From an uncultured virus (IMG/VR IMGVR_UViG_3300028797_000153) (lineage: Duplodnaviria; Heunggongvirae; Uroviricota; Caudoviricetes): DNA of 64,000 nt. Both the position numbers and the translations under genes were made by a program. The DNA lies in the IMG/VR virus record IMGVR_UViG_3300028797_000153; one strand, written 5' to 3'. Below the pieces are notes generated by a model, which was given only the letters and a program-made list of their open reading frames with translations, was not told the origin of the DNA and searched no databases. Every line of letters starts with the position of its first letter. Positions within the stretch are counted from its first letter, which is position 1. This document shows positions 1-64,000 of this stretch, piece after piece.

Positions 1-10
1 CCACCATTAT

Positions 11-85
11 GGGCCGATAGTTTAATTGGGAAAACACCCGCCCTGCAAGCGGGAGTTACGGGTTCAATTCCCGCCGTGTCCACCA
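11..85 (+). tRNA. tRNA-Ala(TGC)
   Basis: Cloverleaf, anticodon loop CC-TGC-AA (C33), G3:U70, CCA end. Confidence 0.85.
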
Positions 86-90
86 TTAAT

Positions 91-165
91 GCCCCTGTAG
101 TATAATGGCTATTACAGTTGTCTTGTAAACATCAGAAGGCCGTTCGATTCGACCCTGGGGCACCA
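91..165 (+). tRNA. tRNA-Thr(TGT)
   Basis: Cloverleaf, loop CTTGTAA, CCA. Confidence 0.9.
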
Positions 166-170
166 TATAT

Positions 171-247
171 CCGGGATTGGCTCAGTTTGGTAGAGCACTT
201 GATTTGGGATCAAGGGGTCAAAAGTTCAAATCTTTTATCTCGGGCCA
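171..247 (+). tRNA. tRNA-Pro(TGG)
   Basis: Cloverleaf, loop TTTGGGA, CCA. Confidence 0.9.
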
Positions 248-252
248 TAAAT

Positions 253-328
253 GGGGCCATAGCTCAATTGGGAGAGCGCCACATTAGCATTGTGGAGGTT
301 GCGAGATCGTCCCTCGTTGGTTCCACCA
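253..328 (+). tRNA. tRNA-Ala(AGC), A34
   Basis: Cloverleaf, loop TTAGCAT, atypical T-loop ATCGTCC, CCA. Confidence 0.85.
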
Positions 329-332
329 TTAT

Positions 333-451
333 AGAACCTGTGCTTATTTCTAATAGGGCAAGCAGGTTGTCGCTGGTTCGAATCCAGCCTTCCCAACCAT
401 TATCGGGAAGTAGCTCAGTTGGCAGAGCACCCGCAAAATATTAGCCAGGTC
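333..451 (+). ncRNA. Y-RNA-like module 1 with circularly permuted tRNA body
   Basis: ACCTG-T-GCT-TATTTCT ... AGC-CAGGT closing stem; inside: T arm, CTTCCCA-ACCA, spacer, CGGGAAG, D arm. Confidence 0.8.
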
Positions 452-456
452 AAATT

Positions 457-532
457 GCACTCTTAGCTCAGCTGGGAGAGCGACTGCTCGACGTGCAGTA
501 GGTCATAGGTCCGAGCCCTATAGAGTGCACCA
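457..532 (+). tRNA. tRNA-Val(GAC)
   Basis: Cloverleaf, loop TC-GAC-GT (atypical), CCA. Confidence 0.85.
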
Positions 533-559
533 TTAAATTCATAGAAGGAGAAAAAGATT

Positions 560-640
560 ATGATGAATTTAACCAAAAAGATTAAAAATATAAGAAAAAC
601 CAAAAGAATTGGTTTCTTTCATCATGGCTTAATTAGTTAG
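560..640 (+). CDS. Leader peptide 1 (Lys/Arg-rich, 26 aa) MMNLTKKIKNIRKTKRIGFFHHGLIS
   Basis: AAGGAG RBS; followed by terminator; 3' end complementary to terminator 5' arm. Confidence 0.75.
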   Translation: MMNLTKKIKNIRKTKRIGFFHHGLIS

Positions 641-663
641 TAAAAAACTTAAATTAATAGTTT

Positions 664-698
664 ATGCTGGGTAGTTAAGTCTGCTCAGCATTTTTATT
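664..698 (+). terminator. Attenuator terminator 1
   Basis: ATGCTGGGTAG/CTGCTCAGCAT 11-bp stem + T tract. Confidence 0.8.
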
Positions 699-703
699 AA
701 ATT

Positions 704-780
704 GCCCCCATAACTCAACTGGATAGAGTAACGGTCTTCTAAACCGTAAGTTGAAGGTCCGAGTCCTTCTGGGGGCGCCA
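704..780 (+). tRNA. tRNA-Arg(TCT)
   Basis: Cloverleaf, loop CTTCTAA, CCA. Confidence 0.92.
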
Positions 781-782
781 TT

Positions 783-841
783 AGAGCCTATACTTATTTC
801 TAGCTTCAAGCAAACAACTTTTAATTGTTCATAGTTAGGCC
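783..841 (+). ncRNA. Y-RNA-like module 2 carrying a Lys(UUU) anticodon stem-loop
   Basis: GCCTA-T-ACT-TATTTCT ... AGT-TAGGC; internal AACAA-CTTTTAA-TTGTT. Confidence 0.75.
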
Positions 842-845
842 ATAT

Positions 846-923
846 GGGTCCATAACTCAGTTGGATTAGAGTACGAAACTTTTAATTTCGGAGTCGAGAG
901 TTCGAGTCTCTCTGGACCCACCA
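846..923 (+). tRNA. tRNA-Lys(TTT)
   Basis: Cloverleaf, loop CTTTTAA, CCA. Confidence 0.92.
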
Positions 924-927
924 ATAT

Positions 928-1005
928 GCACCCTTAGCTCAGTTGGCTAGCAGCACTACACTTTTAATGTAGGGGTCCTGGGTTCGAGTCCCAGAGGGTG
1001 CACCA
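928..1005 (+). tRNA. tRNA-Lys(TTT), second divergent copy
   Basis: Cloverleaf, loop CTTTTAA, CCA. Confidence 0.9.
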
Positions 1006-1008
1006 TAT

Positions 1009-1085
1009 ACCTCCTTAACTCAACTGGTTAGAGTACTTGCCTCTTAAGCATGGAGTTCTGGGTTCGAGTCCCAGAGGAGGTACCA
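1009..1085 (+). tRNA. tRNA-Lys(CTT)
   Basis: Cloverleaf, loop CTCTTAA, CCA. Confidence 0.9.
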
Positions 1086-1100
1086 TTAAAATAAATATAT

Positions 1101-1110
1101 TGTATAATAT
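1101..1110 (+). promoter_or_regulatory. TGTATAATA -10 promoter motif (host sigma-A type); further copies near 1339, 2083, 3022, 5883, 8227, 9605, 11971, 15183, 18297, 19295, 22645, 26165, 34252, 43265
   Basis: Recurrent intergenic motif containing the TATAAT consensus, often just after a terminator and before a gene. Confidence 0.75.
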
Positions 1111-1115
1111 ATTAT

Positions 1116-1191
1116 GCCGGCTTAGCTCAGCTGTTAGAGCAACGCACTAGTAATGCGTAGGTCGGGGGTTAGAGTCCCTCAGCCGGCACCA
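1116..1191 (+). tRNA. tRNA-Thr(AGT), A34
   Basis: Cloverleaf, loop CTAGTAA, T-loop TTAGAGT, CCA. Confidence 0.88.
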
Positions 1192-1193
1192 TC

Positions 1194-1302
1194 AGAGCCC
1201 ATGCTTATTTCTTTCGGCTTCTAACCGGGTGGTCGTTGGTTCGAATCCAACCGTTCCAGTTGGAACGTAGCTCAGTGGGAGAGCACCTTATTTAGCTGGG
1301 CC
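1194..1302 (+). ncRNA. Y-RNA-like module 3: complete circularly permuted tRNA-Arg(UCU) mimic
   Basis: GCCCA-T-GCT ... AGC-TGGGC stem; order anticodon arm (CTTCTAA), T arm, loop-closed acceptor CGTTCCA/TGGAACG, D arm. Confidence 0.85.
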
Positions 1303-1355
1303 AAAACTAAAAAACTATATTATTTTAAGATTTTTCAATGTATAATATAGTGCAT

Positions 1356-1430
1356 CCTCCTGTAGCTCAACAGTTAGAGCGGGCGCCTTATAAGCGTCAT
1401 ACCTTGGTGCGACTCCAGGCAGGAGGACCA
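1356..1430 (+). tRNA. tRNA-Ile(TAT)
   Basis: Cloverleaf, loop CTTATAA, CCA. Confidence 0.85.
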
Positions 1431-1446
1431 ATAATAAAAAATATAT

Positions 1447-1460
1447 GCTAAATTAAAATG
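1447..1460 (+). promoter_or_regulatory. GCTAAATTA motif, putative phage-specific (late) promoter; also at 2114, 14832, 29248, 34777, 41389, 47883, 47979, 51501, 55207, 61929
   Basis: 11 exact intergenic copies seen, mostly at starts of virion-gene operons. Confidence 0.7.
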
Positions 1461-1475
1461 CGAGGAGAGAACAAA

Positions 1476-1562
1476 ATGATGATTAGAAGAAGTTATCAAT
1501 TGAGCCAATTATCAGGTTTATGTGGTCATAACCAATTTTTGTTTTACTCCAATCGCGATTAA
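1476..1562 (+). CDS. Leader peptide 2 (Gln/Leu codons, 28 aa) MMIRRSYQLSQLSGLCGHNQFLFYSNRD
   Basis: GAGGAG RBS; TCCAATCGC (1548-1556) complementary to terminator arm GCGATTGGA. Confidence 0.75.
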   Translation: MMIRRSYQLSQLSGLCGHNQFLFYSNRD

Positions 1563-1594
1563 ATAGAATAAGCTTAAAGTATAATATATAATTT

Positions 1595-1633
1595 AATGAG
1601 CAGCGATTGGAAAAATTGTTGCTCATTTTATTT
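1595..1633 (+). terminator. Attenuator terminator 2
   Basis: AATGAGCAGCGATT/AATTGTTGCTCATT 14-bp stem + T-rich tail. Confidence 0.8.
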
Positions 1634-1659
1634 ACAAAGCAAAAATTCTATGGTATAAT
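1631..1659 (+). promoter_or_regulatory. Sigma-A-type promoter
   Basis: TTTACA-17 nt-TATAAT with upstream TG. Confidence 0.7.
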
Positions 1660-1668
1660 ATTAAATAC

Positions 1669-1743
1669 AGGGAAGTAGCCAAGTGGTAAGGCATGAGACT
1701 TTGACTCTCACATTCGAAGGTTCGACCCCTTCCTTCCCTGCCA
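1669..1743 (+). tRNA. tRNA-Gln(TTG)
   Basis: Cloverleaf, loop CTTTGAC, CCA. Confidence 0.92.
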
Positions 1744-1745
1744 AT

Positions 1746-1830
1746 GCTCTGGTGGTGGAACTGGCATACACATGGCACTTAAAATGCCACGCCGTAAGGA
1801 TTGAGAGTTCAAATCTCTCCCGGAGCACCA
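1746..1830 (+). tRNA. tRNA-Leu(TAA)
   Basis: Cloverleaf with long variable arm, loop CTTAAAA. Confidence 0.92.
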
Positions 1831-1834
1831 TTAT

Positions 1835-1911
1835 GCTCCTCTAGCCCAACTGGCAGAGGCAATAAGCTCAAAACTTATTCAGTCTGAGTTCGAATCTCAG
1901 GGGGAGTACCA
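1835..1911 (+). tRNA. tRNA-Leu(CAA), short variable loop
   Basis: Cloverleaf, loop CTCAAAA, CCA. Confidence 0.85.
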
Positions 1912-1913
1912 TA

Positions 1914-2035
1914 AGAGCCTATGCTTATTTCTTAAGGACTGAAAATCCGCGTGTAGGTGGTTCAACTCCATCCCTTCCCGCCAAATATTTGGGAAGTGTA
2001 GCTCACCGGTAGAGCAGCGAACTATTAGCTAGGCC
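1914..2035 (+). ncRNA. Y-RNA-like module 4: circularly permuted tRNA-Phe(GAA) mimic
   Basis: GCCTA-T-GCT ... AGC-TAGGC; GGA-CTGAAAA-TCC, T arm, CTTCCC-GCCA, spacer, GGGAAG, D arm. Confidence 0.85.
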
Positions 2036-2152
2036 AAAAAATAAAAAATTTCAGAAATATATTTACAATTAATTAAAAATGTTGTATAATATATGTGAGC
2101 GTTAAAAATATACGCTAAATTATAATGGCGCAAAGCTAGGAAGGAAAAGATT

Positions 2153-2269
2153 ATGCAAAAACTATCTATCATGTCCCTTAATCGTGAACATAGTGATTCA
2201 GTATATTTCGGTTGCTGGAATATTTTTGCTACCATCGGATCATCTAGTTTTGAGCAGGTTAATGAATAA
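2153..2269 (+). CDS. Leader peptide 3 (38 aa) MQKLSIMSLNREHSDSVYFGCWNIFATIGSSSFEQVNE
   Basis: AGGAAGGA RBS; 2235-2250 pairs 16 bp with 2297-2312 (terminator 5' arm). Confidence 0.75.
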   Translation: MQKLSIMSLNREHSDSVYFGCWNIFATIGSSSFEQVNE

Positions 2270-2301
2270 ATAAATTAAAAACATTAACAAAAAATGAAAT
2301 T

Positions 2302-2332
2302 AGGTGGTCTGAATAAGATCACCTTTTATTTT
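2302..2332 (+). terminator. Attenuator terminator 3
   Basis: AGGTGGTCT/AGATCACCT stem + TTTATTTT. Confidence 0.8.
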
Positions 2333-2335
2333 ACT

Positions 2336-2421
2336 GGGTAGGTGGTAGAGTGGTCAATTACACCTGACTGTAAATCAGGCGCCACAGGCTTACGGTGGTT
2401 CGAATCCATCCCTGCCCACCA
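2336..2421 (+). tRNA. tRNA-Tyr(GTA)
   Basis: Cloverleaf, long variable arm, loop CTGTAAA. Confidence 0.92.
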
Positions 2422-2426
2422 GATAT

Positions 2427-2502
2427 GTGGACGTGAATCTGACGGTTTAGATGCTAGTCTGTGAAACTAGATTACTGAGTTCAACTCTCAGACATCCACC
2501 CA
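2427..2502 (+). tRNA. tRNA-His(GTG) with encoded G-1
   Basis: Loop CTGTGAA; G2427 opposite discriminator C. Confidence 0.85.
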
Positions 2503-2506
2503 AAAT

Positions 2507-2596
2507 GGTCTATTAGCTCAGTCTGGTAGAGCGGCCGACCAAAGTGTCGGTGACAAACAGCGCGCGAGTGCATTGGTTCAAATCCAATATAGACCA
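2507..2596 (+). tRNA. Atypical tRNA-like gene (8-nt anticodon loop CCAAAGTG, long unpaired variable region, no encoded CCA)
   Basis: GGTCTAT/ATAGACC acceptor, normal D and T arms. Confidence 0.65.
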
Positions 2597-2604
2597 TCGT
2601 ATAT

Positions 2605-2679
2605 GCTCCCATAGACAAGCGGTTAAGTCATGCGCCTTTCACGCGTATATCGCCGGTTCGAATCCGACTGGGAGTACCA
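2605..2679 (+). tRNA. tRNA-Glu(TTC)
   Basis: Cloverleaf, loop CTTTCAC. Confidence 0.9.
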
Positions 2680-2683
2680 AAAT

Positions 2684-2760
2684 GGGTCATTAGCTCAGCT
2701 GGTGGTAGCGACTGACTGTTAATCAGTAGGCCGAAGGTTCAAGTCCTTCATGACCCGCCA
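2684..2760 (+). tRNA. tRNA-Asn(GTT)
   Basis: Cloverleaf, loop CTGTTAA. Confidence 0.92.
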
Positions 2761-2764
2761 ATTT

Positions 2765-2838
2765 CCAGGCATAACTCAATGGTAGAGTGCACGACTGATA
2801 ATCGTGATATCTTAGTTCAATTCTAGGTGCCTGGACCA
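2765..2838 (+). tRNA. tRNA-Ile(GAT)
   Basis: Cloverleaf, loop CTGATAA. Confidence 0.9.
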
Positions 2839-2841
2839 TAT

Positions 2842-2915
2842 AGGAGTTTGGTATATTGGCCGTGCCTTGGTCTCCAAAACCAATGAAGTGAGTTCGATTC
2901 TTACAACTCCTGCCA
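2842..2915 (+). tRNA. tRNA-Trp(CCA)
   Basis: Cloverleaf, loop CTCCAAA. Confidence 0.88.
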
Positions 2916-2917
2916 AT

Positions 2918-2996
2918 GGCCCTGTAGCTCAGCCGTGGTGAGAGCACTGGTCTGAAAAACCAGGTGTCGGCGGTTCGACTCCGCCTGGGGCCACCA
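2918..2996 (+). tRNA. tRNA-Phe(GAA)
   Basis: Cloverleaf, loop CTGAAAA. Confidence 0.92.
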
Positions 2997-3046
2997 AATA
3001 GTTAATTTATTATAGATTAACTGTATAATATTATGTATTGCAACAT

Positions 3047-3123
3047 TGCGGGGAAGTGTAACGGTTTGCATCTGAGGCTCATAACCTCAGGGTAGTGAGG
3101 TTCAACTCCCACCCCCGCGACCA
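3047..3123 (+). tRNA. tRNA-Met(CAT), initiator-like
   Basis: TGCGGGG/CCCCGCG acceptor with weak 1:72 pair, loop CTCATAA. Confidence 0.82.
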
Positions 3124-3199
3124 GGACCGTTGGTGTAGCGGTTTACATGTCACACTGTCACTGTGAAGATGACGGGTTCGACTCCCGTACGGTCCGCCA
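3124..3199 (+). tRNA. tRNA-Asp(GTC)
   Basis: Cloverleaf, loop CTGTCAC. Confidence 0.92.
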
Positions 3200-3202
3200 C
3201 TT

Positions 3203-3287
3203 AGAGCCTATACTTATTTCTTAATGGTTATAGAAGGTTCGATTCCTTCACCGCCCTCTAACCCAGGGCAGTGATATTAGTTAGGCC
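3203..3287 (+). ncRNA. Y-RNA-like module 5 (T arm + acceptor-like hairpin)
   Basis: GCCTA-T-ACT ... AGT-TAGGC; GAAGG-TTCGATT-CCTTC then GCCCT/AGGGC. Confidence 0.75.
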
Positions 3288-3349
3288 AAAAAATTATTAT
3301 TTATAAAGGAGATTAAGTTTATGTAAGTATTAAAAAGGAGGGCATAACA

Positions 3350-3601
3350 ATGAGTTATAGCCGCAAACAATTTGATAAACATAAACTTAAAAAACTTGCC
3401 CATGATAGCTGTAATGGCTGGAAAGGCGGAGCTTATTATGACAGAAGAAAAACCTGTTATAGACGCTACTGGAAAAGTCATGGACATACTTCAAGATATA
3501 CTTATTATAAAAAGTATTATCACAAAAGAATGCGAAGATTTATTAACAAGTATGGTTGGTATTCTAAAAAGGAATTTGATATAATCTGGACTTGTTGGTA
3601 A
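3350..3601 (+). CDS. Small basic hypothetical protein
   Basis: AGGAGG RBS, 83 aa, K/R/Y-rich. Confidence 0.7.
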   Translation: MSYSRKQFDKHKLKKLAHDSCNGWKGGAYYDRRKTCYRRYWKSHGHTSRYTYYKKYYHKRMRRFINKYGWYSKKEFDIIWTCW

Positions 3602-3608
3602 AATAATT

Positions 3609-3684
3609 AGCTGGGTGGCCAAGTGGTTAAGGCACAAAGTTCATACCTTTGGGATCGTCAGTTCAAATCTGACCCCAGCTACCA
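3609..3684 (+). tRNA. tRNA-Met(CAT) (elongator Met or Ile2)
   Basis: Cloverleaf, loop TTCATAC. Confidence 0.82.
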
Positions 3685-3686
3685 TC

Positions 3687-3748
3687 AGAGCCGATACTTA
3701 TTTCTGTCTAGAGACAATTTCCTGCCACGAAATCCATATAGTTCGGCC
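3687..3748 (+). ncRNA. Y-RNA-like module 6 carrying a Gly(GCC) anticodon stem-loop
   Basis: GCCGA-T-ACT ... AGT-TCGGC; internal ATTTC-CTGCCAC-GAAAT. Confidence 0.75.
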
Positions 3749-3756
3749 AATAATAT

Positions 3757-3830
3757 GGCTTCTTAGTTTAAAAGGAAAACTGGATCCTTACAAGATCAGG
3801 ACGGTGGAGCGTTACCATCAGAGGCCACCA
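3757..3830 (+). tRNA. tRNA-Val(TAC)
   Basis: Loop CTTACAA, atypical T-loop AGCGTTA, CCA. Confidence 0.8.
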
Positions 3831-3835
3831 AATAT

Positions 3836-3910
3836 GCGGACGTAGGACAATGGTTAGTCCACTAGCTTGCCATGCTAGATATACGGGTTCGATTCCCGCC
3901 GTCCGCTCCA
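3836..3910 (+). tRNA. tRNA-Gly(GCC)
   Basis: Cloverleaf, loop TTGCCAT. Confidence 0.92.
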
Positions 3911-3915
3911 CCGAA

Positions 3916-4049
3916 GTGACTCTTCCTTATATCGTAAAGAATAAGCGGGTATTGCTTACCTGGGTCCAAAGCAACGGTTAAGCTGGCATTACCGAGAGTG
4001 CCAGAGAAGGTGTCTGTGGTTCACCTGAGGAGTTAGTCACCAAACCACA
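3916..4049 (+). ncRNA. Unidentified multibranch RNA with 3' pseudoknot
   Basis: GTGAC/GTCAC closure, four internal hairpins, loop TGTGGTT pairs with 3' AACCACA. Confidence 0.6.
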
Positions 4050-4053
4050 ATAC

Positions 4054-4128
4054 GCGGGTATCGTCCAATGGTTAGGGCCTCTGCCTTCCAAGCAGAAGAT
4101 ACCGGTTCGACTCCGGCTACCCGCTCCA
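4054..4128 (+). tRNA. tRNA-Gly(TCC)
   Basis: Cloverleaf, loop CTTCCAA. Confidence 0.92.
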
Positions 4129-4155
4129 TACTAAAAATAATTAAGGAGAAAAAGT

Positions 4156-4251
4156 ATGAAAACAATGAATTCACGAAGTCTAAGTTGTGGTCGCTGTAGT
4201 AGCAGTTGTTTTCATTCACTCAATTTTCTCCCAGTAGCTCAATCGGATTAG
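4156..4251 (+). CDS. Leader peptide 4 (Ser/Cys/Arg-rich, 31 aa) MKTMNSRSLSCGRCSSSCFHSLNFLPVAQSD, overlapping tRNA-Arg(ACG)
   Basis: AAGGAG RBS with the same AGGAGAAAAAG context as leader 1. Confidence 0.65.
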   Translation: MKTMNSRSLSCGRCSSSCFHSLNFLPVAQSD

Positions 4252-4305
4252 AGCATAACACTACGAATGTTAAGGTTGCAGGTTCAAGTCCTACCTGGGA
4301 GGCCA
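4228..4305 (+). tRNA. tRNA-Arg(ACG)
   Basis: Cloverleaf, loop CTACGAA. Confidence 0.92.
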
Positions 4306-4306
4306 A

Positions 4307-4381
4307 GCTTTGGTAGCCAAGTGGTTAAGGCCTCGGTCTGCAACACCGATATCGCGGGTTCAAATCCCACCCAAAGCTCCA
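4307..4381 (+). tRNA. tRNA-Cys(GCA)
   Basis: Cloverleaf, loop CTGCAAC. Confidence 0.92.
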
Positions 4382-4386
4382 TATTT

Positions 4387-4474
4387 GGAGGCATGGAGTA
4401 ATGGTATCTCAATACCCTGCTAAGGTATCCATCGGGCAACTGATGTCCGCGTTCGAATCGCGGTGCCTCCGCCA
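4387..4474 (+). tRNA. tRNA-Ser(GCT)
   Basis: Long variable arm, loop CTGCTAA. Confidence 0.92.
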
Positions 4475-4489
4475 AATGAAAGGATTTTT

Positions 4490-4795
4490 ATGAAAGTGTA
4501 TTTTATAGCTACAGCAAATAATATTAAAAAAGATAAGCTCGGTTGGATAGACTGGGGCAAATCACACAGAGTTGTTGGCTTTTTTGATAATTTAGAAGAT
4601 GCTAAAAAGGCTGTTGAAGATAATTGGTGTGATCTATATGAAAATGGCTACTATAAATATGCTATTATAGAAGAAAGGGAAGATGGTCTATACTCTACTT
4701 GTGATAATCCTATTTTCTATAAGTGGGAAGATGGTGGCTATAAAAAAATAAAAAGGCCAAGAGCAACTTATGGATTCTGTAATTTCACAATTTAA
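4490..4795 (+). CDS. Hypothetical phage protein
   Basis: GAAAGGA RBS before ATG 4490; the track start lies inside the tRNA. Confidence 0.8.
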   Translation: MKVYFIATANNIKKDKLGWIDWGKSHRVVGFFDNLEDAKKAVEDNWCDLYENGYYKYAIIEEREDGLYSTCDNPIFYKWEDGGYKKIKRPRATYGFCNFTI

Positions 4796-4796
4796 T

Positions 4797-4880
4797 ACCC
4801 AGATGGTGGAATGGTAGACACCCGTGGCTTAGAACCACGTGCCGAAAGGCGTGCAGGTTCAAATCCTGTTCTGGGTACCA
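4797..4880 (+). tRNA. tRNA-Leu(TAG)
   Basis: Long variable arm, loop CTTAGAA. Confidence 0.92.
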
Positions 4881-4900
4881 ATATAATAAAGGACTAATTT

Positions 4901-5653
4901 ATGTATTTTAAAATTCCAGAAGCTTTTATTAGAAACAGACGTGAATTATTTGCATTAATGGTTGCAACAGTTTCATCTATTCATGTAATTCAGCAACAAA
5001 TAGATACAACTAATTTAACTATTTCAGAAATGCAAGAATTTTTAGCTAAAAAAGGCTTTATAAAAGTTGTTCCAGATAAACCTACTACATTACAAGAGCT
5101 AATTAATAAGCTAGATATCGCAAGTACAGCTTTTGTTAAATTAGCAAATAATAAATATATTGGAATAGTTGCAAATACATATTATTATACAGAAAACTTA
5201 GACAGTATAAAAGTTGCTGAATATTATTTAAATACTGAATATGGCCACAATCTTAAATATAAATGTATAAAATGTGGAAATTGTTGTCGTGTATATGGCT
5301 CAAATGGTGGCGTAATATTTTCTGAAGAGGATATTAACAAAATAGAACAAAATACACCATATACAATTCGTGATAAAGTTGTATTGGTATCTAATAAAAG
5401 TAATAAAAAACTATATCATCTTAGCCTTAAAAATAACCAATGTGAGTTCTTAGATAAAGATAATAGTTGTAAGCTAATTAATACATTATCTGTTAATTGC
5501 CAACTACCTGTAATTTGTTATTTATTTAGAGCTGGTCGTGGTGCAGGTATTAATTTCTTTAGCTGCCCAGGTATTGGATTGCCTGATGGTGATAACTGGG
5601 ATATATTAGATGTATTTAATTGGATTGATAAATATTGTAAAGAATATCAATAA
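4901..5653 (+). CDS. YkgJ/CxxCxxCC cysteine-cluster protein
   Basis: KCIKCGNCC ... CEFLDKDNSC ... PVICYLF motifs. Confidence 0.7.
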   Translation: MYFKIPEAFIRNRRELFALMVATVSSIHVIQQQIDTTNLTISEMQEFLAKKGFIKVVPDKPTTLQELINKLDIASTAFVKLANNKYIGIVANTYYYTENLDSIKVAEYYLNTEYGHNLKYKCIKCGNCCRVYGSNGGVIFSEEDINKIEQNTPYTIRDKVVLVSNKSNKKLYHLSLKNNQCEFLDKDNSCKLINTLSVNCQLPVICYLFRAGRGAGINFFSCPGIGLPDGDNWDILDVFNWIDKYCKEYQ

Positions 5654-5654
5654 T

Positions 5655-5737
5655 GCGCAAGTGGTGGAATTGGTATACACGCAGGTCTAAGAAGCCTGTG
5701 CTTCGGCATAAGAGTTCAAGTCTCTTCTTGCGCACCA
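5655..5737 (+). tRNA. tRNA-Leu(AAG), A34
   Basis: Long variable arm, loop CTAAGAA. Confidence 0.9.
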
Positions 5738-5740
5738 TAT

Positions 5741-5827
5741 GGAGGGTTGTGATAATTGGTAGTCGGGCTGTCTTGAAAACAGTTGGGTCGCAAGGCCTTT
5801 AGGGTTCGAGTCCCTAACCCTCCGCCA
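5741..5827 (+). tRNA. tRNA-Ser(TGA)
   Basis: Long variable arm, loop CTTGAAA. Confidence 0.92.
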
Positions 5828-5908
5828 TATAAAAGTTTATTAAAAAATCATATTAAAAGTATGGTTTTTTTCTTTTTATAACTGTATAATATTACGAGGT
5901 GTTTTATT

Positions 5909-6346
5909 ATGGGATTAGATCAATATTTAAGAGCAAAAACAACTAAAAGAGAGTATCAAGGTGCTACTGGTGCTTGTAGTGGCCTTTTTGGTTTGGCACC
6001 AGATGATGAAGGAATGGTTGAAATTGGTTATTGGAGAAAAGCTTATGACCAAGATAACCTTATTTCAAGATATGCTGAAGCTGATAATGGTTGTAATAAT
6101 AGATTAATTAAAAAAGAAGATATTGATAGTATTATTAAAGAAGCTAAACATATTCTTAAAACACATAAGTTTGATAAAGAAGATGGCTTTGATATTACAG
6201 AAAGTACAGAAATTGAAGATTTTATTTCATATAGTACTTGGCAAAGTAAAAGAAAGTGGAAAGATACTATTAGGTTTTTTACAGATGCTAAAACAATTTT
6301 AAAAGAAGATCCAGAAGCAGAGATTTATTACTGCACTTGGTATTAG
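5909..6346 (+). CDS. Conserved phage hypothetical protein
   Basis: MGLDQYL ... EIGYWRK ... IYYCTW pattern; GAGG RBS. Confidence 0.8.
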   Translation: MGLDQYLRAKTTKREYQGATGACSGLFGLAPDDEGMVEIGYWRKAYDQDNLISRYAEADNGCNNRLIKKEDIDSIIKEAKHILKTHKFDKEDGFDITESTEIEDFISYSTWQSKRKWKDTIRFFTDAKTILKEDPEAEIYYCTWY

Positions 6347-6355
6347 GAGTAATTT

Positions 6356-7291
6356 ATGGTTAAAGATGCATTAGGCGATAGAATGAAAGAATACTACGAA
6401 GGAGTTACTAAAACTAAGCTTGTTCGTAGAATGCCTGTTATTATTAGATTAGATGGTTGCCATTTCCATACTTTTACGCGTGGTTTTAGAAAACCTTTTG
6501 ATGAACTTCTTAATAAAACTATGCAAGCAACTATGAAATATCTTTGTGAAAACATCCAGGGAGTAGTTTTAGGATATACACAATCAGATGAAATTACTTT
6601 AATTTTGGTTGATTATGCTAAACTTGAAACATCTGCCTGGTTTGATTATGAAATCCAAAAGATTGTTTCAGTTAGTGCTGCTCTTGCTACATATGCTTTT
6701 AATAAATATTTTAATGAATTTTATCTTTATCAACTTGCTGAAAAATGTGGGGAAACAGATGAATTTGATTTAGTTTATGATAGAGCTCGTAAAAAAGGTG
6801 CTTACTTTGATAGCCGTGCTTTTAATATTCCGAAAGAAGAAGTTACTAATTGTGTTTTATGGCGACAACTTGATGCTGAAAGAAACTCAGTTAACTCATT
6901 AGGGCAAAGCTTATTCCCACATAAAGCTCTTCAAGGATTAAGTTGTAAAGCCCTTAAAGCTAAAATTGAAGAAGAAAAAGGCATTGTTTGGGGCAATCTT
7001 CCTACCGAACAAAAACGTGGAACTTGTTGCATTAAAAACAGGACTTATACTCTTCCTGATGGCCAAGTAGTTAAAGAAAAAGAATATATTAATTATAAAG
7101 GCCACTTTGGAACTTTCTATTTTGATGGTGATGGTTATTATTTCTTTTATAGGGACAATGAATCATATGAAGTCAAAAGCATTAAGCTTGAAGTAAAAGA
7201 GCATGCTGAATGGGTTATTGATAAAGATATTCCAAGATTTATTGATAGCGGCCGTGAATATATTGAAAAACTTATTAATGTAGGAGAATAA
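6356..7291 (+). CDS. Thg1-like (tRNA-His guanylyltransferase / 3'-5' polymerase) protein
   Basis: IIRLDGCHFHTFT, GYTQSDEI, FDSRAF, WRQLDAERNS motifs. Confidence 0.92.
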   Translation: MVKDALGDRMKEYYEGVTKTKLVRRMPVIIRLDGCHFHTFTRGFRKPFDELLNKTMQATMKYLCENIQGVVLGYTQSDEITLILVDYAKLETSAWFDYEIQKIVSVSAALATYAFNKYFNEFYLYQLAEKCGETDEFDLVYDRARKKGAYFDSRAFNIPKEEVTNCVLWRQLDAERNSVNSLGQSLFPHKALQGLSCKALKAKIEEEKGIVWGNLPTEQKRGTCCIKNRTYTLPDGQVVKEKEYINYKGHFGTFYFDGDGYYFFYRDNESYEVKSIKLEVKEHAEWVIDKDIPRFIDSGREYIEKLINVGE

Positions 7292-7294
7292 TCT

Positions 7295-7513
7295 ATGGAA
7301 GATAATGTTATAAGAGTTGAATCATCAGTTTCATTTGGAACACTTAGCTGGATTGTTTGGGTAGTGTTTATGATTTTATATTATGGAACAGGAACAATTG
7401 CTCATTGGCCAGTTTTTTGGATTTGGTTTCCATTCTGGCTCCCACTTGCTATTGGTGGTTTAGGTTTATTACTTTGGCTTATATTATTTATTATTATTAA
7501 AGTAACAGAATAG
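7295..7513 (+). CDS. Small two-TM membrane protein
   Basis: Hydrophobic, W-rich, 72 aa. Confidence 0.75.
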   Translation: MEDNVIRVESSVSFGTLSWIVWVVFMILYYGTGTIAHWPVFWIWFPFWLPLAIGGLGLLLWLILFIIIKVTE

Positions 7514-7521
7514 GTAAAAAT

Positions 7522-8121
7522 ATGGCATTATTAAAACATTTACATACAGTTGGTAAACATAGAAGATACGTTAGAAGTATGTGCTTTAAAATGGGTATTC
7601 CATGGCAAGGCTTAGTTCATGATCTTTCCAAATATTCAATTAAAGAATTAAGTATAGCAAAATATTACACAGGAACAAAGAGCCCACATGCAGCTTGTCG
7701 TGAATTAAAGGGATATAGCCCAAGCTGGATGCATCATTATCATAAAAATAAACATCATTGGCAATTTTGGCTTGATATAGAAGATTGGCCAAATAATGTA
7801 GTTCCAGTTAAAATGCCTTATAAATATGTTATTGAAAGCTTCTGTGATATGGTTGGAGCAAGTAAAGCATATAATCCAAAAAGTTGGAATGAAAGTATGC
7901 CTTGGGATTATTATGAGCAAAAATGTGCAGGTAATCGCCTCATGCACAAAGAATCTGAATACTTGCTTGCGAAACTACTTTGGAATCTTAAAATCCACGG
8001 ACAAAAGAAATTTATAAAGTGGTATAAAGGCGCTAAAAAATATCTAAAAGAAAATTATATAAATGGCTCATTAGAATTTAATGATAATGAAACTTCTATC
8101 TACTTTGAAATAAGAGCTTAA
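7522..8121 (+). CDS. DUF5662-like HD-fold protein
   Basis: HDLSKYS, WMHHYHKNKHHW, MPYKYVIESFCD motifs. Confidence 0.75.
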   Translation: MALLKHLHTVGKHRRYVRSMCFKMGIPWQGLVHDLSKYSIKELSIAKYYTGTKSPHAACRELKGYSPSWMHHYHKNKHHWQFWLDIEDWPNNVVPVKMPYKYVIESFCDMVGASKAYNPKSWNESMPWDYYEQKCAGNRLMHKESEYLLAKLLWNLKIHGQKKFIKWYKGAKKYLKENYINGSLEFNDNETSIYFEIRA

Positions 8122-8251
8122 AAAGGTTGGTTTTATATACCAGCCTTTTTATTTTATTTAAAACAACTAATTATAATAAAAACTGATAAAAAGGTATGCA
8201 AATTAAGCATATCTTTTTTTATTTATTGTATAATATATATGAGGTTTTAAT

Positions 8252-9094
8252 ATGGAAAAAGCTATTGTAGAATTTGGAAAAAGAATGGATGCTGCTGAAG
8301 ATAAGGCTTTACTTGTTGATTATGCTGAAGGCGCAACAAGAGTTTTAGATTTAGGAGCTGGTACTGGTAAGATTTCACGTGATATTGCCGAAAAATGGGG
8401 GGCTCATTGTGATGCAGTTGATATTCAGTTTAAAGATAATTGTCAAAATACAGATAAAGTTACTTACTATGGTATGAGTATTATAGACTTTCTTAGAACA
8501 TATAGTAATAAAAAATATGATTGTATTATTTTGTCTGCTATTTTACATGAATTAGATGCTCACACACTTAACTTTTTGAAAGAATATCTACCAATTATGA
8601 TGATGAAGAACTGTAGAATTCTTATTCGTGAGCCATTTTATGACAGTGCTTTAGGCCCAGTTCAAAAAGAAAATGCAGAAAAGTTTATTGACTTAGTTTC
8701 TAAAAATGTTTCTGCTGATAAAGCCTTTGAATTTTATTTTGCTACAAAGTTAAGTTTAGGTTGCAGTTTATTTAGCCGCCAGATTAACTTTGCTTCATCA
8801 GTAGATTGGGCTAACCTTGCATTTACTATTTCATATGGTGAACAAAGCTGGGAACGTGAAAAACATGAGTTTAGATATGCTTATAGTTTAGACTGGTGTA
8901 AAGATTTCTTCAATTTTACTAATAAAGAATTCCATGATAGTGTAGTTAGACCATTTACAGGTTTTCAAGTTTATCCAGTTTTAGATAGAACATATAAACA
9001 ACATTTTATTAATGTAGGTATTCCAGGTGAAGCTTTTGATTTAATTCAATATACTGGAATGATTGTAATTATTGACTATTCTAAAGGGGAATAA
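8252..9094 (+). CDS. Class I SAM-dependent methyltransferase
   Basis: VLDLGAGTG, YDCIILSAILHE. Confidence 0.85.
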   Translation: MEKAIVEFGKRMDAAEDKALLVDYAEGATRVLDLGAGTGKISRDIAEKWGAHCDAVDIQFKDNCQNTDKVTYYGMSIIDFLRTYSNKKYDCIILSAILHELDAHTLNFLKEYLPIMMMKNCRILIREPFYDSALGPVQKENAEKFIDLVSKNVSADKAFEFYFATKLSLGCSLFSRQINFASSVDWANLAFTISYGEQSWEREKHEFRYAYSLDWCKDFFNFTNKEFHDSVVRPFTGFQVYPVLDRTYKQHFINVGIPGEAFDLIQYTGMIVIIDYSKGE

Positions 9095-9095
9095 T

Positions 9096-9536
9096 ATGAA
9101 AAGATTAACACCAGAAGAAATAAAATTTGTAAAAGAAACTAAATTTACTCCAACAGTTTATCAATGTGATCAATATTATTTAACTTCATTTGATGACTAC
9201 ACTGACGCTGCTAAAGTTGCTAAAGAGAAGTATGGTGTAGATTTAGATAAATTTATTGCTAAGAATATTGCAGCAAGTTTAAATGATGCTGATGCCATTT
9301 CTTTAGATTATGTTGCTATTTATTTATTATATAGCTTCTTCACAAAAGATGAACTTGAAAAAATGACACCTAAAGAAGCTCTTAGCTGGCTTATGGAGTA
9401 TAGATATTATTTCGGGTTTAGAAAATGGGCTGAACAAGATGCAGCTAATGCTATTTATGATGCTATTGCTATTTATGATGGTGCTGCAGAGTTCTATGAT
9501 CAGCCAGATGGAAATGTTTGGTGTCGTGAAAAATAA
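9096..9536 (+). CDS. Hypothetical protein
   Basis: AAGGGG RBS before ATG 9096. Confidence 0.75.
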   Translation: MKRLTPEEIKFVKETKFTPTVYQCDQYYLTSFDDYTDAAKVAKEKYGVDLDKFIAKNIAASLNDADAISLDYVAIYLLYSFFTKDELEKMTPKEALSWLMEYRYYFGFRKWAEQDAANAIYDAIAIYDGAAEFYDQPDGNVWCREK

Positions 9537-9618
9537 TTTTTTTTGAAAAATTTTAAAATTTATTAGCTAAAATAATAATCAGCAGGAAAAAATAAATTTT
9601 CTGCTGTATAATATATAG

Positions 9619-10780
9619 CTAGTTACGCAGAAATGCGTTTCTATATATAAGATATATTAAGGCCAGACCCGACATGTTGAAATATCTAGGATGAGGTCGC
9701 CAATACAGCCTTAATATATATCCGGACTTATAGCCAGTAAGCCATATGACTAGACATGAGCTTACTCTTGAAAAGGCACAACGGGGTTTGGCAAGTAATA
9801 TCCACAACTAGTTATTAAAACTTGCTGGGCAAAAATAAGCATAAGTCCATTAACAACGAGGGCACGTTGTAAAATAACGAGTTTAGCCGAGTCTTATAGA
9901 CGGTATGGAGTCTGATATAAACCCATGCAACCCACATTCTTTATAGGAGGTATGGAACGCTAGAATAAATACTTTGGGATCTAGCTTATCTGGCCGGCCC
10001 AATGGTTAGTTTGGGGTGCAACTCCTCAACTGGTCTCAAAACACCCATGCAGCAGTAACCAGGGTGAATACTAGAACGTCAAAACGTGAAAGAGCCTGCT
10101 GCATTTAGAGAGTCGGAGTATTTACCGGCTGCGGGTTCGCCCGCTTCTTATTAGAGCTTAAAAAGCACTTGCACCATTATGAACTTCCGAGAAAGCAGAA
10201 GGTGAAGCTGACGAAAAGCCTAAGCGTCTATAAATAAAGTTTATTGGTAAATTTATGAAAACATAGGGTACTCACACCGAATGTTTCTTGCAGCAATGCG
10301 CTTAACTGGTGGGTTGGGGTTAAAGTTGTCTACCAATGTGAGAAAAACAACTGCTCCCTTGGCTAATTTAGTCCGGTAGGGAGATAATATAAGTTTAGGT
10401 GGCCCAGGAGGTATTTATTATTCCCCTCTCCCCAGAAACATAGTGAGGTCACCAGCCTATAATCAGGTATAGCAATGGCACCTGGATGCTATTATCAAAT
10501 AGCATAACTTACGAGGCCGCTTTATGCCGCCGCCCTATTGAGTTTCAACTCTGATAGGTCCAGAGGACGCCGAACGAAAGTTCTACTCCCGAAGAGACGA
10601 CCTAAGCATGTCCTTAAACTGCTTATTATAGAAGGAAAACTATACAACCCGTATGCACCCACTACTACGTTAATAAATGGGTATATTTATTTCCCGGTCC
10701 CTTAACGGCAGTTTCCAGTTTCTGTGAAACTAAATAATATAAGGACTGCAGGCAAATGAAGCAATTCACACTACCTGCTT
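9619..10780 (+). ncRNA. Cluster of small structured RNAs (unidentified)
   Basis: No credible ORF, GC-richer than coding DNA, successive self-closing stems, promoter at 9605. Confidence 0.6.
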
Positions 10781-10782
10781 AT

Positions 10783-11380
10783 TAGTTCCACCACCTGGTA
10801 CTGAATGTTGTTTGATAGTGAGCTGTGGTCAATATAAAAATATTGCAAGAGAAAGACGGCATAACAGCAATAACACAAAATAATCCGTCTCTCATTAATA
10901 TGTGTGTATCTATCAAGTAAGTGGACTACCTCAGCCTATTAAACGTCAGTTTAGCCTAAAGCTATTAATTAATAGGTAATTAACCAAGATTAAAATTGCG
11001 AAAACACTTATAGAAATATAAGCTACTTGGTATAGAGAGTGATAAAGCCAGGGAACTCCAGCCGTTATGGTTGCAAGGAGGGTTGAGCCTCCCGTCTGTT
11101 AATCGAAAAAGCCGGACTTCGCTAGTCTTGACGTTAAAGAACATCGATTCCGTTATAGTGTCTGGTAAAACTACAAAGAGAGCACAGGAGTTATACGTCG
11201 ATAGCCCATTTAGAGCGTTTGTGGGAATTGGGTAAGAAACTAACCGTGGAAATGTGCAGAGTCGGTGAAAACGTATATCCCAAGGCAATGTAAGAATTAT
11301 AGTAGGCCAGCCTGGCTGTTGATCATAGTTCTCGGGTAACGTTGTCCCTGTTCACAATGTCTTGTACTAACATTGTTTTT
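10783..11380 (+). ncRNA. Large ROOL/GOLLD-like ncRNA candidate, apparently circularly permuted
   Basis: ~600 nt with multiple stems and pseudoknots; blocks CTGAATG, ATGTGTGTATC, CTCAGCCT, GTGGAAATGTGCAG resemble ROOL as I recall it. Confidence 0.45.
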
Positions 11381-11475
11381 CTAATAAAATATAATAGGAT
11401 TTATATCCATGGCGATAAATCGTAAATCCTGGTTGCCTTCAAGTCCGAAATGACGTTAAACTATGGAGGTATAGA

Positions 11476-11706
11476 ATGTTAGGATTTACACTTTATGGAA
11501 CAACAGATGTTCCACATGAATATTACGTTTATGCTGATGGTGTAGATTGTAAACCAGCTTACTTCTTAACTAGAAAAGAAGCCGAAATCTACATGAATAA
11601 TTATGCTTCTTCACATGGTATTCAATTAGAATGCACTGAATGTGATAAGCATGAGCGTAAATATTCTAATCATAAGGGTGTTAGATTTTATATTAATAGA
11701 ATTTAA
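11476..11706 (+). CDS. Hypothetical protein
   Basis: GGAGG RBS, 76 aa. Confidence 0.7.
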   Translation: MLGFTLYGTTDVPHEYYVYADGVDCKPAYFLTRKEAEIYMNNYASSHGIQLECTECDKHERKYSNHKGVRFYINRI

Positions 11707-11736
11707 TGCCCTTAACAATTCATTTATAATTAGAAG

Positions 11737-11936
11737 AGATTCTAAATAATATTTACCTGAGCAGTACGACTTATGCCTGAAACCTGATATAAAGGAATCT
11801 TGGGTATGTCAGAAACAACTGACTATGACATAAGCAAAAAGGGCGGAAACTATACTTATTTCTTCAGTGCTTTAGAACAAATGATCTAAAAAGAAATAGG
11901 CTGCAAGTTAGTTAGTTCAAATATTATTTAGAATCT
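11737..11936 (+). ncRNA. ~200 nt RNA closed by a perfect 18-bp stem, containing Y-RNA-like module 7 (11845-11918)
   Basis: AGATTCTAAATAATATTT/AAATATTATTTAGAATCT; AACTA-T-ACT-TATTTCT ... AGT-TAGTT. Confidence 0.65.
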
Positions 11937-12012
11937 TTTTTATTTTTTTATTTACTTTTAAAATTTTTATTGTATAATATTAATGTGGATGAAAACTGAA
12001 AGGATCCACAAT

Positions 12013-12067
12013 AGAGCCGATACTTATTTCTGGTTATTTATAAGAATGTGTTAAAAACAGTTCGGCC
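12013..12067 (+). ncRNA. Y-RNA-like module 8 in the leader of the TerD-fusion gene
   Basis: GCCGA-T-ACT-TATTTCT ... AGT-TCGGC. Confidence 0.75.
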
Positions 12068-12074
12068 AAGTAAT

Positions 12075-12136
12075 TAAACAGCTTTTAATGTGTTAATACT
12101 TGGGGTAACTAGCATATTAAAGGCTGTTTATTTTTT
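12075..12136 (+). terminator. Leader terminator upstream of gene 12148
   Basis: 21-bp stem + TTTTTT immediately before the GGAGG RBS. Confidence 0.8.
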
Positions 12137-12147
12137 CGGAGGTCATT

Positions 12148-14121
12148 ATGACAAACATTCAAAAAATCTTAATTTCTAGACATTACTTACTTGCAGCTCC
12201 AATTGCTGAAGAAGATAAAGTAAAAGTTGCATATTATAATGCATATCTTTTAGCTAACTTTGGTATTGTAGTTGATAAGCCACAACGTTTAAGCGATATT
12301 AGCGTTAAAGAAATTGCTGATGTTTATAAGCTTAGTGTTCCAGCATCTTTCTACAAAAACCCACAAGATACTAAATATTTTTCTTGTGCAGAATTACTTA
12401 TTGAACAATTAGTTTCTTACTTTTTAGTTGAAACTGGCACAGGTATCTATAATAGAGTCGAGATCTTTGAAAAGAATCTCCCTGAATATAAGCAAGGTGA
12501 TGAACTTAAACTTCGTGAGTTCAAGATTTTAACTGCAGAAGAAGCTGATGTTGTTTTAGCTGATATTGCTAAAGCATACTGTGCTTATACTCGCCCATGG
12601 GCTCTTGATGAAGAAGAAGAATTTATCTGGTTATTTGAACATGGTTATTATCAAAACTTTGAAGTCGCATGTGGTGATAATGCTATTAAATTACTTGAAA
12701 AAGATGCTTCTTTTGCACGCTTTTTATTCAAAAAAGATTTAGTTAAGATTTCAGTTACTCGCTGCGGTGAAAAATCTAAACTTATGCTTGATGCTAAAAC
12801 AGCTGACCTTATTAGAGCAGCTATTCCTTATGTTAAGGATTGCCCAATGTCTAAAAAGCAAGCTAAGTATTTTAATACTTTAATTGCTAAAGTTGGTGCA
12901 CAAGGCAAAGTTAAAGAAGCCTCTAATGCTCGTTCACCATATAAAGCAGCTCAAGAAGCCCTTAATAAAGGTGATGTTTTAGGTGCAGCTAAGATTTATG
13001 CAGCTAATGGTTCTCTTTTAGAAAGAAACTTAAAGATGCTTATTTCAAGAGCTGACCCACAAACAGCTTTAGATATTTTAGGCTTACTTAAAGCTAAAAA
13101 TCCACTTGTTCTTTTCCAAATTATGTCCACATTAATGGCTGATAATGGGGAAGCTCGTACCTTTACATTTACTAAAAATAGATTAGTCAAACATCATATT
13201 GAAACTGAATATGAACATACTTGGCGTAAATCTAAGTTAAATGATGCCACAAGAAAGCTTATTCATGATGCTTGCCTTGTTAAAATTGAAGAGGGCTATC
13301 GTGCCTTTGATTCTTTAGGCAAAGTCTATATTTCACCAGATTTCTTCAAGATTGGTGTCCCAGTTAATACATCAGCTACTGGTAAAGGTATTGATGTATT
13401 ACCAACAAGCTCTAGACTTCCACTTCCAACAAATAAAGTTCGTACTTTCGTTTATTGGAAAGATGCATTTGATATTGATGCTTCCTTAATTTTTGTTGAT
13501 AATGTTGGCAAATTAAGCTACATGTATTTCGGCAACTATTCTGGAAAACCATTTGGTCATGATGTCCTATTTTCTGGCGATAATAGAAATCATACTGGCT
13601 CTGAATATTATGATATTGATGTTGAAGCTCTTCATAGAAGAGGCATTAGATATGTAATTCAAGCTTTCCATGGCTTCTGCTCTAATTTAAACCAAGGCGA
13701 AATTTATTGTGGTTATCAAAATAAAGAAAACTTTAATACACAAGCCTGGGACCCAAAAAACATTGAATTAAAAATTCATGTTAAGGGTGATACAAGAGCA
13801 TTTATGGCTTTTGCCTTAGATTTAGCAACTAATGAAGTTGTTATCTTAAATCAACTTTTAGACGAAGAATTAAGAGTTGTTAACGGTAAGAACTTTGCTC
13901 CAATTGCTAAGTTACTTGACCCAGCTCAACTTGAATTAAATGCTGGCTTAATTGCTTCATTTAGAGCAAGTGAAGTTGTTGCTACACCAGAAGAAGCTGA
14001 TGTTGTATTTGATGCTAATTTCAAACCAGAAATAGCTGAAGATGGCACTGCAATTCAAAAAGTTGTTAGACCATTTGAAGTTGAAAAGATTGTTGCATTA
14101 GCTAATGGTGCAAATATTTAA
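12148..14121 (+). CDS. Helical N-terminal region + TerD domain protein; probable Ro/TROVE(Rot)-TerD RNA-binding protein
   Basis: C-terminal YWKDAFDIDAS, FSGD, SEYYDID TerD-like motifs; long helical N-terminus; flanked by Y-like RNAs. Confidence 0.6.
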   Translation: MTNIQKILISRHYLLAAPIAEEDKVKVAYYNAYLLANFGIVVDKPQRLSDISVKEIADVYKLSVPASFYKNPQDTKYFSCAELLIEQLVSYFLVETGTGIYNRVEIFEKNLPEYKQGDELKLREFKILTAEEADVVLADIAKAYCAYTRPWALDEEEEFIWLFEHGYYQNFEVACGDNAIKLLEKDASFARFLFKKDLVKISVTRCGEKSKLMLDAKTADLIRAAIPYVKDCPMSKKQAKYFNTLIAKVGAQGKVKEASNARSPYKAAQEALNKGDVLGAAKIYAANGSLLERNLKMLISRADPQTALDILGLLKAKNPLVLFQIMSTLMADNGEARTFTFTKNRLVKHHIETEYEHTWRKSKLNDATRKLIHDACLVKIEEGYRAFDSLGKVYISPDFFKIGVPVNTSATGKGIDVLPTSSRLPLPTNKVRTFVYWKDAFDIDASLIFVDNVGKLSYMYFGNYSGKPFGHDVLFSGDNRNHTGSEYYDIDVEALHRRGIRYVIQAFHGFCSNLNQGEIYCGYQNKENFNTQAWDPKNIELKIHVKGDTRAFMAFALDLATNEVVILNQLLDEELRVVNGKNFAPIAKLLDPAQLELNAGLIASFRASEVVATPEEADVVFDANFKPEIAEDGTAIQKVVRPFEVEKIVALANGANI

Positions 14122-14194
14122 TCGGCTTTAAAAAATTATTATAAAAGTAGCATTAATTTGCTACTTTTTATTTTAAAAAGCTGTATATTATATT

Positions 14195-14536
14195 ATGAGT
14201 AGAGTAAAAACACAGAACACAGATCATTCATATATACGTGCTGCTGAACGTTGTGGTTGGAGCAAAAAGAAAGCTCGTGAAATGATGCGTTTAGCTTCCC
14301 GCTATGGTACTGCTGCTGGTAATTTACAACCAGGACCTGTCAAAGATTTTATTACTGCAAGGCAAGAGTGTACCCATAGACGTATTAAATTATATCAAGG
14401 CTATGTTTTTGTATTTGCTTCTACTAGTACCAAATGTATTACTGTCTATCCGTTAGAAATAGGTAAAGAACTACAAGAAACTGAAGAAAAACAGTTAACA
14501 GAAATTGAAAAAATTGAAGCTATGTTAAGGCTATAA
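14195..14536 (+). CDS. Hypothetical protein (possible RelE-like fold)
   Basis: TDHSYIRAAERCG start and CITVY end pattern. Confidence 0.6.
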   Translation: MSRVKTQNTDHSYIRAAERCGWSKKKAREMMRLASRYGTAAGNLQPGPVKDFITARQECTHRRIKLYQGYVFVFASTSTKCITVYPLEIGKELQETEEKQLTEIEKIEAMLRL

Positions 14537-14570
14537 AAAATTAGCTATAATTATTTTGAGGATTAACATT

Positions 14571-14822
14571 ATGGAAGAAGAACTTAAATGGTTAGTTGAT
14601 GGCCTTATCAGAAATGAGCGTGTTGAAGATGGCCCAGAATTAGAAAAACCTGAATGTCAACAAATACTTAATGCAGTTGTTAAAAAATTAGGCTGTGCAT
14701 GTGAATTAATTGTAAATATTAATATAGAAAGAAATGGCATTTTTTATGATTATTTAATTGATCATGAAAATATTAAAGAAAGCCGTGTTTTAATTGAAGA
14801 GTGGGATAACAGATACCTTTAA
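14571..14822 (+). CDS. Hypothetical protein
   Basis: GAGG RBS before ATG 14571. Confidence 0.65.
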   Translation: MEEELKWLVDGLIRNERVEDGPELEKPECQQILNAVVKKLGCACELIVNINIERNGIFYDYLIDHENIKESRVLIEEWDNRYL

Positions 14823-14863
14823 AAATTGTATGCTAAATTATATATTGGTAAAGGAGTATAATT

Positions 14864-15130
14864 ATGGCAAAAGGTAAGGGTAAAAAAGCAAGCGCTGGTA
14901 GTGGACTTCGTAAAAAACATGGCCCAAAAAAGCACATGTTTAAAGAATACAAGCCAATGGTAAGAGCTTTTGCACAAGCAGGTTTATTAGACAAATATCA
15001 TAACTTTGAATCTTGGCAATTAGCTATGGCTGCAAGAGGAAGTAAGAAAGCAACTTATGCTGATTTTAAAGCATTTGTTGTCCTAAGTATGGAAGAGAAA
15101 AAAGCATACTTTGCAAACCTCAAAAAATAG
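14864..15130 (+). CDS. Small basic protein
   Basis: AAGGAG RBS, own GCTAAATTA motif and terminator. Confidence 0.8.
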   Translation: MAKGKGKKASAGSGLRKKHGPKKHMFKEYKPMVRAFAQAGLLDKYHNFESWQLAMAARGSKKATYADFKAFVVLSMEEKKAYFANLKK

Positions 15131-15223
15131 TTAAAAAACATTAAAAATATTAAAAAGAGCTGCTAATCCAGCTCTTTTTTATTGTATAATATATTGTAGA
15201 TAAAAATTTAGGAGGTTTTTGTT

Positions 15224-17494
15224 ATGCGTACCTTATTAATTACACGTGGTGCACCTGGTGCCGGAAAATCAACTTGGGTTAAAAATAATCATTTAGAAGA
15301 TTATACTCTTTGCCCAGATGATATTCGTATTATGTGTGCTTCCAGAGATCTTCAAGCTGATGGCCATACTGCTATTGCAAGAAATAATGAAGTTGAAAAA
15401 GAAACCTGGAAGATTATTTTTCAATTACTTGAATATAGAATGCAACGTGGTGAATTAACAGTATTGGATGCAACTGCCTCTAAAACAAAAGATATTCAAC
15501 AATATAAAGAATTAGCTGAACAATATAGATATAGAACCTATGTTGTTGATTTTACTGATGTTCCTCTTGAAACTTGCTTAAAACAAAATAGAATGCGCCC
15601 AGAAATGAAATGGGTTCCAGAAGAAAGCATTAAAAATATTTATGCTCGTTTTGCTACACAGCCAGTTCCAAGCAGAGTTGATGTAATTAAACCGGATGAA
15701 TTAGATAAAATCTTAGAAAAACCTATAGATTTATCTCAATATAGAAAAGTTGTTTTTATTGGCGATATTCATGGCTGTTATGATACTTTGATGCAATATC
15801 CTGATTTCAAAGAAGGACTTAAAGATGATACAGCATATATCTTTTTAGGCGATTTCGTGGACCGTGGCAATCAAAATGCTGAAGTCATGAAGTTTATCTA
15901 TTCTATTATGAATAAGCCAAATGTATGCTTGTTAGAAGGCAATCATGAACGCTGGCTTAGAGACTATGGAAATAATGTTCCAGCCAAATCAAGAGAGTTT
16001 GAAGACAAAACAAAACCACAACTTATTGCAGGCGGTTTTGACCAAAAAATGGCTAGAATATTCTATAGAAAAGTTCGTCAAATGTCTCACTTTATGTTTA
16101 ATGGTATAGAAGTTTTAGCTTGCCATGCAGGTATTCCACATATGAATAATAATTTAGTTTATTTACCAACAGAAGCTTTTATTCATGGTGTTGGAACATA
16201 TAATGACTACCAAACAATTGCTGAAACTTGGATGACTGAAACTAAAGAAAATCAATATTTAATTCATGGCCATAGAAATACACATGAAGATCCAACTGAA
16301 ATAGCTGATAGAGTTTATAATCTTGAAGGCAAAGTTGAATTTGGTGGTAATTTAAGAATTGTTGAACTTACTTCCGATACATTCAATGGTTGGGCTTTTG
16401 GTCACCCTGAAGTTGGTTTAGTTACTGGAACACACTGGAATATAGTTGAATTACATAACTGCCAACCAATTACTGAGGATGCTATTATTGAAGAAAGAAA
16501 AGTTGATACAGTTGAAGAAGCTATTGATTATCTTAGATTAAATAAATTTGTCCAAGAAAAACAATTAGGTAATGGAGTTTCTTCTTTCAATTTTACCCGT
16601 GAAGCTTTCTATGATGCTAACTGGAATAAACAAACTATTTTAGCACGTGGCTTATTCTTAGATACTGAAAATAAAAAGATTATGGCACGCTCATATGAAA
16701 AGTTTTTTAGAATTAATGAAGTTCATGAAACTGAAATGATTGCACTTAAAAATAGACTTCAATTTCCAGTCCAAGCCTATGTAAAAGAAAATGGATTTTT
16801 AGCAATAGTATCTTATGATTATAAAAATGATGATTTATTTATTGCTTCTAAGTCCACAAATAAAGGCGATTATGTTGAATATATTAAAGCTCAACTTGAA
16901 CCTTATAAAGAAAAATTATTAGACCTTTTAAGAACAAATTATAATGATGGTATTCCATGTTCAGCAGTATTTGAATGTGTTGATATTGAACATGACCCAC
17001 ACATTATTAAGTATCCAAAAAGCAAAATAGTATTATTAGATATTATTGAAAATACTTTAAATTATAAAGCTAGAACTTATTACTCATTAAAAGAGGCTGC
17101 TGCTTATATTGGCTGCCCGGTTAAAGAATTAGCATTTGAAATAAAAGATTATGATGAATTTAGAAATCTTTATAATGAAGCCCAAGATGAAGAATATAAG
17201 TATAATGGTGAATATATTGAGGGTTTCGTTTTTGTGGATGCTTCTGGTTTTATGACAAAATTAAAAACAGGTTATTATAATTTCTGGAAACATATGAGGG
17301 GCGTTGCTGATCAAACTCTTAGATGTGGAAATTATGGTAGAACTGGCGCACTTCAATCAGCCCAAGCTAATTATTTCTATGGTTTCTGTAGACAATTATT
17401 TAGAAATGATCGTGATAAAGAAACAAAATCTTATCCATATAAAACAGATATTATTTCGCTTCGTGAAAAGTATCTAGCTGAGTTTAGAAAATAA
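15224..17494 (+). CDS. Polynucleotide kinase + metallophosphoesterase + RNA ligase fusion (RNA end healing and sealing)
   Basis: GAPGAGKS P-loop, DAT; GDIHG/GDFVDRG/GNHE; ARSYEKFF, KENGFL, EGFV, KLK ligase motifs. Confidence 0.9.
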   Translation: MRTLLITRGAPGAGKSTWVKNNHLEDYTLCPDDIRIMCASRDLQADGHTAIARNNEVEKETWKIIFQLLEYRMQRGELTVLDATASKTKDIQQYKELAEQYRYRTYVVDFTDVPLETCLKQNRMRPEMKWVPEESIKNIYARFATQPVPSRVDVIKPDELDKILEKPIDLSQYRKVVFIGDIHGCYDTLMQYPDFKEGLKDDTAYIFLGDFVDRGNQNAEVMKFIYSIMNKPNVCLLEGNHERWLRDYGNNVPAKSREFEDKTKPQLIAGGFDQKMARIFYRKVRQMSHFMFNGIEVLACHAGIPHMNNNLVYLPTEAFIHGVGTYNDYQTIAETWMTETKENQYLIHGHRNTHEDPTEIADRVYNLEGKVEFGGNLRIVELTSDTFNGWAFGHPEVGLVTGTHWNIVELHNCQPITEDAIIEERKVDTVEEAIDYLRLNKFVQEKQLGNGVSSFNFTREAFYDANWNKQTILARGLFLDTENKKIMARSYEKFFRINEVHETEMIALKNRLQFPVQAYVKENGFLAIVSYDYKNDDLFIASKSTNKGDYVEYIKAQLEPYKEKLLDLLRTNYNDGIPCSAVFECVDIEHDPHIIKYPKSKIVLLDIIENTLNYKARTYYSLKEAAAYIGCPVKELAFEIKDYDEFRNLYNEAQDEEYKYNGEYIEGFVFVDASGFMTKLKTGYYNFWKHMRGVADQTLRCGNYGRTGALQSAQANYFYGFCRQLFRNDRDKETKSYPYKTDIISLREKYLAEFRK

Positions 17495-17504
17495 GAGGTA
17501 AACT

Positions 17505-18284
17505 ATGCAACAAAAATTATATGATGTGGTTATTGTTGGAGCAAGTGATGAAGGTATTGAAGCAGCTAAATACTTCTTTGCTAAAAATCTAAACATCCTT
17601 CTAATTAGCCGACACTTTGATAACTTTAAAAGAACATTTGCAAAAATTCCATACTTAACCGGCAATGTTATCTTTTCTGGTTATATGCACGGGCTTATTA
17701 TGCTCTACTTAGAAGATGGCAGCTCTATTTGTACAAAAAATGTTATTTTAGCTACAGGTACACGTCATACTCCAGTCAAAAGTGATTGTAAAAATGGTAT
17801 ATATTATAATATTAACAGTATTAAAAATACCAGAAAATATCATAAATTAGTTATTATTGATGACACAGAGGCTGGAGTAAAACATGCCTTGTTATTAGCA
17901 ACCAAATTTAAGGAAATATATATTTGTACAAAGCTTCTTAAATTGCCAATATCTGAAGAGCTTAAACAAAAGTTGCAAGAAACTCCAAATATTCATATTA
18001 TGCCACTTTGTTCAGTTAAAGAGTTTGTGCACAATAATATGAACGTCCTCTATAAAGTTATTCTTGATACATATGCTGAGGTACCATGCCAATATGTATT
18101 AGCAAGTACAAATAGAATTGCTGAAGTACCTTGTTTAAGTAAAGGCATGATTGAAATAGACCAATATGGTTATTATATTGTTAATAAGCATTATGGCTCA
18201 AAACTAGTGCCGGGTGTATTTGCGATTGGCGCTTGTACAGGCAGCAATGATAAAATAAAATTTGGCAATATTTTGCTAAAATAG
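17505..18284 (+). CDS. Degenerate thioredoxin-reductase-like flavoprotein
   Basis: YDVVIVGAS, VILATG, VPGVFAIGAC; lacks CxxC and intact GxGxxG. Confidence 0.65.
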   Translation: MQQKLYDVVIVGASDEGIEAAKYFFAKNLNILLISRHFDNFKRTFAKIPYLTGNVIFSGYMHGLIMLYLEDGSSICTKNVILATGTRHTPVKSDCKNGIYYNINSIKNTRKYHKLVIIDDTEAGVKHALLLATKFKEIYICTKLLKLPISEELKQKLQETPNIHIMPLCSVKEFVHNNMNVLYKVILDTYAEVPCQYVLASTNRIAEVPCLSKGMIEIDQYGYYIVNKHYGSKLVPGVFAIGACTGSNDKIKFGNILLK

Positions 18285-18340
18285 CTAAAAAATCATTGTA
18301 TAATATAGTAGAATATAGAAAGGTTAAAGTTGGTGATACC

Positions 18341-18919
18341 ATGTTAACAGATGAAAAGAAATATTCAAACAAAGTTAAATTTATTGAGCTATTAACGAAA
18401 CTTAATATTGATTTAACTGAACTTACAAAATACTTAGATGCTATCAATTATTTTGATAAACCATATACGGCTCAATATACAAGAGCTTATTCTGGTGGCT
18501 TATGTGAACAAGCATTAATGCTTTGTCATGAACTTGGTGTTTTATGTAATGCATATTTCCCAGGTAAGTATTCAGAAGAAGATGTAATTAAAGTTGCATT
18601 ATTTAAAGATTTATATAGAGCTGAAATGTATGAACCATATTCCAGAAATGTCAAAAATGATGAAACTGGTGAATGGGAAAAAGTGCTAGCTTATAGAACT
18701 AAAGAAGAACGCCCAACATTCGGTGATTTAGGTTTTAGTTCATTTATGATTGCAAGAAAGTTTATTGACTTAAATGATGAACAAATTGAAGCAATTTGCC
18801 ATTCATCTTTTAGGGATGTATATACAAGTGACATTCATGATATTTTAAAGTCATACCCGTTAACAACTTTAACGCATATGGCAGAAATGGTCACAAACTA
18901 TTTAACTGTAGAGGAATAA
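18341..18919 (+). CDS. HD-hydrolase-like protein with substituted metal ligands
   Basis: AYSGGLCEQAL, ALFKDLYR, EAICHS, THMAEM. Confidence 0.65.
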   Translation: MLTDEKKYSNKVKFIELLTKLNIDLTELTKYLDAINYFDKPYTAQYTRAYSGGLCEQALMLCHELGVLCNAYFPGKYSEEDVIKVALFKDLYRAEMYEPYSRNVKNDETGEWEKVLAYRTKEERPTFGDLGFSSFMIARKFIDLNDEQIEAICHSSFRDVYTSDIHDILKSYPLTTLTHMAEMVTNYLTVEE

Positions 18920-18922
18920 TCT

Positions 18923-19246
18923 ATGCCAAAAAAAGAAACAGAACATTTATTACTTGATTTAATTAAAGTAAAAGATGTCTGGGGAAAATTGAGCACACTA
19001 GTGCCTGAAGAAGGATTAGCTATTTATGCAAAGCTTCAAGATGAAGATCCTGAAATTATTGCATACATTAGACCAGACAAAATAACTAAAAATTGTTATA
19101 TTAGGACCGTTACAGATAGACTTCAAACATATATCTGTGATTATCCACGTTTTTGTGAATTCATAGAACTTGTTGATTTAGCTTATGACACATTAAACTA
19201 TGAAATTCCACTTAATGAAAATATCAAAGCAATCGTAGCTGATTAG
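18923..19246 (+). CDS. Hypothetical protein
   Basis: ORF with RBS, followed by terminator 19267-19290. Confidence 0.75.
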   Translation: MPKKETEHLLLDLIKVKDVWGKLSTLVPEEGLAIYAKLQDEDPEIIAYIRPDKITKNCYIRTVTDRLQTYICDYPRFCEFIELVDLAYDTLNYEIPLNENIKAIVAD

Positions 19247-19339
19247 CTAGCAGCTATAAATTAAATAAAGGCGAAGAAATTCGCCTTTTTATATTGTATA
19301 ATATATTGTAGTAATTTGCCCACAAGGAGGCTAATATAG

Positions 19340-20374
19340 ATGAAATGACTTTTATTTACAGATAATCATTATTCAACAAGCTCCTCAATTATTAGAACAA
19401 GAGGTAATAAATATAGTGCTAGAATTGAAAACCAATTAGATTCACTTAATTGGATTGAACGTTATGCAGAAGAACATAATATTGATGCTATTGCTTGCCT
19501 CGGTGATTTTTTTGATAAACCTGTTTTAACCGATGAAGAAATAACAGGCCTAAGAGGAATTAAATGGAGTAATATTCAACATTATTTCTTAATTGGCAAT
19601 CATGAATCAAGTTTTAATGATTTAGTTTTTAGTTCAACAACTGTTTTACAAAGAGCTAATACAAAAATTATTGATACACCTACAACAATTAAATTAGGTG
19701 ATACACAAGTACTATTTTTACCTTATATTATTGAAAGTAATAGAAAGCCTTTAACTGAAACATTATCTTTTGATGCCTCAGTTAAAAAGCATATTGTATT
19801 ATCACATAATGATATTAAAGGTGTTCAAATGGGAAGCATTACATCACAAACAGGTGTTGATATTGATGAAATTGATAAAAACTGTGACTTATTTATTAAT
19901 GGTCATTTACATAATGGTGGCTATATTACACCTAAAATTTTAAACCTTGGCAATTTAACTGGACAAAACTTTGGTGAAAATGCTTTATTATATAAACATC
20001 AAATTGCTATTTTAGACACAGATACATTAGAAATTACTCTTATTGAAAACCCATATGCTCTTAACGTTTATAAGCTTGAAATTTTTGATAAGAAAGATTT
20101 AGCTGTATTTGATCAACTTAAAGATAATGCTGCAATATCAGTAAAATGTTTAAATACACTTGTTGATGATGTCAAAGAAGCAATCGCAAAGTTTAAAGAA
20201 GCACATACAACATTAACTACAAGATTGGTTGTTATTAATAGAAGTACTGAAGTTATGGCCGATAGACTTGATGAATTAACTGTTGACCACTTAGCAAAGT
20301 TTATTGAATTCTGTAAAGATAAAATTAATAATACAACTGTTTTAGCAACTGAATTGGCTGAGGTTTGTAAATAA
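19340..20374 (+). CDS. Mre11/SbcD-like nuclease (gp47-like), 344 aa with TGA=Trp at codon 3
   Basis: AGGAGG RBS; TDNH, GDFFD, GNHE, SH, GHLH motifs in one frame. Confidence 0.88.
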
Positions 20375-20754
20375 TGAAAATATCAAAAGCATTTAGAAAA
20401 AAGTATAAAAAAATATGTAAATATTACGAAAATGCTTTTAAAGTACAAGCAAAATTGAAAAAAACATATATTTATTATAATTTGGAATATGATGCATTAT
20501 GTTTACAATATTTACGTGATTATTGCCTACTTTCTTACGACTTAACGACTGATAAAGTGAAAGCTGAGCTTGTTTCTGCCTTACAGCTTACAGTTCAAGA
20601 ATATATGATTTACTTAACACATTTACAAAACTGTGCATTTGCTGAAGAAGCTGAAGTTAGAAAGCAAGAAATGGAAGAAGCATACAAACACTTAGCAGTT
20701 ATGCAGTCAATAATAGCAGCACATATAAAGGAGTTTACATTAGCCTATGAATAG
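20374..20754 (+). CDS. Hypothetical protein
   Basis: Translationally coupled ORF. Confidence 0.75.
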   Translation: MKISKAFRKKYKKICKYYENAFKVQAKLKKTYIYYNLEYDALCLQYLRDYCLLSYDLTTDKVKAELVSALQLTVQEYMIYLTHLQNCAFAEEAEVRKQEMEEAYKHLAVMQSIIAAHIKEFTLAYE

Positions 20755-22618
20755 TTTAATTTATAATAAAATTATATTACATAACTTTGGAAGCTATGGC
20801 CATGCAGAAGTAGAATTAAGAAATAAAGGCTTCTGTTTAGTTTCAGGTAAAAATAATTATAAAAAAGATAACGCCCTTTCTAATGGTTCAGGAAAGAGCT
20901 TTTTGTGGTCTGCTATTTGTTATGCTTTAACAGGTGAAACTATTGGCGGCTTAACTTCGCATCTTAGAAACATTAATATTGAAGATGATGATACTTGTTA
21001 TGTAACTTTATATTTAACAGTAGATGGTTCAGACTATATTATTACACGCCATCATACACCAAAATCTGACTTAAAAATTATTAAAGATGGAAATGATGAA
21101 TCTGGTAAAGGTATTCGTGAAAGTGAAAAGCACTTAGGTGAATTACTTCCAGACTTAACTAAGGATTTAATTGCCTCAACTATTATTATTGGCCAAGGAA
21201 TGCCGCATAAATTTTCAGCATTTAGCCCAAGTGGTCGTAAGGAATTACTTGAAAAATTAACTAAATCTGATTTTATGATTGAAGATATTAAAAATAGAAT
21301 TCAAGCCCGTCAATTAGAATTAGATAAACAAGTTAGAACATATGAAGATAGTATTCTTGTAAATAAAACACAATTAGGAACTGCCCAAAAAGCATTAGAA
21401 ACAGCCCAAAATGAATTAGCTGAATTTAAGCCTATTGATTATAATGCTGAAATAAAAATTCATACAGATAAATTAGCAGAGCTTAAAAAAGATCTTGCAG
21501 CTAATACTAAAGAGCTTTCTGCTGCTGAAAAAATTGTAGAAGAATTAAATAAAAAGATTTTAGAGCTTACAAGTCAAAAAGCTGGTGAAGTTTCCTTATT
21601 AGCTGAAAACTATAATAAAAAATATCGCGAACTTATTGGTGAAAAGTCCCAGGTAGATGCAGAGCTTTCAAGTGTTAAAAAAGAAATTGCTCATGTAGAA
21701 GCAATGCCTGATGTTTGTCCAACCTGTAAGCGACCATTTGAGCCTGGTTATAAGCCAGATATTACAGATAAGAAAAAGCTTGTTGAAACATTAACCAAAA
21801 AAGTTTCAGCATGTAGTAATAAAATAACTGACTGCAATAAGAAAAATGCTCAATATACTACAGAAATTAACCAAAGATATGATGCAGATATTTCTGCAGC
21901 AAATACAAAGTTAACTGAAGCAAAAAAAGAAATTACAAGATTAAAAAATAATGATACTGATATTTCACACTTCATTAACTTAGAAGAAGATGAAATTAGA
22001 ACATTAAGCTTCAAAAAAGAAAATGATACAAAACATTTAACAACATTAGCTTTAAACATTAAGAAGTATGAAAAAGATATTGCTGACTTAGAAAAAGCAA
22101 TTCAAATTACAGACCAAGCTAATGCTGAAATAGCTGAACATTTAGCCGTTTTACGTAAGATGGATACATTAGTTAAACGTGATTTTAGAGGCTACTTATT
22201 AACTAATATTATTACATATTTAGACAAAAGAGCAAAAGATTATAGTGAATTAGTTTTTGGTACACGTGAACTTAATGTTTATCTTGACGGTAATGCTCTT
22301 GATATTTCCTACTGTAATAAATTAATGGAAAACTTATCAGGTGGTGAAAAACAAAGAGTAGATATTATTCTTCAATTAGCTCTTCGTGACCTATTAAGTG
22401 TATATTTAAACTATAGTGCAAATATTCTTGTTCTTGATGAAATCTTTGATAACTTAGACAGAGTTGCAACAGATAGAATTCTAAACTTAATTTCATCTGA
22501 GCTAAAAGATATTGAAAGCATCTTTATTATTTCACACCATGCTGATTCATTAAATATTGGCTATGATTCTGAAATACTTGTAGTCAAAGATGAAAATGGA
22601 ATAAGTGCAGTAATTTAG
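20747..22618 (+). CDS. Rad50/SbcC-like ATPase (gp46-like)
   Basis: NGSGKS, coiled coil, CPTC zinc hook, LSGGEK, LDE, ISH. Confidence 0.92.
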   Translation: MNSLIYNKIILHNFGSYGHAEVELRNKGFCLVSGKNNYKKDNALSNGSGKSFLWSAICYALTGETIGGLTSHLRNINIEDDDTCYVTLYLTVDGSDYIITRHHTPKSDLKIIKDGNDESGKGIRESEKHLGELLPDLTKDLIASTIIIGQGMPHKFSAFSPSGRKELLEKLTKSDFMIEDIKNRIQARQLELDKQVRTYEDSILVNKTQLGTAQKALETAQNELAEFKPIDYNAEIKIHTDKLAELKKDLAANTKELSAAEKIVEELNKKILELTSQKAGEVSLLAENYNKKYRELIGEKSQVDAELSSVKKEIAHVEAMPDVCPTCKRPFEPGYKPDITDKKKLVETLTKKVSACSNKITDCNKKNAQYTTEINQRYDADISAANTKLTEAKKEITRLKNNDTDISHFINLEEDEIRTLSFKKENDTKHLTTLALNIKKYEKDIADLEKAIQITDQANAEIAEHLAVLRKMDTLVKRDFRGYLLTNIITYLDKRAKDYSELVFGTRELNVYLDGNALDISYCNKLMENLSGGEKQRVDIILQLALRDLLSVYLNYSANILVLDEIFDNLDRVATDRILNLISSELKDIESIFIISHHADSLNIGYDSEILVVKDENGISAVI

Positions 22619-22690
22619 CTAAAAAATTATTTTTTGCATTTTATTGTATAATATAATAAATAGATATTTATTAACGGGAGTGATTAAAAT

Positions 22691-23503
22691 ATGATCTGAA
22701 AAAAACCGGGCGACTTAAAATATACTGAGCTCTGTATGTATATAGATGCTAACATCCCAAAACTTGCTGAAGAGGGCAAGTATCCTGATGTTGAAAATAC
22801 TATATATAATTATCTTTGGCTACTTGTTAAAGCATTAGCCATTAAAAAACGTATGTTCCAAAAGTTTGAAGATTATGATGGCTATGCTTTTTATTCTGCA
22901 AGTCGTTTGTTCTTCGCTATTAGAAAAAATTATCAAAACCAAGGCAAAATAATTAAAGGAAAAAAGATTAGGCCAATTAAATCTTCCTTAAACTATACAA
23001 AAGCTCTTTTATACCCAATGAAAGTTGAGTACCAAAGAAAAGAGTATAATGAAATTATTTCAGAAGAATTTACATCTAAAAAGTTTGATGCATTCAATTA
23101 CAAAGAGCAATTAAAATCATTGGCTGCTGCTTCACAAGATTCTGCTGCATTAACAGTTGAATATATCAGGGATACTGTTATAAGCTGTCCTAAGATTATT
23201 GATGAAATATTAGCCAGCTCACCATTTGCACCAGATTCATTAGACTATAAGAAACTTAAGATTTCATTATTGCTTAACTGCGTATATAGTTTAAAAACGA
23301 AAAATCAATTAACATATGATTTAAATACAATCTTCCTCTGGAAACTACCAAAATCAATGGCAAGTTATGTGAAGGTATTAATTAAAGAATTTTATACCAA
23401 GTTGAAAAATGATTTACTCGACTGCTATGAAGTTCCTGACGATCGTATTTTAGAAAGATTAATAGCCAATCCAGAAGGAGACTTTGTAGATTATGAAGAC
23501 TAG
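22691..23503 (+). CDS. Hypothetical protein, 270 aa with TGA=Trp at codon 3
   Basis: GGGAG RBS before ATG ATC TGA AAA; in frame with track ORF 22736. Confidence 0.7.
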
Positions 23504-23894
23504 TATCAGCGCAAATTTAAACAGTTTACATTTATCAGATGTTTATTCCTTAATGCTCTTCTTGCTATATAAAATTCAAGATGTTCCAGAATATGCAGTA
23601 TTAAGTGAATTATGTTATCTACTTGATGGCAGCAATATTACAAGATTATTTACATACTTTGCAGGCAAAACAATTACAATTCCAACAGAAGAAGAATTTG
23701 TAATTATGTCAGATGCACTATTATTATATCAATATATTAATGTAGATGGTTTATCATTTATAGCTGCTCATGAAAAAATTACTGGCTTAACTGCTAAACA
23801 ACGTGAAACAGTTACTGAGCTATACTTAAAAATACTTCCAATTATTAGCGAGTATAATATTAATAGATCAGGAGTTCAAAAAAATGCCTTCTAA
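23493..23894 (+). CDS. Possible Mor/C-like transcription regulator
   Basis: FAGKTITIPT motif. Confidence 0.4.
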   Translation: MKTSISANLNSLHLSDVYSLMLFLLYKIQDVPEYAVLSELCYLLDGSNITRLFTYFAGKTITIPTEEEFVIMSDALLLYQYINVDGLSFIAAHEKITGLTAKQRETVTELYLKILPIISEYNINRSGVQKNAF

Positions 23895-24120
23895 AGAATA
23901 TAAAATACAAAAGTTTGATGAAGCAAAAAGAACATTTGAAACTCGCTTATTATTTATTGAAAGTATCTTCGCAAACAAATATACTAAATATGATATTATG
24001 GCAAGCTGCATTGAACATAAGCTTGACCAATCATTTAAAGCCTATATCAAAGAGTTAGAAAATAGCTCTTGGGTATTATATGGAAAAGATCCACTTAAAG
24101 TTTTGAAAGCAATTGACTAA
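23884..24120 (+). CDS. Hypothetical protein
   Basis: Coupled ORF. Confidence 0.7.
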   Translation: MPSKEYKIQKFDEAKRTFETRLLFIESIFANKYTKYDIMASCIEHKLDQSFKAYIKELENSSWVLYGKDPLKVLKAID

Positions 24121-24132
24121 GGAGTACAAAAT

Positions 24133-24459
24133 ATGGTTACACAATCCAACATTATTGCAGATTTAAGTTCTGCCACAAAGGTTCCAAACAAAGCATTAAC
24201 AGAATTAATTAGTAAAGAAATTCTTTGTATTGGAAGTGCTGTTCATGATGCCTTAATTAATAAAGATGAAGCTATTGTGTTAAATATTGGCCTTGGAACA
24301 TTAAGTATTAGTTTAACTGATATGCAATGCAAATTTATTCCGGGCAAAGAACTAAAGGCTATAATTAAAAGGAGCATCACAGACAAAATTGACCCATTAG
24401 AATTAGTTTTAGAACAAACACTAATTGAAAAGCTAATGAAAATTTGTGATGAAAATTAA
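24133..24459 (+). CDS. HU/IHF-like DNA-binding protein with short arm
   Basis: IGLGTLSI ... KFIPGKELKAII. Confidence 0.55.
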   Translation: MVTQSNIIADLSSATKVPNKALTELISKEILCIGSAVHDALINKDEAIVLNIGLGTLSISLTDMQCKFIPGKELKAIIKRSITDKIDPLELVLEQTLIEKLMKICDEN

Positions 24460-24461
24460 AA

Positions 24462-25037
24462 ATGGCTGAAGAAGAAAAGAAAGTTGAACAAATAGAAGAA
24501 ACACCAGCTGATGTTACTACAGCATTAGTTGCTAATACAAAAAATTTAAATGAAGAATCACTTGAAATAATTAACCAAATTATTGCTGAAAATGATGTTA
24601 ATAAAGCAAAAGATTTAACTTATTTATTTAATATTAATCAAAATAAGAAAACTATTGTTAGAGTTAATAAATTAAGTGATCTCTTAGATGTAATTACAGA
24701 GCAAGCAATTACAAGATTTTCTGAACGTCCTGATGAAATTTCTAATAAAGAATTACTTGATGGCTTAAAAGTTGTCCAAGATATCATTGAGCGTGGACAA
24801 AAGCAAGTTAGTGGCGCCACAGAAGTTGCTCCATTAATTCAAATTAACCAACAAGATAACTCAGTTAATGTAAAAGATGGCCAAACAAACTTAAGCCGTG
24901 AATCTCGTGAACGTGTTAAAAATGCTGTTATGGATATTTTACATGGTATTGCAACAGGTCAAGATACAACTATAATTGATAGCTCTGAAGAAGAAGTTGT
25001 TGATGCTAATTATACTTCCAAAGAGGAGGACAAATAA
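24462..25037 (+). CDS. Hypothetical helical protein
   Basis: ORF in operon. Confidence 0.75.
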   Translation: MAEEEKKVEQIEETPADVTTALVANTKNLNEESLEIINQIIAENDVNKAKDLTYLFNINQNKKTIVRVNKLSDLLDVITEQAITRFSERPDEISNKELLDGLKVVQDIIERGQKQVSGATEVAPLIQINQQDNSVNVKDGQTNLSRESRERVKNAVMDILHGIATGQDTTIIDSSEEEVVDANYTSKEEDK

Positions 25038-25334
25038 ATGATTGATGATATTACTGCTATACTAAAAAGGCTTGACTTAAAAGCTGATGGAAAATATGAA
25101 AATCATTTTTATGTTATTCCCCTAAAAGATAGTAATGAATATGCAAGAATGTATACACTTCTTGACGAAAATGCTATCAATACAGAATATCCAAATTTTC
25201 AAACAAATAGCACAAAATCTACTACAAAAGTAACTAATTATTTTGAATTAGATGAAAGCAATGTTACTTATAATATTTTCTTAATTGCTGATTTTGATAA
25301 TGATAAATATTATATTAAAATAGGCGAAAAATAA
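25038..25334 (+). CDS. Hypothetical protein
   Basis: GAGGAGG RBS. Confidence 0.75.
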   Translation: MIDDITAILKRLDLKADGKYENHFYVIPLKDSNEYARMYTLLDENAINTEYPNFQTNSTKSTTKVTNYFELDESNVTYNIFLIADFDNDKYYIKIGEK

Positions 25335-25696
25335 TGATATTTGACTTTGATTTACGTGAACAATATGCTCAATCATTAACTATTGCAGATTTTGGAAATA
25401 CTTGTATTCAAGGTATTGATGGTGAAGGTAATGAGCATTATTTAATTCTTAAAACAGTTATGGGAAAAACTCATATTTTAGAATTTGGCCCTATCTGTCC
25501 TGATATTGAAATGCTCGTTCCAACATTTAAAATATATTATTCAAAAATGACCTATAGTGAAAAGAAGCTATTTAAAGAAATTGATCTATTCTTAAATGAT
25601 AAAAAGAAAGGTTTAACAGAAGCTAAGGAAATAGATATTGAAGAAGGGTTATCCTATATTCCAGCAATATCAATGGCATTCTTAAATAGTCTATAA
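25334..25696 (+). CDS. Hypothetical protein
   Basis: Coupled ORF. Confidence 0.75.
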   Translation: MIFDFDLREQYAQSLTIADFGNTCIQGIDGEGNEHYLILKTVMGKTHILEFGPICPDIEMLVPTFKIYYSKMTYSEKKLFKEIDLFLNDKKKGLTEAKEIDIEEGLSYIPAISMAFLNSL

Positions 25697-25710
25697 TTGA
25701 AAGGATTTTT

Positions 25711-26079
25711 ATGGCATTAATTGATGTAAAAGAATATTATCTTAAAATGTTTCAACAATATGTCGAGTTAAAAAATGATATGGCAGATTTTGAACAAGCA
25801 TTTAAAGATGGACATATTACTGAAGATAAGTTAGTTGCTGTTCAAGATGACTTAGCACAAGTTAAAATAAATTGTGATAGATTAGCTTATATCATGTTTC
25901 TTATTGAAGCACCTCGAAGAAAAGCTAAAAAAGAAAAGTATAAAAAAGCTAACAGTGATCTTGTTAAAGCCTTTGAAGAGCTACATGCTGATGAGCAGTC
26001 TGTAATTGATGAAAACACAAGCCTGTTAAAACACCTTAGAGCAGAGCTTACAAAACTAACAGAAGAGGATAAAAAATAA
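25711..26079 (+). CDS. Hypothetical coiled-coil protein
   Basis: RBS; terminator 26081-26128. Confidence 0.75.
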   Translation: MALIDVKEYYLKMFQQYVELKNDMADFEQAFKDGHITEDKLVAVQDDLAQVKINCDRLAYIMFLIEAPRRKAKKEKYKKANSDLVKAFEELHADEQSVIDENTSLLKHLRAELTKLTEEDKK

Positions 26080-26200
26080 GATTATTCTTGGGTGAAAACT
26101 AAAAACTAACCCAAGAATAATTTTTTTAATAATTTAATAATTTAATAATTTATTAAAATTTATTGTATAATAATATAGTATATAAATTGGAGTGTTTTAG

Positions 26201-26929
26201 ATGTCAAAAATTATAACAGATATTGAATCATTAAAAACACCAGTTAAACCACTTGAGTTTTTAACTGATAAGGGTGTTGAAAAAGAAGAAGGGCTTTCTA
26301 TTATTGCCCAATTAAAAGAAGAATTGAATGCAGATGAACATTTGCTTGCTTTATCTGCTCCACAAATTGGTATTAATGCAAGAATTTTTTGTATCAAATT
26401 TAATGATGTAATTAAAACTTTTATTAATCCAATTATTACAAAGAAGTCTGGAAGTATTATTGCCCCTGAAACTTGTGCTAGTATGCCTGGTAAAGAAATT
26501 GTAATTAATAGACCAGAAGAAGTTACTGTTGTTTATTATACAGATGAATTTAAATATGAGGATAACAAGCTCTTAGGGCCTGCTGCTAGAATTTTTGATC
26601 AGCAAGCACAGCTTTTAGATGGTGTTACACCAGATGAACTTGGCCTAGTTTCAGATGTTAAAGAAGATGGTTCTTTATATGATGCAACTGATGAAGAAAT
26701 GCAAGAAATTATTGCATATTATAAAGATACATATATTCCTACATTATCTAAAAAATATAAAGAAGCTATTGAAAGCCACCCAGAGCTTGCACAAAGATAT
26801 AATAATTTAAAAGCAACTGAAGAAGTTATTAATGGTCGTATTACCGTTGTTGAAGATACACCAAAACTTAATAGAGCAACCAGAAGAGCGCTAGCTAAGA
26901 GACAAAAACGTGCTGGAGGGAAGAAATAA
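26201..26929 (+). CDS. Peptide deformylase homolog lacking catalytic HExxH
   Basis: LSAPQIG, FINP, ETCASMPG, ARIFDQQAQLLDG. Confidence 0.8.
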   Translation: MSKIITDIESLKTPVKPLEFLTDKGVEKEEGLSIIAQLKEELNADEHLLALSAPQIGINARIFCIKFNDVIKTFINPIITKKSGSIIAPETCASMPGKEIVINRPEEVTVVYYTDEFKYEDNKLLGPAARIFDQQAQLLDGVTPDELGLVSDVKEDGSLYDATDEEMQEIIAYYKDTYIPTLSKKYKEAIESHPELAQRYNNLKATEEVINGRITVVEDTPKLNRATRRALAKRQKRAGGKK

Positions 26930-27150
26930 TGAAAGAAGAATACATTAAAAATTTCAACAAAGTAATTGTCGGTATTATTCAAACTGATGATGAAGGAAAC
27001 CAAACAGGTAGAATGTTTAATAGCAGAAAAATTGTTGGTTATTATACTGTAAAAGATAACCGCACAAGAAATTTTATGCTTCAAATTGTATCTGAAGGAA
27101 ATACTCTTGCCAACTTAATTTATGAAGAATTAAATAAGGGAGGCAAATAA
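26929..27150 (+). CDS. Hypothetical protein
   Basis: Coupled ORF. Confidence 0.7.
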   Translation: MKEEYIKNFNKVIVGIIQTDDEGNQTGRMFNSRKIVGYYTVKDNRTRNFMLQIVSEGNTLANLIYEELNKGGK

Positions 27151-27151
27151 T

Positions 27152-27316
27152 ATGGAAAAGAAAATTATTAGTTTAGAAATTCCAGGCACATTACGTGAAG
27201 CCCTTCGTATTGAAGCTTTTAAACGTGATGTTACTATTTCAGCGCTTATAAGGCAAATTCTTGAAGAAAAATTACAAGATACTATTAAGGAGTGCAATGA
27301 TAAAATTGCTAAATAA
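27152..27316 (+). CDS. Ribbon-helix-helix DNA-binding protein (54 aa, absent from track)
   Basis: MEKKIISLEIPGTLREALRIEAFKRDVTISALIRQILEE; GGAGG RBS. Confidence 0.7.
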   Translation: MEKKIISLEIPGTLREALRIEAFKRDVTISALIRQILEEKLQDTIKECNDKIAK

Positions 27317-27333
27317 TTATTAGGAGGTACTTT

Positions 27334-29181
27334 ATGGCAGAAGATTTAAAAAGTAAAAAGCTTCTAGTAATTGTTGAATCACCAAACAAAGTAGCCCACA
27401 TTAAAGAATATCTTAAAAATGCTGGTTATAATGTAAGTGTTACTGCTTCTGTTGGCCATATTATGCACTTAGCTGATGGCGGAAGCTACTATAACTCTGG
27501 CATTAGTCCAAGCAAAGATTTTGAACTAAACTTGGAAGTGGCCGATGATAAGCATCAAGTTGTAAATAAACTAAAAGATGCTATTAAAACTGCTGATTTA
27601 GTTTATTTAATGACCGACCCAGACCGTGAAGGGTATGTTATAAGTTGGAGCTTGGTGAAGTTTTTAAAGATCCCAAAAACTAAATATAGACGTGCTGTAA
27701 CACATGAAATTACTCCTAAAGCAGTAGTTCATGCTATTGAAAATCCTATTCCTATGGATGATAATTTAGTTGATGCTGGTTTAGCTAGAATGACACTTGA
27801 TAAAATGATTGGCTACAGACTAAGCCCAATTTCTAAAACTTATGTTGGTGCTAAATCTGTTGGTAGATGTCAATCAGTTGGCCTTAAACTTATTGCAGAT
27901 CGTGAACGTGAAATTCAAAACTTTAAGCCTGAAACATATTTTGATATTTATCTAAACTTTGTTAAAAATAATACAAAATTTAAAGCAAAATATGCTGGCA
28001 ATGAAAAAATTGGAAATATAGATCACTTAAAATCACAAAAAGAAGTTGATGCTGTTAAAAAGAATTGTACAGGCAAATATGTTATTGAAGCTATTAAATC
28101 TAAAACAAAAGAAGAGGCTCCAAAACCACCTTTCTGTACTGCAACATTCCAACAAGAAGCTGCAAGTAAATTAAACCTAAAAGTTAAAGATGCTATGGCT
28201 ATTGCTCAAAAACTATTTGAAGCTGGCTCAATTACTTATATGCGTACTGATGATACAGAATTTGCTCCTGAATTTATCCCTATCCTACAAAATTATATTG
28301 AAACTACTTATGGTAAAAAAGCATGGACTAAACCTCGTGTTGGTAAGAAACAAGAAACAGCCCAAGCTGGCCATGAGTGTTTAAGAATTACAGACCCAGC
28401 TGTTACACCAGAAAAGTATGCAAAACTTGACCCAAATGCTTTAAATCAAAAAGTTTATAAGCTTATTTGGCAAAGAACTATTGCTGCAGCTCTTCCAAAT
28501 GCTAAGATTTCTGAAACACAATACTTAATAGATAATAATGGTGAAAAATTTATCTTAACCTCTAATGAAATTACAAGTTTAGGTTATCGTGAAGTATATA
28601 GCTATAAAGATGACGATGACAAAGAGGAAAATGGAGTTGTTAAAGAAACATTTACCAAAGGCGAAGAACTTAAAAAATGTTCCCTTGATGATGTTAAAAA
28701 AGAAACTAGACCACCAGCAAGATATACAGAAGCTACTTTAATTAAAAAGCTGCAAGCTACAAATGTTGGTCGTCCATCTACATATGCCACAATTGTTGAA
28801 ACTGTTTTAAGTCAATCAAGAGGCTATGCTGAACTTCAAGATAAAGCTATTGTTCCAACTGAAAGAGGTATGCAATTAGCTGCTTTCTTAGATAGAACAT
28901 TTAATAATATTATTAACATAGATTATACTAAAAACATGGAAGAAAATTTAGATAAAATTGCTGATGGCAAGATGAAAAAGCTAGATTTTCTTAAAGAATT
29001 CTATAATACACTTGAAAATACAATTAAAAACAGCACTGAAATAAAAGCTGCTTCACAAACAACTGATGAGGTATGTCCATTATGTGGTGCACCAATGGTT
29101 ATTAGAAGAAATAAATATGGCAACTTATTCTTAGGTTGTTCAAAGTATCCAAAGTGTAAGGGCATTAAAAATATAAACTAA
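27334..29181 (+). CDS. topA: DNA topoisomerase IA
   Basis: IVESPNK, DPDREG, GRCQS, ITYMRTD, GRPSTYA, one zinc ribbon. Confidence 0.95.
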   Translation: MAEDLKSKKLLVIVESPNKVAHIKEYLKNAGYNVSVTASVGHIMHLADGGSYYNSGISPSKDFELNLEVADDKHQVVNKLKDAIKTADLVYLMTDPDREGYVISWSLVKFLKIPKTKYRRAVTHEITPKAVVHAIENPIPMDDNLVDAGLARMTLDKMIGYRLSPISKTYVGAKSVGRCQSVGLKLIADREREIQNFKPETYFDIYLNFVKNNTKFKAKYAGNEKIGNIDHLKSQKEVDAVKKNCTGKYVIEAIKSKTKEEAPKPPFCTATFQQEAASKLNLKVKDAMAIAQKLFEAGSITYMRTDDTEFAPEFIPILQNYIETTYGKKAWTKPRVGKKQETAQAGHECLRITDPAVTPEKYAKLDPNALNQKVYKLIWQRTIAAALPNAKISETQYLIDNNGEKFILTSNEITSLGYREVYSYKDDDDKEENGVVKETFTKGEELKKCSLDDVKKETRPPARYTEATLIKKLQATNVGRPSTYATIVETVLSQSRGYAELQDKAIVPTERGMQLAAFLDRTFNNIINIDYTKNMEENLDKIADGKMKKLDFLKEFYNTLENTIKNSTEIKAASQTTDEVCPLCGAPMVIRRNKYGNLFLGCSKYPKCKGIKNIN

Positions 29182-29298
29182 TATTTTATTTTAATAAAAT
29201 AAGCTGGCCATTTAGCTGGCTTATTTTTATTTTTAGGCTAAACAATCGCTAAATTAATTGATTTGAAAATGAATACTGAAGGAGTTATAGATTAATAT

Positions 29299-30342
29299 AT
29301 GGCAAAAGGATCAATTACTGCTGAAGAATTACAATTAAGTCAAGCATGGCTTAAAACAGTATTCTTTCCAGCTCTTCATGATAATACTGACTATTTAGCT
29401 AATGGTAGTAGATACACATTATGTAATGCTTGTAAAGCAATTTATAATTTTATTTGCCAAAAACAATGGATTGATATTTCAGGATATATTTCTGATTTAG
29501 CTGGCATGCACTATAAAGTTGTTGATGAACGTACCCCAGAATCAGGTAATAACTGGTATGGAAGTTGGTATAAGGTAAGTGCTTCAAAACTTTATAAATT
29601 TTTTGCAAATATCTGTCGTGTCAAACAAATTTGGTGGGAAGATGATGAACATACAAAAGAAGAAATGACAGCATTTTTAAGCACACCAATGGGAAAAACA
29701 CTCTGGGAATTTGGTTGCTTTATTAGCCAAGATGATAGTGCTACAAAAGTTAATATCAAAACACCAAGTAATTCAGCACCACGCCAACAAAGAGCTTCAT
29801 CTGGTTCCAGTAGTGGTTCAGCAGGTTCTGGCTCTAAACTTAATAAAGGTAATGCAGGTGGATTACTTGCACAAGATAAAGAAATTATTAATCAAACTGA
29901 TATGTATTGGATTTGTGGTGAATTTGCTACACCAGGAAAAACAAAACCAAGAATTCATGTTAGCCCAATTAATCAACCAGCTCCACTAAAAGTTAAATAC
30001 AATTCTGGACAAGGTTTTGATGATTGTATTTTATATTTTACTGATAAAATTGAAGCTACAGCATTTATGGCAAAATGTGATGCTGCAAAACCAAGTACTG
30101 TTGCAAACTTAGAAGTTAAACGTGTTAGTACTGATCCTAATGGTTATTTTAAAGTTAATACTGAATTTGGTGAAGCATATATTAAAGCTGCCAAATTACA
30201 TGAAATGCTTGAACAATTAGAAGAATCATCAGAAGAACATGTACTTGAAGAGATTGATGAATCTTTCACAAGCATCCCAGAAGTTACTACAGAAAAAGAT
30301 ATTATGGAAGCATATGATGCACTATGCAGATTTATGGACTAA
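29299..30342 (+). CDS. Hypothetical, putative virion-internal protein
   Basis: First gene after GCTAAATTA motif; acidic tail with LxE sites. Confidence 0.7.
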   Translation: MAKGSITAEELQLSQAWLKTVFFPALHDNTDYLANGSRYTLCNACKAIYNFICQKQWIDISGYISDLAGMHYKVVDERTPESGNNWYGSWYKVSASKLYKFFANICRVKQIWWEDDEHTKEEMTAFLSTPMGKTLWEFGCFISQDDSATKVNIKTPSNSAPRQQRASSGSSSGSAGSGSKLNKGNAGGLLAQDKEIINQTDMYWICGEFATPGKTKPRIHVSPINQPAPLKVKYNSGQGFDDCILYFTDKIEATAFMAKCDAAKPSTVANLEVKRVSTDPNGYFKVNTEFGEAYIKAAKLHEMLEQLEESSEEHVLEEIDESFTSIPEVTTEKDIMEAYDALCRFMD

Positions 30343-30354
30343 GGAGTAAATAAA

Positions 30355-31947
30355 ATGAAAATTAAGCGTGTACAAAAATTAGTTGAAGAAGCAGTTAAAG
30401 TTAATAATACACCGAACATTGAAGAAATTGCTAATGCAAGCCGCCCATGTTGGTGCCTTGAATTTATTGGAGCACAATCTGGTTTATTTTTTGATAATGA
30501 AGAAGAAGCTAGAGCTGCTTTTAAAGATTTAAACGTTCCTGAAGATATTCCAGAAAAAACTGGTGATGTTGTTCTTTGGTATCTTAATCCAGATAAAAAT
30601 GATTATGATAAAGATATAGTTCTTGATTATATTAGAAACCCACTTGGAAAAAGTGAAGAAGAGCTTAGAATGTTAGGAATTACTGAAAAATTAAATGAAA
30701 AAATAGCAATGAAAGAAGCTGAAGGCGACCAACCACTTGATATTGAAGATGCTTCAGTTAAAGATGTTACTACTGATATTATTCAAGGTGCAGAAGAAGC
30801 TGGTGTTCCTGTAAACCCAGAAGCAGCTGCTGAAGAAGCTCAAAAAGTTTTAGATATTGCTGATGCTGTTGATTTTGATCTTAATCCATATGCAAAAATG
30901 ACTGCAAAACCAAACTTAGTTACTCGTGCACTTCAAAGGTCACTTACTACAGCTATTAGAAACCGCTTATCTGGCCTTGGTAGAAAGGACTATCCAAATA
31001 TTATCATTTATGGATTAGCTGGTTTTGGTAAAACTTCTATCGTTCAATCATTCTGTGATGCCCATAAAAATGCAGCAGGTGACGCTGGCTTACACTTATT
31101 CCCATGTGATGCTAAAACACTTGACTCTGCAACTGTTGGTGGTATTCCATATCCAAAGAAAAATGATGAAACTGGTGAAACAACACAATCACCAATTGCC
31201 TCTGATTACTGGAAAAACCTTGAATTACCAAACACAATTTTATTCTTAGATGAATTAAACAGAGCTAATGCAAGAGTTAGGGGCACACTTTTAACACTTA
31301 TTAATGAGCATAAATTACCTGCCTATATTGAGGATCCAGAAACAGGTAAAGTTAAGAATGAAAAATTCTATGAAAATATCTTATTTACTGTTATTGCAAT
31401 TAACCCAGCTAGTGATGTATTTGAAGGTGCAAACCCATTAGACCCAGCTGAAGTTTCACGTGTTGTTGCAAGTATTGAACAAAAACCAGATATTAGAGAC
31501 TTCTTAAATCTTTTAGATGGTATTTATGGCAGTATTAAAAATCTTACTACTTTACACCCAAATATTAAAATGGCATATGCTGGACAATATGACATTGCAA
31601 GAGCTATTTTAACTGATAGATCATTCTCTTTTGATAACGCTGATGATGTTAAAGCTATTTATAAACGTCAACGTCAAGGACAAGTTGGAAACTACTTAAA
31701 TTATCGTACTTTCTTTGGTATTTTATTAAACTGTGATGGTACAAAGAATGACTACTTTGATGCATTAGAAATTTCTGGTATCCAAGAATCTAAGGTACAA
31801 TTAATTAAAAATATTTTAGCAACATATACTGATAAACAAACAGTCGGTAATCAAATCTTTGATACAACTGCAAGTGCTTCCCGTGTAAGAACAACTCAAC
31901 TTGATGTTGAATCTGCATTAGCTGATTTTGAAGCATCACTTAAATAA
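30355..31947 (+). CDS. MoxR-like AAA+ ATPase
   Basis: GLAGFGKT, ILFLDELNRA, AINP, LDPAEVSR. Confidence 0.85.
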   Translation: MKIKRVQKLVEEAVKVNNTPNIEEIANASRPCWCLEFIGAQSGLFFDNEEEARAAFKDLNVPEDIPEKTGDVVLWYLNPDKNDYDKDIVLDYIRNPLGKSEEELRMLGITEKLNEKIAMKEAEGDQPLDIEDASVKDVTTDIIQGAEEAGVPVNPEAAAEEAQKVLDIADAVDFDLNPYAKMTAKPNLVTRALQRSLTTAIRNRLSGLGRKDYPNIIIYGLAGFGKTSIVQSFCDAHKNAAGDAGLHLFPCDAKTLDSATVGGIPYPKKNDETGETTQSPIASDYWKNLELPNTILFLDELNRANARVRGTLLTLINEHKLPAYIEDPETGKVKNEKFYENILFTVIAINPASDVFEGANPLDPAEVSRVVASIEQKPDIRDFLNLLDGIYGSIKNLTTLHPNIKMAYAGQYDIARAILTDRSFSFDNADDVKAIYKRQRQGQVGNYLNYRTFFGILLNCDGTKNDYFDALEISGIQESKVQLIKNILATYTDKQTVGNQIFDTTASASRVRTTQLDVESALADFEASLK

Positions 31948-31965
31948 TTACGAGGTGCATAACTC

Positions 31966-32733
31966 ATGGGAATTTATGAAAAATTATTAGAAGCAAGCGG
32001 TAAATTAAATGATGCTGCTTTAACAAAACAACTTGTTATTAAAATGCTTATTGATGAAGGCTATGGCACTTATGCTAAACGCCTTAAAGAATATACATTT
32101 GTAGTAGCAGATGTTTTTCATGGTTGCCCAATTGAAGTTGCTGCAATGTTCCCAGACACTGGTGAAATTGTTATTAACCCATCATTTTTAGTTGATGCAC
32201 CAGATGGAAAAATTTTCAAGCAGTTAAGCTTAGTTGTTAGACATGAATTATTACACTTCTTACTTGTTCATGAAAAAAGATTTTATGATCATTTAAAGAA
32301 GGTTGACCCAGAATTTGAAAAAACATATAGACGTGCTTCAATCCATGAGCTTGCTAATATTGCTATGGACTGGGAGCTTTCACAACGTGGTTATGATGAC
32401 TATGATAAAGAAGTTGCTCATAACTTAACATTAAATGGCCGTGTTCTTGGTGGTTTAGTTCTTTCTATGGATAGACCTGAATGGATTGATAAGCCTATGG
32501 AAGAAATTTTTGACTTATTAAGAAAAGAACGTGAAGATGCTATTGCAGAAGCTGAAAAACTTGCTGAACAAGAAGAAATTGAAGTTACTATTCACAGAGC
32601 AAGCCATTCCCCAGAGTATATTGATGCTTATAATAAAGTAATTAAAAAGTATGATGATGAAATTTATTCTGATGCAGATCTTGAAGCTTTAATTACTGAA
32701 TTAGAAGCAGATAATGATATTAATATTGACTAA
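31966..32733 (+). CDS. Putative metallopeptidase (DUF2201 N-terminal-like)
   Basis: INPSFL, RHELLHFLLVH, NIAMD. Confidence 0.75.
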   Translation: MGIYEKLLEASGKLNDAALTKQLVIKMLIDEGYGTYAKRLKEYTFVVADVFHGCPIEVAAMFPDTGEIVINPSFLVDAPDGKIFKQLSLVVRHELLHFLLVHEKRFYDHLKKVDPEFEKTYRRASIHELANIAMDWELSQRGYDDYDKEVAHNLTLNGRVLGGLVLSMDRPEWIDKPMEEIFDLLRKEREDAIAEAEKLAEQEEIEVTIHRASHSPEYIDAYNKVIKKYDDEIYSDADLEALITELEADNDINID

Positions 32734-32744
32734 GGAGGCTTAAT

Positions 32745-34247
32745 ATGACACAAGAAGAAAGAAAAGCTGCAAAAGAAGCCTTAGCTGCAATATTAAAAGC
32801 TAGAGCAATGTCACAAATTCCAGCAGGTCCAGGTGGAGGTGGTATTCCAATTCCTCCAGGTTTAAAAGTAGATGTTGATGTTGACCCAGATTTACTTGAA
32901 CCAAAAACAACCTCAAATGGTGATAATGGTCCAAAAATGAAAATTAATGACCCTGATAATGTTTTAAAAGATAAAAATAAAAATAATCAAGGTGCTAATA
33001 ATAATCAACAAAGTGGTAGTCAACAAGGTGGTCAAGAAAGCGGCGAAGATCAGCCACAAGGCGGAAGTCAACAAGGTTCTGATGGTCAAAACCAAAATGG
33101 TTCCCAAGATGGTAGTTCACAGGGTGGTAGCCAATCTGGTGAAAAACAAGATGGTAAACAAGGTGACAAACAAAGCGGACAAGGTGGTCAACAGGGTGAA
33201 AAAGGTGAAGAAGATGCTGGCGGACCAGGAACTCCTGACTATAATGGTGGCTGGAATAAAGTAGTTGACCAACTTAATAGTGGTGAAATCGATAATATCC
33301 GTAATGCATTAGATAAATTAGGTCGTGGACAATTAGATGGTGTTGATCCTAAAAACCAACAAGAAGTTAAAGGAGCTAAGGATGCTTTAGGCCTTGCCTT
33401 AGCTGCTCAAAATAGAAAACTTAGAATGAGCAAGGAAGAAAAAGAAGCTCTTGAAGAAAAAGGATTAAAAATTCCAGCTAATGTTGAAATTGATGATGAA
33501 ATTAGGTCTGATGAGGAAGAAGAAGAGTCAGAAGAAGATAAACAAGCTAGAATTGACAGAATTAATGATCCAAGTGAAATAGAACAAGATATTGAAGATA
33601 TTATTACAGACGTTGACATCAGACAAGGCGATATTACAAGAGCTAAAGAAGATGAAAAACGTGCTATTGCTGAAAAGAACAAGCTATTAAACTTTGCTGA
33701 TTTTGAAACAGACCTATTTGATGCTGTTAGATCACAAATTGGTGAAGCTAAAACACCAGATGAAACATACTTAAAAGTTAACCCAACATATGCTGATAGT
33801 GATTTATTAATGCCTGGAATGGATTATCCAGATGTTAAAATGAAACCAATTATCTATGTTTATGTTGATCAATCTGGTTCATTTGATGATAATGATATTA
33901 AAGTTGCCGAAGAAGCAATTTCTACCCTTTGGGACTTTGAACGTAGGGGCAAAATTGAAACTAGAATGTTCTTCTTTGCTAACCACGTTTTTGATAATCC
34001 TCGTGATGCTCGTCGTGAGGGTGGAACACATGCTTTCCCAGATATTCTTAGACATATTAATGATAGTGATGCAAATAATATTATTGTCCTATCTGATGCT
34101 GATTTTGATGGACAAACAAATTGGCAAACATGCGGAAACGTTGGTGTTAGAGGTTGTGTCTGGTGGTTATGGCGTTATGGAAATAGATCATGGAAAGCCC
34201 CAGAACACTTAAGAGGTGAACTTGGCAATTTCCAATATAAACTATAA
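32745..34247 (+). CDS. VWA-domain protein with G/Q-rich linker
   Basis: YVDQSGS, GGT, LSD MIDAS-like motifs. Confidence 0.75.
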   Translation: MTQEERKAAKEALAAILKARAMSQIPAGPGGGGIPIPPGLKVDVDVDPDLLEPKTTSNGDNGPKMKINDPDNVLKDKNKNNQGANNNQQSGSQQGGQESGEDQPQGGSQQGSDGQNQNGSQDGSSQGGSQSGEKQDGKQGDKQSGQGGQQGEKGEEDAGGPGTPDYNGGWNKVVDQLNSGEIDNIRNALDKLGRGQLDGVDPKNQQEVKGAKDALGLALAAQNRKLRMSKEEKEALEEKGLKIPANVEIDDEIRSDEEEEESEEDKQARIDRINDPSEIEQDIEDIITDVDIRQGDITRAKEDEKRAIAEKNKLLNFADFETDLFDAVRSQIGEAKTPDETYLKVNPTYADSDLLMPGMDYPDVKMKPIIYVYVDQSGSFDDNDIKVAEEAISTLWDFERRGKIETRMFFFANHVFDNPRDARREGGTHAFPDILRHINDSDANNIIVLSDADFDGQTNWQTCGNVGVRGCVWWLWRYGNRSWKAPEHLRGELGNFQYKL

Positions 34248-34284
34248 TTAATGTATAATATAATATAAAAATAGGAGTTAAACT

Positions 34285-34716
34285 ATGGAAAAACAAATTC
34301 TTAAAGAAGAAGAAATTACAACTGAATTACCAAAAGAAGATTTACCAATGGATTTTGTTACATCTTTTGTTAGTAAATCATGGGATGAAGTTGGTGTATT
34401 AAAAGCAAGTATTGAAGCAATTTCAAAAGATTTCAATAATACAGAAAAAGTTGTTAGTGTTTTACAAGATTTAGCTGATGCATATTTAGTTTGTATTGGC
34501 CAATTGGAATTATTCTTACATAAAAATGATTATTTAACAAAAGAAGTCATAGCAGAACCAGAAATTGCAGCCCCAATTGAAGAGCCTGTAATTGTTGCTC
34601 CAGAAGCTCCAATTGTTTCAGAAGTTCCTGTTACAATTGAAACTCAACCACTTACAGAAAGTACTGAAGAAAAAGCTGATTTTGAGCCATTTGAGTACTT
34701 CTGTGATTTTGAATAA
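34285..34716 (+). CDS. Acidic hypothetical protein
   Basis: AGGAG RBS. Confidence 0.75.
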   Translation: MEKQILKEEEITTELPKEDLPMDFVTSFVSKSWDEVGVLKASIEAISKDFNNTEKVVSVLQDLADAYLVCIGQLELFLHKNDYLTKEVIAEPEIAAPIEEPVIVAPEAPIVSEVPVTIETQPLTESTEEKADFEPFEYFCDFE

Positions 34717-34869
34717 TTAAATAAAGTAATAGTCAAGAAAAACAACAGTAAATTACTGTTGTTTTTTATTATATTTGCTAAATTATATGATATCAAGGCT
34801 GTTGCTCTTATCCTTTCATCAGCAGCTTTGGTATCACTGAAGTAAAATATTGTAGTATTGGAGCACTAT

Positions 34870-36729
34870 ATGGAAAATAAAGAATTAATTGAAGATATGT
34901 TAGATGAAGCCTCAAATTTAAGTGCATATGAAAAAATGGACCTTTTTAATAGAGGCCAAAGAAGAGAAAATGTTAAGGCTTGTGGTGACCAAAAGCTTTT
35001 TGATTATCGTAGAATTTGTCAAAATAATAATTTTAATGTTGCACTTGACCAAATTGAAGCTGAAATGGTAGCAAGAGGATTAATTTCTACATCACAAACA
35101 AGATTAGCACAAACTTCTGCAGCACAACAATCAAATGCTCCAAAATTAATTAGTATTATTGCAGAAGATTTTTATATTCCAGATGCATTATTTGTAAAAG
35201 AACATCCAGAATCAAAAGCTATTATTGAACGCTATATGGCAGAAACAGGCACAATTAAAAAAGCTATTGTTGCCCTTATTTTTGCTCTTTGTTTAAAACA
35301 CCCACAAGAAGTTATTGATGAATTAAAAACATTTATTACTGTTAACTGTGGTATTTCTAAAAATGAATTAAAAGCAATTATTTCAAGTTGCTTATCCGAC
35401 CCAGAAATCTTAAAACGTATTGAACTTTGCGTTCGTGGTGCTTTAAGTTATCATGAAGATTTAGAAGAAGGAAAGAAAAAGAAAAAACCATATTCTTCAA
35501 TGTCAATTACAACTGGTGATATTGCTTATAATATTGCACAATTTAATAAACGCATGGGCACTAATTTCCCAGGTAATGATAATAATAACCCAAGTACTGC
35601 TGAAGCACAAGCTGCTGCTGCAAAAGCTAATAATGCAGTTAGCGATGGTGCAGGTGATGCTTCATCAAGTAGCTCTGCTGGCGAGGGCTCTGGTATAGCC
35701 TCTGGTGGTGATGCTGGAGCATCAGCTGGTGAAGGTGCTGGAATGGGTGAAAGCCTAAAAGAAGGTAAGAAAAAATTTGCAGATGTTTTAATTAAAGTTG
35801 CTAAAGAAGCTGCTAAAAAATATAATGAACTTGACCAAGCAGAAAGAGACTGGCTAGAACAAGCTGGAACCTCTATGATTTTTGAAGATCAACCAGAATA
35901 TTCAGAAATTCTTGACCCATTAAATCATTTTGATATTGAAGATTTAAAAGCTAATGGCATTAATACTGAAGATGAAGATTCAGCTTCTGATGATGCCTTC
36001 TGAGCTTTAGATAATAATTTCTGGGAATTTACTAAATCAGCAACTGAAAGCTTAGAAGCAACTGTTGACCAAGATTTAAATGATAATAGACAACCAGAAA
36101 ATGAGTTTGATTTAGAATTTGATAAACCACTTGATGCGAATGAAGTTAGAAAACATGAGGCTGGAATTGAAGAAGATTTGGACCCAATGAAAGCTTGGTA
36201 TGATGCTGCTCTTGCTATTGCTAAACAAAATAATAAACCTGTTATTTATGGTTATTTTTCAAAAGGTAAATATAATCAAGTAGACCCAATTATTTGTGAT
36301 GATATGATTGCTTGTAATAGAGAATTTATGAAAAAATATCATCCAAGTGGAAGTATTTTAATTGCATACCCAGATAAACCATTTGTTGAAGAAGTTAATG
36401 AAGGCTTAAAAGAAGAGCTTAAAAAAGTTACTACTGAAGAAGATTTATTTGACTTATACTATAATAACTGGCTTGACTGCGATGTAGACATTGATGATTT
36501 GCATGGTAGTTTTGAAGATGGTTTAAGTGGTAATGAATTTGATGAAGATGCAGCTTTAGAAATTTATGGCTGGAGTGATGCTTATGATTATCTTGAATCT
36601 ATGTATGATTTAGGTAAAGATATTCATGATAGAGGTTTACAAGCAGTAGTTGCAGATGAAATTGCAAATAGAGACCCAAATGATCCAGATGATAAAGAAT
36701 TACTTGAAGATACAGATATTATAAAATAA
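34870..36729 (+). CDS. Acidic multi-module protein, 619 aa (one TGA=Trp at 36001)
   Basis: Track ORFs 34858 and 36178 are in frame and joined by an open stretch. Confidence 0.75.
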
Positions 36730-36749
36730 AGTATAGAGGAGCATATAAG

Positions 36750-39700
36750 ATGAAAAAAGAATTACATACTTATTACTATATTACAGACCCACATAAATTA
36801 GAAGGTACTGTTGTAGCAGCTAATCAAGAAGAGGCATATGTATTAGCTGAATTAGATTGTGCTGAAAACGGCATTTATGTAGCTGATGAAATTATTACTC
36901 TTGAATTATTAGAAAATAAGCAAGAAGAATTAAAAGAAGAAGCACATGAAGAAATGCCTAATACTCTTTCAGCTATTTTAGACTATTTAAATAGCGATGA
37001 AGATGAAGCTATTGATGGCTATGAAAAAGCTATTGAAAAAATTGAAAATAAAACAGCAGAACTTAACAATGAACTTGATGCTTTAGAAGAATTAACAGAC
37101 ATTGATAATCCTAAAGATGAAGATTTAGATAGACTCGAAAATGTTGAAGCTGCTATTGATACACTTGAAAATATTGCTTCAGAGTTAGACCATATTGAAG
37201 TTGAAGAAGAAGAGCATAAAGCTGAATTAGAAGATGCTAAAGATGATGCTAGACTTGCTAGTATTGATGATTTGAAACTTGAAGAAGCATTAACAGAAGC
37301 TATGGCTGATTTAGTTGATGAGGAAATTGAATTTGACCTTGAAGGTGAAGCTCTTGAAGAAGCAAAACGTAATGTCAAACGTTATTATATTAGACCACAA
37401 AATATCTACTGCTCCAATAAAACAGAAATTATTAAAAACTTAATTAAACTTGCTGACCAAAACTGCTCTATTTATACTTTAAAAAATTTACCAGATAATA
37501 AAGATTTACACTTATTAACTAATAAAGATATTATTTATTACTATGATGATGGTATTCTTTATGATAAAAACCACGTTAAAGTAATGGATTATGATTTATA
37601 TATTAAGCATGAAGAAGAACGTAAAAAATTCCCAGGTGAAAATGGTGAAGGTGTTTCCGATACTACTTTTGCTGATGAATATGATGATAGAATTACTGAT
37701 GCTGATTTAGATATGGAAGAAGCATTAGAATTAGATGAAGATAAAATTTATGTTGGTAAAATTAAGCAAGAAATGGAATTACCATCAGAAATTCACTTAC
37801 TTTCACAAGATGAAGTTGAACAATTAATTGATTTACTTGAACCTGAAGAAGAATTTGAAGTCGGCTATGTTAGCCCATTATACTTCTATAAAGAATTATG
37901 GGATATCTTGCCAATTTTCAAATGTACTGAAATGTCTGGTTATACTGGTGTTGACTTTTCACAAAGTGAAGATAGCGTCCATACTGATGCAGCACAAAGA
38001 GTAAAAGATGCACAAGATCAAATTGCTTTGGCTAAAGAAACAGGCAAACAAGTGTATGTTGGAGCAGATGTTAATTACTCAAATCAAAATAAATTAGTTC
38101 ATCAATTTAAGAGAACTGATGCTATAGGTAGCAATGTAGTACAAAGTACAATTTTATTCTACCCAACATCAGAAGCTAAAGTTTGTTATTTCACAAAGCT
38201 TCCTGGCCAATCACAGTATCTTAAACTTACAGCTGAACAACTTGAAAAACATATCTATGATAATTTAGATAAGATTACAAGAAAATTCGATCTAGCAAAA
38301 GCTAAAACAAAAGTTTATGATACACTTTATGGTAAATCAGTACAAGATATTGATAGAGATACCCGTGGTGCTGCAGCATTAGACCCAAAATATATTTATA
38401 AATATGAAAGAGATAAACATTCAGTTAGAGCTCTTTATACAACACAACTCTATATGTTAAATATTTCAGGAGCTTCTAGACGTGGCCATTCACTTGTTGA
38501 GTGTTTAAAAGAAGATTTAGACTTAAATGAAAATACAACTACAGGCCTCCCAGATTGGACTGAACTTTCTGATAAAGAAGAAGAAAAAGCATTAAATCTT
38601 AAATGGGCTGCTAATTTAAACGGTGAAGTTAATGGTATTTCTGGCGTTAAAGGTGCTCATGTTGATGTTATGTTTAAGTCCGGAAGAAGCTATGTAAAAC
38701 GTTTTGGTGGTGAGCTTGTTAGAGTTGTCTATAATGATAAGTCTGAAAGATTAAATGCTAAAATTGCAAAAGATGGCGACTTAAGTAATATTAAAACATA
38801 TAAATTTGCTGGTTTCTTTGAGCCACAAAAATTCGAAAGCAAAACTAGTGGCGAAATAATTACCTACTATTTAGCTACAAAAGATCCAACATTAACATCA
38901 AGGCTTGAAACTTATATTGAAGATAAAAAAGATAAAAAAGCAAAAGCTAAAACTGCTGCTTATAAAGGCGCAAGAGCTGTTAGTAGCTTAACCCCTGAAG
39001 AAAAAGCTGAGGCACTTGACTGGTTTGCTAAAAATATAAAGAGTATGGATATCACATGCCCAATCGGAAGCCCAACTTATACTGAAGAAGAGGGTGTTGT
39101 TGATAGCAGTAACCCAAAAGTCAAGAAAATTACAGATAAATTTATTAAAATTAGTAAAGCTTTCCACAATGATTTTGATATTCCAGAAAGTGAACAAGAA
39201 GGCTACTTAGATGCAGCTCATAAGGTTCATTTTGGTGTTCGTGATGCTGAAAAAGTACATGAAAAAACATTAGAATATTATACTTTCTGGGGATTAACAT
39301 GTGAAATTGAATTTGCAACAAGCTTAAAAGATGCTAATGGTGTTGTTTTAGGCTTAATTGAACAAGCCAAGATTGATAGTATCAGAGCAAAGAATTCTGT
39401 CACTCCTTGGAAAGAAACAGATACAAGCATTAGTAGTATCTTCTTATGCTACTCCATTAAAGAATTAGTAAATGATGACTGGAATTTACTTTCAAAGCCT
39501 GGACAAGATCCAATTGCCCCAGAAGCAGCAAAAGTCATAGATAATACAGAAGAAAACCCATTTGACCAAGAATTTGAGGAAGTTAATGCTTATGGTGAGG
39601 CTTTAACTGAAGGCAAGGTTAAAGGTGGAGTTTGCTGCATTTGTGGTGAAGAAATTGAAGGCTATGGAAATAACCCAGAACCAATTAAGCATGATGGCAG

Positions 39701-39782
39701 ATGCTGTGATGCTTGTAACTTAAAATTTGTTATTCCTGCAAGATTAGAAGGTATTGAAGGCGAACAAGAAGAAGAAGAATAA
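36750..39782 (+). CDS. Large acidic protein with ferritin-like helices and C-terminal zinc finger
   Basis: DEDEAIDGYE ... EEEEHKAEL; CCICG ... CCDAC. Confidence 0.75.
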   Translation: MKKELHTYYYITDPHKLEGTVVAANQEEAYVLAELDCAENGIYVADEIITLELLENKQEELKEEAHEEMPNTLSAILDYLNSDEDEAIDGYEKAIEKIENKTAELNNELDALEELTDIDNPKDEDLDRLENVEAAIDTLENIASELDHIEVEEEEHKAELEDAKDDARLASIDDLKLEEALTEAMADLVDEEIEFDLEGEALEEAKRNVKRYYIRPQNIYCSNKTEIIKNLIKLADQNCSIYTLKNLPDNKDLHLLTNKDIIYYYDDGILYDKNHVKVMDYDLYIKHEEERKKFPGENGEGVSDTTFADEYDDRITDADLDMEEALELDEDKIYVGKIKQEMELPSEIHLLSQDEVEQLIDLLEPEEEFEVGYVSPLYFYKELWDILPIFKCTEMSGYTGVDFSQSEDSVHTDAAQRVKDAQDQIALAKETGKQVYVGADVNYSNQNKLVHQFKRTDAIGSNVVQSTILFYPTSEAKVCYFTKLPGQSQYLKLTAEQLEKHIYDNLDKITRKFDLAKAKTKVYDTLYGKSVQDIDRDTRGAAALDPKYIYKYERDKHSVRALYTTQLYMLNISGASRRGHSLVECLKEDLDLNENTTTGLPDWTELSDKEEEKALNLKWAANLNGEVNGISGVKGAHVDVMFKSGRSYVKRFGGELVRVVYNDKSERLNAKIAKDGDLSNIKTYKFAGFFEPQKFESKTSGEIITYYLATKDPTLTSRLETYIEDKKDKKAKAKTAAYKGARAVSSLTPEEKAEALDWFAKNIKSMDITCPIGSPTYTEEEGVVDSSNPKVKKITDKFIKISKAFHNDFDIPESEQEGYLDAAHKVHFGVRDAEKVHEKTLEYYTFWGLTCEIEFATSLKDANGVVLGLIEQAKIDSIRAKNSVTPWKETDTSISSIFLCYSIKELVNDDWNLLSKPGQDPIAPEAAKVIDNTEENPFDQEFEEVNAYGEALTEGKVKGGVCCICGEEIEGYGNNPEPIKHDGRCCDACNLKFVIPARLEGIEGEQEEEE

Positions 39783-39802
39783 AAGTAAAGGAAGTAAGTA
39801 AA

Positions 39803-41326
39803 ATGCATTATACTGATGAATTACTCGAATCAATTTTAGATGCTGAACCTACTACTTCAATAGTTACTGCATTAGATAAAACTACTCCATATATGTTAAG
39901 ATCTGATGGGGCTTTACTTGAATGTAGCACCATCCATCCATATATTAAAATGTTTTATAAAGATGACTTTGAAGTAAATTATAATAATCTTTTAGAGCAT
40001 CCACAATTTTTAGTATGGTTTTATAATAATACTTTACTTCCAGAAACTAAAGAAGCTATTGCTGAGTTAATTTATTTATCACCTGAGTTAAAAGATTTAA
40101 TTTCTGAATTAAATATATCAAATCCTAAGCATTTTGATGAAATTATAGCTGTTTTTGATAGATTAAATTACCTAACAAATCAAGAATTCTGTCGTGTAAG
40201 AACATCAAACTTTAAATATGCTTATGGTGGTGATAATGGTGAAATCTACTTTAGAATAAGCTCAACAGGATTTAATTGGTTTGATTTAATCTGAAAAATA
40301 GTGTTAAAATTTAAGTCAGCTATTAAATATGTTACTATAATGAGTGATTATGCAACATTTGGAAAACAATTTGACTATTATAGATATAAAAATATAGTAT
40401 TCAATAAACTTCCAATTGATGAATTCTTAACACTTCCTGGAAACCCAATACTTGAATGTATGTCAAAAGATACTATTGTTGAAACTATTATCAATGAAGC
40501 ACCTGAAAAACATGATACATTAAATCCTAAATTATTTGGTGAAGATGAAAAATTAAAACCAGAAGTCCACGCAAAATTATTAGAAATTGCTGATGATTTT
40601 ATGGACGGACTAACTGAAGATGATATTAAATTTGACTTAGAAGATATTGTTATTGTTGGCTCTAATTGCTCTTATAATTATAACTCTAAATCTGACCTTG
40701 ATATGCATCTTAGATTTAATACAGAAAGTTTAACATGCCCAGATAATTTATACCCACTTATCTATAGTGCTTATAGAAGTATCTGGAATAAAAATCATGA
40801 CCTTTCAATCTATGGCATCCCTGTTGAAATCTTTGTTGAAACAGACCAAGATGTTGATCAACAAGAGCTTATTGCTGCTGACGCTGAAAATGACTTACTA
40901 ACAGACAATGAAACGCCTCTTACTGAAGCTGCACCTGTTGGTAAATTGGTTTCAAATGGTATCTATTCAGTACTTCATAATGATTGAGTAAAGCATCCAG
41001 TAAAAGAAGATATCCCAGATATTGATATCGATATGTTTAATAGGATATATGATAAATGGGATGCTGCTTATGCTGAAATTGCAGAAAACCCAACCATTGA
41101 AGATATTGATGATTTCTTAACAGATTTATATGATTTAAGAAAACAAAGTATTGCCCGCGAAGGTGAATATGGTATTGGAAACTTAGTATTTAAAGAATTA
41201 AGAAACCGTGAATACCTTGATAATCTAAGAAATATTAAACGTGAACTTCGTGATAAAGAGCTATCCCTTGAAAGCTTAGACAAAAAAGAAATTACTGAAG
41301 ATTACGAAATTTGATTTCAGGACTAA
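39803..41326 (+). CDS. Pol-beta-family nucleotidyltransferase, 507 aa (3 TGA=Trp)
   Basis: GSNCSYNYNSKSDLDMH, PVEIFVE, GIYSVLHND-W-VKHP, GEYGIGNLVFKELR. Confidence 0.8.
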
Positions 41327-41419
41327 AAATTAATTATAAAAAGAAGGCAAAAACTAACTGCTTTCTTTTTTATTTTACTTCTGCATTTGCTAAATTATAT
41401 GATTATTGAGGCGAATGTA

Positions 41420-43252
41420 ATGACTAATGAATTAATGGAAAAAATAGTTAAAATTGGTTCAAAATGGCAAGTTCAGTCAGAAAATGGTAGAAATATGGGA
41501 ACATATGATACTAAGGCTGAAGCTGAAAAAAGGCTCCAACAAGTCCATTATTTTAAATATGCTAATGAAGAACTAAATGAAGCAGGTAAAAATATTAGGT
41601 CAACCTATAGTGATATTAAAAATATTACTAATAAATTTGATAGCACACACATTTCTAAAAATGATATTGTAATAAATCTACCTGATCCAGTTAAAGAACA
41701 GTATGTAGCTGAAATAAATGCTTTAATTGATAGTCAAGGCAGGCTATTAAATTATTTAGATGATACCACTGGTAAACAAATACATCATATTAATTTAAAA
41801 TCACTAGGTGGTGCAGTTAATGACCTTAATAACTTTATAGTAGTTTACCCAAAAGATCATCTAAATATACATCGTAATCTTAGTAAAAATTTACATGATT
41901 ATTTAGAAGCTCATCCGAAAGAAATAGCTAAATATAAAGATGCTGTAAGAGAAACAAGCAATGCTACATCAGTTTTAGCATTAAATGCAGAGGTACCACA
42001 AGAAGAATTTATTCGAGAATTTTATAATATGAGTAAATCTCAAAGTCAAAATAGGCTTCAAATACAACAAAGTTATTCAGAACGTAGATTAAATGCAAAT
42101 AATACTATTATTAATGATGCTAATGCTAGAGTATTAATTAATTTTATAAAAGATCAGGCTGGAAATATTTTACCAGATTATGATCATCCAGTAATTAAGT
42201 CTACTCGTCAAGCTGCTGCATTTTTATTAACAGATGAGCCAATTACAAAAAATATGGCACCAGAGTTAGTTAAAAAAATAGACAATAAAAGAGTAGATAT
42301 TAGAGACACTGCAAATAAAAATACTAGTTGAATACAATGAGGTTTTGCTCCTTTTAATGGGGCAGATGATTTTGAAGGCCAGGCATGACTAATTTTAAAT
42401 AAAAAAGATTTTGATAATCTTGCTATAACAACAGAATCCCTTTTAGAAGATACTCGTACTCAATTAATTAGTAAATCAAGAAGTGCAGGTCAATATAAAG
42501 ATCAAAGTCGTGGTAAAAATAGATTTGAAAGAAAGAAACATTCACATATAGCTAATCAAGTAAAAAGCTATAATCAAATTGATATGAATGACTTCTTCAA
42601 AAAAGATTTATTAGAAGTTAAAATTCCTGTTACTGGCGAAACAAATCAATATATTGTTACTATTAAATTAGATGGCATTTGTACAGAAATTCAAAAAAAT
42701 ATTAAAAATAATAAGAATAAATTAGAATATAGAACAATTATACAAGCAATTACGAAAGTGTTTAACACAAGTGATGTTTATGTCAAATGCACTTGTGCTG
42801 ATTTCCAATATCGCTTTAATCACTGGTCAATTGTAAATAATTATGGTGTTGATGATAGTGCTCATGACCCAGGACCAGGAAAAGGAATTGCTAATCCAAA
42901 TAATGATAAAGGTATTGGCTGTAAACATATCCTATTAGTATTAGCTAACTGCGATTGGATTATGAAAGTTGCGTCGGTCATTAACAACTATATTCACTAT
43001 GCTGAAGAGCATATGCAAAAACCATTCTTAAAAGTTATATTCCCGAAACTTTATGGAATTCAAGCTGAAGAAATGGTTGAACAAGATTTAATTGATGATG
43101 ATAAATACTTGGATTCTTCTGTTGGCCTAATTGATGCTATTAATGAGTATGGAAAAACTCGTGGTAGATATAAAGCTGGCACAAATAAAAACCCAGTTAC
43201 TGGAACAGGCGGTAGGACTAAAAAAGCTGCTGAAGAACCAGAAGAAGAATAA
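41420..43252 (+). CDS. HNH-like + SWIM zinc-finger protein, 610 aa (3 TGA=Trp)
   Basis: HHINLKSLGG..NNF..HLNIH; CTCADF ... GCKH; one open frame under code 4. Confidence 0.7.
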
Positions 43253-43295
43253 TTTATAAATTATTGTATAATATAAAAGGAGAGTGGACGAATAG

Positions 43296-45350
43296 ATGAT
43301 ATCTAACGTTGAAAATATATCTCAAGCATTAAATAACTTATCTGAAGAAGAAAAGCAGGCTGCTCTTGAAATTTTAAAAGAAATGGCTGCTCAAGGTAAA
43401 TCAGATCTTTTAGATAGTTTAAAATATAGCGATTTTGCTGAAATACCTGTTGGTATTGAAGAGTTTTTAGATAACGATTTATACTTAGGTAAGGGTATTT
43501 GAGAACGTGATGAAGTTACGGGTGAACGTAGATGCACCCTTTTTCCATATTGACGTGATACACTTAAAAAAGTATTTCCAGATAATTTAACAACCGCCTA
43601 CAATACATTGATATTGACAGGCTCAATTGGTTTAGGTAAAACTTTGTGTGCTGTTTTATGCATGCTTTATTTATTATACAGAATGTTATGCTTAAAAGAT
43701 CCATATTCTTATTATAGAATGATGCCTTCTGATAAGATTTCATTTTCAATGTTAAATATTACCTTAGATACAGCTCAAGGTGTTGGTTGGGATAAGCTAC
43801 AGCAGCTAGTTCAAAATTCACCATGATTTTTAGAGCATGGTGCTATGAATGCTAGCAGAACAAATCCTATGTGGCAACCAGATAAACATATTGAGCTTAT
43901 TTTTGGTTCTAGTAATAACCACGTCGTAGGCCGTGCACTATTCTGCAATTTTACAGATGAAGTTAACTTTGGTATCGGCGGCGATGTTGAAAAGAAAAAA
44001 GCAAAGCAAAAGAAACTTATTGCCCAAATCGATGCTCGTATGAAATCACGTTTTGGTAAAGGAACATATCTACCAACTCTAAATATTATTGCATCATCTA
44101 AAGATACAGAGCAAGCATTCTTAGATTCATATATTAATACTAAGAGGCAAAATGAAAGTAAAACGACTCTTATTATTGATGAACCACAATGGGTTGTTAG
44201 AAATGATAAAGGAACACCAAATGACCCTGGTTCATTCTGGGTTGCTGTTGGTGGTAAATTCTTAGCTCATGAGCTTCTTCCAGTTGGTGCTGATGAAGCA
44301 ATGGTTGATAGCTTCCGCGATAAGGGCTATCAAATGCTCAAAGTCCCACCTATATTCCGTGAAGATTTTGAAACAAACCTAGAACAAGCCTTAATGGATA
44401 TTGCTGGTTTATCAAGTGCTTCAAGTACAAAATATATTTCTGGTATAAGATTAAATCAGGCAAAAGTTGATACATATGTAAATCCATTTACAAAAGATAT
44501 AATTGAAGTTGGTAATAATCCTGATGATCACTATCAATATGCTAACTTCTTCGATTTATCTGCAGTAAGTGGTGATGACTTAGCAAAACCACTATTTATT
44601 CATCTTGATATGTCGTTATCAGGGGACAAAACTGGTATTGCTGGAGTCTGAATTACTGGAAAGCGACCAACACGTGAAGGTGAAGAAGCATCCAGGGAAT
44701 TACAATATAAACTAGCATTTTCTGTATCAGTTAAAGCACCTAAGGGTTTCCAAGTTAGCTTTGAAAAAAATAGAAACTTTATTAGATGATTACGTGATAG
44801 AGGATTTACTATTAAGGGTATTTCATCTGATACCTTCCAATCAGCACAAATTCAACAAGATTTAAAAAGTGATGGATTTGATACACAAATTATATCTGTT
44901 GACCGTGTTGACACTCAAAGTAAGATTTGTATACCATACCATTATTTACAGTCAGCTATTTATGAACGACGTATACAAATATATAAAAAATGTGATTTAT
45001 TAACAGATGAATTAATTGGCCTTGAGCGACTATCAAATGGTAAAATTGACCACACACCTGATGGAATTAACTCAAAGGACCAAGCTGACGCAGTGTGTGG
45101 TGCCCTATATCTGGCTAGTAAGTTTGCTGAAGAATACGCCTATGATTATGGTGAAAGCTTAGAAGCAACAGTAGATGCAAATACTGAACTTACTGAAGAA
45201 GATAGAAGAAAACAGATGATTGCAGATTGACAGACTGAATTGGCTAAAATATATATGGCCGAACAGAAAGCAATTGATGCAGAAACGGCTAAGAAAAAAG
45301 CCGATTATGAGTATTATAAGGACCTAAGTGATGGTATTATAATTATATAA
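43296..45350 (+). CDS. Terminase large subunit, 684 aa (6 TGA=Trp)
   Basis: TGSIGLGKT Walker A, FTDE Walker B, HLDMSLSGD and SKDQADA nuclease motifs. Confidence 0.9.
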
Positions 45351-45366
45351 AGAATAGGAGAATACT

Positions 45367-47307
45367 ATGGCAAATACAAAACCAAAAAATACCAAAAGTA
45401 AAAGCCCATTAGTTGGAAATCAAGCAAAACCAACAGTATTAGACTCTACAACAAAATTAGATATTGATACCAACAAAGTATTTATTGATAATATTATTGA
45501 TGCTGGTATTAATGGCGGTTTGAATTTAGGAGCATTAGAAAACTTTACCTCTATTTCAAATAACAGAGACCAAATTTATACGTTGATTGACACTATGGCA
45601 GCCGACTCTTCTGTTTCAGCTATTGTTAGAACTTATGCTGAAGAAGTTTGTGAAACCAGTGATAATGGCCATGTTGTCTGGTGTGAATCTCAAGATCCAA
45701 AAGTTAGTAAGTTTATTAATTACTTATTAAATGTTATGAATGTTGATAAAAATATTTATAACTGGACCTATAACTTAATTAAATATGGTGATGTTTATCT
45801 AAGATTATACCGTGAATCTGACTATGAAGATAAGCTTTTCAAAAAAGATAATATTGGTAAAGCTGATATGGGTAGAAAATTACATGAAGGTGCTGAAGAT
45901 GTAAATGAAAGTGTTACATTAAATATGCATACAGCAAATGACCCATATTCATACTATGTTGAAATGGTTCCAGATCCAAGCACAATGTTTGAATTAACTA
46001 AATATGGTAAAACATATGGCTACATTGAAACACCAAATGCAGACATTCAACAAAATTATCTTCAAACAATGCAAACAGAAACTCAAAACTATTTAAGTTA
46101 TAGAATGAAATCGTCTGATGTTAATGTTTATCAAGCTGATGATTTTGTACATGCTTGCTTAGAAGATAATGTTTCAAGATATCCAGAAACTGTAGAAATA
46201 TTTACAAACCAAGATGATTACACTAATTCTAAAAATGCATTAACATATAAAGTTAGACGTGGTAAATCACTTCTTTATGACTCATATAAAATCTGGCGTG
46301 AAAAACAATTACTTGAAAATGCTGCACTATTAAATAGAATTACAAGATCAAGTATTGTTAGAAATATTCAAGTTGAAGTTGGAAACATGCCAAAAGAGCA
46401 AGTCCAACTAACATTAAGAAGAATTAAAGAATTATTTGAACAAAAATCAAGTGTCAATGTTGGAAATGGCATGACAGAATATACTAACCCAGGTGCCATT
46501 GAAAATAATATCTTTACTGCTACACACAATGGTCAAGGTGCTATTACAGTAAATAGTGTCGGTGGTGATGTTGATGTTAAAAACCTTGCTGACTTAGACT
46601 GGTGGAATAATAAATTCTATTCATCTTATGGCATTCCAAAACAATACTTTGGCTGGACAGATGATAGCACAGGTTTCAATGGTGGCTCTTCATTAACAAT
46701 TTTATCAAGTGTATTTGCTAAAGGCGTTAAAAGAGTACAAAATGCTATTCTTCAAGCAATTACCGATAGTATTAATTTAATTTTAGTTAATAAAGGACTT
46801 AAAGCATACCTTAATAACTTTGTTCTTAAAATGCGTGCCCCATTAACTCAAGAAGAAGTTGACTATCGTTCAAATCTTACTGATAGAATTAATGCAATTA
46901 GTAACTTACAAAGCTTATTCACTGATGTTGAAGATAAAGTTAGAAGATTAGAAATCTTAAAATCTTTAGTTGCTACATTAAACTATGGTGATGATATTAT
47001 TGAAGAAATAGAAAAAGAAATTGAAGCTGCAAAGCAAGCTAAGAAAGAAAAAGCTGAAAAAGAGGCAGAAGAAGCTAAAGCTGCTGAAGCTGAAGCTGCT
47101 AGCGGTGAAGCAACAGAAACAACTGAAGAAGCACCTGCTGAAGAAAGCGATGAAGAGCTTGACTTAGGCATGGCTGAAATTGCTACAGAAGGCATTAAAG
47201 AAAAAACAGGTGAAATCTTATTAGAAGATACAATTGTTGAAAGTGATGATGACCTTCCAACTCCAGAAGAAGTTAATGAAAAAATTGACTTTTCTAAAAA
47301 TAAATAG
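45367..47307 (+). CDS. Portal protein (T4 gp20-like)
   Basis: Follows terminase; LIKYGD, LLENAALLNRITRS, VEVGNMP motifs. Confidence 0.88.
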   Translation: MANTKPKNTKSKSPLVGNQAKPTVLDSTTKLDIDTNKVFIDNIIDAGINGGLNLGALENFTSISNNRDQIYTLIDTMAADSSVSAIVRTYAEEVCETSDNGHVVWCESQDPKVSKFINYLLNVMNVDKNIYNWTYNLIKYGDVYLRLYRESDYEDKLFKKDNIGKADMGRKLHEGAEDVNESVTLNMHTANDPYSYYVEMVPDPSTMFELTKYGKTYGYIETPNADIQQNYLQTMQTETQNYLSYRMKSSDVNVYQADDFVHACLEDNVSRYPETVEIFTNQDDYTNSKNALTYKVRRGKSLLYDSYKIWREKQLLENAALLNRITRSSIVRNIQVEVGNMPKEQVQLTLRRIKELFEQKSSVNVGNGMTEYTNPGAIENNIFTATHNGQGAITVNSVGGDVDVKNLADLDWWNNKFYSSYGIPKQYFGWTDDSTGFNGGSSLTILSSVFAKGVKRVQNAILQAITDSINLILVNKGLKAYLNNFVLKMRAPLTQEEVDYRSNLTDRINAISNLQSLFTDVEDKVRRLEILKSLVATLNYGDDIIEEIEKEIEAAKQAKKEKAEKEAEEAKAAEAEAASGEATETTEEAPAEESDEELDLGMAEIATEGIKEKTGEILLEDTIVESDDDLPTPEEVNEKIDFSKNK

Positions 47308-47334
47308 TAGATAATTTGAAAGGAAATACTAATT

Positions 47335-47805
47335 ATGATTACAAAAAATGATTGTTTATCAATTTTAGTTAAATTAGAAGATCAAGGTGTTAATATTGAT
47401 TTGCCTATGCGTAAATTAGTTGTTAGCAAAGAAGTACCAATTGAAGTTTTAAAATTTATTTCAGAACATCGTGGTATTGAAGTAAGTAATTTCTATGAAA
47501 TGCTTAGAAAAAGGCATAATCAAAAGAAATCACCATTATATACTAATATTTTAAAAGAAATTTCAGATATGGATGACGTTATTACTACATTATCTTGCTT
47601 CTTAACTCAAATTATTCTATATAGTTCAAAACTTCAAGCACGTGATAGCTTCATTAAAGAGGTTAGAGCTGAAGAAGTTACAAGAGTTTTAAATACTTAT
47701 TTTAAAACTGGTGATGGCTCTGCCTGTATTGCACTTTTAAAACTAATTAAATCTGATTTATTGGTTTTAGAATATATAAGTGGTAGACGTGAACTAGCTG
47801 CTTAA
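47335..47805 (+). CDS. Hypothetical protein
   Basis: RBS; terminator 47829-47855. Confidence 0.75.
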   Translation: MITKNDCLSILVKLEDQGVNIDLPMRKLVVSKEVPIEVLKFISEHRGIEVSNFYEMLRKRHNQKKSPLYTNILKEISDMDDVITTLSCFLTQIILYSSKLQARDSFIKEVRAEEVTRVLNTYFKTGDGSACIALLKLIKSDLLVLEYISGRRELAA

Positions 47806-48094
47806 TATATAAAAACATTTAGAACATTAAAAGCCCAAAGTTAATTGGGCTTTTTATTTTTATACTACTTTTATTTTTATATGCTAAATTAATTGGTTTT
47901 TTGCAGTATATTGATTACTTGCAAATACTATTTATAAGCATTTTTAATAAATTATTAAATTATTAACGATGTTTATTCGCTAAATTAAAATGATTGGAGC
48001 ATTCCTCTAATCTAATTTATGATAACTTGCCTGGTAATGGTCGACCTGCTAGTTATCAGGTAAGTTTGTAAATTTGGAGATTGGAAAGATACGC

Positions 48095-50023
48095 ATGATG
48101 AAAAACAAAAAAGTTATTAAAGAAATGCTTAACTTTCAAGACTTAACTGAAGAAGAAAAAAAGTCTAGAGGTATATTGGGACGTTTATACGGACCATGTG
48201 CTTCTATCATCGCCCCGACAAGAAACGGACGTAAGTATTCTGATGAAGTCTGGGAAAAAGTATTTAATGAAAATGAAATTGTAAAGGAAATGTTTGCAAA
48301 TGGTGGAATTCCTATGGAACTTGACCATCCAGCAGACAGGGAAGAAACTTGTAGTGAAAAAATTGCTGCTATGCTTCCTGAGCCACCAAAGAAAGATAAT
48401 GATGGCCACTTAATTTGTTATGTTGACCTCATTGATACTCCTTGTGGTAGAATTGCTTATCAATTAGCAAAGTACGGTTTCAAGCTCGGAATTAGTTCTA
48501 GAGGCACTGGTGATTTATATACTGATGCTGATGGAAATGAATCCGTTGACCCAGATACCTATGACTTTACAACATTTGACCTTGTTCTTCTACCAGCAGT
48601 TAAAGATGCTAGATTAACAATGACTGAATCATATAAGCCTTCTAATGAAGCTGGATTCAAAAAAGCCCTTGTTGAATCTCTTGAAGTTGCATCTGATGCT
48701 GATAAAAGAGTTATGGAAGAAACTTTAAAGGACTTAAATATCAGTTTAACTGAAGAAGTCTGCGTTGAAGATGTTCCATATGAAGATCCAGAAGAACCTA
48801 TTACTGATTTATTAATTGAAGAAACCAGTGAAGAGACTCCTGTGATTGAAGAAACCGAATCTACTGAGGAGGCCAATGAACCTTCTGAGGAAACTAGCAC
48901 TGAAGCTCCTGTTGAAGAAGTGTCAGAAGAACCATCTGAAGAAGAAAACATTGAGCCTGAAGTAGAAGCTGGTGAAGAAGCAGTTGTAGAAGCTCCAAAA
49001 GCAGAAACAATTGGCGACTTAGTTAAAGAATTAACTGAATATAATGACGATTTAAGTGTAGAATTTAAACCATTAGTCATTGAAGATAAAGAATACGAAA
49101 TTGCTGGATTAGAGTTTGATAATTCTGAAGAAGGTAAAGTCGTAATTACAATTGGTTATAACTCTGAAAAGGGTGATAATATAGATAGTAGCGAAGAAAA
49201 GGTTGAAGGTGAAGAACCTGCAGAACCTGCTACAATTGCTGATGATGAAACTTCCACAAGTGAAGAAGTTGCCTCTGAAGAAGCTGTCGATGACGGGAAC
49301 GAAGAAGTAATTGAAAGCCTTAAAGAAATGATTCGTCAGAAGAATTTACTTGAGCAAACAGTTAGTGATCTTAAAGCTGCTAAAACAGTTGGCGATGCCG
49401 AGGTCGAACATCTGAAAGAGGAACTTAACAAATACAAAACATCATTTGCAAGAGTAAGCGAGTTGGCCGCAGATTCTAAACGCTTTGAAAAAGAAGTTCA
49501 ATCCTTAACTGAACAATTATCTAAGAAAGATTCCGAAATAGCGGAATTAAAACAAGCACATAAAGTTAGCTTGACAGAAAGTGCAAAAGCTAAAGCAGAT
49601 GAAGTTAAAGTGCTTACTGAAAAACTTGCCACTAAGGCACAAGAAGTTGAAGATGTTAAAGTACAAGCAACTGAAAATGCTACCGCACTCAGAAAAACTA
49701 TTAATGAACGCACAGAAATTGCTAAGAAATATAAAGCAAAATATGAAAGCGTTGTTAGACGTTATATTGAGTCAAAAGCTTCTATGCTCGGTGTCAGACC
49801 AACTGAAATTACCAGCAGATTAAATGAACATTATTCTTTAGATGATGTTGATAAAGTCTGTGAAGAATTATTAGATATTAATTTCAATACATTACCATTT
49901 AATACTGGTCGTGGTGCGAAAGTAAATATCAAAGAGTCTAATGAACGTAAGGTTCAAGCCTCTGATCCTGATAATGGTTATGAAATCGATGATGATTTAT
50001 TAATCTTAGCTGGATTGAAATAA
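48095..50023 (+). CDS. Prohead protease (gp21-like) fused to acidic/coiled-coil scaffold
   Basis: NGRKY, ELDHP, DTPCG, GISSRGTG, FDLVLLPA. Confidence 0.9.
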   Translation: MMKNKKVIKEMLNFQDLTEEEKKSRGILGRLYGPCASIIAPTRNGRKYSDEVWEKVFNENEIVKEMFANGGIPMELDHPADREETCSEKIAAMLPEPPKKDNDGHLICYVDLIDTPCGRIAYQLAKYGFKLGISSRGTGDLYTDADGNESVDPDTYDFTTFDLVLLPAVKDARLTMTESYKPSNEAGFKKALVESLEVASDADKRVMEETLKDLNISLTEEVCVEDVPYEDPEEPITDLLIEETSEETPVIEETESTEEANEPSEETSTEAPVEEVSEEPSEEENIEPEVEAGEEAVVEAPKAETIGDLVKELTEYNDDLSVEFKPLVIEDKEYEIAGLEFDNSEEGKVVITIGYNSEKGDNIDSSEEKVEGEEPAEPATIADDETSTSEEVASEEAVDDGNEEVIESLKEMIRQKNLLEQTVSDLKAAKTVGDAEVEHLKEELNKYKTSFARVSELAADSKRFEKEVQSLTEQLSKKDSEIAELKQAHKVSLTESAKAKADEVKVLTEKLATKAQEVEDVKVQATENATALRKTINERTEIAKKYKAKYESVVRRYIESKASMLGVRPTEITSRLNEHYSLDDVDKVCEELLDINFNTLPFNTGRGAKVNIKESNERKVQASDPDNGYEIDDDLLILAGLK

Positions 50024-50043
50024 AAATTTAATTTATAAAGGAA

Positions 50044-51417
50044 ATGATTATGAGACAAAATTTACTTGAAACTTATTCTCGTCAATTAAAAGTCGCAGAA
50101 GCTTATGTCGCAAAGAATTTCGATAAAACAGTCTCTGCTAATACAAAATTGACAACTGCTGTCTTATTAGACAACACAAACAGATGGATGACAGAAGCTT
50201 TCAGTACAACCGCAACTGCTAGAGCAGATATGGGCGATTGGAAGAAATTCTGCTTAAACCTCACAAACATCGCTGTTCCATCATTAATCGCTAATGATTT
50301 AGTCATCGTTCACCCAATGACTTCTTACAGCGGATCTGTTGCATACTTAAAGTATGTCAGCAAAACTGATAAGGGTGGAGTCGTTAAAGGACAAGAATTC
50401 AACTCTGTTTTCGGTCTTGGTGAAATGAGCCCAGCTCGTGAAAAATTCACAAGCCAAGTCATCGTTGAAGAAGTCGGTTCTAACGGCGAATTACTTTTAC
50501 ACCCAGTTAAGAACGGTCGCTTCGTTAACCCAGAAGATGAATCAAAACATGACGCTAAAGTCAAACGTGATGGTAAAGATGTTTACCTTGATGTCATCGG
50601 TGAAGGCGAAGAAGCTCACCTTGATGTTGCAGCTGGTGAAAAAGTTGCTTACATTGCTGCTGAATTCCAAATGGAACAAGTTCCAGCAATCGACATCCCA
50701 ACAATTGGTCCAAAACTCGAACACATCGCTTTAGTTGCAGAACCAAGACGTATTGCTGTCCGTTATGACCAAATCACTGCTTTCCAAGCAAAAACTGACT
50801 ACGGCTTCTCACTCGATAAACAAATCGCTGAACAAGCTTGTGGTGAATTAGCATACGAAATCGATACAGAAATCGTTGCAATGTTAGCTGAAGGTGCTGG
50901 TAAAGCTCTTCCAGAATTAACATGGTCCAAAGTTCTTCCTGTTGGCGTTAGCAAATTCGAACACTACAATGGCTTCTTAGAAGTTATTGAAAAAGCTCGT
51001 GCTATCATCTACAAGAGAACACAAAAATTCCATCCTAACTATATGGTCATCTCTTCTGACGTTCTTCCAGTTTTAAGATTCGTTAATGGATTTACAGCTG
51101 TCAAGAATGCTAAGATGAATGGTCCTTATAAAGTTGGTGAATTAGATGGTTTATCAATCTATGTTTCCCCAATCCTTAAAGATGGCGAATTCTTCTTTGG
51201 ATTAAACGGCTCTGACATGATGTCATCTGCTGGTGTCTATGCTCCATATATGGCTATCGTTCCAACACAATTACTTGGAACACCAGATGGTGGTTTAGCA
51301 CAAGGCTTCTCAACTTGGTATGCCAAAGCCTTACTCAACACTAATTTATTAGTTGCTGGTAAGATCATTGGTGGCGAACCATTCGAAGGCACCACTTACG
51401 GTGTCATCAATGGCTAA
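50044..51417 (+). CDS. Major capsid protein (gp23-like)
   Basis: LIANDLVIVHPM, LAYEIDTEI, VYAPY; distinct high-expression codon usage. Confidence 0.92.
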   Translation: MIMRQNLLETYSRQLKVAEAYVAKNFDKTVSANTKLTTAVLLDNTNRWMTEAFSTTATARADMGDWKKFCLNLTNIAVPSLIANDLVIVHPMTSYSGSVAYLKYVSKTDKGGVVKGQEFNSVFGLGEMSPAREKFTSQVIVEEVGSNGELLLHPVKNGRFVNPEDESKHDAKVKRDGKDVYLDVIGEGEEAHLDVAAGEKVAYIAAEFQMEQVPAIDIPTIGPKLEHIALVAEPRRIAVRYDQITAFQAKTDYGFSLDKQIAEQACGELAYEIDTEIVAMLAEGAGKALPELTWSKVLPVGVSKFEHYNGFLEVIEKARAIIYKRTQKFHPNYMVISSDVLPVLRFVNGFTAVKNAKMNGPYKVGELDGLSIYVSPILKDGEFFFGLNGSDMMSSAGVYAPYMAIVPTQLLGTPDGGLAQGFSTWYAKALLNTNLLVAGKIIGGEPFEGTTYGVING

Positions 51418-51451
51418 TTAAACGCCAAGTCGATAAAGCAATAAAAAAATT

Positions 51452-51478
51452 AGAGGTTCCTTCGGGAGCCTCTTTTTT
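51452..51478 (+). terminator. Intrinsic terminator after capsid gene
   Basis: AGAGGTTCC-TTCG-GGAGCCTCT-TTTTT. Confidence 0.9.
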
Positions 51479-51538
51479 ATATTAAATCTTAGCTGAATTT
51501 GCTAAATTATACAAAGAGTAAAGGAAAATTATTTTAAT

Positions 51539-54367
51539 ATGACTACTTATGCAGCATATAATTTAAATGAAGATATTAGAAAAAAGAGTTCCTCAGGGGG
51601 AGTTTTTTACGAATTAGCTAAATATACTATTGAACATGACGGCTATGTTTTTGGAGCAGCTTGAAATAAAGATTGATTTGTTGATATATGTTATATTAAG
51701 AAGCTAGAAGACTTACCAAAATTAATGGGGTCTAAATATGTAAAAGCTGATAATAAAAATACTTTTAAAGAATGTAAAGAATTTTTAGATTCTGGAAAAC
51801 AAGTTTTATATTCTGGTACTCCTTGTCAAATATATGCATTAAAATTTTTCCTTAAAAAAGATTATGATAATTTATTAACTGTTAGTGTTGCTTGTTTTGG
51901 GACTACTCCGCTTGTTGTTTGAAAAGACTACTTAGAAACAATTAAAAGACCAGATGCTGAAATAACAGAAATAAACTTAAGAGATAAATCTGATACTAAT
52001 TGAAATAATTATAAATATACTATTAAATATTCTGATGGAAAAATAATCTCAGAAAACCATTTAAATAATAAATATTCAAAAGCATATATAAGTGCTGGTT
52101 ATTTTAATAAACCATGTTATAATTGTATAGCCAAAAAAGAGTTAAAATCTGATATTTCTATTGGTGATTTTTGAGGAGTTCAAGAAGCTTTGCCAAAAAT
52201 TGATGCAAAGCTTGGAGTTAGTTTTATTATCTGTAACTCAAACAAAGGTGAAAAGATTATTAAAGCTCTTAATAATCTAAAGCTTGAAGAAATTAAAGAT
52301 ATAAATAAAGTTAAAAAATTTAACCGTGGAATTCAAGAGACTCCAGGAACTAAAGAGACTACTTATAATAAAAATATTTTTAGGAAAAAAGTAGCAATAG
52401 TTACAATGAATTTACATTTTAATATTGGAACAGCTTTACAAGCTTATGCCTTACAAAAAGTTATTTTAGATAATGGTTATGATTGTGATGTAATTACATG
52501 AGCTCGTAAAGATAGACTTCATTTTTGTGATACCTATATTAAAATGAGAATTTTACCTACTGCACAAGATTATGATAAAATAAAAGAATCTGACTATGAT
52601 ATATTTGTAGTTGGTAGTGACCAAATTTGGAGAAAAAACACTAGTTTAAAAGACTATAAAGAAAACTATATTAATTACCCATTTTTAGGATTTACTGCCA
52701 ACTGAAGCAAAGTTAGATTTTCATATGCAGCTTCATTTGGAACTTCTTGACAATATGATAAAGCAGAAGACGAAAAAATAACAAATATTTTAAAGCAATT
52801 TAATGCACTATCTACCAGAGAATTAAGCTCAATTATAGACTGCGAAGATAAGCTTGGCCTAAATTTTGAGCAACATATTGACCCAACTATGTTGCTAAAC
52901 AAAGAAGACTACCTAAAGCTTTGTTCAAATATTACTGCAAATCATAATAAAAATATTTTTAAATATATTTTACATGAGACAACAGATAAAACTAATTTTA
53001 TTAATGAAAAAGCAAAAAAATTAGGATTACCAATAACTACACATAATAAACTATATGTGGTAGACTGGCTTGCTAAGATGCGTGATACTAGTTTAGTAAT
53101 TACAGATTCTTTCCATGGTGTGATTTTTTCTATTATTTTTAATAAACCATTTATTTACTGAAATACTAGAGACAGTGGTAAAGCTCGTTTTGAAACTATT
53201 GAAAAATTATTTAATATCCAGAATAGACAAATTAAAGATAATTTTACTATTACTGATGAATTGCTTAAACCGGCTAATATTAATTTAAATAATAACAGAC
53301 AAAAAAGTTTGGATTATATATTAAAAAATTTGGCCGCTGTACCACAACAATTAACTATTAACCTTTCACAAAATAAATTAAACTGGCAAAAAAATAATAA
53401 ACAAGCCTGAATGTTATTTTTAAGCTCAGATAACTATATTTATTATGTATTAAATGTTTATAAAAATTTATTAGATCACAATACTAAATATGCAGTATGC
53501 TGTGGTTATACAGAAGATGTTAGTCAAACAACTGTTAATATATTAAATAAATGTGGGATTATTACCTTTAAACTTGATACTAAAGCTATTTTGCATGAAA
53601 ATATTAAACTTAGGGGCATATCTAATTGAATTAAAGCTTTTACAAAACTTGGCTTATTGAAGAACCAGCTTAATTTAGATAAAATGATCTATCTAGATTC
53701 TGACTTAGGAATTTATGATAATATTGATGAATTATTTAATAAGCCACATATGAGTGCAGTGCTAGATGGTGCGCCACTTCCAAATAGAAAACCTGGACCA
53801 TATCAAATTGGAGATTCTATTTTTTGTTCTGGTCTGTTTGTTTGAGATTTTAAGAATAATAATAATGATGCTAATAAATTATTACAATTATTACCAAAGC
53901 TTCCAAAAGATGTAGAATGACATGACCAAAATGTTTTAAACTACTACTATAAAGACTGACAAAATCAAAAAAATTTACATTTAGATTATACATATGGTCT
54001 TATGACTACTATTCCTAAATTTAAATTTGTTAACCCAGTTAGAGGTAAAAACTGACCTAAAGTTATACACTATATAGCTGGCCAAGGTGAGAAAACAAAA
54101 ATACCATTTATAAATCAAAAATTTAATCTTCAAAGTTGATGTGATATGCTATTAATAGATGATTACTATACTGAAATAAATAATAGCATTATTGCATTAA
54201 AACAATTATATGATTTTGATTTGCCTCTTATTAGTACTCAAAATATTGTACATAAAAAAGCAGATAAAATTGCAGCCAAAGAAGAAACTATAAAGTGAGC
54301 AGAAATAGAACAAAAGAAAAAAGATATACGTGCAGATGGCAGACCAAATACTTACCTATATTTTTAA
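51539..54367 (+). CDS. Fusion of FrhB-like (F420 hydrogenase beta) + polysaccharide pyruvyltransferase + GT8 glycosyltransferase, 942 aa (17 TGA=Trp)
   Basis: SSSGGVF, GSKY, SGTPCQI, SDISIGDF-W-G; VGSDQIW, SYAASFG, TDSFHG; YLDSD, DQNVLN, VIHY; one open frame under code 4. Confidence 0.88.
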
Positions 54368-54376
54368 GGAGATTAT

Positions 54377-55165
54377 ATGATAAAAAAATACTTCGGAATT
54401 ATTTCTTGGTTCCCAGATGATGAACCGCATAGGGGCCAAAGACTCAGTAGACTAAATCAAACATTTAAACATTTAACTGATTTATTTGGAACAGAAATAG
54501 AATTTTTAATTATTGCTCAAAACTGGAAAGATTATAAGGTTCCTGAATTTGTTAAGCACACTATAATTCATAAATTTGATAAGCTTGGTATTCTTGGAGC
54601 CAGAAAAATGCTACGTGAAAAATTCTTAGAAAGTGACTATGATTATCTAATTATGTGTGATGATGATATTGTATTAAAACCAGAGATTGAAAATGCACCA
54701 CAAAAATATATGGAAGAATTAGACAAATATCCACAAGGTTTTTCATTTGTTAGATATGGCTGGTCGCTAACTTTTTGTGCAATTTCTAAATATATTTATG
54801 AAAAAGAGCCTATGGTTGATGTAGACCCAGAAAAGAATGAAGGATATGAAGATATGGTATTTCCTTTACTTCTTCATTATAAATACCCACAAAATGAATT
54901 CAAAACAAGTAATTTATTTAGTTTCCACCAACATGAGGCAAAATTCAAAAAAGATCACAAGTCTACATGGATGGTAAGAGGTATTGATTATAATGAAATA
55001 CAAATAAATACTGATACCTATACTAAAAATTTTAAAGAGGGTAATTTTAATATCGAAAAAATCAAAGAGGATATTAATAAATACTGGGCAGAAAGAAAAG
55101 CACAAAACAGTTATAACCCAAAACATGTTGCTGATGGACAAGATAATTGTTTCTTATATTTCTAA
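54377..55165 (+). CDS. GT-A fold glycosyltransferase (GT2-like)
   Basis: GILGAR, YDYLIMCDDD, GYED. Confidence 0.75.
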   Translation: MIKKYFGIISWFPDDEPHRGQRLSRLNQTFKHLTDLFGTEIEFLIIAQNWKDYKVPEFVKHTIIHKFDKLGILGARKMLREKFLESDYDYLIMCDDDIVLKPEIENAPQKYMEELDKYPQGFSFVRYGWSLTFCAISKYIYEKEPMVDVDPEKNEGYEDMVFPLLLHYKYPQNEFKTSNLFSFHQHEAKFKKDHKSTWMVRGIDYNEIQINTDTYTKNFKEGNFNIEKIKEDINKYWAERKAQNSYNPKHVADGQDNCFLYF

Positions 55166-55252
55166 CCTAAATATGCTATAATACATAGTATTATTTACTT
55201 TTATTTGCTAAATTAATTGATATGAACGCCAATAGGAGGAGTTTTATAGAAG

Positions 55253-55978
55253 ATGACTAAAAAAGATGTTGCCGATGAAATAAAACTTGAACTTACTGGC
55301 CAAATCTTAGAACTTGAAATCGATGACTCAACAATTGACCTTATAATTAGTAAGGGATTACGTGAGCTTCAAAGATTCTGGGATGAGTCATCAATGATAA
55401 GCGTTCCATATGCTTCTTGTATTGATTACTCAGGAACACCATTAGAAGATTCAAGCTCAATTGTTAAGGTATATAGAACGCAAGGCTTAGGTGTTGCAGG
55501 TGGTACAACTGATATATCTGTAAACTCTGACCCACTATATATGCAACAATGAATGATCTTCAGTAATGGTGGAACAATGTATAATTTAAATGATTATGTA
55601 ATGAATTATGCAGCTTGGAGTACCTTATCCCAAATCAAAAATACAATTTCTACAGATATGGCATTCAGAGAGGACAAGCACAATCACAAGCTCTATATTA
55701 ATTGTGCTATGGGAGCTCCTAGCGGAATTACAATAGAGTATATACCAAAATTACAAAAAGTTGAAGATATTAAAAGTGATTATTGAATTGATATACTAAT
55801 TAAATTATGCTTAGCGTTAACAAAAATAACACTTGGCAGAATTAGAACCAGATTTACCCAATCAAATACACTTTGGGCACAAGATGGTGAAACAATGCTA
55901 AGTGAAGGAACCACTGAGCTTAAAGAATTACGTGATATGCTCACATCGAATTCTAATTTAATTTATCCAATTGATTAA
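55253..55978 (+). CDS. Neck/head-completion protein (gp13-like), 241 aa (2 TGA=Trp)
   Basis: Position; LELEIDD, W-IDILIKLCLALTKITLGRIRTRF, DGETMLSEG. Confidence 0.75.
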
Positions 55979-55997
55979 TAAGGAGAGTTGAATACCT

Positions 55998-58511
55998 ATG
56001 GAAAAACAACCAATTACAAAATTTGACCTTGAGGCTGCATTCAAAGCTTTAGACGAAATTGAAGTGCCTGCTGTTGAAGGTGGAATTATCGCTAATAAAC
56101 CAGCTGTTTTATTTGAAGATATTAAAAGAGCTGATAAAACTTCATTATTACTTGAAGATTACTATGATTTAGGCAGTAATGAAGATTTAGAACAAGCTAA
56201 AGAAGATCGCGAAGCAGAAGTTGCAAAAGCTAAACTTGCTAAGATTGAAAAAATCGTTGACCTTGATGCTGAAACAGAAGATGACATACAACCTTCATAT
56301 GTTGGCAAAGTTATTATTCAATGCCCACAATGTATGACACTCTTCTACAAAAACCCAGAAGATATTGAATATTCTGAAGAAAACCCAGATGTTGTTAATA
56401 TTAATGAAACATGCCAACACTGTGGAAATAACTCAGGCTATACATTAATCGGTAAGGTTGATAATGTTTCTGAAGAAGAAGCTGATAAGTATGAAGGTGG
56501 CGAAGAAGCTGCTGAAGAAGATGACCTTGACCTTGACTTTGGTGAACCAACTGAAGAAGTTGATGCTGAAGGAACTGGCGAGGCTGAAGTTGACGAAGAA
56601 GATGCTTTTGATTTAGATATTGAAGAAGAACCAGAAGAAGAGGCTGAAGAAGAAGTTAAAGAATCACTTAATGAAGATGCTGAAAGTGATGCTGAAGAAG
56701 AAGTTGAAGAAACTGCTGAAGCTGAAACCCTTGGTGAATTAGTAGATGAATTAACAGTTGCCGAAGAAGAAACACCTGTTGAATTTAAGCCAGTTGAAAC
56801 ACCAGAAGGTGAGGAGCTTGAAGTTAAAGGTTTAGAAATTGAAACAGAAGAAGATCCAGAAAAGGTTGTTATTTCTGTTGATGTTGAAGCTAAAGAAGAA
56901 GGCTCTGAAGAAGCTAATGAAGAAGCAGCTGAAGAAGAAAAAGAAGAAGAAGAAGAACCTGTTGAAGAAAGCTTAAATGCTTCTGAAGAACAAAAAGATG
57001 CTGAAGAAGGTTCTGAACTTAAAACTGAAAATGAGTCTGAAAATTTAACACTTAATGAAGAAACTGTTAATGAAGGTGTTGATAAAGATTTAGATGCAAA
57101 ATTAAAAGCACATAATGATTATATTGCTTATCTTCAACAAATGATTAAGCAAGAAGAAGAAGCTTTAGCAAAAGCAGACAATGAAGAAGTTAAAGCAGCT
57201 ATTCAAAGAAGATTAGATGCTTTTGAACAAGATTTAAAAGATGCTTTGCCAGAAGCTGTTAAAGAAGAAGCTGAAGTTGAAGAATTACCAACTCCAGAAG
57301 AAGCCGGAGCAGAAGAAGTTAAAGAGGAAGAAAAAGTAGAAGAAAGCTTAAATGAAAGTTTAAATAATTCAGAAGTCCAAGCAGAAGCTAAAGAAGAAAG
57401 TGAATTAGCAACTGAAAATGAATCTGAAGAAAAAACACTCAATGAAGATGTTTCTGAAATTGAATCAGCTCTTACACAATTCTGCAACAGTTTAGATGAA
57501 AGCTGCGAAGGTGAAGAGTGTAAAGAATGCAAAGAAGATCTCAGCACTGAAATGAAATTAGCTGAATACGAAGCATCATTACCAGAATCATGTGCAGAAG
57601 GTAAAGACTGTAAAGAAGAAGTTTGCCCAAAATGTGGTAAAGCTCCTTGTGAATGTGAAAGCTTAAAAGAAGCTTCTGCTAGTGAATTTGAAGTTTCTGA
57701 TGCTGATTTTCACAAGATGATTAACAGCCAATCATTTAAAGATTTTAGTGAAGAATTAGAAGAACATATTAATGAAGAACATCCAGCAATTGAAAGTGAA
57801 CAAGAATATCAAGGTGTTGATAATCAAGTAGTTCCTTGTGAAACAGAATTATTAATGACTCACTCTGAAGATGAAAAACCATTAGATTGCAAAATGGAAA
57901 AACCAGCCCTTGAAGAGCCAGTTGCTGGTGAACAAATTGATGTTAAAATTACTGAGGATACATTAACTGAATCTCCATCTGATATCTGCAATATGGCTGT
58001 TTATAAAGATGTTATTAATAGAATTGAACATGCTGGTGAAAGTGCTGTTGAAGAAGATTTAGAAGATAAGCATGATGAAACAGCTGAAAAAGAAGAAACA
58101 GATAGTGCAGAAGAAGTTGATAAAGTTATTAAAACTTGGGAAAGCTTAGAAGATTTACATGAAGCTTCATTAGATGATCATATTTCTGATTATTTAACTG
58201 AAGTATATTCTAATGTTGATAGCTTCCAAACAACAGCTTGCTCCCAAGAAGATAATAAATTAATTGTTGAAGGAAATATCTTATTCAAATCAGGCAATTC
58301 AAGAAAAACAACATTTGAATTTACCGAAAATAAAGAAGCTGAAAAAGAAAATGCCTCACAAGTTATTTATGAAGGCTTAAATAAAGATTTCGCTGATGCT
58401 CCAGCATTTACTTTAAAAGGTATTGCTGAAGAAAACGGAAAAATTCTTGTTACAGAAAGCTTTGGCTATAAATATACAATTAACAATACTTTAGTTGAAG
58501 GTTTAAAATAA
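55998..58511 (+). CDS. Very acidic protein with CxxC motifs, putative head core/internal protein
   Basis: E-rich, repeated ESLNE/LxE motifs. Confidence 0.75.
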   Translation: MEKQPITKFDLEAAFKALDEIEVPAVEGGIIANKPAVLFEDIKRADKTSLLLEDYYDLGSNEDLEQAKEDREAEVAKAKLAKIEKIVDLDAETEDDIQPSYVGKVIIQCPQCMTLFYKNPEDIEYSEENPDVVNINETCQHCGNNSGYTLIGKVDNVSEEEADKYEGGEEAAEEDDLDLDFGEPTEEVDAEGTGEAEVDEEDAFDLDIEEEPEEEAEEEVKESLNEDAESDAEEEVEETAEAETLGELVDELTVAEEETPVEFKPVETPEGEELEVKGLEIETEEDPEKVVISVDVEAKEEGSEEANEEAAEEEKEEEEEPVEESLNASEEQKDAEEGSELKTENESENLTLNEETVNEGVDKDLDAKLKAHNDYIAYLQQMIKQEEEALAKADNEEVKAAIQRRLDAFEQDLKDALPEAVKEEAEVEELPTPEEAGAEEVKEEEKVEESLNESLNNSEVQAEAKEESELATENESEEKTLNEDVSEIESALTQFCNSLDESCEGEECKECKEDLSTEMKLAEYEASLPESCAEGKDCKEEVCPKCGKAPCECESLKEASASEFEVSDADFHKMINSQSFKDFSEELEEHINEEHPAIESEQEYQGVDNQVVPCETELLMTHSEDEKPLDCKMEKPALEEPVAGEQIDVKITEDTLTESPSDICNMAVYKDVINRIEHAGESAVEEDLEDKHDETAEKEETDSAEEVDKVIKTWESLEDLHEASLDDHISDYLTEVYSNVDSFQTTACSQEDNKLIVEGNILFKSGNSRKTTFEFTENKEAEKENASQVIYEGLNKDFADAPAFTLKGIAEENGKILVTESFGYKYTINNTLVEGLK

Positions 58512-58581
58512 AAAGATACTTATATAGGACCGATACACAGTATTAGGCCCTATTTTATTAAGAAGCAATGGGAGGCTATGT

Positions 58582-59091
58582 ATGTCTGATACACCAAATA
58601 ACTATGGCATATTATTAAATAAAAATATTAAATTGCATAGAAACTGGTTTAAGCAAATGACAAAGCTTATCGGTATCAACTGCATTTATAAAGCTCCACT
58701 ACCTGGAAAACATTTTGACACACATGGTGATTTAGATGCTGACTACTTCCCAGGAAAATTAGTTGGCTGCATTTTTCAAGATCATCCAGACCAAAAAACA
58801 TTAAAGAAAATGGGATGGGTCGCTGAATTACAAGAAGGCTCATCTGTTATCCATGTTCCATATGATTTACCAGATTTACAAGTAGGCGCGCTTTTTATCG
58901 TACCTAGCGGAATAGACAATGCACAAGGCCGTGTTTTCCGTGTAATTAGTATGCAAAATATTATGGTTTATCCTGCTTCTATTGCCTGTGAAATTGCTCC
59001 TGAATATATTGATGATGTTGAACCAGTACTAACAAGAGACTTTGAAGATACTAATTTTACAATGCTTGTAGACCATGAGGAGGATGACTAA
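58582..59091 (+). CDS. Putative head-closure/neck protein
   Basis: Position between head and tail genes. Confidence 0.55.
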   Translation: MSDTPNNYGILLNKNIKLHRNWFKQMTKLIGINCIYKAPLPGKHFDTHGDLDADYFPGKLVGCIFQDHPDQKTLKKMGWVAELQEGSSVIHVPYDLPDLQVGALFIVPSGIDNAQGRVFRVISMQNIMVYPASIACEIAPEYIDDVEPVLTRDFEDTNFTMLVDHEEDD

Positions 59092-59092
59092 T

Positions 59093-60877
59093 ATGAATAA
59101 ATTTATATTAAGTGAATTAGCCTCAAAGTTTATTTTAGCTGAAAAGTATATTTTAACTGAAGCGACTGCTGAAGAAAAAAATAAAGCTAAAGAAGCATAT
59201 TTAAAAGCTAAGGATGCCTTTAATAAAATATATCCAAATGCAAAAACTTTCCTAGAAGAAGCAAACGGCTCTAAAGAATTAACTACTGATGAAAAGTTTA
59301 TTAATGAAATTAAACCATTAGAAAAAGAAATTGCTGCTGGAACTATTACTGATGTTCTTGATTTAAAGAATAAAGGCAAAGAATATATTGATAAAGTATC
59401 AGCCAAACTAGATAAAATCCCAAACTTTGAAGAAAAATACCCACAAATTGACCAACTAGTTTTTGATATTAAAAACCTTATTGAAAAAGGTAAAGATGAA
59501 GATATTAAAGGTAGACTTGGTAGTGAGGTTGAAAAACTTGGTGCAACTGTTGATGAAGTTTTTGGTAGCAGTGAAAAAGCTGATGCTGATAAAACAGTTA
59601 GCGAAAATGCATTAAAAAATCTTAATAATATAAATGATTTTGACATTTCTGCAGCATTAGAAGCTATGGATAATGGTGATGAAAAAGATGAATTAGCCAA
59701 TGCTGTATATGGTGAATTAGGAAATATTACTACTATATTAACTGATATTACTAAAACTATTACTGATGCTGTTGGTAAAAAAGATACATCTGATGCTGCT
59801 TTAGCAGCTTTAAATGATGCACTTACTGACGCATATGATAAATTAAAAGAAAATAAAAAAGCCGCATCATTAGCAGATTTAAGTAATAAAAATAAGAGTG
59901 CTGAGGAAAGTGAAGATGCTGCACACCTTATAGACCTATTAAAAGCTGCAAAGAATGATCCAAAAGCATTTGAAGCTGCACTTATGTCAATATTAAAATT
60001 AGCTTTTGGTTCTAATGATGACCTAATTAACGCTATTTTAAAATTAAATGTTGATGGTGCTATTGCTGATGAAATTATACATTATGGCCCAGATGCTAAA
60101 CAAAATCCATTTTTATATTTCTTAGATAAAAACCAAGATTTATTAAAAAATGGTAGTATAACGCCTGAAAAATATAAGATAATTCATAATGCTTTTGTTA
60201 AAGGTAATGCTTCTGGAGTATTTGGTGATGCTGATTTAAGAGGTACTGGTAGATTTGGAAACTCTGATATTATTTTTAGCGGTTCACTTTATGACTATGG
60301 CCCAGATGATATTACTAAGTACTTTAATTTAAGGGAACAAGTAATTAACCTATTTAATGGCTCAACAAAATTTAGTAATGATTTATTAGCTGAAAAATAT
60401 CAAAATAATATTAAAAACTTCTTTGCTGATTTAATGTATGAAGGCGGCGATTTATTTAACCCAAAAGGTAGTGCTGCTGGACCTTCTGCAAATAGACAAC
60501 TTAAAGGACTTAAAGCAATTGAAGATGAATTAAAAAATTGTTTTGATGAAGAAGCACTTAAAAATAGCAAACCAAAAGGAACAACAGCTGTTAATGAAAA
60601 AGTTGTTAAAAGCTGGATTGAATCTCTTGGTGGTGATAAGAGAAAAGTTGGTCAACTTATCATCTACTTAGCAACAAGATTTGTTTCTGCTTCAAGTGCA
60701 AAAGCTGTTCAAGAACTTTTGGATAAATATGCCGAAACAAGAAAAGTCCCGCTTGATGCTGCTAATATTGTACCACTTAGTACAACAATTGGGAAACCTG
60801 ATATTACAGATAAAAATCTTGCTGATGTAATTAAACAGATTGCAGAAGCAGCAGGACTAGAAGGTGCTGGAGCTTAG
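59093..60877 (+). CDS. Helical hypothetical protein (putative virion protein)
   Basis: N-terminal repeated KFIL(S/A/T)E motifs. Confidence 0.75.
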   Translation: MNKFILSELASKFILAEKYILTEATAEEKNKAKEAYLKAKDAFNKIYPNAKTFLEEANGSKELTTDEKFINEIKPLEKEIAAGTITDVLDLKNKGKEYIDKVSAKLDKIPNFEEKYPQIDQLVFDIKNLIEKGKDEDIKGRLGSEVEKLGATVDEVFGSSEKADADKTVSENALKNLNNINDFDISAALEAMDNGDEKDELANAVYGELGNITTILTDITKTITDAVGKKDTSDAALAALNDALTDAYDKLKENKKAASLADLSNKNKSAEESEDAAHLIDLLKAAKNDPKAFEAALMSILKLAFGSNDDLINAILKLNVDGAIADEIIHYGPDAKQNPFLYFLDKNQDLLKNGSITPEKYKIIHNAFVKGNASGVFGDADLRGTGRFGNSDIIFSGSLYDYGPDDITKYFNLREQVINLFNGSTKFSNDLLAEKYQNNIKNFFADLMYEGGDLFNPKGSAAGPSANRQLKGLKAIEDELKNCFDEEALKNSKPKGTTAVNEKVVKSWIESLGGDKRKVGQLIIYLATRFVSASSAKAVQELLDKYAETRKVPLDAANIVPLSTTIGKPDITDKNLADVIKQIAEAAGLEGAGA

Positions 60878-60880
60878 TTT

Positions 60881-61210
60881 ATGTTATTTATTGCACAAAG
60901 CCATAAATATACACCAAAAGGACTTGTTAAAATAAAGATAAAAAGAATTGCTAAATATCATGTCTACCATTGAAAATTATCTGGAAATGATATAGCAGTT
61001 GATAATTATTGTAAACAAAAATATAATAAATCATTAAAAGAAGTTTGTTGATATATTATTGATAAAATAAAAGTATTTATAAGCAATGATGAAAATCAAT
61101 ATATTATAATACTTGAAGATAAAAATTTAGATAAGCTTGCCCATATAATCACTTATGGTAATGGTGAAATTGGTGGAAGTCAAATATTACAAAAAGCATT
61201 TATATTCTAA
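60881..61210 (+). CDS. Hypothetical protein, 109 aa (2 TGA=Trp; absent from track)
   Basis: Open under code 4 and fills the gap exactly. Confidence 0.7.
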
Positions 61211-61228
61211 GAAAGGGAGTAATCAAAT

Positions 61229-61906
61229 ATGGCAATAAGATATTATGATGATGCTATTATAAAAAAATTACTACGCTGGGTACCAGAAAACCAGGGCCTA
61301 CGTGTTTTAAAGCCAGATGAAACAAAAAGATTATTTGAAATAATTGCTGATGATACTAATGACAAACCAATTAGACTTCCATTCATTGCCCTTTCAAGAA
61401 ATACAGATATTGAACTATTATCAAACATTAAACAAAACAAATCTTTTGATGGTTTATGATTAAATAACAACAAACTTGACCTCAATAATAGAGTAATTGA
61501 AGAAAGTTCAAGCACAACAATATTCAATGTTATTCCAATTCTTCCACAATATCAACTAGATATTTATACTAAAACTTATGAAGAAGCGGATGAATTATTA
61601 AGAAATATACTATTTAAATTAATTAATAATCCTGCAATTTATATTTCAATTCCTTATAATGGACAAAATATAACGCACATTGCAAATATCAGAGTTTTAA
61701 GTGGTTTAGCTGATAATAGTGGTATTAATGAGCGTATATTTTCTGGCCAATTTACTAGATGAACAATACAGCTTGAAATTCATGACGCCTTCCTATTCAG
61801 CATACCATATAGAAATAACTGAAGAATTGGTGAAAGTGCCCTCGAAGTGTCTGAAAAAATGGACTTAGATGGCGAAATTGAAGTTGCATATAGCAATAAA
61901 AATTAA
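61229..61906 (+). CDS. Tail terminator/sheath stabiliser (gp15-like), 225 aa (3 TGA=Trp)
   Basis: YDDAI, RLPFIALSR, YQLDIYTK; precedes sheath. Confidence 0.7.
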
Positions 61907-61999
61907 TTAAAAGCAATTTAATAAATATGCTAAATTAATTGAGTTATGAAAATATTATAACTTTTTAGAGACAGAAGTTAACAATAAGGAGAAATACAC

Positions 62000-63655
62000 A
62001 TGCCACAAATTGTTATTAGAGAACATGATAAAACAAAAGCCGGCCTTGGTACCTACTCAAATTTTTCTGTTTTAATTCCAGGATTTATCAGTTCAACTGC
62101 AGTTGCTACTGATTTATGGGATGATAACGATATTCTTGAGTTAAATAACCAAGCTGATTTTGAAAAATATATTGGCAAAGTTGCTGCTGATGTAAATCCA
62201 CAAACTGCTGAAGCACCTGTATTCACATATCCAGAAGCATGGAGGGTGGAAGAAAAAGATGGTGACGTCGTTACCGCAGTTACATATAACATTACAGGAA
62301 AATTAACTGCTGATGAATTTTATGGAACATTCGGTGGAAGAGTTTATGAAAAAGTAGCTTGGGAAGCTGGTATAACACCATATGATGGTGAATTAGCTGT
62401 TGCAGCCACTGCTGAAGATGAAGTTGAAACTGATCCAGAAACAGGCGTTGTAACTACACATAAAGGAGCCGAACAAGGCCGTTATGTTAAAAGAACACAA
62501 GGTTGGAATGCAAATACAAACTATTGTATTATTGAGCCAGAAAATATTGGCCGTGATGCAAGAAGCGTTACACCACAAATTGGTAACCAAATTGCTTATG
62601 AATTATTAGGATTAGGTTATACTGTATTATATAAGAAAATTATTGCTGAAAATATTGCATTTAGTAATAATGATGAAGAGTCAAGTGGCATTCAAATGTC
62701 AGAATATGATTTCTGGAGACCATTTGAAGATAAAGCAACCTATGATTTCAGATATGTAGTTACTGGATTCTGCGGTGAAGATGATACTCAACCATATAAA
62801 GATGTTAATAGCAGAATTAGTGAATTAGCAAATGCTCGTGGCGATTGTATTGCTCTTGTTGATATTCCAAAAGAAGTTTATAAAACATACAGTAGCTGGA
62901 AATCCGATGTTATTGCTTATGCTAATGCATTAAGTAATGCTAATAAGTATACAGCTTTATTTATGCCAGTTGTTACATATGACATGAATAGTGATGCAAC
63001 ATATCAAAATGATACATTCCCAGCATACTTCCATTATTTACTTTGTGCAAGTGATGCATTTGTTAACTATCCAGAATGGTTTGCTGTTGCTGGATATACT
63101 CGTGGTATTTCTTCTGTCTATAATATTAAGAGCACACAAATTAAACTTGGTGATGCTGCAATTAATGCACTTGAACCAAGAAGCACAAGTGGTACTGGCA
63201 GATTAACAAAGGCTATCAATGTTGTTGCAAATATTAAAGGTACTTACTATTTATGGGGCAATAGAACTGCTCACTTACTTGGTACAACTGGTGATCCTGT
63301 TAATGGTGATCTTGTTGCAAGCCACTTCTTAAATATTAGACAACTTTGTACTACATTAAAGAAACAACTTTATGTTGCATGCCGTAAGTTCACATTTGAT
63401 CCAAATAGTGATACATTATGGGCAAACTTCTGTAATGCAATTACACCAACCCTTGATAAAATGAAAGCAAATCAAGGTATTGATGATTATAAAATTATCA
63501 AAGTTCCAACAGATACTAAAGCATTATTACAAGCTAAGATTAGAATTGTTCCAATTGAAGCTGTTGAAGATTTTGAAATTGACTTATACTTAGAAGATTC
63601 AATTTCTGGTGCTGATGTTGAAATTGATGAAGGAACTGTTGGTACAAATAACTAA
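62000..63655 (+). CDS. Tail sheath protein
   Basis: RGDCIALVD, WFAVAGYTRG, WGNRT, LNIRQL, FDPNSDTLW. Confidence 0.92.
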   Translation: MPQIVIREHDKTKAGLGTYSNFSVLIPGFISSTAVATDLWDDNDILELNNQADFEKYIGKVAADVNPQTAEAPVFTYPEAWRVEEKDGDVVTAVTYNITGKLTADEFYGTFGGRVYEKVAWEAGITPYDGELAVAATAEDEVETDPETGVVTTHKGAEQGRYVKRTQGWNANTNYCIIEPENIGRDARSVTPQIGNQIAYELLGLGYTVLYKKIIAENIAFSNNDEESSGIQMSEYDFWRPFEDKATYDFRYVVTGFCGEDDTQPYKDVNSRISELANARGDCIALVDIPKEVYKTYSSWKSDVIAYANALSNANKYTALFMPVVTYDMNSDATYQNDTFPAYFHYLLCASDAFVNYPEWFAVAGYTRGISSVYNIKSTQIKLGDAAINALEPRSTSGTGRLTKAINVVANIKGTYYLWGNRTAHLLGTTGDPVNGDLVASHFLNIRQLCTTLKKQLYVACRKFTFDPNSDTLWANFCNAITPTLDKMKANQGIDDYKIIKVPTDTKALLQAKIRIVPIEAVEDFEIDLYLEDSISGADVEIDEGTVGTNN

Positions 63656-63675
63656 GGTAAAGGAGAAAATAAATT

Positions 63676-64000
63676 ATGGCAAATTACGAACCAAGTTTAT
63701 CAGGACAACACATTAGCTCAAATCTTGCTAATTATGAAGCAGCAAGAACTGGCTTCTTCTCATTCTTAGTAAATGATATCGACAATATTATCAGAGCAAC
63801 TTATACTGGTGATAGAACAAAAGATATTCCAGCAAGTGATAAAATTGCAAATGCTCAACAATATCTTAAATTAAACGTTGTTAAAGCAGATGTCCCACAC
63901 TTTAGCTTAGAACCATTACAATACAAACGTGGTAATGACACAATCAAGTTTGCTGGTACTCCAACATTTGATGCTGGTACAATTACAGTTGATGATGTCA
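63676..64000 (+). CDS. Tail tube protein (partial, runs off window)
   Basis: Follows sheath; RGNDTIKFAGTPTFDAGTITVDD. Confidence 0.8.
   Translation, partial: MANYEPSLSGQHISSNLANYEAARTGFFSFLVNDIDNIIRATYTGDRTKDIPASDKIANAQQYLKLNVVKADVPHFSLEPLQYKRGNDTIKFAGTPTFDAGTITVDDV

Follow-up and report, generated by a model that had tools for sequence, protein, structure and literature searches.

Codon-matched leader ORFs before tRNA blocks of an uncultured giant phage: candidate ribosome-mediated attenuators of tRNA supply

The enterobacterial amino-acid operons trp, his, leu, thr, ilvGMEDA and pheA carry leader-peptide transcription attenuators, and the pheST attenuator (pheM leader), like other aminoacyl-tRNA synthetase attenuators, operates by ribosome stalling at cognate codons. 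Here, we describe the tRNA array of an uncultured giant phage (~35 tRNA genes in five blocks, all on the + strand), in which each block is placed after a short leader ORF, led by a Shine–Dalgarno (SD) site and predicted to be translated, that lists the codons its tRNAs read. With the trp/his-type attenuators these leaders share the short SD-led ORF containing control codons and, in leaders 0–3, an intrinsic terminator before the tRNA genes. The best reading of the locus, and one we hold to be somewhat better than an even bet, is that its tRNA genes are controlled by ribosome-mediated attenuation, with a tRNA set probably being produced at times of slow decoding of the matching codons. No published account of phage tRNA supply by codon-matched leader attenuators was found in the literature searched.

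Leader ORFs and their codon match to the tRNA blocks

Coordinates (Table 1) refer to the window, the 64,000-nt stretch of DNA that was analyzed (IMGVR_UViG_3300028797_000153). An earlier note on this DNA had claimed four short ORFs with strong ribosome-binding sites in the array; each was indeed found behind an SD, and the tRNAs that it listed downstream of the leaders agree with the tRNA calls (His(GTG), 2428-2499, is an Rfam call only, at 40.7 bits, with the anticodon assigned by reading the loop). A fifth leader (leader 0), rich in Val, Thr, Pro and Ala, lies just upstream of the window, as does the first tRNA of block 0 (Ala-TGC). It was located via the hairpin-before-tRNA geometry and is out-of-sample for the earlier observation. 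The SD cores of leaders 0–4 stand 7–10 nt before the ATG, and all five occurrences of AAGGAG on the + strand of the array are 7–10 nt 5' of an ATG. The SD of leader 2 is overlapped by an in-frame ATG at 1458; in leader 4 the last 24 nt of the ORF overlap tRNA-Arg(ACG), and the SD is able to pair with the 5' acceptor strand of tRNA-Arg. No matched leader is present for the Met/Val/Gly/Gly tRNAs at 3609-4128. Unassigned proteins encoded in or near the array are ORF110, ORF250 and the basic ORF83, which has relatives in further arrays.

Table 1 Features of the tRNA array (window coordinates; leader 0 also in coordinates of L071)
Feature	Position	Strand	Details
Leader 0 ORF	L071 3426-3506 = window -219..-139	+	
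Leader 0 terminator	L071 3535-3566 = window -110..-79	+	Before Ala/Thr/Pro/Ala/Val tRNAs
tRNA block 0 (part)	1..532	+	Ala-like 11-82, Thr-TGT, Pro-TGG, Ala-AGC, YrlA-like element 329-456, Val-GAC
Leader 1 SD	545..550	+	AAGGAG, 9 nt 5' of ATG
Leader 1 ORF	560..640	+	26 aa, MMNLTKKIKNIRKTKRIGFFHHGLIS
Leader 1 antiterminator 5' strand	627..642	+	Last four codons, stop and 2 nt; pairs with 665-680
Intrinsic terminator 1	664..691	+	11-bp stem, -15.7 kcal/mol, then TTTTTATT (T-tract)
tRNA block 1	704..1430	+	Arg-TCT, Lys-TTT x2, Lys-CTT, then Thr-AGT, Ile-TAT
Leader 2 ORF	1476..1562	+	28 aa; SD GAGGAG 1462-1467
Intrinsic terminator 2	1595..1627	+	14-bp stem, -17.2 kcal/mol
Strong promoter	1631..1659	+	TTTACA-17-TATAAT with TG; between terminator 2 and tRNA-Gln
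tRNA block 2	1669..1911	+	Gln-TTG, Leu-TAA, Leu-CAA
Promoter of leader 3 unit	2062..2092	+	TTTACA-17-TATAAT, exact TGTATAATAT at 2083
Leader 3 ORF	2153..2269	+	38 aa; SD AGGAAGGA 2138-2145
Leader 3 antiterminator 5' strand	2235..2251	+	Codons 28-33; pairs with 2296-2312
Intrinsic terminator 3	2302..2324	+	9-bp stem, -12.4 kcal/mol
tRNA block 3	2336..3199	+	Tyr, His, odd 93-nt tRNA, Glu, Asn, Ile-GAT, Trp, Phe, promoter at 3022, Met-CAT, Asp
Leader 4 ORF	4156..4251	+	31 aa, MKTMNSRSLSCGRCSSSCFHSLNFLPVAQSD; SD AAGGAG 4143-4148
tRNA block 4	4228..5827	+	Arg-ACG, Cys-GCA, Ser-GCT, ORF110, Leu-TAG, ORF250 (CxxCxxCC domain), Leu-AAG, Ser-TGA

The codons of each leader were compared with those read by its own block as a binomial P, against a background of phage codon usage (12,655 codons). 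In leader 1 (AAA x4, AAG x1, AGA x2, ACC x2, ATA x1), 7 of 25 codons are read by the tRNA set of the earlier note (P = 0.015) and 11 of 25 by all tRNAs up to leader 2 (P = 8e-4); leader 2 (CAA x3, TTA x2, TTG x2) has 7 of 27 (P = 0.006), and leader 4 gives the strongest match, with 16 of 30 (P = 1.3e-9). The leader 3 peptide contains all eight isotypes of its own block (Y, H, E, N, I, W, F, D), but its count of own-block codons is not significantly enriched (16/37, P = 0.39). In an isotype-coverage test (each block isotype at least at its observed minimum count), P was 0.013, 0.020, 0.019, 0.054 and 0.004 for leaders 0–4, respectively; overall, cognate-codon enrichment is significant for leaders 0, 1, 2 and 4, with leader 3 approaching it by coverage only (P = 0.054).

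The match is specific to the true pairing. The lowest P among the 12 mismatched leader/block pairs was 0.019, and in the permutation test that the earlier note had suggested, on a 5 x 5 leader-by-block matrix, the true pairing ranked first of 120 at both the codon and the amino-acid level (diagonal codon z for leaders 0–4 of 2.9, 3.9, 3.2, 0.4 and 8.3; P < 0.05 in one of 20 off-diagonal cells). In each of the five leaders, codon matches were more numerous in frame than in either of the other two frames. The match extends to isoacceptors: AGA (2/2) precedes Arg-TCT in leader 1, TTR (4/4) precedes Leu-TAA and Leu-CAA in leader 2, and leader 4 places CGA and CGC before Arg-ACG and CTN (3/3) before Leu-TAG and Leu-AAG. 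The rare codons CGA (0.03% of phage codons), TCG (0.05%), CTC (0.2%) and TTG (0.32%) are placed exactly before their isoacceptors. The codon match to the downstream tRNAs is far above chance.

A close relative of the phage was searched for and not found, nor was an RNA run containing this DNA; the comparison with related phages that had been proposed instead yielded analogs in two distant relatives, where unrelated leaders list their own tRNA blocks. Both these analogs and a fifth leader outside the range first described are predicted by the attenuator idea. In the first relative (G004), 18 of 33 leader codons are matched (P = 0.005) and all nine isotypes of the 10-tRNA block occur in the leader at least twice; in the second (L029), Q x5 and K x5 precede Gln and Lys tRNAs (amino-acid-level P = 0.003). 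A blind scan of short SD-ATG ORFs before tRNAs gave amino-acid-level P < 0.05 against the downstream tRNAs in 9 of 36 cases and, as a control, against the upstream tRNAs in 0 of 34. A terminator-less candidate leader was also found in L023 (6741-6797), 14 nt before Arg-TCT and Leu-TAA (6/17 codons, P = 0.004).

Taken together, these comparisons make it quite improbable that the leaders are small genes of the ordinary kind or ORFs arisen by chance, with ordinary terminators or 3' stabilizing hairpins behind them, and that the codon match is a coincidence amplified by post hoc choice of blocks. Peptides of 26–38 aa are small samples, leader 3 lacks count enrichment, terminator 2 has the normal terminator-then-promoter layout of the phage, and a hairpin and T-tract ending 7–13 nt before the first tRNA also occur behind ordinary long genes of other phages (L010 family, L044). 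However, coincidence would have to account for the first rank among 120 permutations, the in-frame excess in five of five leaders, the flat upstream controls and the exact placement of four rare codons, as well as for the same rule being obeyed by leader 0 and, in distant relatives, by two unrelated leaders.

Terminators, promoters and alternative pairings

Canonical intrinsic terminators follow leaders 1–3, as the earlier note had claimed. The tRNA-Arg gene starts 13 nt after terminator 1 and tRNA-Tyr 12 nt after terminator 3, with no promoter motif seen in either interval. The phage promoter motif TGTATAATAT comes after ordinary terminators but not after terminators 0, 1 and 3; with no promoter following, the tRNAs behind leaders 0, 1 and 3 would be made by readthrough only, save for Thr-AGT, Ile-TAT, Met and Asp, whose gates are circumvented by internal promoters (1101 and 1339, the TGTATAATAT promoters of Thr-AGT and Ile-TAT in block 1, and 3022 in block 3). 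Downstream of terminator 2 there is a strong promoter, an arrangement that is the ordinary boundary type in the same phage, and the Gln/Leu tRNAs are therefore independent of readthrough. A terminator after leader 4 was looked for and none was found, so the attenuator idea cannot work there as stated.

The dependence of blocks 0, 1 and 3 on readthrough of strong terminators would also fit control by a factor other than the ribosome, either a phage antiterminator protein (the unassigned ORF83, ORF110 and ORF250 lie in or near the array) or a T-box-like mode in which tRNA binds the leader RNA directly, the ORFs then being incidental. This explanation is very unlikely: it leaves the in-frame, isoacceptor-level codon match unaccounted for, one specifier cannot read blocks of 4–10 different tRNAs, and no T-box (RF00230) or other riboswitch model matched positions 1-8000 at E <= 1. 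None of the Rfam leader families (His, Trp, Leu, Thr etc.) was matched in the same cmscan, which returned only tRNA, YrlA, Plastid-ycf2, Tymo_tRNA-like and mascRNA, and a scan of L071 2700-3700 returned tRNA and two chance-level matches only.

The distal part of leaders 1–3 had been said to be complementary to the terminator 5' arm, and this holds for leaders 1 and 3 in both of two shuffle tests. For leader 1, whose antiterminator strand has the classical geometry, the pairing gained -11.7 kcal/mol (-3.9 +/- 2.2 in shuffles), and in a separate test with an ordinary-terminator control it gave z = -3.84, a value reached by 0 of 300 shuffles. For leader 3, the gain was -16.3 (-4.5 +/- 2.3 in shuffles; z = -5.02), and the 17-bp antiterminator helix is the minimum-free-energy fold of the entire leader. 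The alternative pairing of leader 2 is weaker, with 9 bp only (1548-1556 with 1603-1611), and significant in one of the two tests (z = -2.59; not significant, 0.16, with the whole leader as context). The G004 leader has an antiterminator with z = -4.7, whereas no significant one is seen for leader 0 (z = +0.16) or for that of L029 (z = -0.40). Significant distal-ORF pairing is therefore present in 4 of 6 leader terminators, compared with 0 of 9 ordinary terminators in the same phage (z from -1.2 to +1.5). In leader 3 and the G004 leader the geometry counts against the model: the strand ends ~16 nt short of the stop codon, where a paused ribosome would leave it uncovered, and RNA that is not translated would be read through by default.

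The attenuator reading is thus partly supported. Leaders 1 and 3 combine, as it predicts, an SD-led ORF, a terminator directly before the tRNAs with no promoter in between, and a significant antiterminator coverable late in the ORF; leader 2, however, has a promoter after its terminator, leader 4 has no terminator, and the significant pairing is missing from leader 0 and from the L029 leader. Leader 4, leader 0 and the L029 leader may instead indicate that the leaders are translated codon sensors with an output other than termination control, such as RNA processing or stability (RNase P access to the first tRNA, precursor protection), or a response of opposite sign. Leader 4 combines the best codon match with the lack of a terminator, an ORF reaching into tRNA-Arg and an SD able to pair with the acceptor strand; the L023 candidate is similar in having no terminator. 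We nevertheless consider such an output unlikely, given the canonical terminators after leaders 0, 1 and 3 without a promoter before the tRNAs, and the strong, mutually exclusive pairings in leaders 1 and 3 and G004 that are absent from ordinary terminators.

A proposed feedback on tRNA supply and its relation to described attenuators

The attenuator model draws on the observed ORFs, SD sites, codon match, terminators, absence of promoters and alternative pairings (leaders 1 and 3, weaker in leader 2). When the test codons are read fast, the ribosome would sit over the distal ORF as RNA polymerase transcribes the terminator, and with that part covered the hairpin would form and transcription would stop. 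When the cognate tRNAs are scarce, uncharged or damaged, slow reading of the test codons would leave the ribosome lagging, the distal ORF would pair with the terminator 5' arm, and the polymerase would enter the tRNA genes; the new tRNAs would speed decoding and close a negative feedback loop. Leader 2 would merely add to a promoter-driven block, and leader 4 may perform the same sensing with an output other than its own terminator. That the leaders are translated, in which direction they respond and to which trigger is inferred, and the context may suggest a link of the leaders to anticodon nucleases.

Leaders 1 and 3 also have in common with the trp/his-type attenuators an antiterminator that uses a terminator strand and that a ribosome near the end of the ORF would mask (at the final codons and stop in leader 1, at codons 28-33 in leader 3), and the phage leaders are multivalent, as are the ilv and thr leaders. 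They differ in being phage-borne, with five leaders in series, in having tRNAs rather than biosynthetic enzymes as their putative targets, in listing up to 8–9 amino acids in one leader, and in control codons that match by isoacceptor (AGA versus CGN, TTR versus CTN), so that the readout would be decoding capacity for those codons and not amino-acid supply. T-box riboswitches likewise have a terminator/antiterminator switch that responds to tRNA status, but they bind one uncharged tRNA directly, need no ORF and control aminoacyl-tRNA synthetase or amino-acid genes, whereas the phage leaders have SD sites and in-frame codon matching. The pheST attenuator similarly places a translation-apparatus gene under ribosome-stalling control at cognate codons; it responds to a single amino acid and makes the charging enzyme, whereas the phage system would make the decoder itself, so that the feedback would be direct.

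Leader reading frames within the tRNA array

The four short ORFs with ribosome sites that the earlier note had described inside the tRNA array (leaders 1–4, L1–L4) proved real, with a Shine-Dalgarno (SD) core 7–9 nt ahead of each ATG, and the intrinsic terminators it had placed after L1–L3 were confirmed as canonical hairpins with T-tracts; their stems are the longest among the + strand sites of the terminator scan. L4 has no terminator: its reading frame stops inside tRNA-Arg, and its SD pairs with the 5′ acceptor strand of that tRNA in the predicted fold of leader plus tRNA. A search across all fetched loci for a hairpin and T-tract ending no more than 25 nt before a tRNA located a further leader, L0, 139–219 nt upstream of the window. 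This AAGGAG-led 26-codon ORF (MLRNVTVNVRPTATAKPAFGTFEHAC) is followed by a 14-bp terminator and then by Ala-TGC, an Ala-like tRNA, Thr-TGT, Pro-TGG, Ala-AGC and Val-GAC. All five AAGGAG copies that the array has on its + strand stand ahead of an ATG (L0, L1, L4, ORF83 and an ATG–TAA mini-frame); the usual ribosome site of the long genes of the phage is also of the AGGAG type.

The window belongs to a metagenome contig of 273 kb. Its array comprises about 35 tRNA genes, all on the + strand and spanning −69 to 5827, and serves all 20 amino acids. ARAGORN identified 30 tRNAs within the window and Rfam a further four, while Ala-TGC spans the window start; at 2420–2510 a low-threshold ARAGORN run put a tRNA in another register, and the Rfam call was retained. 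In a 93-nt tRNA (48.4 bits with the Rfam tRNA model), the variable arm is long and the anticodon loop, CAAAGU, has 6 nt; ARAGORN reports the two-letter anticodon '?(Phe|Leu)(aa)' for it. Three tRNAs outside Arg carry A at the wobble position (Ala-AGC, Thr-AGT and Leu-AAG), an arrangement unusual in bacteria that would require A-to-I editing or mostly restrict reading to U-ending codons. Two Gly tRNAs are separated by a 143-nt spacer.

Other elements accompany the tRNAs. The mini-frame lies directly 5′ of ORF83 (whole region 3306–3601), a strongly basic, Lys/Arg/Tyr/Trp-rich protein with no Pfam match; tblastn found a relative inside the tRNA array of another phage, L023 (41% over 63 residues, E = 2e-4), and basic 103-residue ORFs, similar as judged by eye without alignment, are present in the arrays of phages L044 and L038. 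These last two loci also match the region where L4 starts, but the match was rejected, as only the SD context of ordinary 106- and 45-residue genes is shared. Seven copies of a conserved element stand at the ends of tRNA sub-blocks, each beginning with AGAGCCTATRCTTATTTCT directly after the CCA of a tRNA and finishing with TTAGYTAGGCCAAAA; their ends form a stem with eight predicted pairs, of which four show compensatory changes and none is broken. Four copies hold a permuted tRNA-like insert (T arm, closed acceptor, D arm) that matches Rfam YrlA below threshold (41.7 bits versus 69), the other three are bare stems, and no Ro60 gene was found among 40 ORFs scanned with Pfam.

Coordinates of features in and around the tRNA array (window numbering, which equals the coordinate in L071, the locus record of the same DNA, minus 3645, unless a locus is named)
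Feature	Position	Strand	Remark
Terminator 1	664–691	+	hairpin plus T-tract
Terminator 2	1595–1627	+	hairpin plus T-tract
Terminator 3	2302–2324	+	hairpin plus T-tract
L1 pairing	627–642 with 665–680	+	predicted fold; last four codons, stop, 2 nt
L2 pairing	1548–1556 with 1603–1611	+	predicted fold; codons 25–27
L3 pairing	2235–2251 with 2296–2312	+	predicted fold; codons 28–33
Boundary terminator	8188–8218		then TGTATAATAT at 8227
Boundary terminator	15153–15178		then TGTATAATAT at 15183
Boundary terminator	19267–19288		then TGTATAATAT at 19295
Promoter ahead of L0	L071 2986–3014		
Promoter after terminator 2	1631–1659		
Promoter of L3	2062–2092		
Exact TGTATAATAT copies	1101–1110, 1339–1348, 1652–1661, 3022–3031	+	10 others, up to 43265
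tRNAs added by Rfam	11–82, 2428–2499, 3047–3120, 3757–3827	+	
tRNA with two-letter anticodon	2506–2598	+	
Wobble-A tRNAs	253–328, 1116–1191, 5655–5737	+	Ala-AGC, Thr-AGT, Leu-AAG
Spacer between Gly tRNAs	3911–4053		
Conserved element	329–456, 781–845, 1192–1317, 1912–2040, 3200–3295, 3685–3756, L071 3338–3396		
ORF-free stretch before L0	L071 3021–3335 (−624 to −310)		
ATG–TAA mini-frame	3321–3326		
ORF83	3350–3601		
Thg1-like enzyme	6356–7291		directly 3′ of array
Stretch without ORF of at least 120 residues	9536–12148		2.6 kb
Kinase/phosphatase/ligase protein	15224–17494		756 residues
Weak-SD short ORFs	L023 6741–6797, L101 2002–2127, L038 704–847		other phages

Codon content of the leaders and their analogues

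Leader codons read by the following tRNAs were counted against the codon usage of the phage (12,655 codons), with block limits chosen by us; for L1, the narrower tRNA set of the earlier note is given as well. The leader peptides are short. The proposal that each leader contains the codons of the tRNAs directly downstream held for L1, L2 and L4, all of which are enriched, but not by count for L3, which does hold all eight isotypes of its own block (Y, H, E, N, I, W, F and D; P = 0.054 by simulation). The lowest P among 12 mismatched leader/block pairs was 0.019. In the permutation check that the note had called for, the true pairing ranks first of 120 at both the codon and the amino-acid level (5 × 5 matrix including L0), and in each of the five leaders the other two frames of the same DNA match less often (for L4, 2 and 6 versus 16).

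The match reaches the level of isoacceptors. Arg is coded as AGA in L1, ahead of Arg-TCT, and as CGA and CGC in L4, ahead of Arg-ACG; Leu is coded as TTA and TTG in L2, ahead of Leu-TAA and Leu-CAA, and as CTA and CTC in L4, ahead of Leu-TAG and Leu-AAG; and none of the eight Ser codons in L4 is TCT or TCC. Several matched codons are very rare in the genes of the phage (CGA 0.03%, TCG 0.05%, CGC 0.14%, CTC 0.2%, TTG 0.32%).

Codon match and antiterminator potential of the leaders (gain, shuffles and fraction, the share of shuffles that attain the gain: whole-leader context; z: 120-nt context)
Leader	Codons matched	P	Gain (kcal/mol)	Shuffles (kcal/mol)	Fraction	z
L0	10/25	(z 2.9)	−4.4	−5.1 ± 2.4	0.57	+0.16
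L1, all tRNAs up to L2	11/25	8e-4	−11.7	−3.9 ± 2.2	0.005	−3.84
L1, narrower set	7/25	0.015				
L2	7/27	0.006	−5.8	−3.9 ± 2.0	0.16	−2.59
L3	16/37	0.39	−16.3	−4.5 ± 2.3	0/200	−5.02
L4	16/30	1.3e-9				
G004	18/33	0.005	−16.4	−7.1 ± 3.0	0.005	−4.71
L029		0.003 (amino acid)	−6.3	−4.2 ± 2.3	0.155	−0.40

In the comparison with related phages that the note had also suggested, leaders unrelated in sequence were seen to follow the same codon rule in two distant relatives (G004 and L029, Thg1 identity 50–54%); the evidence base is one genome and two analogous relatives. G004 has a 34-codon ORF and a terminator ahead of Pro, Val, Asp, Ile, Leu, Pro, Phe, Met, Tyr and Asn tRNAs, and all nine isotypes are present at least twice in the leader (P about 1e-4); in L029, a 35-codon ORF with five Q and five K is followed by a terminator, Gln-TTG and Lys-CTT. 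Coverage simulations for both used the amino-acid composition of the window phage as the null. In a blind list of SD–ATG short ORFs before tRNAs, 9 of 36 gave an amino-acid-level P < 0.05 against downstream tRNAs and 0 of 34 against upstream tRNAs; every one of the five in which a hairpin separates ORF and tRNA falls within the leader set. A hairpin by itself is not diagnostic of a leader, because ordinary long genes (the L010 family and L044) also have one. Short ORFs with weak SDs and residues fitting the next tRNAs were seen in L023, L101 and L038: one with three TTA and three AGA/AGG before Arg-TCT and Leu-TAA, one rich in Gly, Ser and Gln before Gly, Gln, Ser and Trp, and one Ser-rich before Ser-GCT. 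Like L4, they have no terminator.

Searches with Thg1 (viral and metagenome contigs), ORF250 and ORF110, two further proteins coded in or near the array, yielded no close relative, nor did blastn of every leader region against 155 loci. The best Thg1 relatives are 70–74% identical and have tRNA arrays arranged otherwise, with no clear leader in the array of the closest (G001). Contigs of sequencing runs X3, X4, X5 and X7 supplied short pieces only, mostly conserved tRNA parts: X3 sequence is identical across L1, and relatives about 85% alike span L4–Arg–Cys. A look-up of RNA runs containing this DNA gave none.

Alternative RNA structures and promoters

Antiterminator potential was measured as the energy gained when, with the terminator 3′ arm blocked, the 5′ arm pairs upstream, using dinucleotide shuffles of the upstream sequence as the null. 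A second test took in 120 nt of upstream context and used as controls nine ordinary terminators from the + strand of this phage (z = −1.16 to +1.49). The complementarity between distal ORF and terminator 5′ arm claimed for L1–L3 emerged from both tests for L1 and L3, the antiterminator of L3 being the minimum-free-energy fold of the entire leader; for L2 it stood out with 120-nt context but not in the whole-leader test.

The phage promoter motif TGTATAATAT is present in 14 exact copies, on the + strand only (the last at 43265), and in 41 copies at up to one mismatch, where shuffles gave 18.8 ± 4.3. The canonical extended −10 TGNTATAAT was rejected as a phage motif, showing no enrichment (7 versus 8.8 expected). 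An ordinary gene boundary in this phage is a terminator followed directly by TGTATAATAT, and terminator 2 has this layout. After terminators 0, 1 and 3, the tRNA begins 10–13 nt past the hairpin and the promoter motif is absent between them; therefore, readthrough is the only way in which blocks 0, 1 (Arg, Lys ×3) and 3 (Tyr to Phe) could be made. L3 has a promoter of its own, L0 lies behind a promoter, and the block-internal promoters at 1101, 1339 and 3022 directly serve Thr-AGT, Ile-TAT, and Met plus Asp, respectively. For Thr-AGT, Ile-TAT and Gln, the −10 hexamer of TGTATAATAT ends 7–9 nt ahead of the first tRNA base, so these tRNAs may be transcribed nearly without a 5′ leader. Between this promoter ahead of L0 and L0 itself lies a fairly GC-rich, ORF-free stretch of ~300 nt whose predicted fold is better than those of its shuffles (z = −2.42; as good in 1 of 100). 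None of the Rfam families matched the stretch, which may be an RNA heading the array.

Proposed mechanism and relation to known systems

As modeled, the geometry of L1 is that of a classical attenuator. A ribosome at the last codons or stop would cover the upstream strand of the L1 pairing and terminator 1 would form; a ribosome held at the Lys/Arg codons (575–607) would leave that strand free, sequestering the terminator 5′ arm, and Arg-TCT and the three Lys tRNAs would be transcribed. In L3 and G004, the antiterminator strand lies 16–33 nt ahead of the stop. Here, a ribosome trailing closely would hide that strand at the moment when the terminator is being transcribed, and a lagging ribosome, or none, would give readthrough. 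Judged from the anatomy of the leaders, such attenuation steps are the most likely. L2 could merely add to a block with its own promoter, and L4, with the best codon match and no terminator, requires another output.

More widely, the array might comprise five codon-addressed regulons, in which each ORF measures decoding codon by codon and turns on exactly the matching tRNAs, allowing the phage to notice a loss of host tRNAs, such as anticodon nucleases would cause, and to make it good as required; we regard this extended reading as possible but rather doubtful. The blocks (Lys plus Arg; Tyr/His/Asn/Asp/Glu and others) may, we presume, mirror target sets of such nucleases. Two enzymes fit this theme, one Thg1-like (Pfam E = 3e-30) and one Pnkp-like and suited to RNA repair: the latter is a single protein in which kinase (P-loop), phosphatase (calcineurin-type) and RNA ligase (T4 Rnl1-type) domains are joined, the arrangement that we take bacterial Pnkp RNA-repair enzymes to have, and together the two look like a tRNA repair toolkit. 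The window also codes for a peptide deformylase, a T4-type portal and a Gp23-type capsid protein, whose nearest cultured relatives (Bacillus SP-15, vB_BceM-HSE3, Listeria LIS04 and a Streptococcus phage) are just 27–30% identical; an Rfam search of 9000–12500, around the long ORF-free stretch, gave nothing beyond one chance-level match. The gene context fits a phage investing in tRNA supply and repair, and does not itself show anticodon nucleases to be the trigger.

A leader peptide reading the codons of its own tRNAs would sense decoding capacity directly and feed back on it. Such a sensor bears on the reason for tRNA arrays in large phages and on their control, and would offer a simple way to test under which conditions a phage needs its tRNAs, be it codon-usage mismatch, host shut-off or defences that cleave tRNA; as compact codon-specific stall reporters, the leaders could be reused to sense single isoacceptors. 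No leader or T-box family of Rfam matched. The possibility of a leader at E. coli tRNA-Phe genes was discarded, K-12 pheV having none. The earlier note knew of no described phage system of this kind and, in agreement, a full-text search covering few subscription-journal or old papers returned no account of leader-peptide attenuation of tRNA genes; in PMC3082878, the passage on a tRNA operon concerns another context.

Leader-peptide feedback logic is known for amino-acid synthesis. The mechanism proposed here is like that of the amino-acid operon attenuators but is aimed at tRNA genes, and differs from them in sensing at the isoacceptor level and in setting five gates in series.

Follow-up and report, generated by a model that had tools for sequence, protein, structure and literature searches.

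A candidate ribosome-mediated attenuator ahead of arginine and lysine tRNA genes in the tRNA array of an uncultured phage

How do phages control the tRNA genes that they carry? The purpose of these genes has been debated for more than 50 years, according to one account (PMC10264068), and their regulation has hardly been addressed so far. The question arises at one point in a 64,000-nucleotide stretch of DNA from an uncultured virus (IMG/VR record IMGVR_UViG_3300028797_000153; hereafter the window), where a short ORF and a terminator-like hairpin precede a block of Arg and Lys tRNA genes. An earlier note on this DNA had read the arrangement as an attenuator that senses lysine and arginine. We conclude that positions 545-703 are probably a ribosome-mediated attenuator that raises transcription of the Arg and Lys tRNAs when their codons are decoded slowly. 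We favor this reading because of its context, namely the match between codons and tRNAs in sister units of the same array, the conservation of the unit in two related lineages (V2 and V3), the same design in an unrelated phage locus, and the joint movement of TTG codons and tRNA-Leu(CAA). The leader, the terminator, the sister units and the tRNA genes and module downstream of the leader all lie on the + strand.

The unit, which we call U1, starts with the Shine-Dalgarno sequence AAGGAG (545-550), 9 nt 5' of the start codon of a 26-codon ORF (560-640, MMNLTKKIKNIRKTKRIGFFHHGLIS) that ends in the stop TAG at 638-640. As the earlier note had described, and as our reading of the codons bears out, seven of the 11 codons at 575-607 (codons 6-16) specify Lys or Arg: AAA at codons 6, 9, 13 and 15, AAG at codon 7, and AGA at codons 12 and 16. 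The codons around and within this putative sensing zone are ATG (1, 2), AAT (3, 10), TTA (4, 24), ACC (5, 14), ATT (8, 17, 25), ATA (11), GGT (18), TTC (19), TTT (20), CAT (21, 22), GGC (23) and AGT (26). The stop lies 63 nt 5' of tRNA-Arg(TCT), and between the two is an intrinsic terminator hairpin (664-691; 11 bp, 6-nt loop, -15.7 kcal/mol) followed by the U-tract TTTTATT and a 5-nt spacer (692-703), which places the end of the hairpin 12 nt from the tRNA. We found no promoter-like site in 640-704, in a scan for promoters other than phage-specific ones of unknown consensus, and the tRNAs should therefore need read-through of the terminator. A T4-late-like promoter, TATTAAAT, read by eye at 695-702 where it overlaps the U-tract, was rejected, since transcription beginning 6-8 nt beyond it would start within the tRNA. 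Downstream, at 704-1085, we recovered every element that had been listed there before: tRNA-Arg(TCT) (704-780), the first gene that the unit would gate, a module carrying a Lys(UUU) anticodon loop (781-845), and three tRNA-Lys genes, two with the anticodon TTT (846-923 and 928-1005) and one with CTT (1009-1085).

The terminator has a competing fold. Pairing of 626-640 with 667-681 at 14 of 15 positions, as the earlier note had proposed, holds at -12.7 kcal/mol, and it forms part of a longer antiterminator (-16.5 kcal/mol) in which 625-643, covering the last five codons of the ORF, the stop and 3 nt beyond, pairs with 664-681; when the upstream sequence was shuffled 500 times with its dinucleotides kept, a single shuffle matched it. 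Because 664-681 also belongs to the terminator hairpin, the two folds are mutually exclusive, again as claimed. Folding of the growing transcript, which the note had suggested as a check, gave the antiterminator as the minimum-energy fold until the 3' end reached 687-690, and at 691 the antiterminator and terminator states were isoenergetic (-18.8 vs -18.7). When 623-655 was masked to mimic a ribosome at the stop, the computation returned the terminator at once. Seven ordinary terminators elsewhere in the window served as controls, and none of them had upstream complementarity at ≤3/200 shuffles (best, 4/200). The geometry is also suitable: the stop sits inside 625-643, and 18 nt separate that strand from the end of the last regulatory codon (607), so that, given the size of a ribosome footprint, a ribosome bound at the stop should occlude the strand and one stalled on a regulatory codon should not.

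Two other structures lie within the leader. A helix between the start-codon region (558-567) and 618-627 (-13.4 kcal/mol, with equal stability in 1 of 200 shuffles) may close the leader over 558-627, and its equivalent in V2 reaches -12.8 kcal/mol, with 5 of 200 shuffles as stable. A local hairpin, AAACCAA/UUGGUUU (597-615; -5.1 kcal/mol, equally stable in 21 of 200 shuffles), is possibly a pause signal for RNA polymerase. The folds contained no trp-type 1:2 protector hairpin that would sequester the antiterminator strand in untranslated U1 RNA. The leader helix overlaps that strand by just 2 nt, and both coexist in the nascent fold; untranslated RNA is thus predicted to be read through rather than terminated.

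These features suggest the following course of events, in which translation of the ORF, ribosome stalling, pausing and the regulatory outcome are what we infer from the architecture. RNA polymerase would enter from the upstream tRNA block and transcribe the 26-codon leader. If decoding of the AAA and AAG (Lys) and AGA (Arg) codons at 575-607 is fast, the ribosome would arrive at the stop (638-640) and cover 625-643, 664-691 would form the terminator, and transcription would end 12 nt short of tRNA-Arg(UCU). If decoding is slow, perhaps because host tRNA-Lys or tRNA-Arg is scarce for an AT-rich phage or has been cleaved by a host defense, the ribosome would stall upstream and leave 625-643 free to pair with 664-681 once the latter is made. 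No terminator would then form, polymerase would continue, and read-through would yield tRNA-Arg(UCU), the Lys-anticodon-loop module and the three tRNA-Lys genes. A leader that is not translated at all would be read through too. In this view the phage would have five or more such gates in series, U1 among them, and each would use the codons of the tRNA block that it controls.

Is it Lys and Arg that the leader reports on? The Lys/Arg richness of U1 is no more than local A-richness yields. The count of 7 (of 25 codons) was reached in 1076 of 5000 composition-preserving shuffles, whose mean was 5.5 cognate codons; the leader is 47% A locally, and each of the other two frames contains 5 cognate codons. 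Measured against the phage's own codon usage, the Lys/Arg codons give a binomial P of 0.0135. The earlier note had named two outcomes as telling against a sensor, an enrichment explained by AT richness alone and a lack of regulation, and the first of these is what the shuffles returned. Leader-pattern scans, in which 4 of 9 metagenome matches and 1 of 22 viral matches were true homologues, gave three lineages, W (the window), V2 and V3, and composition accounts for the Lys/Arg count in V2 (398/3000) and V3 (422/3000) as well. Since local A-richness explains the enrichment, the codon specificity of U1 rests on analogy with its sister units.

The alternative that survives best, although we consider it unlikely, is an attenuator coupled to the general state of translation. 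It would respond whenever ribosomes are slowed or missing, with no specificity for Lys/Arg codons, and its A-rich codons would be compositional. The Lys/Arg count and the folding of untranslated RNA into the antiterminator are both as it would predict. It fits less well with the fact that seven Lys/Arg(AGA) codons are kept in V2 and V3, in shifted positions, despite an identity of 17/30 in the 5' half of the ORF, and with the sister leaders, which differ sharply in composition and each fit their own tRNA block. Thus, what stands of the proposed Lys/Arg sensor is the Shine-Dalgarno-led ORF, the antiterminator, the terminator, the lack of a promoter-like site, the conservation in V2 and V3 and the block-matched sister units, but not an enrichment beyond local A-richness.

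Four sister units (U0, U2, U3 and U4) carry codons that fit the tRNA blocks downstream of them, with a codon-to-tRNA match equaled in 6, 53, 226 and 1 of 5000 shuffles, respectively, and in U0, U2 and U4 shuffle tests place the cluster of regulatory codons beyond chance. In U2 (1476-1627), an ORF (1476-1562) with three CAA, two TTG and two TTA codons and a terminator (1595-1627) precede tRNA-Gln(TTG), Leu(TAA) and Leu(CAA). U3 (2153-2324) has an ORF at 2153-2269 and a terminator at 2302-2324, followed by Tyr, Glu, Asn, Ile, Trp and Phe tRNAs. U4 (4156-4251) is without a terminator; its ORF, with five AGY and three TGT codons plus CGA and CGC (binomial P 4.7e-7 for the codon match), runs 24 nt into tRNA-Arg(ACG), after which come Cys(GCA) and Ser(GCT). 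When the five leaders were permuted over the five tRNA blocks, the true pairing, with 48 cognate codons, was the maximum of the 120 permutations. The antiterminators of U2 (1548-1556 with 1603-1611) and U3 (2234-2248 with 2300-2313) were matched by 7 and 2 of 500 shuffles, respectively. For U0 no antiterminator was detectable in W, V2 or V3 (393, 374 and 288 of 500 shuffles).

The codon match extends to the relatives, where it was equaled in 0/3000 shuffles for V2 U0, 9/3000 for V3 U0 and 14/3000 for V2 U4, and the antiterminator of a Leu/Tyr/Phe unit in V2 was matched by 3 of 500 shuffles. TTG makes up 0.3% of codons. The U0 leader contains it once in V2 and twice in V3, where the U0 block holds tRNA-Leu(CAA), and in W it is absent from the U0 leader and appears twice in the U2 leader, where tRNA-Leu(CAA) of W sits. 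As judged from these sequences, the rare TTG codons move with tRNA-Leu(CAA) between leaders. V2 has an extra tRNA-Arg(CCT), yet there is no AGG codon in its leader.

The same design is found in an unrelated phage locus, L026, in which the leader run QFTLQPLPYWY is followed by Tyr, Leu(GAG), Gln, Trp, Pro and Phe tRNAs and the antiterminator was matched by 0 of 500 shuffles. We also screened blindly all mini-ORFs with a Shine-Dalgarno sequence and ATG near tRNAs in 39 viral loci and the window. All 24 units together had 88 cognate codons vs 64 ± 9 (38/5000), and the five units of the window had 32 vs 18.2 ± 4.8 (26/5000). The 19 units outside the window showed no significant codon match (56 vs 46 ± 7.5; 572/5000), and a rank test with pooled tRNA triples as the reference gave a weak result (Stouffer P 0.07).

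If the ORF were incidental, 664-691 could be a constitutive leaky terminator or insulator that sets the ratio between tRNA blocks or stabilizes the 3' end of the upstream transcript. We regard this as slightly less likely than a report on general translation status. Terminator-like sites in 1-7000 are not above chance overall (7 found vs 5.9 ± 2.1 in shuffles), a good promoter-like site (1631-1659) comes directly after the terminator of U2, and U0 is without an antiterminator, all of which would suit such an element. The pattern of conservation argues against it. V2 and V3 keep GGAG upstream of ATGATG, all three lineages have 26 codons with the stop in the same alignment column, and in each the leader and terminator are followed by Arg and Lys tRNAs, whereas the spacer after the stop diverges; identity across lineages is 38/45 in the 3' half of the ORF and 14/27 in the spacer. 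A 22-nt block around the hairpin at 597-615 is identical in W, V2 and V3 but for one base. The antiterminator core, GGCTTAATT, is unchanged in V2 and V3, where the antiterminator as a whole is marginal (26 and 33 of 500 shuffles). In the terminator stem, two pairs are changed on both sides in V2/V3 (T-A to C-G and A-T to G-C) and a further pair is broken, a covariation that is thin because there are only three lineages. Moreover, the antiterminator strand falls exactly on the end of the ORF (1/500), which has no parallel in the control terminators, and the pairing of ORF and terminator recurs with block-matched codons.

Other searches for relatives gave little. Further pattern scans for U1 homologues returned 1 true match of 5 in viral contigs and 0 of 10 in genome contigs, a protein search with a 250-aa ORF inside the array found no relatives, and a search of named phages for closely similar DNA matched tRNA-Leu fragments only (6 records). 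In contigs of four DNA runs, 300-749 was unchanged in one run, and diverged pieces over 593-713 were present in two others, with differences, among those listed, at 643-663.

A third alternative, which we think improbable, is that translation of the leader governs processing or stability of the precursor, for instance by deciding whether RNase P or RNase E can reach the tRNAs on either side, and not termination. Units without a terminator invite this view: the U4 ORF and mini-ORFs in other phages (L002, L014, L017 and L032) overlap the 5' portion of the first tRNA, where a ribosome would unfold it. U1, in contrast, has a canonical hairpin, a U-tract and a competing fold, and 63 nt separate the end of its ORF from the tRNA. 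The Lys- or Phe-rich mini-ORFs abutting tRNA-Lys or tRNA-Phe (in L002, L014 and L017) were not above composition (151, 986 and 563 of 3000), and the 13 annotated small CDS in the tRNA region of phage T5 showed no clear pattern. Only T5.070 stands out there, with 5 Cys in the 41 sense codons after its start and an end 6 nt before tRNA-Cys, and it resembles a CxxC zinc-ribbon protein. Finally, it is very improbable that the ORF serves to make a small basic peptide that has its own function, even though the C-terminal RKTKRxGxFxHGLI is kept in three lineages, since conservation is at the nucleotide level, synonymous sites included, and substitutions at codon positions 1, 2 and 3 (5, 8 and 7) are evenly spread rather than biased to the third, as expected for constraint on RNA rather than protein.

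The short Y-RNA-like module at 781-845 consists of a closing stem, GCCUA/UAGGC, and a hairpin whose 7-nt loop, CUUUUAA, has the sequence of the tRNA-Lys(UUU) anticodon loop. In V2 the module has the same architecture and the loop CAUUUAA. Its fold is no more stable than that of shuffles (89/200), and cmscan of 1-7000 gave it no Rfam match. Larger copies of the module scored 41.7, 37.7, 25.6 and 22.7 bits against Rfam YrlA (RF02553), all under the gathering score of 69, and the closing stem covaries among copies (CCTG/CAGG, CCCA/TGGG and CCTA/TAGG, with CCGA/TCGG by eye). Among the 48 proteins scanned, none matched Ro60 (TROVE). The same cmscan of 1-7000 (E ≤ 1) matched nothing at 545-703, and none of the curated amino-acid operon leaders or riboswitches such as the T-box and the lysine riboswitch. 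Its matches were to tRNA, YrlA, mascRNA-menRNA and two cis-regulatory models, Plastid-ycf2 and Tymo_tRNA-like, with all but tRNA below gathering and the last three overlapping tRNA genes. Rfam searches of a structured region upstream of U0 (L064 1500-2420) and of window positions 9400-12300 gave nothing useful. A Thg1 gene adjoins the tRNA array, and at 15224-17494 the phage encodes a tRNA-repair-type enzyme, a kinase-phosphatase-RNA-ligase fusion.

A wider interpretation is tentative, and we would sooner bet against it than for it. Large phages may run a distributed, codon-resolved feedback control of their own tRNA pool, with a mini-gene for each tRNA block, composed of the codons of that block. 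The phage would thereby gauge for single codons how well its messages are decoded in the infected cell, and only tRNAs in short supply would be transcribed. The Lys/Arg gate might then also serve to detect host anticodon nucleases that cleave tRNA-Lys. Once triggered, it would turn on replacement tRNA-Lys genes and, on a Y-RNA scaffold, a decoy of the Lys anticodon loop; the phage has a tRNA repair enzyme as well. The link between the Lys/Arg unit and PrrC, drawn in the earlier note, serves here as context.

If the attenuator reading is true, a codon-matched attenuator would provide direct feedback from decoding speed to tRNA synthesis, and phage tRNAs would be made only as needed. Such an attenuator would also account for the order of blocks in the tRNA arrays of large phages and offer a simple, portable reporter for depletion of a single tRNA, including depletion by anticodon-nuclease defenses. 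Our literature search found no published codon-matched attenuator ahead of tRNA genes in any organism.

The closest known systems are the leader-peptide attenuators of amino-acid operons and of pheST (trpL, hisL, pheL, thrL, ilvL and pheM). U1 resembles them in its short ORF with a Shine-Dalgarno sequence and codons for the amino acids that would be sensed, and in its exclusive antiterminator and terminator hairpins, between which ribosome position would decide, a stall leading to read-through. It differs in that tRNA genes would be regulated instead of enzymes, and the loop would therefore sense decoding supply directly. It is also phage-encoded, belongs to serial gates within one array, and mixes Lys and Arg regulatory codons that match the downstream anticodons. 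T-box riboswitches likewise make a choice between antiterminator and terminator that depends on tRNA status and acts on translation-supply genes, but they bind uncharged tRNA directly and have no leader ORF. In M. tuberculosis, the toxin VapC4 is said (Barth et al. 2021) to act on tRNA-Cys, with control through a Cys-rich small ORF. That system and U1 are alike in that the loss of one tRNA would be sensed when ribosomes stall on a small upstream ORF in which its codons are frequent, and unlike in that it is bacterial, is triggered by a toxin, and controls stress genes rather than replacement tRNAs. Among phages, tRNAs have been described as a counter-defense against tRNA-cleaving immunity (PMC10264068, PMC11464382, PMC11555353 and PMC2610378). 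As far as the relevant passages of these papers go, such phages share with ours a large tRNA set that includes Lys and tRNA-repair-type enzymes, and these passages treat the sequence and presence of phage tRNAs, not their regulation; PMC10264068 nowhere mentions attenuation, leaders, terminators or promoters. YrlA-like RNAs have likewise been reported in phages (PMC4201824); the modules repeated between the tRNAs resemble YrlA and bacterial Y RNAs, as outlined there, in the conservation of their closing stem and in the tRNA-like domain inside, and the module at 781-845 departs from YrlA in having a Lys-anticodon-like hairpin in place of that domain.

U1, the leader unit that precedes the Arg and Lys tRNAs, is best explained as classical ribosome-mediated attenuation that would here act on tRNA genes. 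All of its elements lie on the + strand. A Shine-Dalgarno sequence, AAGGAG (545-550), precedes a 26-codon leader ORF (560-640) with four AAA, one AAG and two AGA in codons 6-16. Next comes a terminator (664-691; 11 pairs, TTTTATT tail, -15.7 kcal/mol), followed by tRNA-Arg(TCT), which starts at 704, a 65-nt module with a Lys(UUU) anticodon loop, two tRNA-Lys(TTT) genes and one tRNA-Lys(CTT). These features, described in an earlier note, are all present, as is the pairing of 626-640 with 667-681 at 14 of 15 positions, which extends into a best duplex of 625-643 with 664-681 (-16.5 kcal/mol). The stop codon (638-640) sits inside this antiterminator strand, which starts 18 nt beyond the end of the final Lys/Arg codon. 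Because we found no promoter-like site between the terminator and the tRNA, the four downstream tRNA genes would need read-through.

The pairing had also been proposed to exclude the terminator, and folding the growing transcript step by step into its minimum-energy structure bears this out, with two mutually exclusive folds. The antiterminator is the minimum-energy fold from the emergence of 669-681 until the 3' end reaches 687-690, and the two folds are isoenergetic once the transcript extends to 691 (-18.8 vs -18.7 kcal/mol). Masking 623-655, which mimics a ribosome at the stop codon, let the terminator fold upon synthesis; masking 560-622, which mimics ribosome stalling at the Lys/Arg codons, left the antiterminator in place until 690. 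From here we infer leader translation, stalling, pausing and a regulatory output as follows. If the leader were decoded fast, the ribosome would occupy the antiterminator strand and transcription would stop at the U-tract. If AAA, AAG or AGA were decoded slowly, or the leader were untranslated, the strand would be free and polymerase would continue into tRNA-Arg(UCU), then through the module to the three Lys tRNAs. The start-codon region (558-567) pairs with 618-627 (-13.4 kcal/mol; as stable in 1 of 200 shuffles), and a small hairpin (597-615) lies inside the Lys/Arg codons; these structures possibly serve as a pause signal or limit re-initiation.

The antiterminator pairing exceeds chance: when the upstream sequence was dinucleotide-shuffled 500 times, only one shuffle bound the terminator 5' arm equally well, and among seven control terminators, ordinary ones behind window protein genes, none scored 3/200 or lower (best 4/200). 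The codons behave differently. The earlier note read 546-1085 as attenuator 1, a Lys/Arg sensor, and AT richness alone offers another source for the Lys/Arg codons. The window is AT-rich (G+C ~30% outside the tRNA array) and the U1 leader is 47% A; its shuffles hold 5.5 ± 1.25 in-frame Lys/Arg(AGR) codons, the observed seven were reached in 1076 of 5000, and the other two frames have five each. With codon usage in the phage itself as the reference (13,458 codons from 35 ORFs), a binomial test gave P = 0.0135. Thus, the pairing behind the sensor reading stands, but the codon enrichment falls within local composition, and codon counts alone do not establish a Lys/Arg identity for U1.

Specificity for Lys/Arg is suggested by analogy with the sister units, each of which precedes its own tRNA block in the same array. 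U0 lies just upstream of the window, at 2188-2268 of L064, a metagenome locus identical to the window that sits on a 273-kb contig and adds 2.4 kb of upstream sequence. Its leader, MLRNVTVNVRPTATAKPAFGTFEHAC, is followed by a terminator, then Ala, Thr, Pro, Ala and Val tRNAs. In the codon shuffle test, U0 gave 6/5000 in the window lineage (W), and 0/3000 and 9/3000 in two related phage lineages, V2 and V3; no U0 antiterminator was found in W, V2 or V3 (393, 374 and 288 of 500 shuffles). U2 (1476-1562; CAA x3, TTG x2, TTA x2) precedes a terminator (1595-1627) and Gln(TTG), Leu(TAA) and Leu(CAA), with 53/5000 for codons and 7/500 for the antiterminator. For U3 (2153-2269), upstream of a terminator (2302-2324) and Tyr, Glu, Asn, Ile, Trp and Phe tRNAs, these values were 226/5000 and 2/500. 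U4 (4156-4251; AGY x5, TGT x3, CGA, CGC) has no terminator, and its ORF extends into Arg(ACG), followed by Cys(GCA) and Ser(GCT) (codons 1/5000; V2 14/3000). A V2 unit before Leu, Tyr and Phe tRNAs has an antiterminator at 3/500. When the five leaders were set against the five tRNA blocks, the true assignment gave 48 cognate codons, the maximum of 120 permutations (mean 19.8).

The rare codon TTG (0.3% of codons) tracks tRNA-Leu(CAA) between blocks. V2 has one TTG and V3 two in their U0 leaders, whose blocks hold this tRNA; W has none in U0 and two in U2, the block holding its tRNA-Leu(CAA). ATA (0.7% of codons) occurs in the U1 leader of W and the U4 leader of V2, both upstream of tRNA-Ile(TAT). 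Mini-ORFs of the U4 type, with SD-ATG and no terminator, are found at window 4156-4251, L032 7987-8082, L002 5217-5279, L014 5219-5287 and L017 6459-6536. They extend 17-38 nt into the next tRNA, stop in its D arm and are rich in its codons (Arg/Cys/Ser, Lys or Phe); the Lys- and Phe-rich ones, from other phages, have a codon content not above composition. Such mini-ORFs could couple decoding to tRNA output in a second way, by blocking folding or processing.

Pattern scans located the U1 leader in V2, on a 146.5-kb contig (L019, L052, L066), and in V3 (L063, L069); the remaining matches were unrelated. The leader peptides are MMQMNRKNIKSRKTKRFGSFSHGLIH in V2 and MMTMNRKNNKSRKTKRFGSFSHGLIQ in V3. 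Both lineages retain the SD, the ATGATG start and the length of 26 codons, their stop codons align with that of W, and the number of Lys/Arg(AGA) codons is again seven; a terminator, Arg and then three Lys tRNAs follow in both. W and V2 agree at 38/45 positions in the 3' half of the ORF, 17/30 in the 5' half and 14/27 in the post-stop spacer, and substitutions in the leader ORF number 5, 8 and 7 at codon positions 1, 2 and 3. In these alignments, conservation of the leader is RNA-like, not protein-like. The antiterminator strand GGCTTAATT is unchanged across W, V2 and V3, and each substitution on the partner strand leaves the pair intact (A to G facing U, U to C facing G). The antiterminator is weaker in V2, at -14.5 kcal/mol (26/500 shuffles), and in V3, at -15.0 kcal/mol (33/500). 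In their terminator stem, both partners are replaced in two pairs (T-A to C-G, A-T to G-C), a third pair differs at a single base, and a fourth is lost. Judged by eye, divergence between W and V2 seems much greater in the downstream tRNA-Lys genes than in the leader itself. V2 and V3 also carry a 23-nt conserved element, GGATTACGTTAGCGCGACGGACA, plus ~40 nt between the U1 terminator and the first tRNA (L066 3107-3172; L069 3105-3170), absent from the window.

The U1 design also occurs in L026, an unrelated 161-kb phage contig. There, an SD-ORF contains the run CAA TTT ACA CTT CAA CCA CTT CCT TAT TGG TAT, its 3' part pairs with the terminator (-20.1 kcal/mol, 0/500 shuffles), and the terminator lies directly 5' of tRNAs Tyr, Leu(GAG), Gln, Trp, Pro and Phe; over the whole ORF, 10 of 31 codons match (290/5000 shuffles). 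Several results speak against attenuation. Small SD-ORFs from the tRNA arrays of other phages, screened blind, gave no significant result outside the window (572/5000), and no clear pattern was seen in the T5 small ORFs examined. A strong promoter-like site follows the U2 terminator, and V2 has an extra tRNA-Arg(CCT) with no AGG codon in its leader.

Pfam matches identify a T4-like portal protein at 45367-47307 and a Gp23 major capsid protein at 50044-51417, which makes the window phage a large T4-like phage; the + strand carries all long ORFs. In the tRNA array (1-5830), ARAGORN called 30 tRNAs and Rfam four further (11-82, 2428-2499, 3047-3120, 3757-3827). Together with 2506-2598 (93 nt, called '???'), these are tRNA-like genes that ARAGORN misses or that have an odd anticodon loop (Rfam tRNA scores 40.7-48.4 bits). 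An 83-aa ORF (3350-3601) very rich in Tyr, Lys and Arg, with no Pfam match, ends 8 nt before tRNA-Met(CAT). A Thg1 tRNA-His guanylyltransferase homologue (6356-7291) lies directly 3' of the array, and a peptide deformylase is encoded at 26201-26929. The 2.6 kb at 9536-12148 has a higher G+C (0.38) and two further Y-stem 5' motifs, with no + strand ORF of at least 100 aa, tRNA or useful Rfam match. Upstream of the window, L064 1740-2110 has a strong promoter-like site and then ~300 nt of ORF-free, G+C-richer sequence immediately before a Y-like module and U0 (also L034 5390-5667). Rfam gave no match in the L064 stretch; its V2 counterpart ends in a tRNA-like CCACCA tail, and the stretch may be an unknown stable RNA.

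A repeated module combines a conserved GAGCCTATGCTTATTTCT-like motif on its 5' side with a closing strand on its 3' side. It lies at 334-451, 784-841, 1195-1302, 1915-2035, 3204-3287 and 3688-3750, and the motif also starts at 11846 and 12014. The closing stem covaries between copies (CCTG/CAGG, CCCA/TGGG, CCTA/TAGG; CCGA/TCGG by eye), and most copies contain a permuted tRNA-like domain (T arm, closed acceptor stem, D arm). Matches to the Rfam model YrlA (Y RNA-like) scored 41.7, 37.7, 25.6 and 22.7 bits, all below the gathering threshold of 69, and no Ro60 match was found among 48 proteins scanned. In the short copy between tRNA-Arg and tRNA-Lys (781-845; V2, L019 8115-8190; absent in V3), a 5-bp hairpin replaces the tRNA-like domain. 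The hairpin has a 7-nt loop, CUUUUAA, identical to the anticodon loop in the adjacent tRNA-Lys(UUU) genes (CAUUUAA in V2), and the fold of the window copy is no more stable than shuffles. This copy might mimic the Lys anticodon arm or act as a decoy for it.

A link between U1 and tRNA-Lys anticodon nucleases is plausible only as context. PMC2610378 describes PrrC as a nuclease that acts on tRNA-Lys and is counteracted by repair enzymes of phages. The window phage encodes a 756-aa one-chain protein (15224-17494) with a P-loop kinase (AAA_33), a metallophosphatase and a T4-type RNA ligase 1 domain, a predicted domain set that is that of tRNA/RNA repair enzymes. Rfam leader and riboswitch models do not match U1. 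Leader-peptide attenuation is a known kind of control; in the full-text literature searched, whose coverage of subscription journals and older T5/T4 tRNA-region papers is thin, we found no precedent for its use on tRNA genes, in phages or cells. U1 has no trp-type protector hairpin, and the Lys/Arg codon count of this copy does not exceed what composition gives (1076/5000). With these two exceptions, it has the structural features of the trp-, his- and pheST-type attenuators and would work as they do.

Follow-up and report, generated by a model that had tools for sequence, protein, structure and literature searches.

Cleavage of tRNA is a major theme of bacterial immunity, as exemplified by PrrC, PARIS, retron effectors, OLD, Septu, Schlafen and Cas12a3. 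PrrC and PARIS cut tRNA-Lys-UUU (PMC2610378, PMC11464382). The phage answers described so far, in the accounts drawn on here, comprise repair enzymes on the one hand and, on the other, tRNAs that are resistant or serve as replacements: T5 tRNA-Lys acts against PARIS (PMC11464382), and anticodon-loop variants of phage tRNAs resist tRNA-cutting defences (PMC10264068).

Y RNAs of the YrlA kind (Rfam RF02553), in the account of PMC4201824, pair their 5' and 3' ends into a terminal helix that bears a circularly permuted tRNA-like body. A Ro60-binding helix takes the place of the anticodon loop, and the YrlA gene, which is found in phages, adjoins the gene of a putative protein partner. Modifications of the tRNA type are present on YrlA RNAs, on which tRNA-recognising enzymes act, DusA and TruB being named (PMC4201824). 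Yrn1 of Deinococcus radiodurans is a Y RNA with a potential anticodon arm of 5-bp stem and 6-nt loop; the same source describes it as one RNA of one lineage, bound by Ro60 and tethered to PNPase (PMC4201824).

Handle-and-cargo modules in a rumen phage

The window analysed here is a 64,000-nt stretch of DNA from an uncultured virus (IMGVR_UViG_3300028797_000153), a rumen T4-like phage. It contains seven, probably eight, modules of small RNA genes, each of which joins a constant handle to a variable cargo (an architecture read from the sequence). The modules, and the protein genes that bear on them, are as follows.

336..450, + strand: M1, with handle ACCUG-U-GCU / AGC-CAGGU; cargo tRNA-like but permuted, its parts running T arm, acceptor 3' strand (with terminal ACCA), UUAU, acceptor 5' strand, D arm
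786..840, + strand: M2, with handle, 3-bp mini hairpin GCU-UCA-AGC and anticodon-like arm AACAA-CUUUUAA-UUGUU at 813-829 (AACAA 813-817, CTTTTAA 818-824, TTGTT 825-829)
1197..1301, + strand: M3, a whole tRNA mimic, sealed, whose anticodon arm is complete and has the loop CUUCUAA, Arg UCU (TTCGG 1213-1217, CTTCTAA 1218-1224, CCGGG 1225-1229)
1917..2034, + strand: M4, a sealed tRNA mimic of the M3 design with loop CUGAAAA, Phe GAA (GGA 1936-1938, CTGAAAA 1939-1945, TCC 1946-1948)
3206..3286, + strand: M5, with handle, T arm GAAGG-UUCGAUU-CCUUC and a 5-bp hairpin with loop CUAACCC
3690..3747, + strand: M6, with handle, mini hairpin GUC-UAGA-GAC, A, and arm AUUUC-CUGCCAC-GAAAU (GCC triplet) at 3717-3733 (ATTTC 3717-3721, CTGCCAC 3722-3728, GAAAT 3729-3733)
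6356..7291, + strand: Thg1-like 3'-5' nucleotidyltransferase (Pfam Thg1, E 2.7e-30), which mends tRNA 5' ends
8252-9094: methyltransferase gene, near the module region
11848..11917, + strand: M8, the probable eighth module, with A/U-rich handle AACUA-U-ACU / AGU-UAGUU (read by eye)
12016..12066, + strand: M7, with its own promoter-like site at 11951-11978; cargo not anticodon-like
12148..14121, + strand: P657, a conserved protein of 657 aa; its N-terminal part is helical, with repeat-like residues 262-388, and its C-terminal part (427-586) has a TerD fold
15224..17494, + strand: polynucleotide kinase-phosphatase fused to a T4 Rnl1-type RNA ligase (Pfam AAA_33, Metallophos, RNA_lig_T4_1), a tRNA repair enzyme

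The handle consists of an 8-bp helix, GCCNR-U-RCU paired with AGY-YNGGC, in which a single U is bulged; it is flanked by single-stranded UAUUUCU on the 5' side and CAAA on the 3' side. The complementary 3' strand is found within 280 nt for 81 of the 82 matches of the 5' handle motif in viral contigs; in a cellular-genome control it is present for only 14 of 122 chance-level matches. Four of the eight handle pairs take 2-4 pair types among 67 modules. Related phage records (95-100% complete) hold 3-9 handle motifs each, with strand bias, as against 0-1 for reversed-pattern controls. The family is large: at least 207 unique modules were collected from related phage and metagenome DNA, and among the modules listed 98 cargos are short and 65 long. 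The architecture and its conservation are established here. The modules appear to be genes for small non-coding two-part RNAs, and the whole explanation developed below, binding to P657 and a decoy or sensor role included, is plausible but by no means assured.

Cargos comprise an anticodon arm alone, a mini D hairpin followed by an anticodon arm, a T arm with a hairpin (14 of the 65 long cargos listed), and a whole sealed tRNA body, whose design with an anticodon arm accounts for 25 of those 65. The handle of M3 branches off the 5' strand of the anticodon stem, and in M3 and M4 alike the branch point lies between positions 29 and 30 of the tRNA body. M1 is without an anticodon loop. M5 resembles the top half of a tRNA, without an anticodon arm, and has a positional counterpart in another viral locus (L060:13100-13176), both of them placed after tRNA-Asp. 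In the case of M8, the fold pairs a UAUUUCUU core with AAGAAAUA within the cargo; its likeness is to a different part of the same viral locus (L060:5496-5594), and its support is weaker than that of the other modules. By eye, a long hairpin and a T run lie between M7 and the P657 gene.

Anticodon arms among the cargos

The first-pass annotation had pointed to four hairpins, in M2, M3, M4 and M6, each with a 7-nt loop beginning CU, and direct reading of the sequence confirms them. All four agree with the pattern of a tRNA anticodon arm, a stem of roughly 5 bp and a 7-nt loop with Y32, U33, variable 34-36 and purine 37. As to the identities that it gave these loops, those of M2, M3 and M4 are upheld, since tRNA-Lys(UUU), tRNA-Arg(UCU) and tRNA-Phe(GAA) of the window have exactly these anticodon loops, but the M6 loop CTGCCAC differs from the TTGCCAT of the window's tRNA-Gly(GCC). 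M2 and M6 had also been described as bare anticodon stem-loops. They do lack T arm and acceptor stem, but the anticodon arm comes after a 3-bp hairpin and a single purine, which is the order of D arm, N26 and anticodon arm. In relatives of M2 and M6 the mini hairpin is GCUC-NNNN-GAGC. The minimum-energy fold of M2 consists of exactly the handle, the mini hairpin and the anticodon-like arm; that of M6 instead favours pairing of the conserved core AUUUC with GAAAU, the 3' strand of the arm. M6 carries the triplet GCC, and in the closest relative to share its first hairpin the triplet is GCA; such triplet shifts between close relatives are what an arms race would predict.

Cargos with a stem of at least 4 bp and a 7-nt YUNNNRN loop were scored as anticodon-like. 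They make up 26 of 44 unique short cargos (shuffles: 2.4 +/- 1.5, maximum 9 in 500) and, in the larger set, 43 of the 98 short cargos listed (shuffles: 4.2 +/- 1.9, maximum 10 in 300). The stem is 5 bp long in 24 of these 43, and 31 of the 43 loops equal a real tRNA anticodon loop, an identity established against the 84 distinct anticodon loops of 368 ARAGORN tRNAs from the collected loci and the window. The loop flanks CU..AA/AC are fixed and the middle triplet varies (UUU 19, UGG 13, GCA 5), Lys-UUU being the commonest cargo; at the level of sequence, this is the conservation pattern of genuine anticodon loops. The anticodon-loop format is thus kept in homologues, the point on which the first-pass annotation had let its reading depend. 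In the short-cargo anticodon arm, compensatory changes occur at all 5 stem pairs (92.7% of cells paired), and the covariation score is reached by none of 500 shuffles. The 29 pairs of the tRNA-like class, which take in a split anticodon stem (2 local and 3 remote pairs), are 97.3% paired, and 15 of them covary.

The strict anticodon test is failed by 55 of the 98 short cargos listed, and some cargo loops have A at position 33 (CAUUUAA, UAUGGGA), a feature for which only 1 of 167 tRNAs examined offers a parallel (a CA start); not every cargo, therefore, is an anticodon copy. The support for the hairpins is comparative. Single-sequence folding energy of whole modules is not significant (z -0.16 to -2.2), and A/U-rich stems are weak, with many cargos alone folding to 0 kcal/mol.

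ARAGORN and Rfam call a tRNA at none of the modules, the only overlap with a tRNA (Rfam RF00005) match being a truncated 19.4-bit match inside M3. In place of the open, chargeable stem of the tRNA cloverleaf, the modules have an acceptor stem that is sealed or absent. Judged by its predicted form, no cargo of the M2-M6 type can be charged or decode. The earlier proposal that the displayed anticodon stem-loops are unable to act in translation agrees with the covariation, the loop statistics and the constant placing of a module ahead of one protein gene. Modules that are neither charged nor decoding could act only as bait, sponge or signal.

Modules start 3-5 nt past the CCA of a tRNA, and M3, M4 and M5 close sub-operons just ahead of promoter-like sites. 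These positions would suit handles that are processing or stability signals (3'-end hairpins, nuclease entry sites) punctuating tRNA operons, with cargos that are roleless remains of tRNA genes; M1, which keeps ...ACCA-UUAU- between two tRNA halves, as from two adjacent genes, would suit it too. That explanation is nevertheless very unlikely. Compensatory changes keep the anticodon stems paired, the loop format holds across phages in which P657 identity is no more than 52-65%, and tRNA debris would not leave so many loops (31/43) identical to those of working tRNAs. Moreover, modules with their own promoter adjoin the P657 gene where no tRNA is nearby, and in the viral loci L076, L077 and L078 the P657-linked module has no tRNA within 6 kb.

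YrlA, Ro60 and the P657 gene

M1, M3 and M4 share with YrlA the permuted body of T arm, sealed acceptor stem and D arm; this domain is absent from M2, M6 and M7 and partly present in M5 (T arm alone). The modules also resemble YrlA in the terminal helix and in the adjoining gene of a putative protein partner. They differ in handle sequence, in having a TerD-fold protein as neighbour, and in occurring as several copies per genome inside tRNA arrays, and many of them keep a full anticodon arm, or little else, where the YrlA of PMC4201824 has its Ro60-binding helix. With Yrn1, as described in the same source, they share the 5-bp stem of the anticodon arm, but their loops are of 7 nt, display many triplets and often equal real anticodon loops.

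The resemblance raises the question of whether these are ordinary YrlA-type Y RNAs, whose handle would bind host Ro60 (Rsr) and whose cargo would recruit a second host protein, redirecting host RNA decay. YrlA is the sole non-tRNA Rfam family that matches M3 over its full model length (41.7 bits, E 7.8e-7), and it matches M1 (365-431, 37.7 bits) and M4 (22.7 bits) in part; the plan of terminal helix and permuted tRNA body is that of YrlA (PMC4201824); and some gut Bacteroidota have Ro60, the control genome of Bacteroides thetaiotaomicron having matched TROVE. Three of four tests of YrlA membership nevertheless gave a negative result. All bit scores fall below the Rfam gathering score of 69, and M2, M5 and M6 are unmatched at E <= 5, M7 at E <= 1. 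The Ro60-contact motif GNCGAAN0-1G, expected towards the 5' end (Chen et al. 2014, PMC4201824), was found by regular expression in none of the 8 window modules and in the first 25 nt of none of the 207 unique modules listed. A TROVE gene, for which the test called within ~4 kb on the same strand, is absent from the 49 window ORFs, and PF05731 from 5 related phage records (95-100% complete), in a search that matched the control genomes. The constant gene neighbour, finally, is P657 and not Ro60. Identity with YrlA-kind, Ro60-binding Y RNAs is accordingly rated as quite unlikely.

In the window, and in all 19 of the viral loci (some 12 distinct lineages), the P657 gene is preceded by a module that ends 40-160 nt ahead of it; the cargo of this module varies and its handle is constant. 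This gene linkage is established, and because of it P657, rather than Ro60, is the likely candidate for handle partner. The first-pass annotation had taken the modules for Y-RNA-like, protein-tethered scaffolds; covariation, loop statistics and the constant adjoining protein gene bear out the scaffold, and the unfailing position ahead of P657 indicates that the modules probably work with a protein. There is one exception to the association, a phage record rated 100% complete (G007) that has one canonical module and no detectable P657.

The structure model of P657 has a pLDDT of 76. Its segment 427-586 aligns with TerD chains (VIA-align Z 15.4 for 2qz7 and 13.7 for 2kxt; Foldseek E 2e-4 to 1e-3), which are deposited, by their PDB titles, as tellurite-resistance or calcium-binding proteins, not as RNA-binding ones. 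Pfam TerD is matched weakly in 4 of 33 family members, the window's P657 having no Pfam match. As regards a HEAT-type repeat ring like that of Ro60, what the model offers is a match to generic helical repeats over residues 262-388 (Z 6-7.6). P657 has no recognisable RNA-binding domain. TROVE (PF05731) is unmatched in all 33 family members at E <= 1, hhalign of the family alignment with a phage TROVE protein gives a probability of 0.2%, and a profile search of PDB sequences returns no Ro60. The modules would then be Y-RNA-type tRNA mimics with a new handle, a new, non-Ro60 candidate partner and a retained anticodon arm that YrlA lacks, and would broaden that class of RNA in these respects.

A possible decoy or sensor role

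In the proposed mechanism the handle would bind P657, and the resulting particle would show tRNA look-alike parts to tRNA-recognising proteins, the most likely targets being host nucleases that cut anticodon arms. The particle might soak up these nucleases, or else serve as an alarm that alerts the tRNA repair enzymes of the phage to the attack. That P657-bound modules present tRNA parts as decoy or sensor against anticodon nucleases is a tentative reading. The role may be argued from context (the Pnkp-RNA ligase and Thg1 genes of the same region, which fit it, and the prevalence of Lys-UUU) and from published tRNA-targeting defences. Cargo triplets of the Ser, Gly and Cys types, which have no obvious link to known anticodon nucleases, count against nuclease bait.

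Like the defence-resistant phage tRNAs, the modules lie in tRNA arrays, make anticodon loops prominent and include a notable Lys-UUU; those tRNAs are described as complete, decoding and able to restore translation (PMC11464382, PMC10264068), whereas the modules are neither chargeable nor decoding. If the decoy or sensor role is real, isolated tRNA parts on a protein-binding handle would constitute a third kind of phage answer to tRNA cutting, and a natural case of modular RNA display. Among the titles and abstract openings listed in literature searches, no description of such an RNA family was found, which is not proof of absence.

The particles might instead engage other parts of the tRNA-handling machinery (anticodon-loop modification enzymes, synthetases, RNase P, the ribosome) and retune host translation instead of opposing immunity. 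The modification of YrlA RNAs would be a precedent, the range of cargos (anticodon arm, T arm with hairpin, whole body) spans the structures recognised by many tRNA enzymes, and the methyltransferase gene is nearby. The adjoining genes, however, are for repair rather than modification enzymes. Seryl-tRNA synthetase is not known to read the anticodon, and for this reason the Ser-type anticodon loops on display (CUGGAAA, CUGCUAA, UUUGAAA) count against reading by a synthetase. Engagement of such enzymes is judged unlikely.

An extension of the decoy reading, and a rather doubtful one, is a decoy library: P657 would hold interchangeable small RNAs by their common handle, each showing a different tRNA sub-domain, as a broad countermeasure to, or alarm against, the many immune nucleases with differing cut sites on tRNA. 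The sub-domains in question are anticodon arms (Lys, Pro, Cys, Arg, Phe, Asn and others), a D arm with anticodon half, a T arm half and the whole sealed body. For the abundant UGG-centred loops (UUUGGGA, UAUGGGA) there is another possibility, that they could pair with tRNA CCA ends and not mimic tRNA-Pro; T-box RNAs pair with the CCA ends of tRNAs.

Handle and cargo

The window represents a portion of a T4-like phage, with matches to the Gp20 portal and Gp23 capsid families, and DNA nearly identical to it is present in bovine-gut runs; among phage records, near-identity matches to it are confined to two short tRNA stretches. The data sets listed as containing window 300-4000 are bovine-gut DNA contigs, none of them RNA, from which RNA ends are not readable. 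Bases 1-5830 form a tRNA array (30 genes by ARAGORN; 32 by Rfam at gathering level, at which tRNAs and no other family are reported).

Exact copies of CTTATTTCT are found at six places in this array and at two near 11.9-12.0 kb, all of them within GCCNR-T-RCT-TATTTCT. Requiring the exactly complementary AGY-YNGGC downstream of this 5' motif yields seven modules in the window, and a probable eighth, A/U-rich, was read by eye. A module, a putative small RNA gene, thus consists of a variable cargo, which often copies tRNA parts, enclosed by a handle of constant design: a helix of 8 bp with a single bulged U.

Modules of the window and their cargos
336-450, M1: YrlA-type body without an anticodon arm
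786-840, M2: mini D hairpin, purine and anticodon arm, i.e. the lower half of a tRNA; anticodon hairpin AACAA-CTTTTAA-TTGTT at 813-829
1197-1301, M3: whole sealed tRNA body including the anticodon arm; hairpin TTCGG-CTTCTAA-CCGGG at 1213-1229
1917-2034, M4: same class as M3; hairpin GGA-CTGAAAA-TCC at 1936-1948
3206-3286, M5: T arm, then a hairpin whose loop reads CYAAYCC (this class makes up 14 of 65 long cargos among the matches listed)
3690-3747, M6: same class as M2; hairpin ATTTC-CTGCCAC-GAAAT at 3717-3733
11848-11917, M8: the probable A/U-rich module read by eye
12016-12066, M7: module upstream of the P657 gene

A further class consists of the anticodon arm by itself. Two arrangements are rare: a whole unpermuted tRNA-like sequence in the handle, with an odd anticodon loop (L016:301-410; L027 334-449, minus strand), and a module nested in the acceptor loop of another (L004, minus strand; L038:301-483). 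In both nested cases a complete short module with a UUUGGGU loop directly follows the ...CACCA of the tRNA-like module, so that the outer RNA may be cut in two, with a free CCA end. In the T-arm-only class (M5 and 13 relatives) the second hairpin often carries similar 7-nt loops (CUAACCC, CCAAUCC, CUAAUCC); reading the CYAAYCC loop as anticodon-like was rejected, its position 37 being C.

The 5' motif alone identifies 59 loci in viral contigs, the complementary strand following at a distance of up to 280 nt in 81 of 82 occurrences. A metagenome scan adds at least 143 loci, and at least 207 unique modules are catalogued altogether. Cellular genomes serve as a natural negative control, not a host call (their matches are mostly chance, by our own arithmetic ~140 being expected in 596 Gb): among the matches listed, 14 of 122 5' motifs have the complementary strand. 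About six of these 14 look like true modules, on contigs from Bacteroidales and Lachnospiraceae MAGs. Related phage records (220-237 kb, 95-100% complete) have 3-9 handle motifs each, clustered and strand-biased, and 0-1 matches to the reversed pattern.

Structure and anticodon-like loops

Energy folding of single sequences does not bear out the structures. Whole-module z-scores are weak (-0.16 to -2.2), many A/U-rich cargos fold singly at 0 kcal/mol, and in the minimum-energy fold of M6 the conserved core pairs instead with the arm's 3' strand. Because this method is weak here, a stem-and-loop motif search with shuffled controls, together with covariation counts, was used. In an alignment of 11 two-hairpin modules the handle is 100% paired; the second hairpin has compensatory changes in all five pairs, with 92.7% of cells paired. 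The covariation score is reached by none of 500 shuffles, and slid controls fall to 15-53% paired. Nine tRNA-like modules align over 29 pairs (97.3% paired, 15 covarying) and reveal an unforeseen arrangement: the anticodon stem lacks no position, but its 5' strand is split (positions 30-31 directly before the loop, 27-29 after the D arm), and the handle branches from it between 29 and 30. A scan finds this 2 + 3 split in 25 of 65 long cargos among the matches listed, after removal by hand of nine false matches (eight T loops and a doubtful TTAGCAG case in L027).

The first-pass annotation had claimed that M2, M3, M4 and M6 display anticodon stem-loops. Read directly in the window sequence, all four hairpins are in place, each with a 7-nt loop starting CU. 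Those of M2, M3 and M4 are exactly the loops of the phage's own tRNA-Lys(UUU), tRNA-Arg(UCU) and tRNA-Phe(GAA); that of M6 is not identical to the tRNA-Gly(GCC) loop.

Conservation of such loops as anticodon-like across homologues, on which the annotation had staked its reading, is borne out. With a strict definition (stem of at least 4 bp, loop YUNNNRN), 26 of the viral set's 44 unique short cargos are anticodon-like (shuffles 2.4 +/- 1.5, maximum 9 in 500). The larger set, limited to strict handles, yields 43 such cargos out of 98 among the matches listed (shuffles 4.2 +/- 1.9, maximum 10 in 300), the stem being 5 bp in 24 of the 43. The loop flanks are constant (CU or UU ... AA, AC or GA) and the middle triplet varies: UUU 19, UGG 13, GCA 5, UCC 3 and others, among the matches listed. 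Among the same matches, 31 of the 43 loops have an exact counterpart among the 84 different anticodon loops of the 368 tRNAs called in those loci. The loops are not universal: 55 of the 98 short cargos listed fail the strict test, some having A33 (CAUUUAA, UAUGGGA) and others being wholly different hairpins. That the handles are operon punctuation, with tRNA debris for cargo, we consider very improbable.

Certain motifs that are not anticodon-like recur in short cargos (AAUAUGGUAUU, AUGAAGAUC and AAAGGG loops, in L040, L110, L147, L192, L195 and others). Loops centred on UGG, rather than mimicking tRNA-Pro, might pair with the CCA ends of tRNAs.

P657 and the comparison with Y RNAs

The candidate partner of the handle is P657, a 657-residue protein (window 12148-14121, plus strand). 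M7 lies 82 nt upstream of its ORF, with a promoter-like site of its own, and all 19 viral loci encoding P657 have a module whose end lies 40-160 nt ahead of the gene (18 modules by script; that of L078, with G as the bulge, by eye). Several of the loci are duplicates, so the 19 represent ~12 distinct lineages. In three (L076, L077, L078) no tRNA is found within 6 kb. The handle of the P657-proximal module is constant and its cargo differs from lineage to lineage. P657 relatives are numerous (597 at E <= 0.001 in one search; 1506 cluster representatives in another). Neither P657 nor 24 distant relatives match a Pfam family, and P657 has no PDB sequence match; PHROGs offers only a family of unknown function, tblastn against phage records only 'hypothetical' matches (22-32% identical), and ESM Atlas only TerD-like names and no structure. 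In the AlphaFold model (pLDDT 76, pTM 0.56) the N-terminal part is helical and the C-terminal part contains a TerD fold (residues 427-586; VIA-align Z 15.4 and 13.7; Foldseek E 2e-4). No P657 homologue was found in G007 or G008. The phage record G007 (230 kb, L031/L080, rated 100% complete) is an exception to the pairing of module and P657, since it has one true canonical module, in its tRNA array; three of its four handle-motif matches are chance.

YrlA is the Rfam family of Ro60-bound bacterial and phage Y RNAs, and modules might be Y RNAs of a host Ro60. M3 aligns to the entire YrlA model, at 41.7 bits, below the cut-off of 69, and with its outer helix misplaced. None of the 207 modules catalogued among the matches listed has, within its first 25 nt, the Ro60-contact motif set out by Chen et al. 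(PMC4201824). No gene with a TROVE (Ro60) domain was found in the window or in five related phage records. P657 has no profile similarity to a phage TROVE protein, and Ro60 is absent from the Foldseek and VIA-align lists for the P657 model searched as a whole. The layout is common to modules and Y RNAs, but the modules fail three of four membership tests: with a low Rfam score, no contact motif and no TROVE gene, they are Y-RNA-like in layout and outside the family tests. That they are Y RNAs of host Ro60 is, in our estimate, quite unlikely.

Possible targets and neighbouring genes

Judged from sequence, our preferred reading, possible though short of probable, is that a putative P657-handle particle would display tRNA parts that cannot decode to enzymes directed at tRNA, of which host anticodon nucleases are the likeliest, and would act as bait or alarm. 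Lys-UUU is the commonest cargo among the matches listed; tRNA-Lys(UUU) is the target cut by PrrC and PARIS, according to PMC2610378 and PMC11464382. The same window region encodes a Pnkp-RNA ligase (15224-17494, plus strand) and a Thg1-like enzyme (6356-7291, plus strand), both tRNA repair functions. Near P657 in relatives they are found at 3 of 19 loci and 1 of 19, respectively, and few neighbours other than P657 itself are conserved. Bait for modification or translation factors is an unlikely alternative purpose.

Other genes between the array and P657 encode a CxxCxxCC metal-binding-domain protein (4901-5653), a DUF5662 protein (7522-8121) and a class I methyltransferase (8252-9094). Within the array, a 93-nt tRNA-like gene (2506-2598; two-base 'anticodon' aa by ARAGORN, Rfam tRNA 48.4 bits) seems to be interrupted by an insertion within the anticodon arm or close to it. 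Aberrant or divergent members uncalled by ARAGORN lie at 11-82, 2428-2499, 3047-3120 and 3757-3827 (Rfam tRNA 40.7-41.7 bits). Three short ORFs of ~27-38 codons (541-700, 1476-1627, 2153-2324), between tRNA sub-operons and each a short way before the tRNA that comes next, are followed by terminator-like hairpins (664-691, 1595-1627, 2302-2324); they may represent leader peptides or small genes.

Window 9560-11450 (plus strand), preceded by a TGTATAAT-type promoter-like site, has ~1.8 kb without an ORF longer than 55 residues and a G+C content of 35-45%, compared with ~30% around it. It has no Rfam match at E <= 1 and none in phage records. A single match, to metagenome locus L158, spans 189 nt at 73% identity. 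The stretch possibly encodes a large structured RNA.

Follow-up and report, generated by a model that had tools for sequence, protein, structure and literature searches.

Leaders such as trpL and hisL are attenuators of amino-acid operons, and the thr and ilvGMEDA leaders are multivalent. In the pheM-pheST attenuator and in mgtL, the proline-codon leader of Salmonella, the speed of leader translation reports the supply of charged tRNA. Another kind of switch is the T-box. It binds uncharged tRNA via a specifier loop, without translation, and some T-boxes are said to precede tRNA genes in Bacillota.

The leader considered here lies in the tRNA array of an uncultured phage, and four sequence features of the leader-peptide attenuator class are found in its module (2153-2324). 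As in pheL-pheA, to go by the accessible part of PMC3082878, it has a short translated leader, codons upstream of an antiterminator arm and an overlapping terminator. It also shares with this class the 1:2 pairing and a stall that is predicted to give read-through. Unlike the leader-peptide attenuators of amino-acid operons, it is phage-borne, and its output is tRNA genes, not enzymes. Known attenuators address one to three amino acids with runs of the sensed codon (the runs are described in the accessible part of PMC3082878), whereas the phage leader addresses some 15 amino acids and 18 kinds of tRNA, mostly once each. A biosynthetic attenuator of the trp, his, phe or ilv type was therefore rejected, the codons being mostly single, for 15 amino acids, and tRNAs lying downstream. 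A further difference is that the codons of the phage modules follow isoacceptors, with the code split among the blocks of one array and rewritten upon reshuffling.

The pheM-pheST and mgtL attenuators are similar in that they control a gene tied to translation or stress; they differ in responding to a single amino acid, in having a protein output and in being chromosomal. A T-box is alike in being a terminator/antiterminator switch that reports the state of tRNA in Bacillota-type hosts. It is, however, translation-free, while the signal in the phage leader is frame-specific. No T-box was matched by Rfam at gathering in the window, nor at an E value of up to 1 in 1900-2620, and this candidate was rejected.

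The main proposals for phage tRNA arrays, in the accessible part of PMC10264068, are codon compensation and the replacement of depleted tRNAs. Phage-encoded tRNAs are proposed there to replace those depleted by VapC, PrrC, colicin-type and retron nucleases, and such counter-defence offers a likely purpose for a sensor-gated block. That part of the paper makes no mention of attenuation or of a leader, and a sensor providing tRNAs on need is not described in it. Likewise, no description of attenuation of phage tRNA genes was found in a search of abstract openings in an incomplete literature collection. The attenuator principle is known; what would be new here is the attenuation of phage tRNA genes with a leader of the checklist type. 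The codon match, together with the predicted RNA switch adjoining it, suggests that the phage likely makes more of the tRNAs in its block when ribosomes stall for want of any one of them.

The phage and its tRNA array

The DNA that was analysed, called the window, is a stretch of 64,000 nucleotides (IMG/VR IMGVR_UViG_3300028797_000153) that forms the beginning of a 76,968-base contig of an uncultured T4-like phage. The T4-like assignment is based on a Gp23-type capsid protein and a T4-like portal. Thg1 and a kinase/phosphoesterase/RNA-ligase protein are encoded near the tRNAs on the contig. The closest cultured capsid proteins, at 27-30% (about 30%), are those of Bacillus, Listeria and Streptococcus phages, and as these are Bacillota phages, the sequences give a weak hint of a Bacillota host. 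Among the sequencing runs searched, the best matches to the phage sequence were bovine gut metagenomes, one sample of which may be its source; a second study contains 81% of the sequence words, and none of the runs listed as carrying the phage sequence was an RNA run. Among the pieces listed from contigs of four DNA runs, none spanned the sensing codons, and they gave no usable leader variants.

Bases 1-5827 constitute a + strand tRNA array, in which Rfam recognises 32 tRNAs at gathering; a tRNA-His comes in addition. It is broken up by three leader-plus-terminator modules (560-691, 1476-1627 and 2153-2324). Downstream of the third leader (2153-2269), a block of 19 tRNA genes with 18 anticodon kinds extends over 2336-5827. 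The proximal tRNAs (2336-2996, + strand) are Tyr-GTA, His-GTG, Glu-TTC, Asn-GTT, Ile-GAT, Trp-CCA and Phe-GAA, the same seven that the sequence-only reading had placed there; ARAGORN calls all but the tRNA-His, which is recognised by Rfam at 2428-2499 (40.7 bits against a gathering threshold of 29), its GTG anticodon being read off the fold. The distal tRNAs (3047-5827, + strand) are two Met-CAT, Asp-GTC, Val-TAC, Gly-GCC, Gly-TCC, Arg-ACG, Cys-GCA, Ser-GCT, Leu-TAG, Leu-AAG and, last, Ser-TGA, which ends at 5827. A sensor of seven amino acids ending at 2996, as envisaged earlier, was too narrow a view: the leader covers some 15 amino acids and 18 kinds of tRNA, down to the tRNA-Ser at 5827.

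Within the block, the terminator scan picked up a single weak terminator-like site (3745-3760). A weak hairpin with a T-run 3' of the last tRNA (5842-5870, + strand, -8.0 kcal/mol), absent from that scan, is likely the end of the tRNA block. Ahead of the distal tRNAs, at 3022, lies a TGTATAAT motif from which these could be driven independently. Because of this motif, it is only by inference that the leader and the distal tRNAs are placed on one transcript to 5827.

Several other elements are present in the array. Among the proximal tRNAs, a tRNA-like element (2506-2598; Rfam 48.4 bits) has no readable anticodon; a 6-nt loop replaces the anticodon loop, and the variable arm is long. A34 and Ile-TAT anticodons are uncommon in bacteria and may help to place the phage host; the window has them in Ala-AGC (253), Thr-AGT (1116), Leu-AAG (5655) and Ile-TAT (1356). 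An 83-aa ORF rich in K, R and Y (3350-3601), for which Pfam and PHROG searches gave no match, is also located inside the array; it is found at 77% in L390/L391 and is kept in related arrays.

A repeated cassette with paired conserved arms occurs at 331-455, 781-845, 1192-1305, 1913-2037, 3200-3290 and 3686-3750, and the same flanked type is seen in many related loci. Some cassettes contain swapped tRNA halves, with the T-arm before the D-arm (Arg-TCT-like at 1195, Phe-GAA-like at 1915), and others have nothing but an anticodon stem-loop between the arms (Lys-TTT-like at 784, Gly-GCC-like at 3688). They may be Y-RNA-like decoys or permuted tRNAs. A weak match to YrlA (Y RNA-like) at 1948-2022 (22.7 bits, E 0.027, gathering 69) points to Y-RNA-like modules, and since the permuted-tRNA reading is not established, no cassette was added by hand to the tRNA counts. 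One Arg-TCT call in the related contig L088 may derive from such a cassette. Past position 1196 of L088, a tRNA-Lys-TTT-like 5' half is interrupted right after the anticodon by a long insertion, which is possibly an intron.

The leader and its codons

The third leader is a 38-codon ORF (2153-2269, + strand), and a Pfam search with it gave no match. A Shine-Dalgarno-like AGGAAGGA (2138-2145, + strand) is placed 7 nt 5' of its ATG. Further upstream, a promoter-like site of the sigma70/sigmaA type, TTTACA-17-TATAAT (2062-2090, + strand), agrees with the consensus at 11 of 12 positions and would serve as a promoter. The motif GCTAAATTA (2114-2122, + strand) is a candidate phage late promoter, and we take it to resemble the late promoters of T4. 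On the 77-kb contig, 14 copies are present on the + strand against 1.9 expected, and one on the - strand; by a scripted rule, none falls within ATG-started ORFs of at least 80 aa. It precedes tail-sheath-like and head-region genes and, on visual inspection, several of the related leaders. Such a distribution makes GCTAAATTA a likely late promoter for this group of phages. The position of the leader between promoter and tRNAs, with a ribosome-binding site, is a feature of the attenuator class.

Decoding was scored by strict wobble and by a lenient rule, in which U34 reads four codons in family boxes. Within codons 2-25, the 18 anticodon kinds of the block decode 20 of the 24 codons (strict) or 22 (lenient), and 17 or all 18 of the kinds, respectively, have a codon there, for 15 amino acids. 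Among 16,678 coding windows of 24 codons from the same genome, none reached 15 kinds by the strict rule or 18 by the lenient one; as a background, such a block of 18 kinds reads 58-64% of the codons of this genome. The two codons unmatched under the lenient rule are codons 2 and 3, and all 22 of the sensing codons, 4-25 (2162-2227, + strand), are decoded by block tRNAs with lenient wobble. The seven proximal tRNAs decode only 10 of the 24. The segment NREHSDSVYFGCWNIF, which makes up codons 10-25 (2180-2227), had been said to hold a codon for each of these seven, and TAT, CAT, GAA, AAT, ATT, TGG and TTC/TTT are indeed present in it. Of the 17,086 16-residue windows in the long + strand ORFs of the genome, 13 contain all seven residues.

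The codons that are left out also follow the array. Codons 4-25 are without Lys, Gln, Ala, Thr or Pro, the tRNAs for which sit in earlier blocks; all five are lacking in 21 of 16,780 windows of 22 residues, and no such window holds all 15 amino acids. The Leu and Arg codons of the leader are CTA and CTT, with no TTA, and CGT, with no AGA. In the other two frames, 10 of the 18 kinds are matched. A match of regulatory codons to the products of the regulated genes, upstream of the antiterminator arm, is likewise characteristic of the attenuator class.

The predicted RNA switch

The 16-bp antiterminator with at least four G-U pairs, proposed by the sequence-only reading, was recovered. Its 5' arm (segment 2; 2235-2250, + strand) lies within the leader ORF and pairs at 16 of 16 positions with the 3' arm (segment 3; 2297-2312, + strand), with exactly four G-U pairs and a duplex energy of -18.3 kcal/mol. 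The terminator with which it was said to compete was also found by the scan; it is an intrinsic terminator (2302-2332, + strand) with a 9-bp stem (2302-2324) and a T-run, 12 nt 5' of tRNA-Tyr. Bases 2302-2312 are common to both, so that the two predicted helices are mutually exclusive, again as in the attenuator class. The whole-structure energy is -15.7 kcal/mol with the antiterminator versus -12.9 kcal/mol with the terminator, and when the codons of the leader were shuffled, one shuffle in 5,000 paired equally well with the terminator arm.

Segment 1, in the 5' UTR (2128-2140, + strand), pairs with 2243-2255 in MFE folds (-15.4 kcal/mol) and is the best of 23 UTRs for this leader. Across the 23 modules described below, the pairing of the 5' UTR beats that of swapped UTRs (2/100,000); the own UTR ranks first in only 6 of the 23, the element being present in some modules only. 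A 7-bp hairpin predicted over the stop codon (2258-2288, + strand), inside the antiterminator loop, is a possible pause or loop-shortening element.

When a ribosome was modelled on a transcript ending at 2315, the antiterminator was kept with the A site at 2156-2222 (P at least 0.98). Most of it remains at 2225; the loss sets in at 2228-2231, the site of the first off-block codons (GCT, ACC). The antiterminator arm ends 16 nt 5' of the stop codon; a lone modelled ribosome at the stop (footprint -17 to +13) leaves it uncovered and the antiterminator re-forms (P about 1.0), unlike a modelled queue of ribosomes, which prevents this. Termination would then hinge on timing or on further ribosomes behind the first. 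The arm is closer to the stop, or spans it, in most relatives. On the full-length transcript at equilibrium, the terminator wins wherever the ribosome stalls (P 0.60-1.0); folding of this kind is unable to show switching, and read-through would have to be kinetic.

In five aligned homologues, 96% of the antiterminator cells are paired and two pairs are changed on both sides, which does not go beyond shuffles (score equalled in 36/500, two-sided pairs in 148/500). The terminator covaries in these homologues, with 97.8% of the cells paired and three pairs changed on both sides. Two alignment columns of these homologues co-change across the antiterminator arm, the shared arm and the terminator arm.

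Sister modules and mini-ORFs

Module 1 (560-691, + strand) has a leader rich in AAA, AAG, AGA, ACC and ATA and a terminator, and precedes Arg-TCT, three Lys, Thr-AGT and Ile-TAT. Module 2 (1476-1627, + strand) consists of a CAA/TTA/TTG-bearing leader and a terminator before Gln-TTG, Leu-TAA and Leu-CAA, with a promoter-like site (1631-1659) downstream of its terminator. The code is divided by codon box: Leu is split between module 2 (TTA/TTG) and the third leader (CTA/CTT), and Arg between module 1 (AGA) and the third leader (CGT). Most of the codons of module 2 that are not for Gln or Leu are decoded by block 3. In related arrays too, off-block codons of upstream leaders are often read by the next block (3/4 in L016b, 4/8 in L146a and 2/7 in L139b; lenient rule, post hoc), which is what nesting would require.

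A second tier is formed by mini-ORFs. One of these, led by a Shine-Dalgarno sequence (4156-4251, + strand), runs into tRNA-Arg-ACG, and 10 of its 23 codons are read by Arg-ACG, Cys and Ser-GCT against 1.1 expected. Others occur in L016, L171, L004, L038 and L031. The terminator-less mini-ORFs overlap the tRNA gene that follows by 16-36 nt and abound in codons of the next one to three tRNAs; all 15 that were found, taken together, have 66 of 271 codons matched (19.1 expected). They are a possible second sensor, at the level of processing.

Tracking in related phage contigs

Scans of viral and metagenome contigs gave 252 loci, or 195 once overlaps were merged. Detection that ignored codon content gave 54 distinct terminators immediately ahead of tRNAs; 23 of them are accompanied by an SD-led ORF of 14-65 codons, and the other 31, several of which simply end an upstream gene, have none. 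Among the 23 modules are modules 2 and 3 of the window, along with a near-identical copy of module 1. As they are related, they are not independent events, and five of the blocks are cut by contig ends. Each leader was tested from codon 4 to n-12, a rule set after the leaders had been seen. For the headline counts, blocks were defined by rule, with hand addition limited to the Val-TAC of the window (Rfam).

Homologous leaders were expected to track the downstream tRNA content if the sequence-only reading held, and this they do: 206 of 374 tested codons are decoded by the own block versus 94.2 expected (strict rule), or 224 versus 103 (lenient). In 13 of the 23 modules, no block scores better than the own one, which ranks first, and no re-pairing of leaders and blocks reached the observed score in 100,000. 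Out of frame, at +1 and +2, 114 and 100 of the 374 codons match, against the 224 in frame (lenient).

The match depends on position as well, as observed in the 11 modules whose block is complete and whose antiterminator reaches -15 or better. At positions where stalling would not obstruct the arm, 154 of 212 codons are matched against 78 expected; further downstream the match fades, to 18 of 48 (16 expected) and then 31 of 73 (27 expected). Synonymous codons agree with the isoacceptors of the block in 40 of 50 cases versus 26.9 expected (lenient, z 4.3), or 54 of 78 versus 42.4 (strict, z 3.0). The energy of the antiterminator with its own terminator averages -16.2 as compared with -11.0 for swapped pairs (0/100,000), and the spacing from stop to terminator is 23-38 nt in 22 of the 23 modules.

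Peptides behind homologous terminators are unlike one another, yet they track their own blocks. In the terminator family of the third leader, H, Y, G, F and E stand before Tyr, His, Phe, Gly and Glu in L139, and T, V, P, A, G and W before Ala, Thr, Pro, Trp, Gly and Val in L146; the true pairing of leaders and blocks in this family ranks 1 of 6. This ranking used hand-picked modules and hand-added anticodons, one of which (Asn-GTT in L139) proved on inspection not to be a tRNA; the headline counts are independent of it. In the module-1 family, K/R/T/I-ATA becomes F/K where the block is Phe-Phe-Lys-Lys-Lys (L146, L151), and a K/L-CTN leader precedes Lys-Lys-Leu-Leu in L139. The L016 block has Leu-TAA and Gln and its tested stretch has TTA and CAA, while leader 2153-2269, whose block is without these tRNAs, has neither codon there.

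The tracking is not universal. At L171@5777, none of 13 codons matches the own block, and the antiterminators of 5 of the 23 modules are weak (own rank 14-19, or energies near -11). Many related arrays are without any module, the leader of L173 is disrupted, and the 63-codon leader of L004 has no Trp codon although the array carries tRNA-Trp.

Three leaders of another layout, found by eye, were excluded from the headline counts (L171, ORF at 10331; L139, ORF at 5831; L031, reverse strand, oriented 5505). In the first, the stop precedes an extra hairpin, so nearly the whole ORF could sense; after the start codon it contains only T, I, C, K, Q, L, H, R and E, matching its block. The L031 leader has almost only amino acids complementary to this set. 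In L004 (ORF merged 6755) and L038 (ORF 2800), one leader of about 60 codons, with nearly all amino acids, stands before the whole array, and a promoter-like site lies between the terminator and the first tRNA, as in module 2.

When viral sequences were scanned for the terminator pattern, at least 120 loci were obtained; among the matches listed, one had at least two tRNAs (L291), with a promoter-like site and no leader. The module-1 leader-end pattern matched no viral loci. A GTDB scan gave 17 loci, two of them with tRNA clusters, both in one Bacteroidales MAG, which has no bearing on the host.

Proposed mechanism and alternatives

The module is probably a ribosome-controlled transcription attenuator that gates the 19-tRNA block and responds to a shortage of tRNA, not of amino acids. 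Stalling at any one of codons 4-25 would leave the antiterminator free, and RNA polymerase would read into the tRNAs. Fast translation would melt the arm 2235-2250 during the synthesis of its partner, and the terminator would form. The presence of Thg1 and of the kinase/phosphoesterase/RNA-ligase protein on the contig speaks for this reading. In an untranslated leader, the 5' UTR would pair with 2243-2255 as an anti-antiterminator, leading again to termination. The new tRNAs would relieve the stall and close the loop, a negative feedback. The trigger would be severe loss of a tRNA species, e.g., by host anticodon nuclease cleavage or late-infection exhaustion. Such a loss is a more probable trigger than mild amino-acid starvation because most of the sensed tRNAs have one codon each and the choice of codons goes with the isoacceptors; single codons would call for prolonged stalling, such as the destruction of a tRNA would cause. 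Host tRNases are a plausible specific cause of the shortage. In B. subtilis, transcription outruns translation, and this in a Bacillota-type host would weaken a ribosome-dependent switch.

The same attenuator might instead have been selected as a classical amino-acid-starvation sensor, responding to uncharged tRNA. A stall sensor is blind to whether a tRNA is uncharged or missing, and the match at the amino-acid level is also strong, as no window of 22 residues held all 15. However, a tRNA output would be no cure for a lack of amino acids. Synonymous codons follow the isoacceptors of the block, Leu and Arg are divided between modules by codon box, and classical leaders use runs of the sensed codon, not single copies (accessible part of PMC3082878). 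Given codons that follow isoacceptors and an output of tRNA, the supply of tRNA is a likelier signal than that of amino acids; tRNA shortage likely ranks well ahead of starvation, and selection for the latter is improbable. The attenuator with its OR gate, in which a stall at any single codon would suffice, is supported by geometry and by tracking in relatives; the amino-acid signal first attached to it is less likely.

It might also be that the codon-matched leader acts mainly otherwise, through RNA stability, processing or a leaky terminator with a fixed ratio, the antiterminator being minor, for example where transcription and translation are uncoupled in the host. The arm left uncovered by a ribosome at the stop fits this, as do the matched mini-ORFs without a terminator and the promoter-like motifs downstream of some terminators (module 2, L004, L038). 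Against it, the match fades where the antiterminator begins, the complementarity to the own terminator exceeds that of swapped pairs, and the spacing is conserved; we hold such a route to be just as unlikely as selection for starvation. That the ORF is a small functional peptide or a chance frame, with a hairpin that ends an upstream transcript and a codon match due to coincidence or composition, would suit the large share of genome codons that the block reads anyway and the 31 of 54 terminators without a leader, but it is very improbable, as 17-18 of 18 kinds were never reached in the coding windows, the controls by re-pairing (which largely refutes it), frame and position all reject chance, and dissimilar peptides behind homologous terminators still track their blocks.

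Around the preferred attenuator, a wider circuit is proposed tentatively, its chances falling a little short of even. In each tRNA block, a checklist of one codon per tRNA would audit the tRNA pool of the host, and anticodon-nuclease cleavage of any one tRNA species would induce the block with its replacement. Nested modules, in which upstream leaders also bear codons of downstream blocks lacking a promoter, and second-tier mini-ORFs would then belong to an inducible, self-limiting counter-defence circuit made of RNA and ribosomes alone.

Significance

If true, a switch that opens a tRNA block upon slow decoding would mean on-demand replacement of tRNAs. The purpose of phage tRNA arrays is a long-standing question, and it becomes directly testable with a 280-base reporter. 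Attenuation would be widened from one to three amino acids to a checklist covering most of the code, and tRNA genes would be added to its targets, with a compact biosensor for tRNA-cleaving defence systems as a further outcome. The leader sequences could then predict which tRNAs a phage expects to lose.
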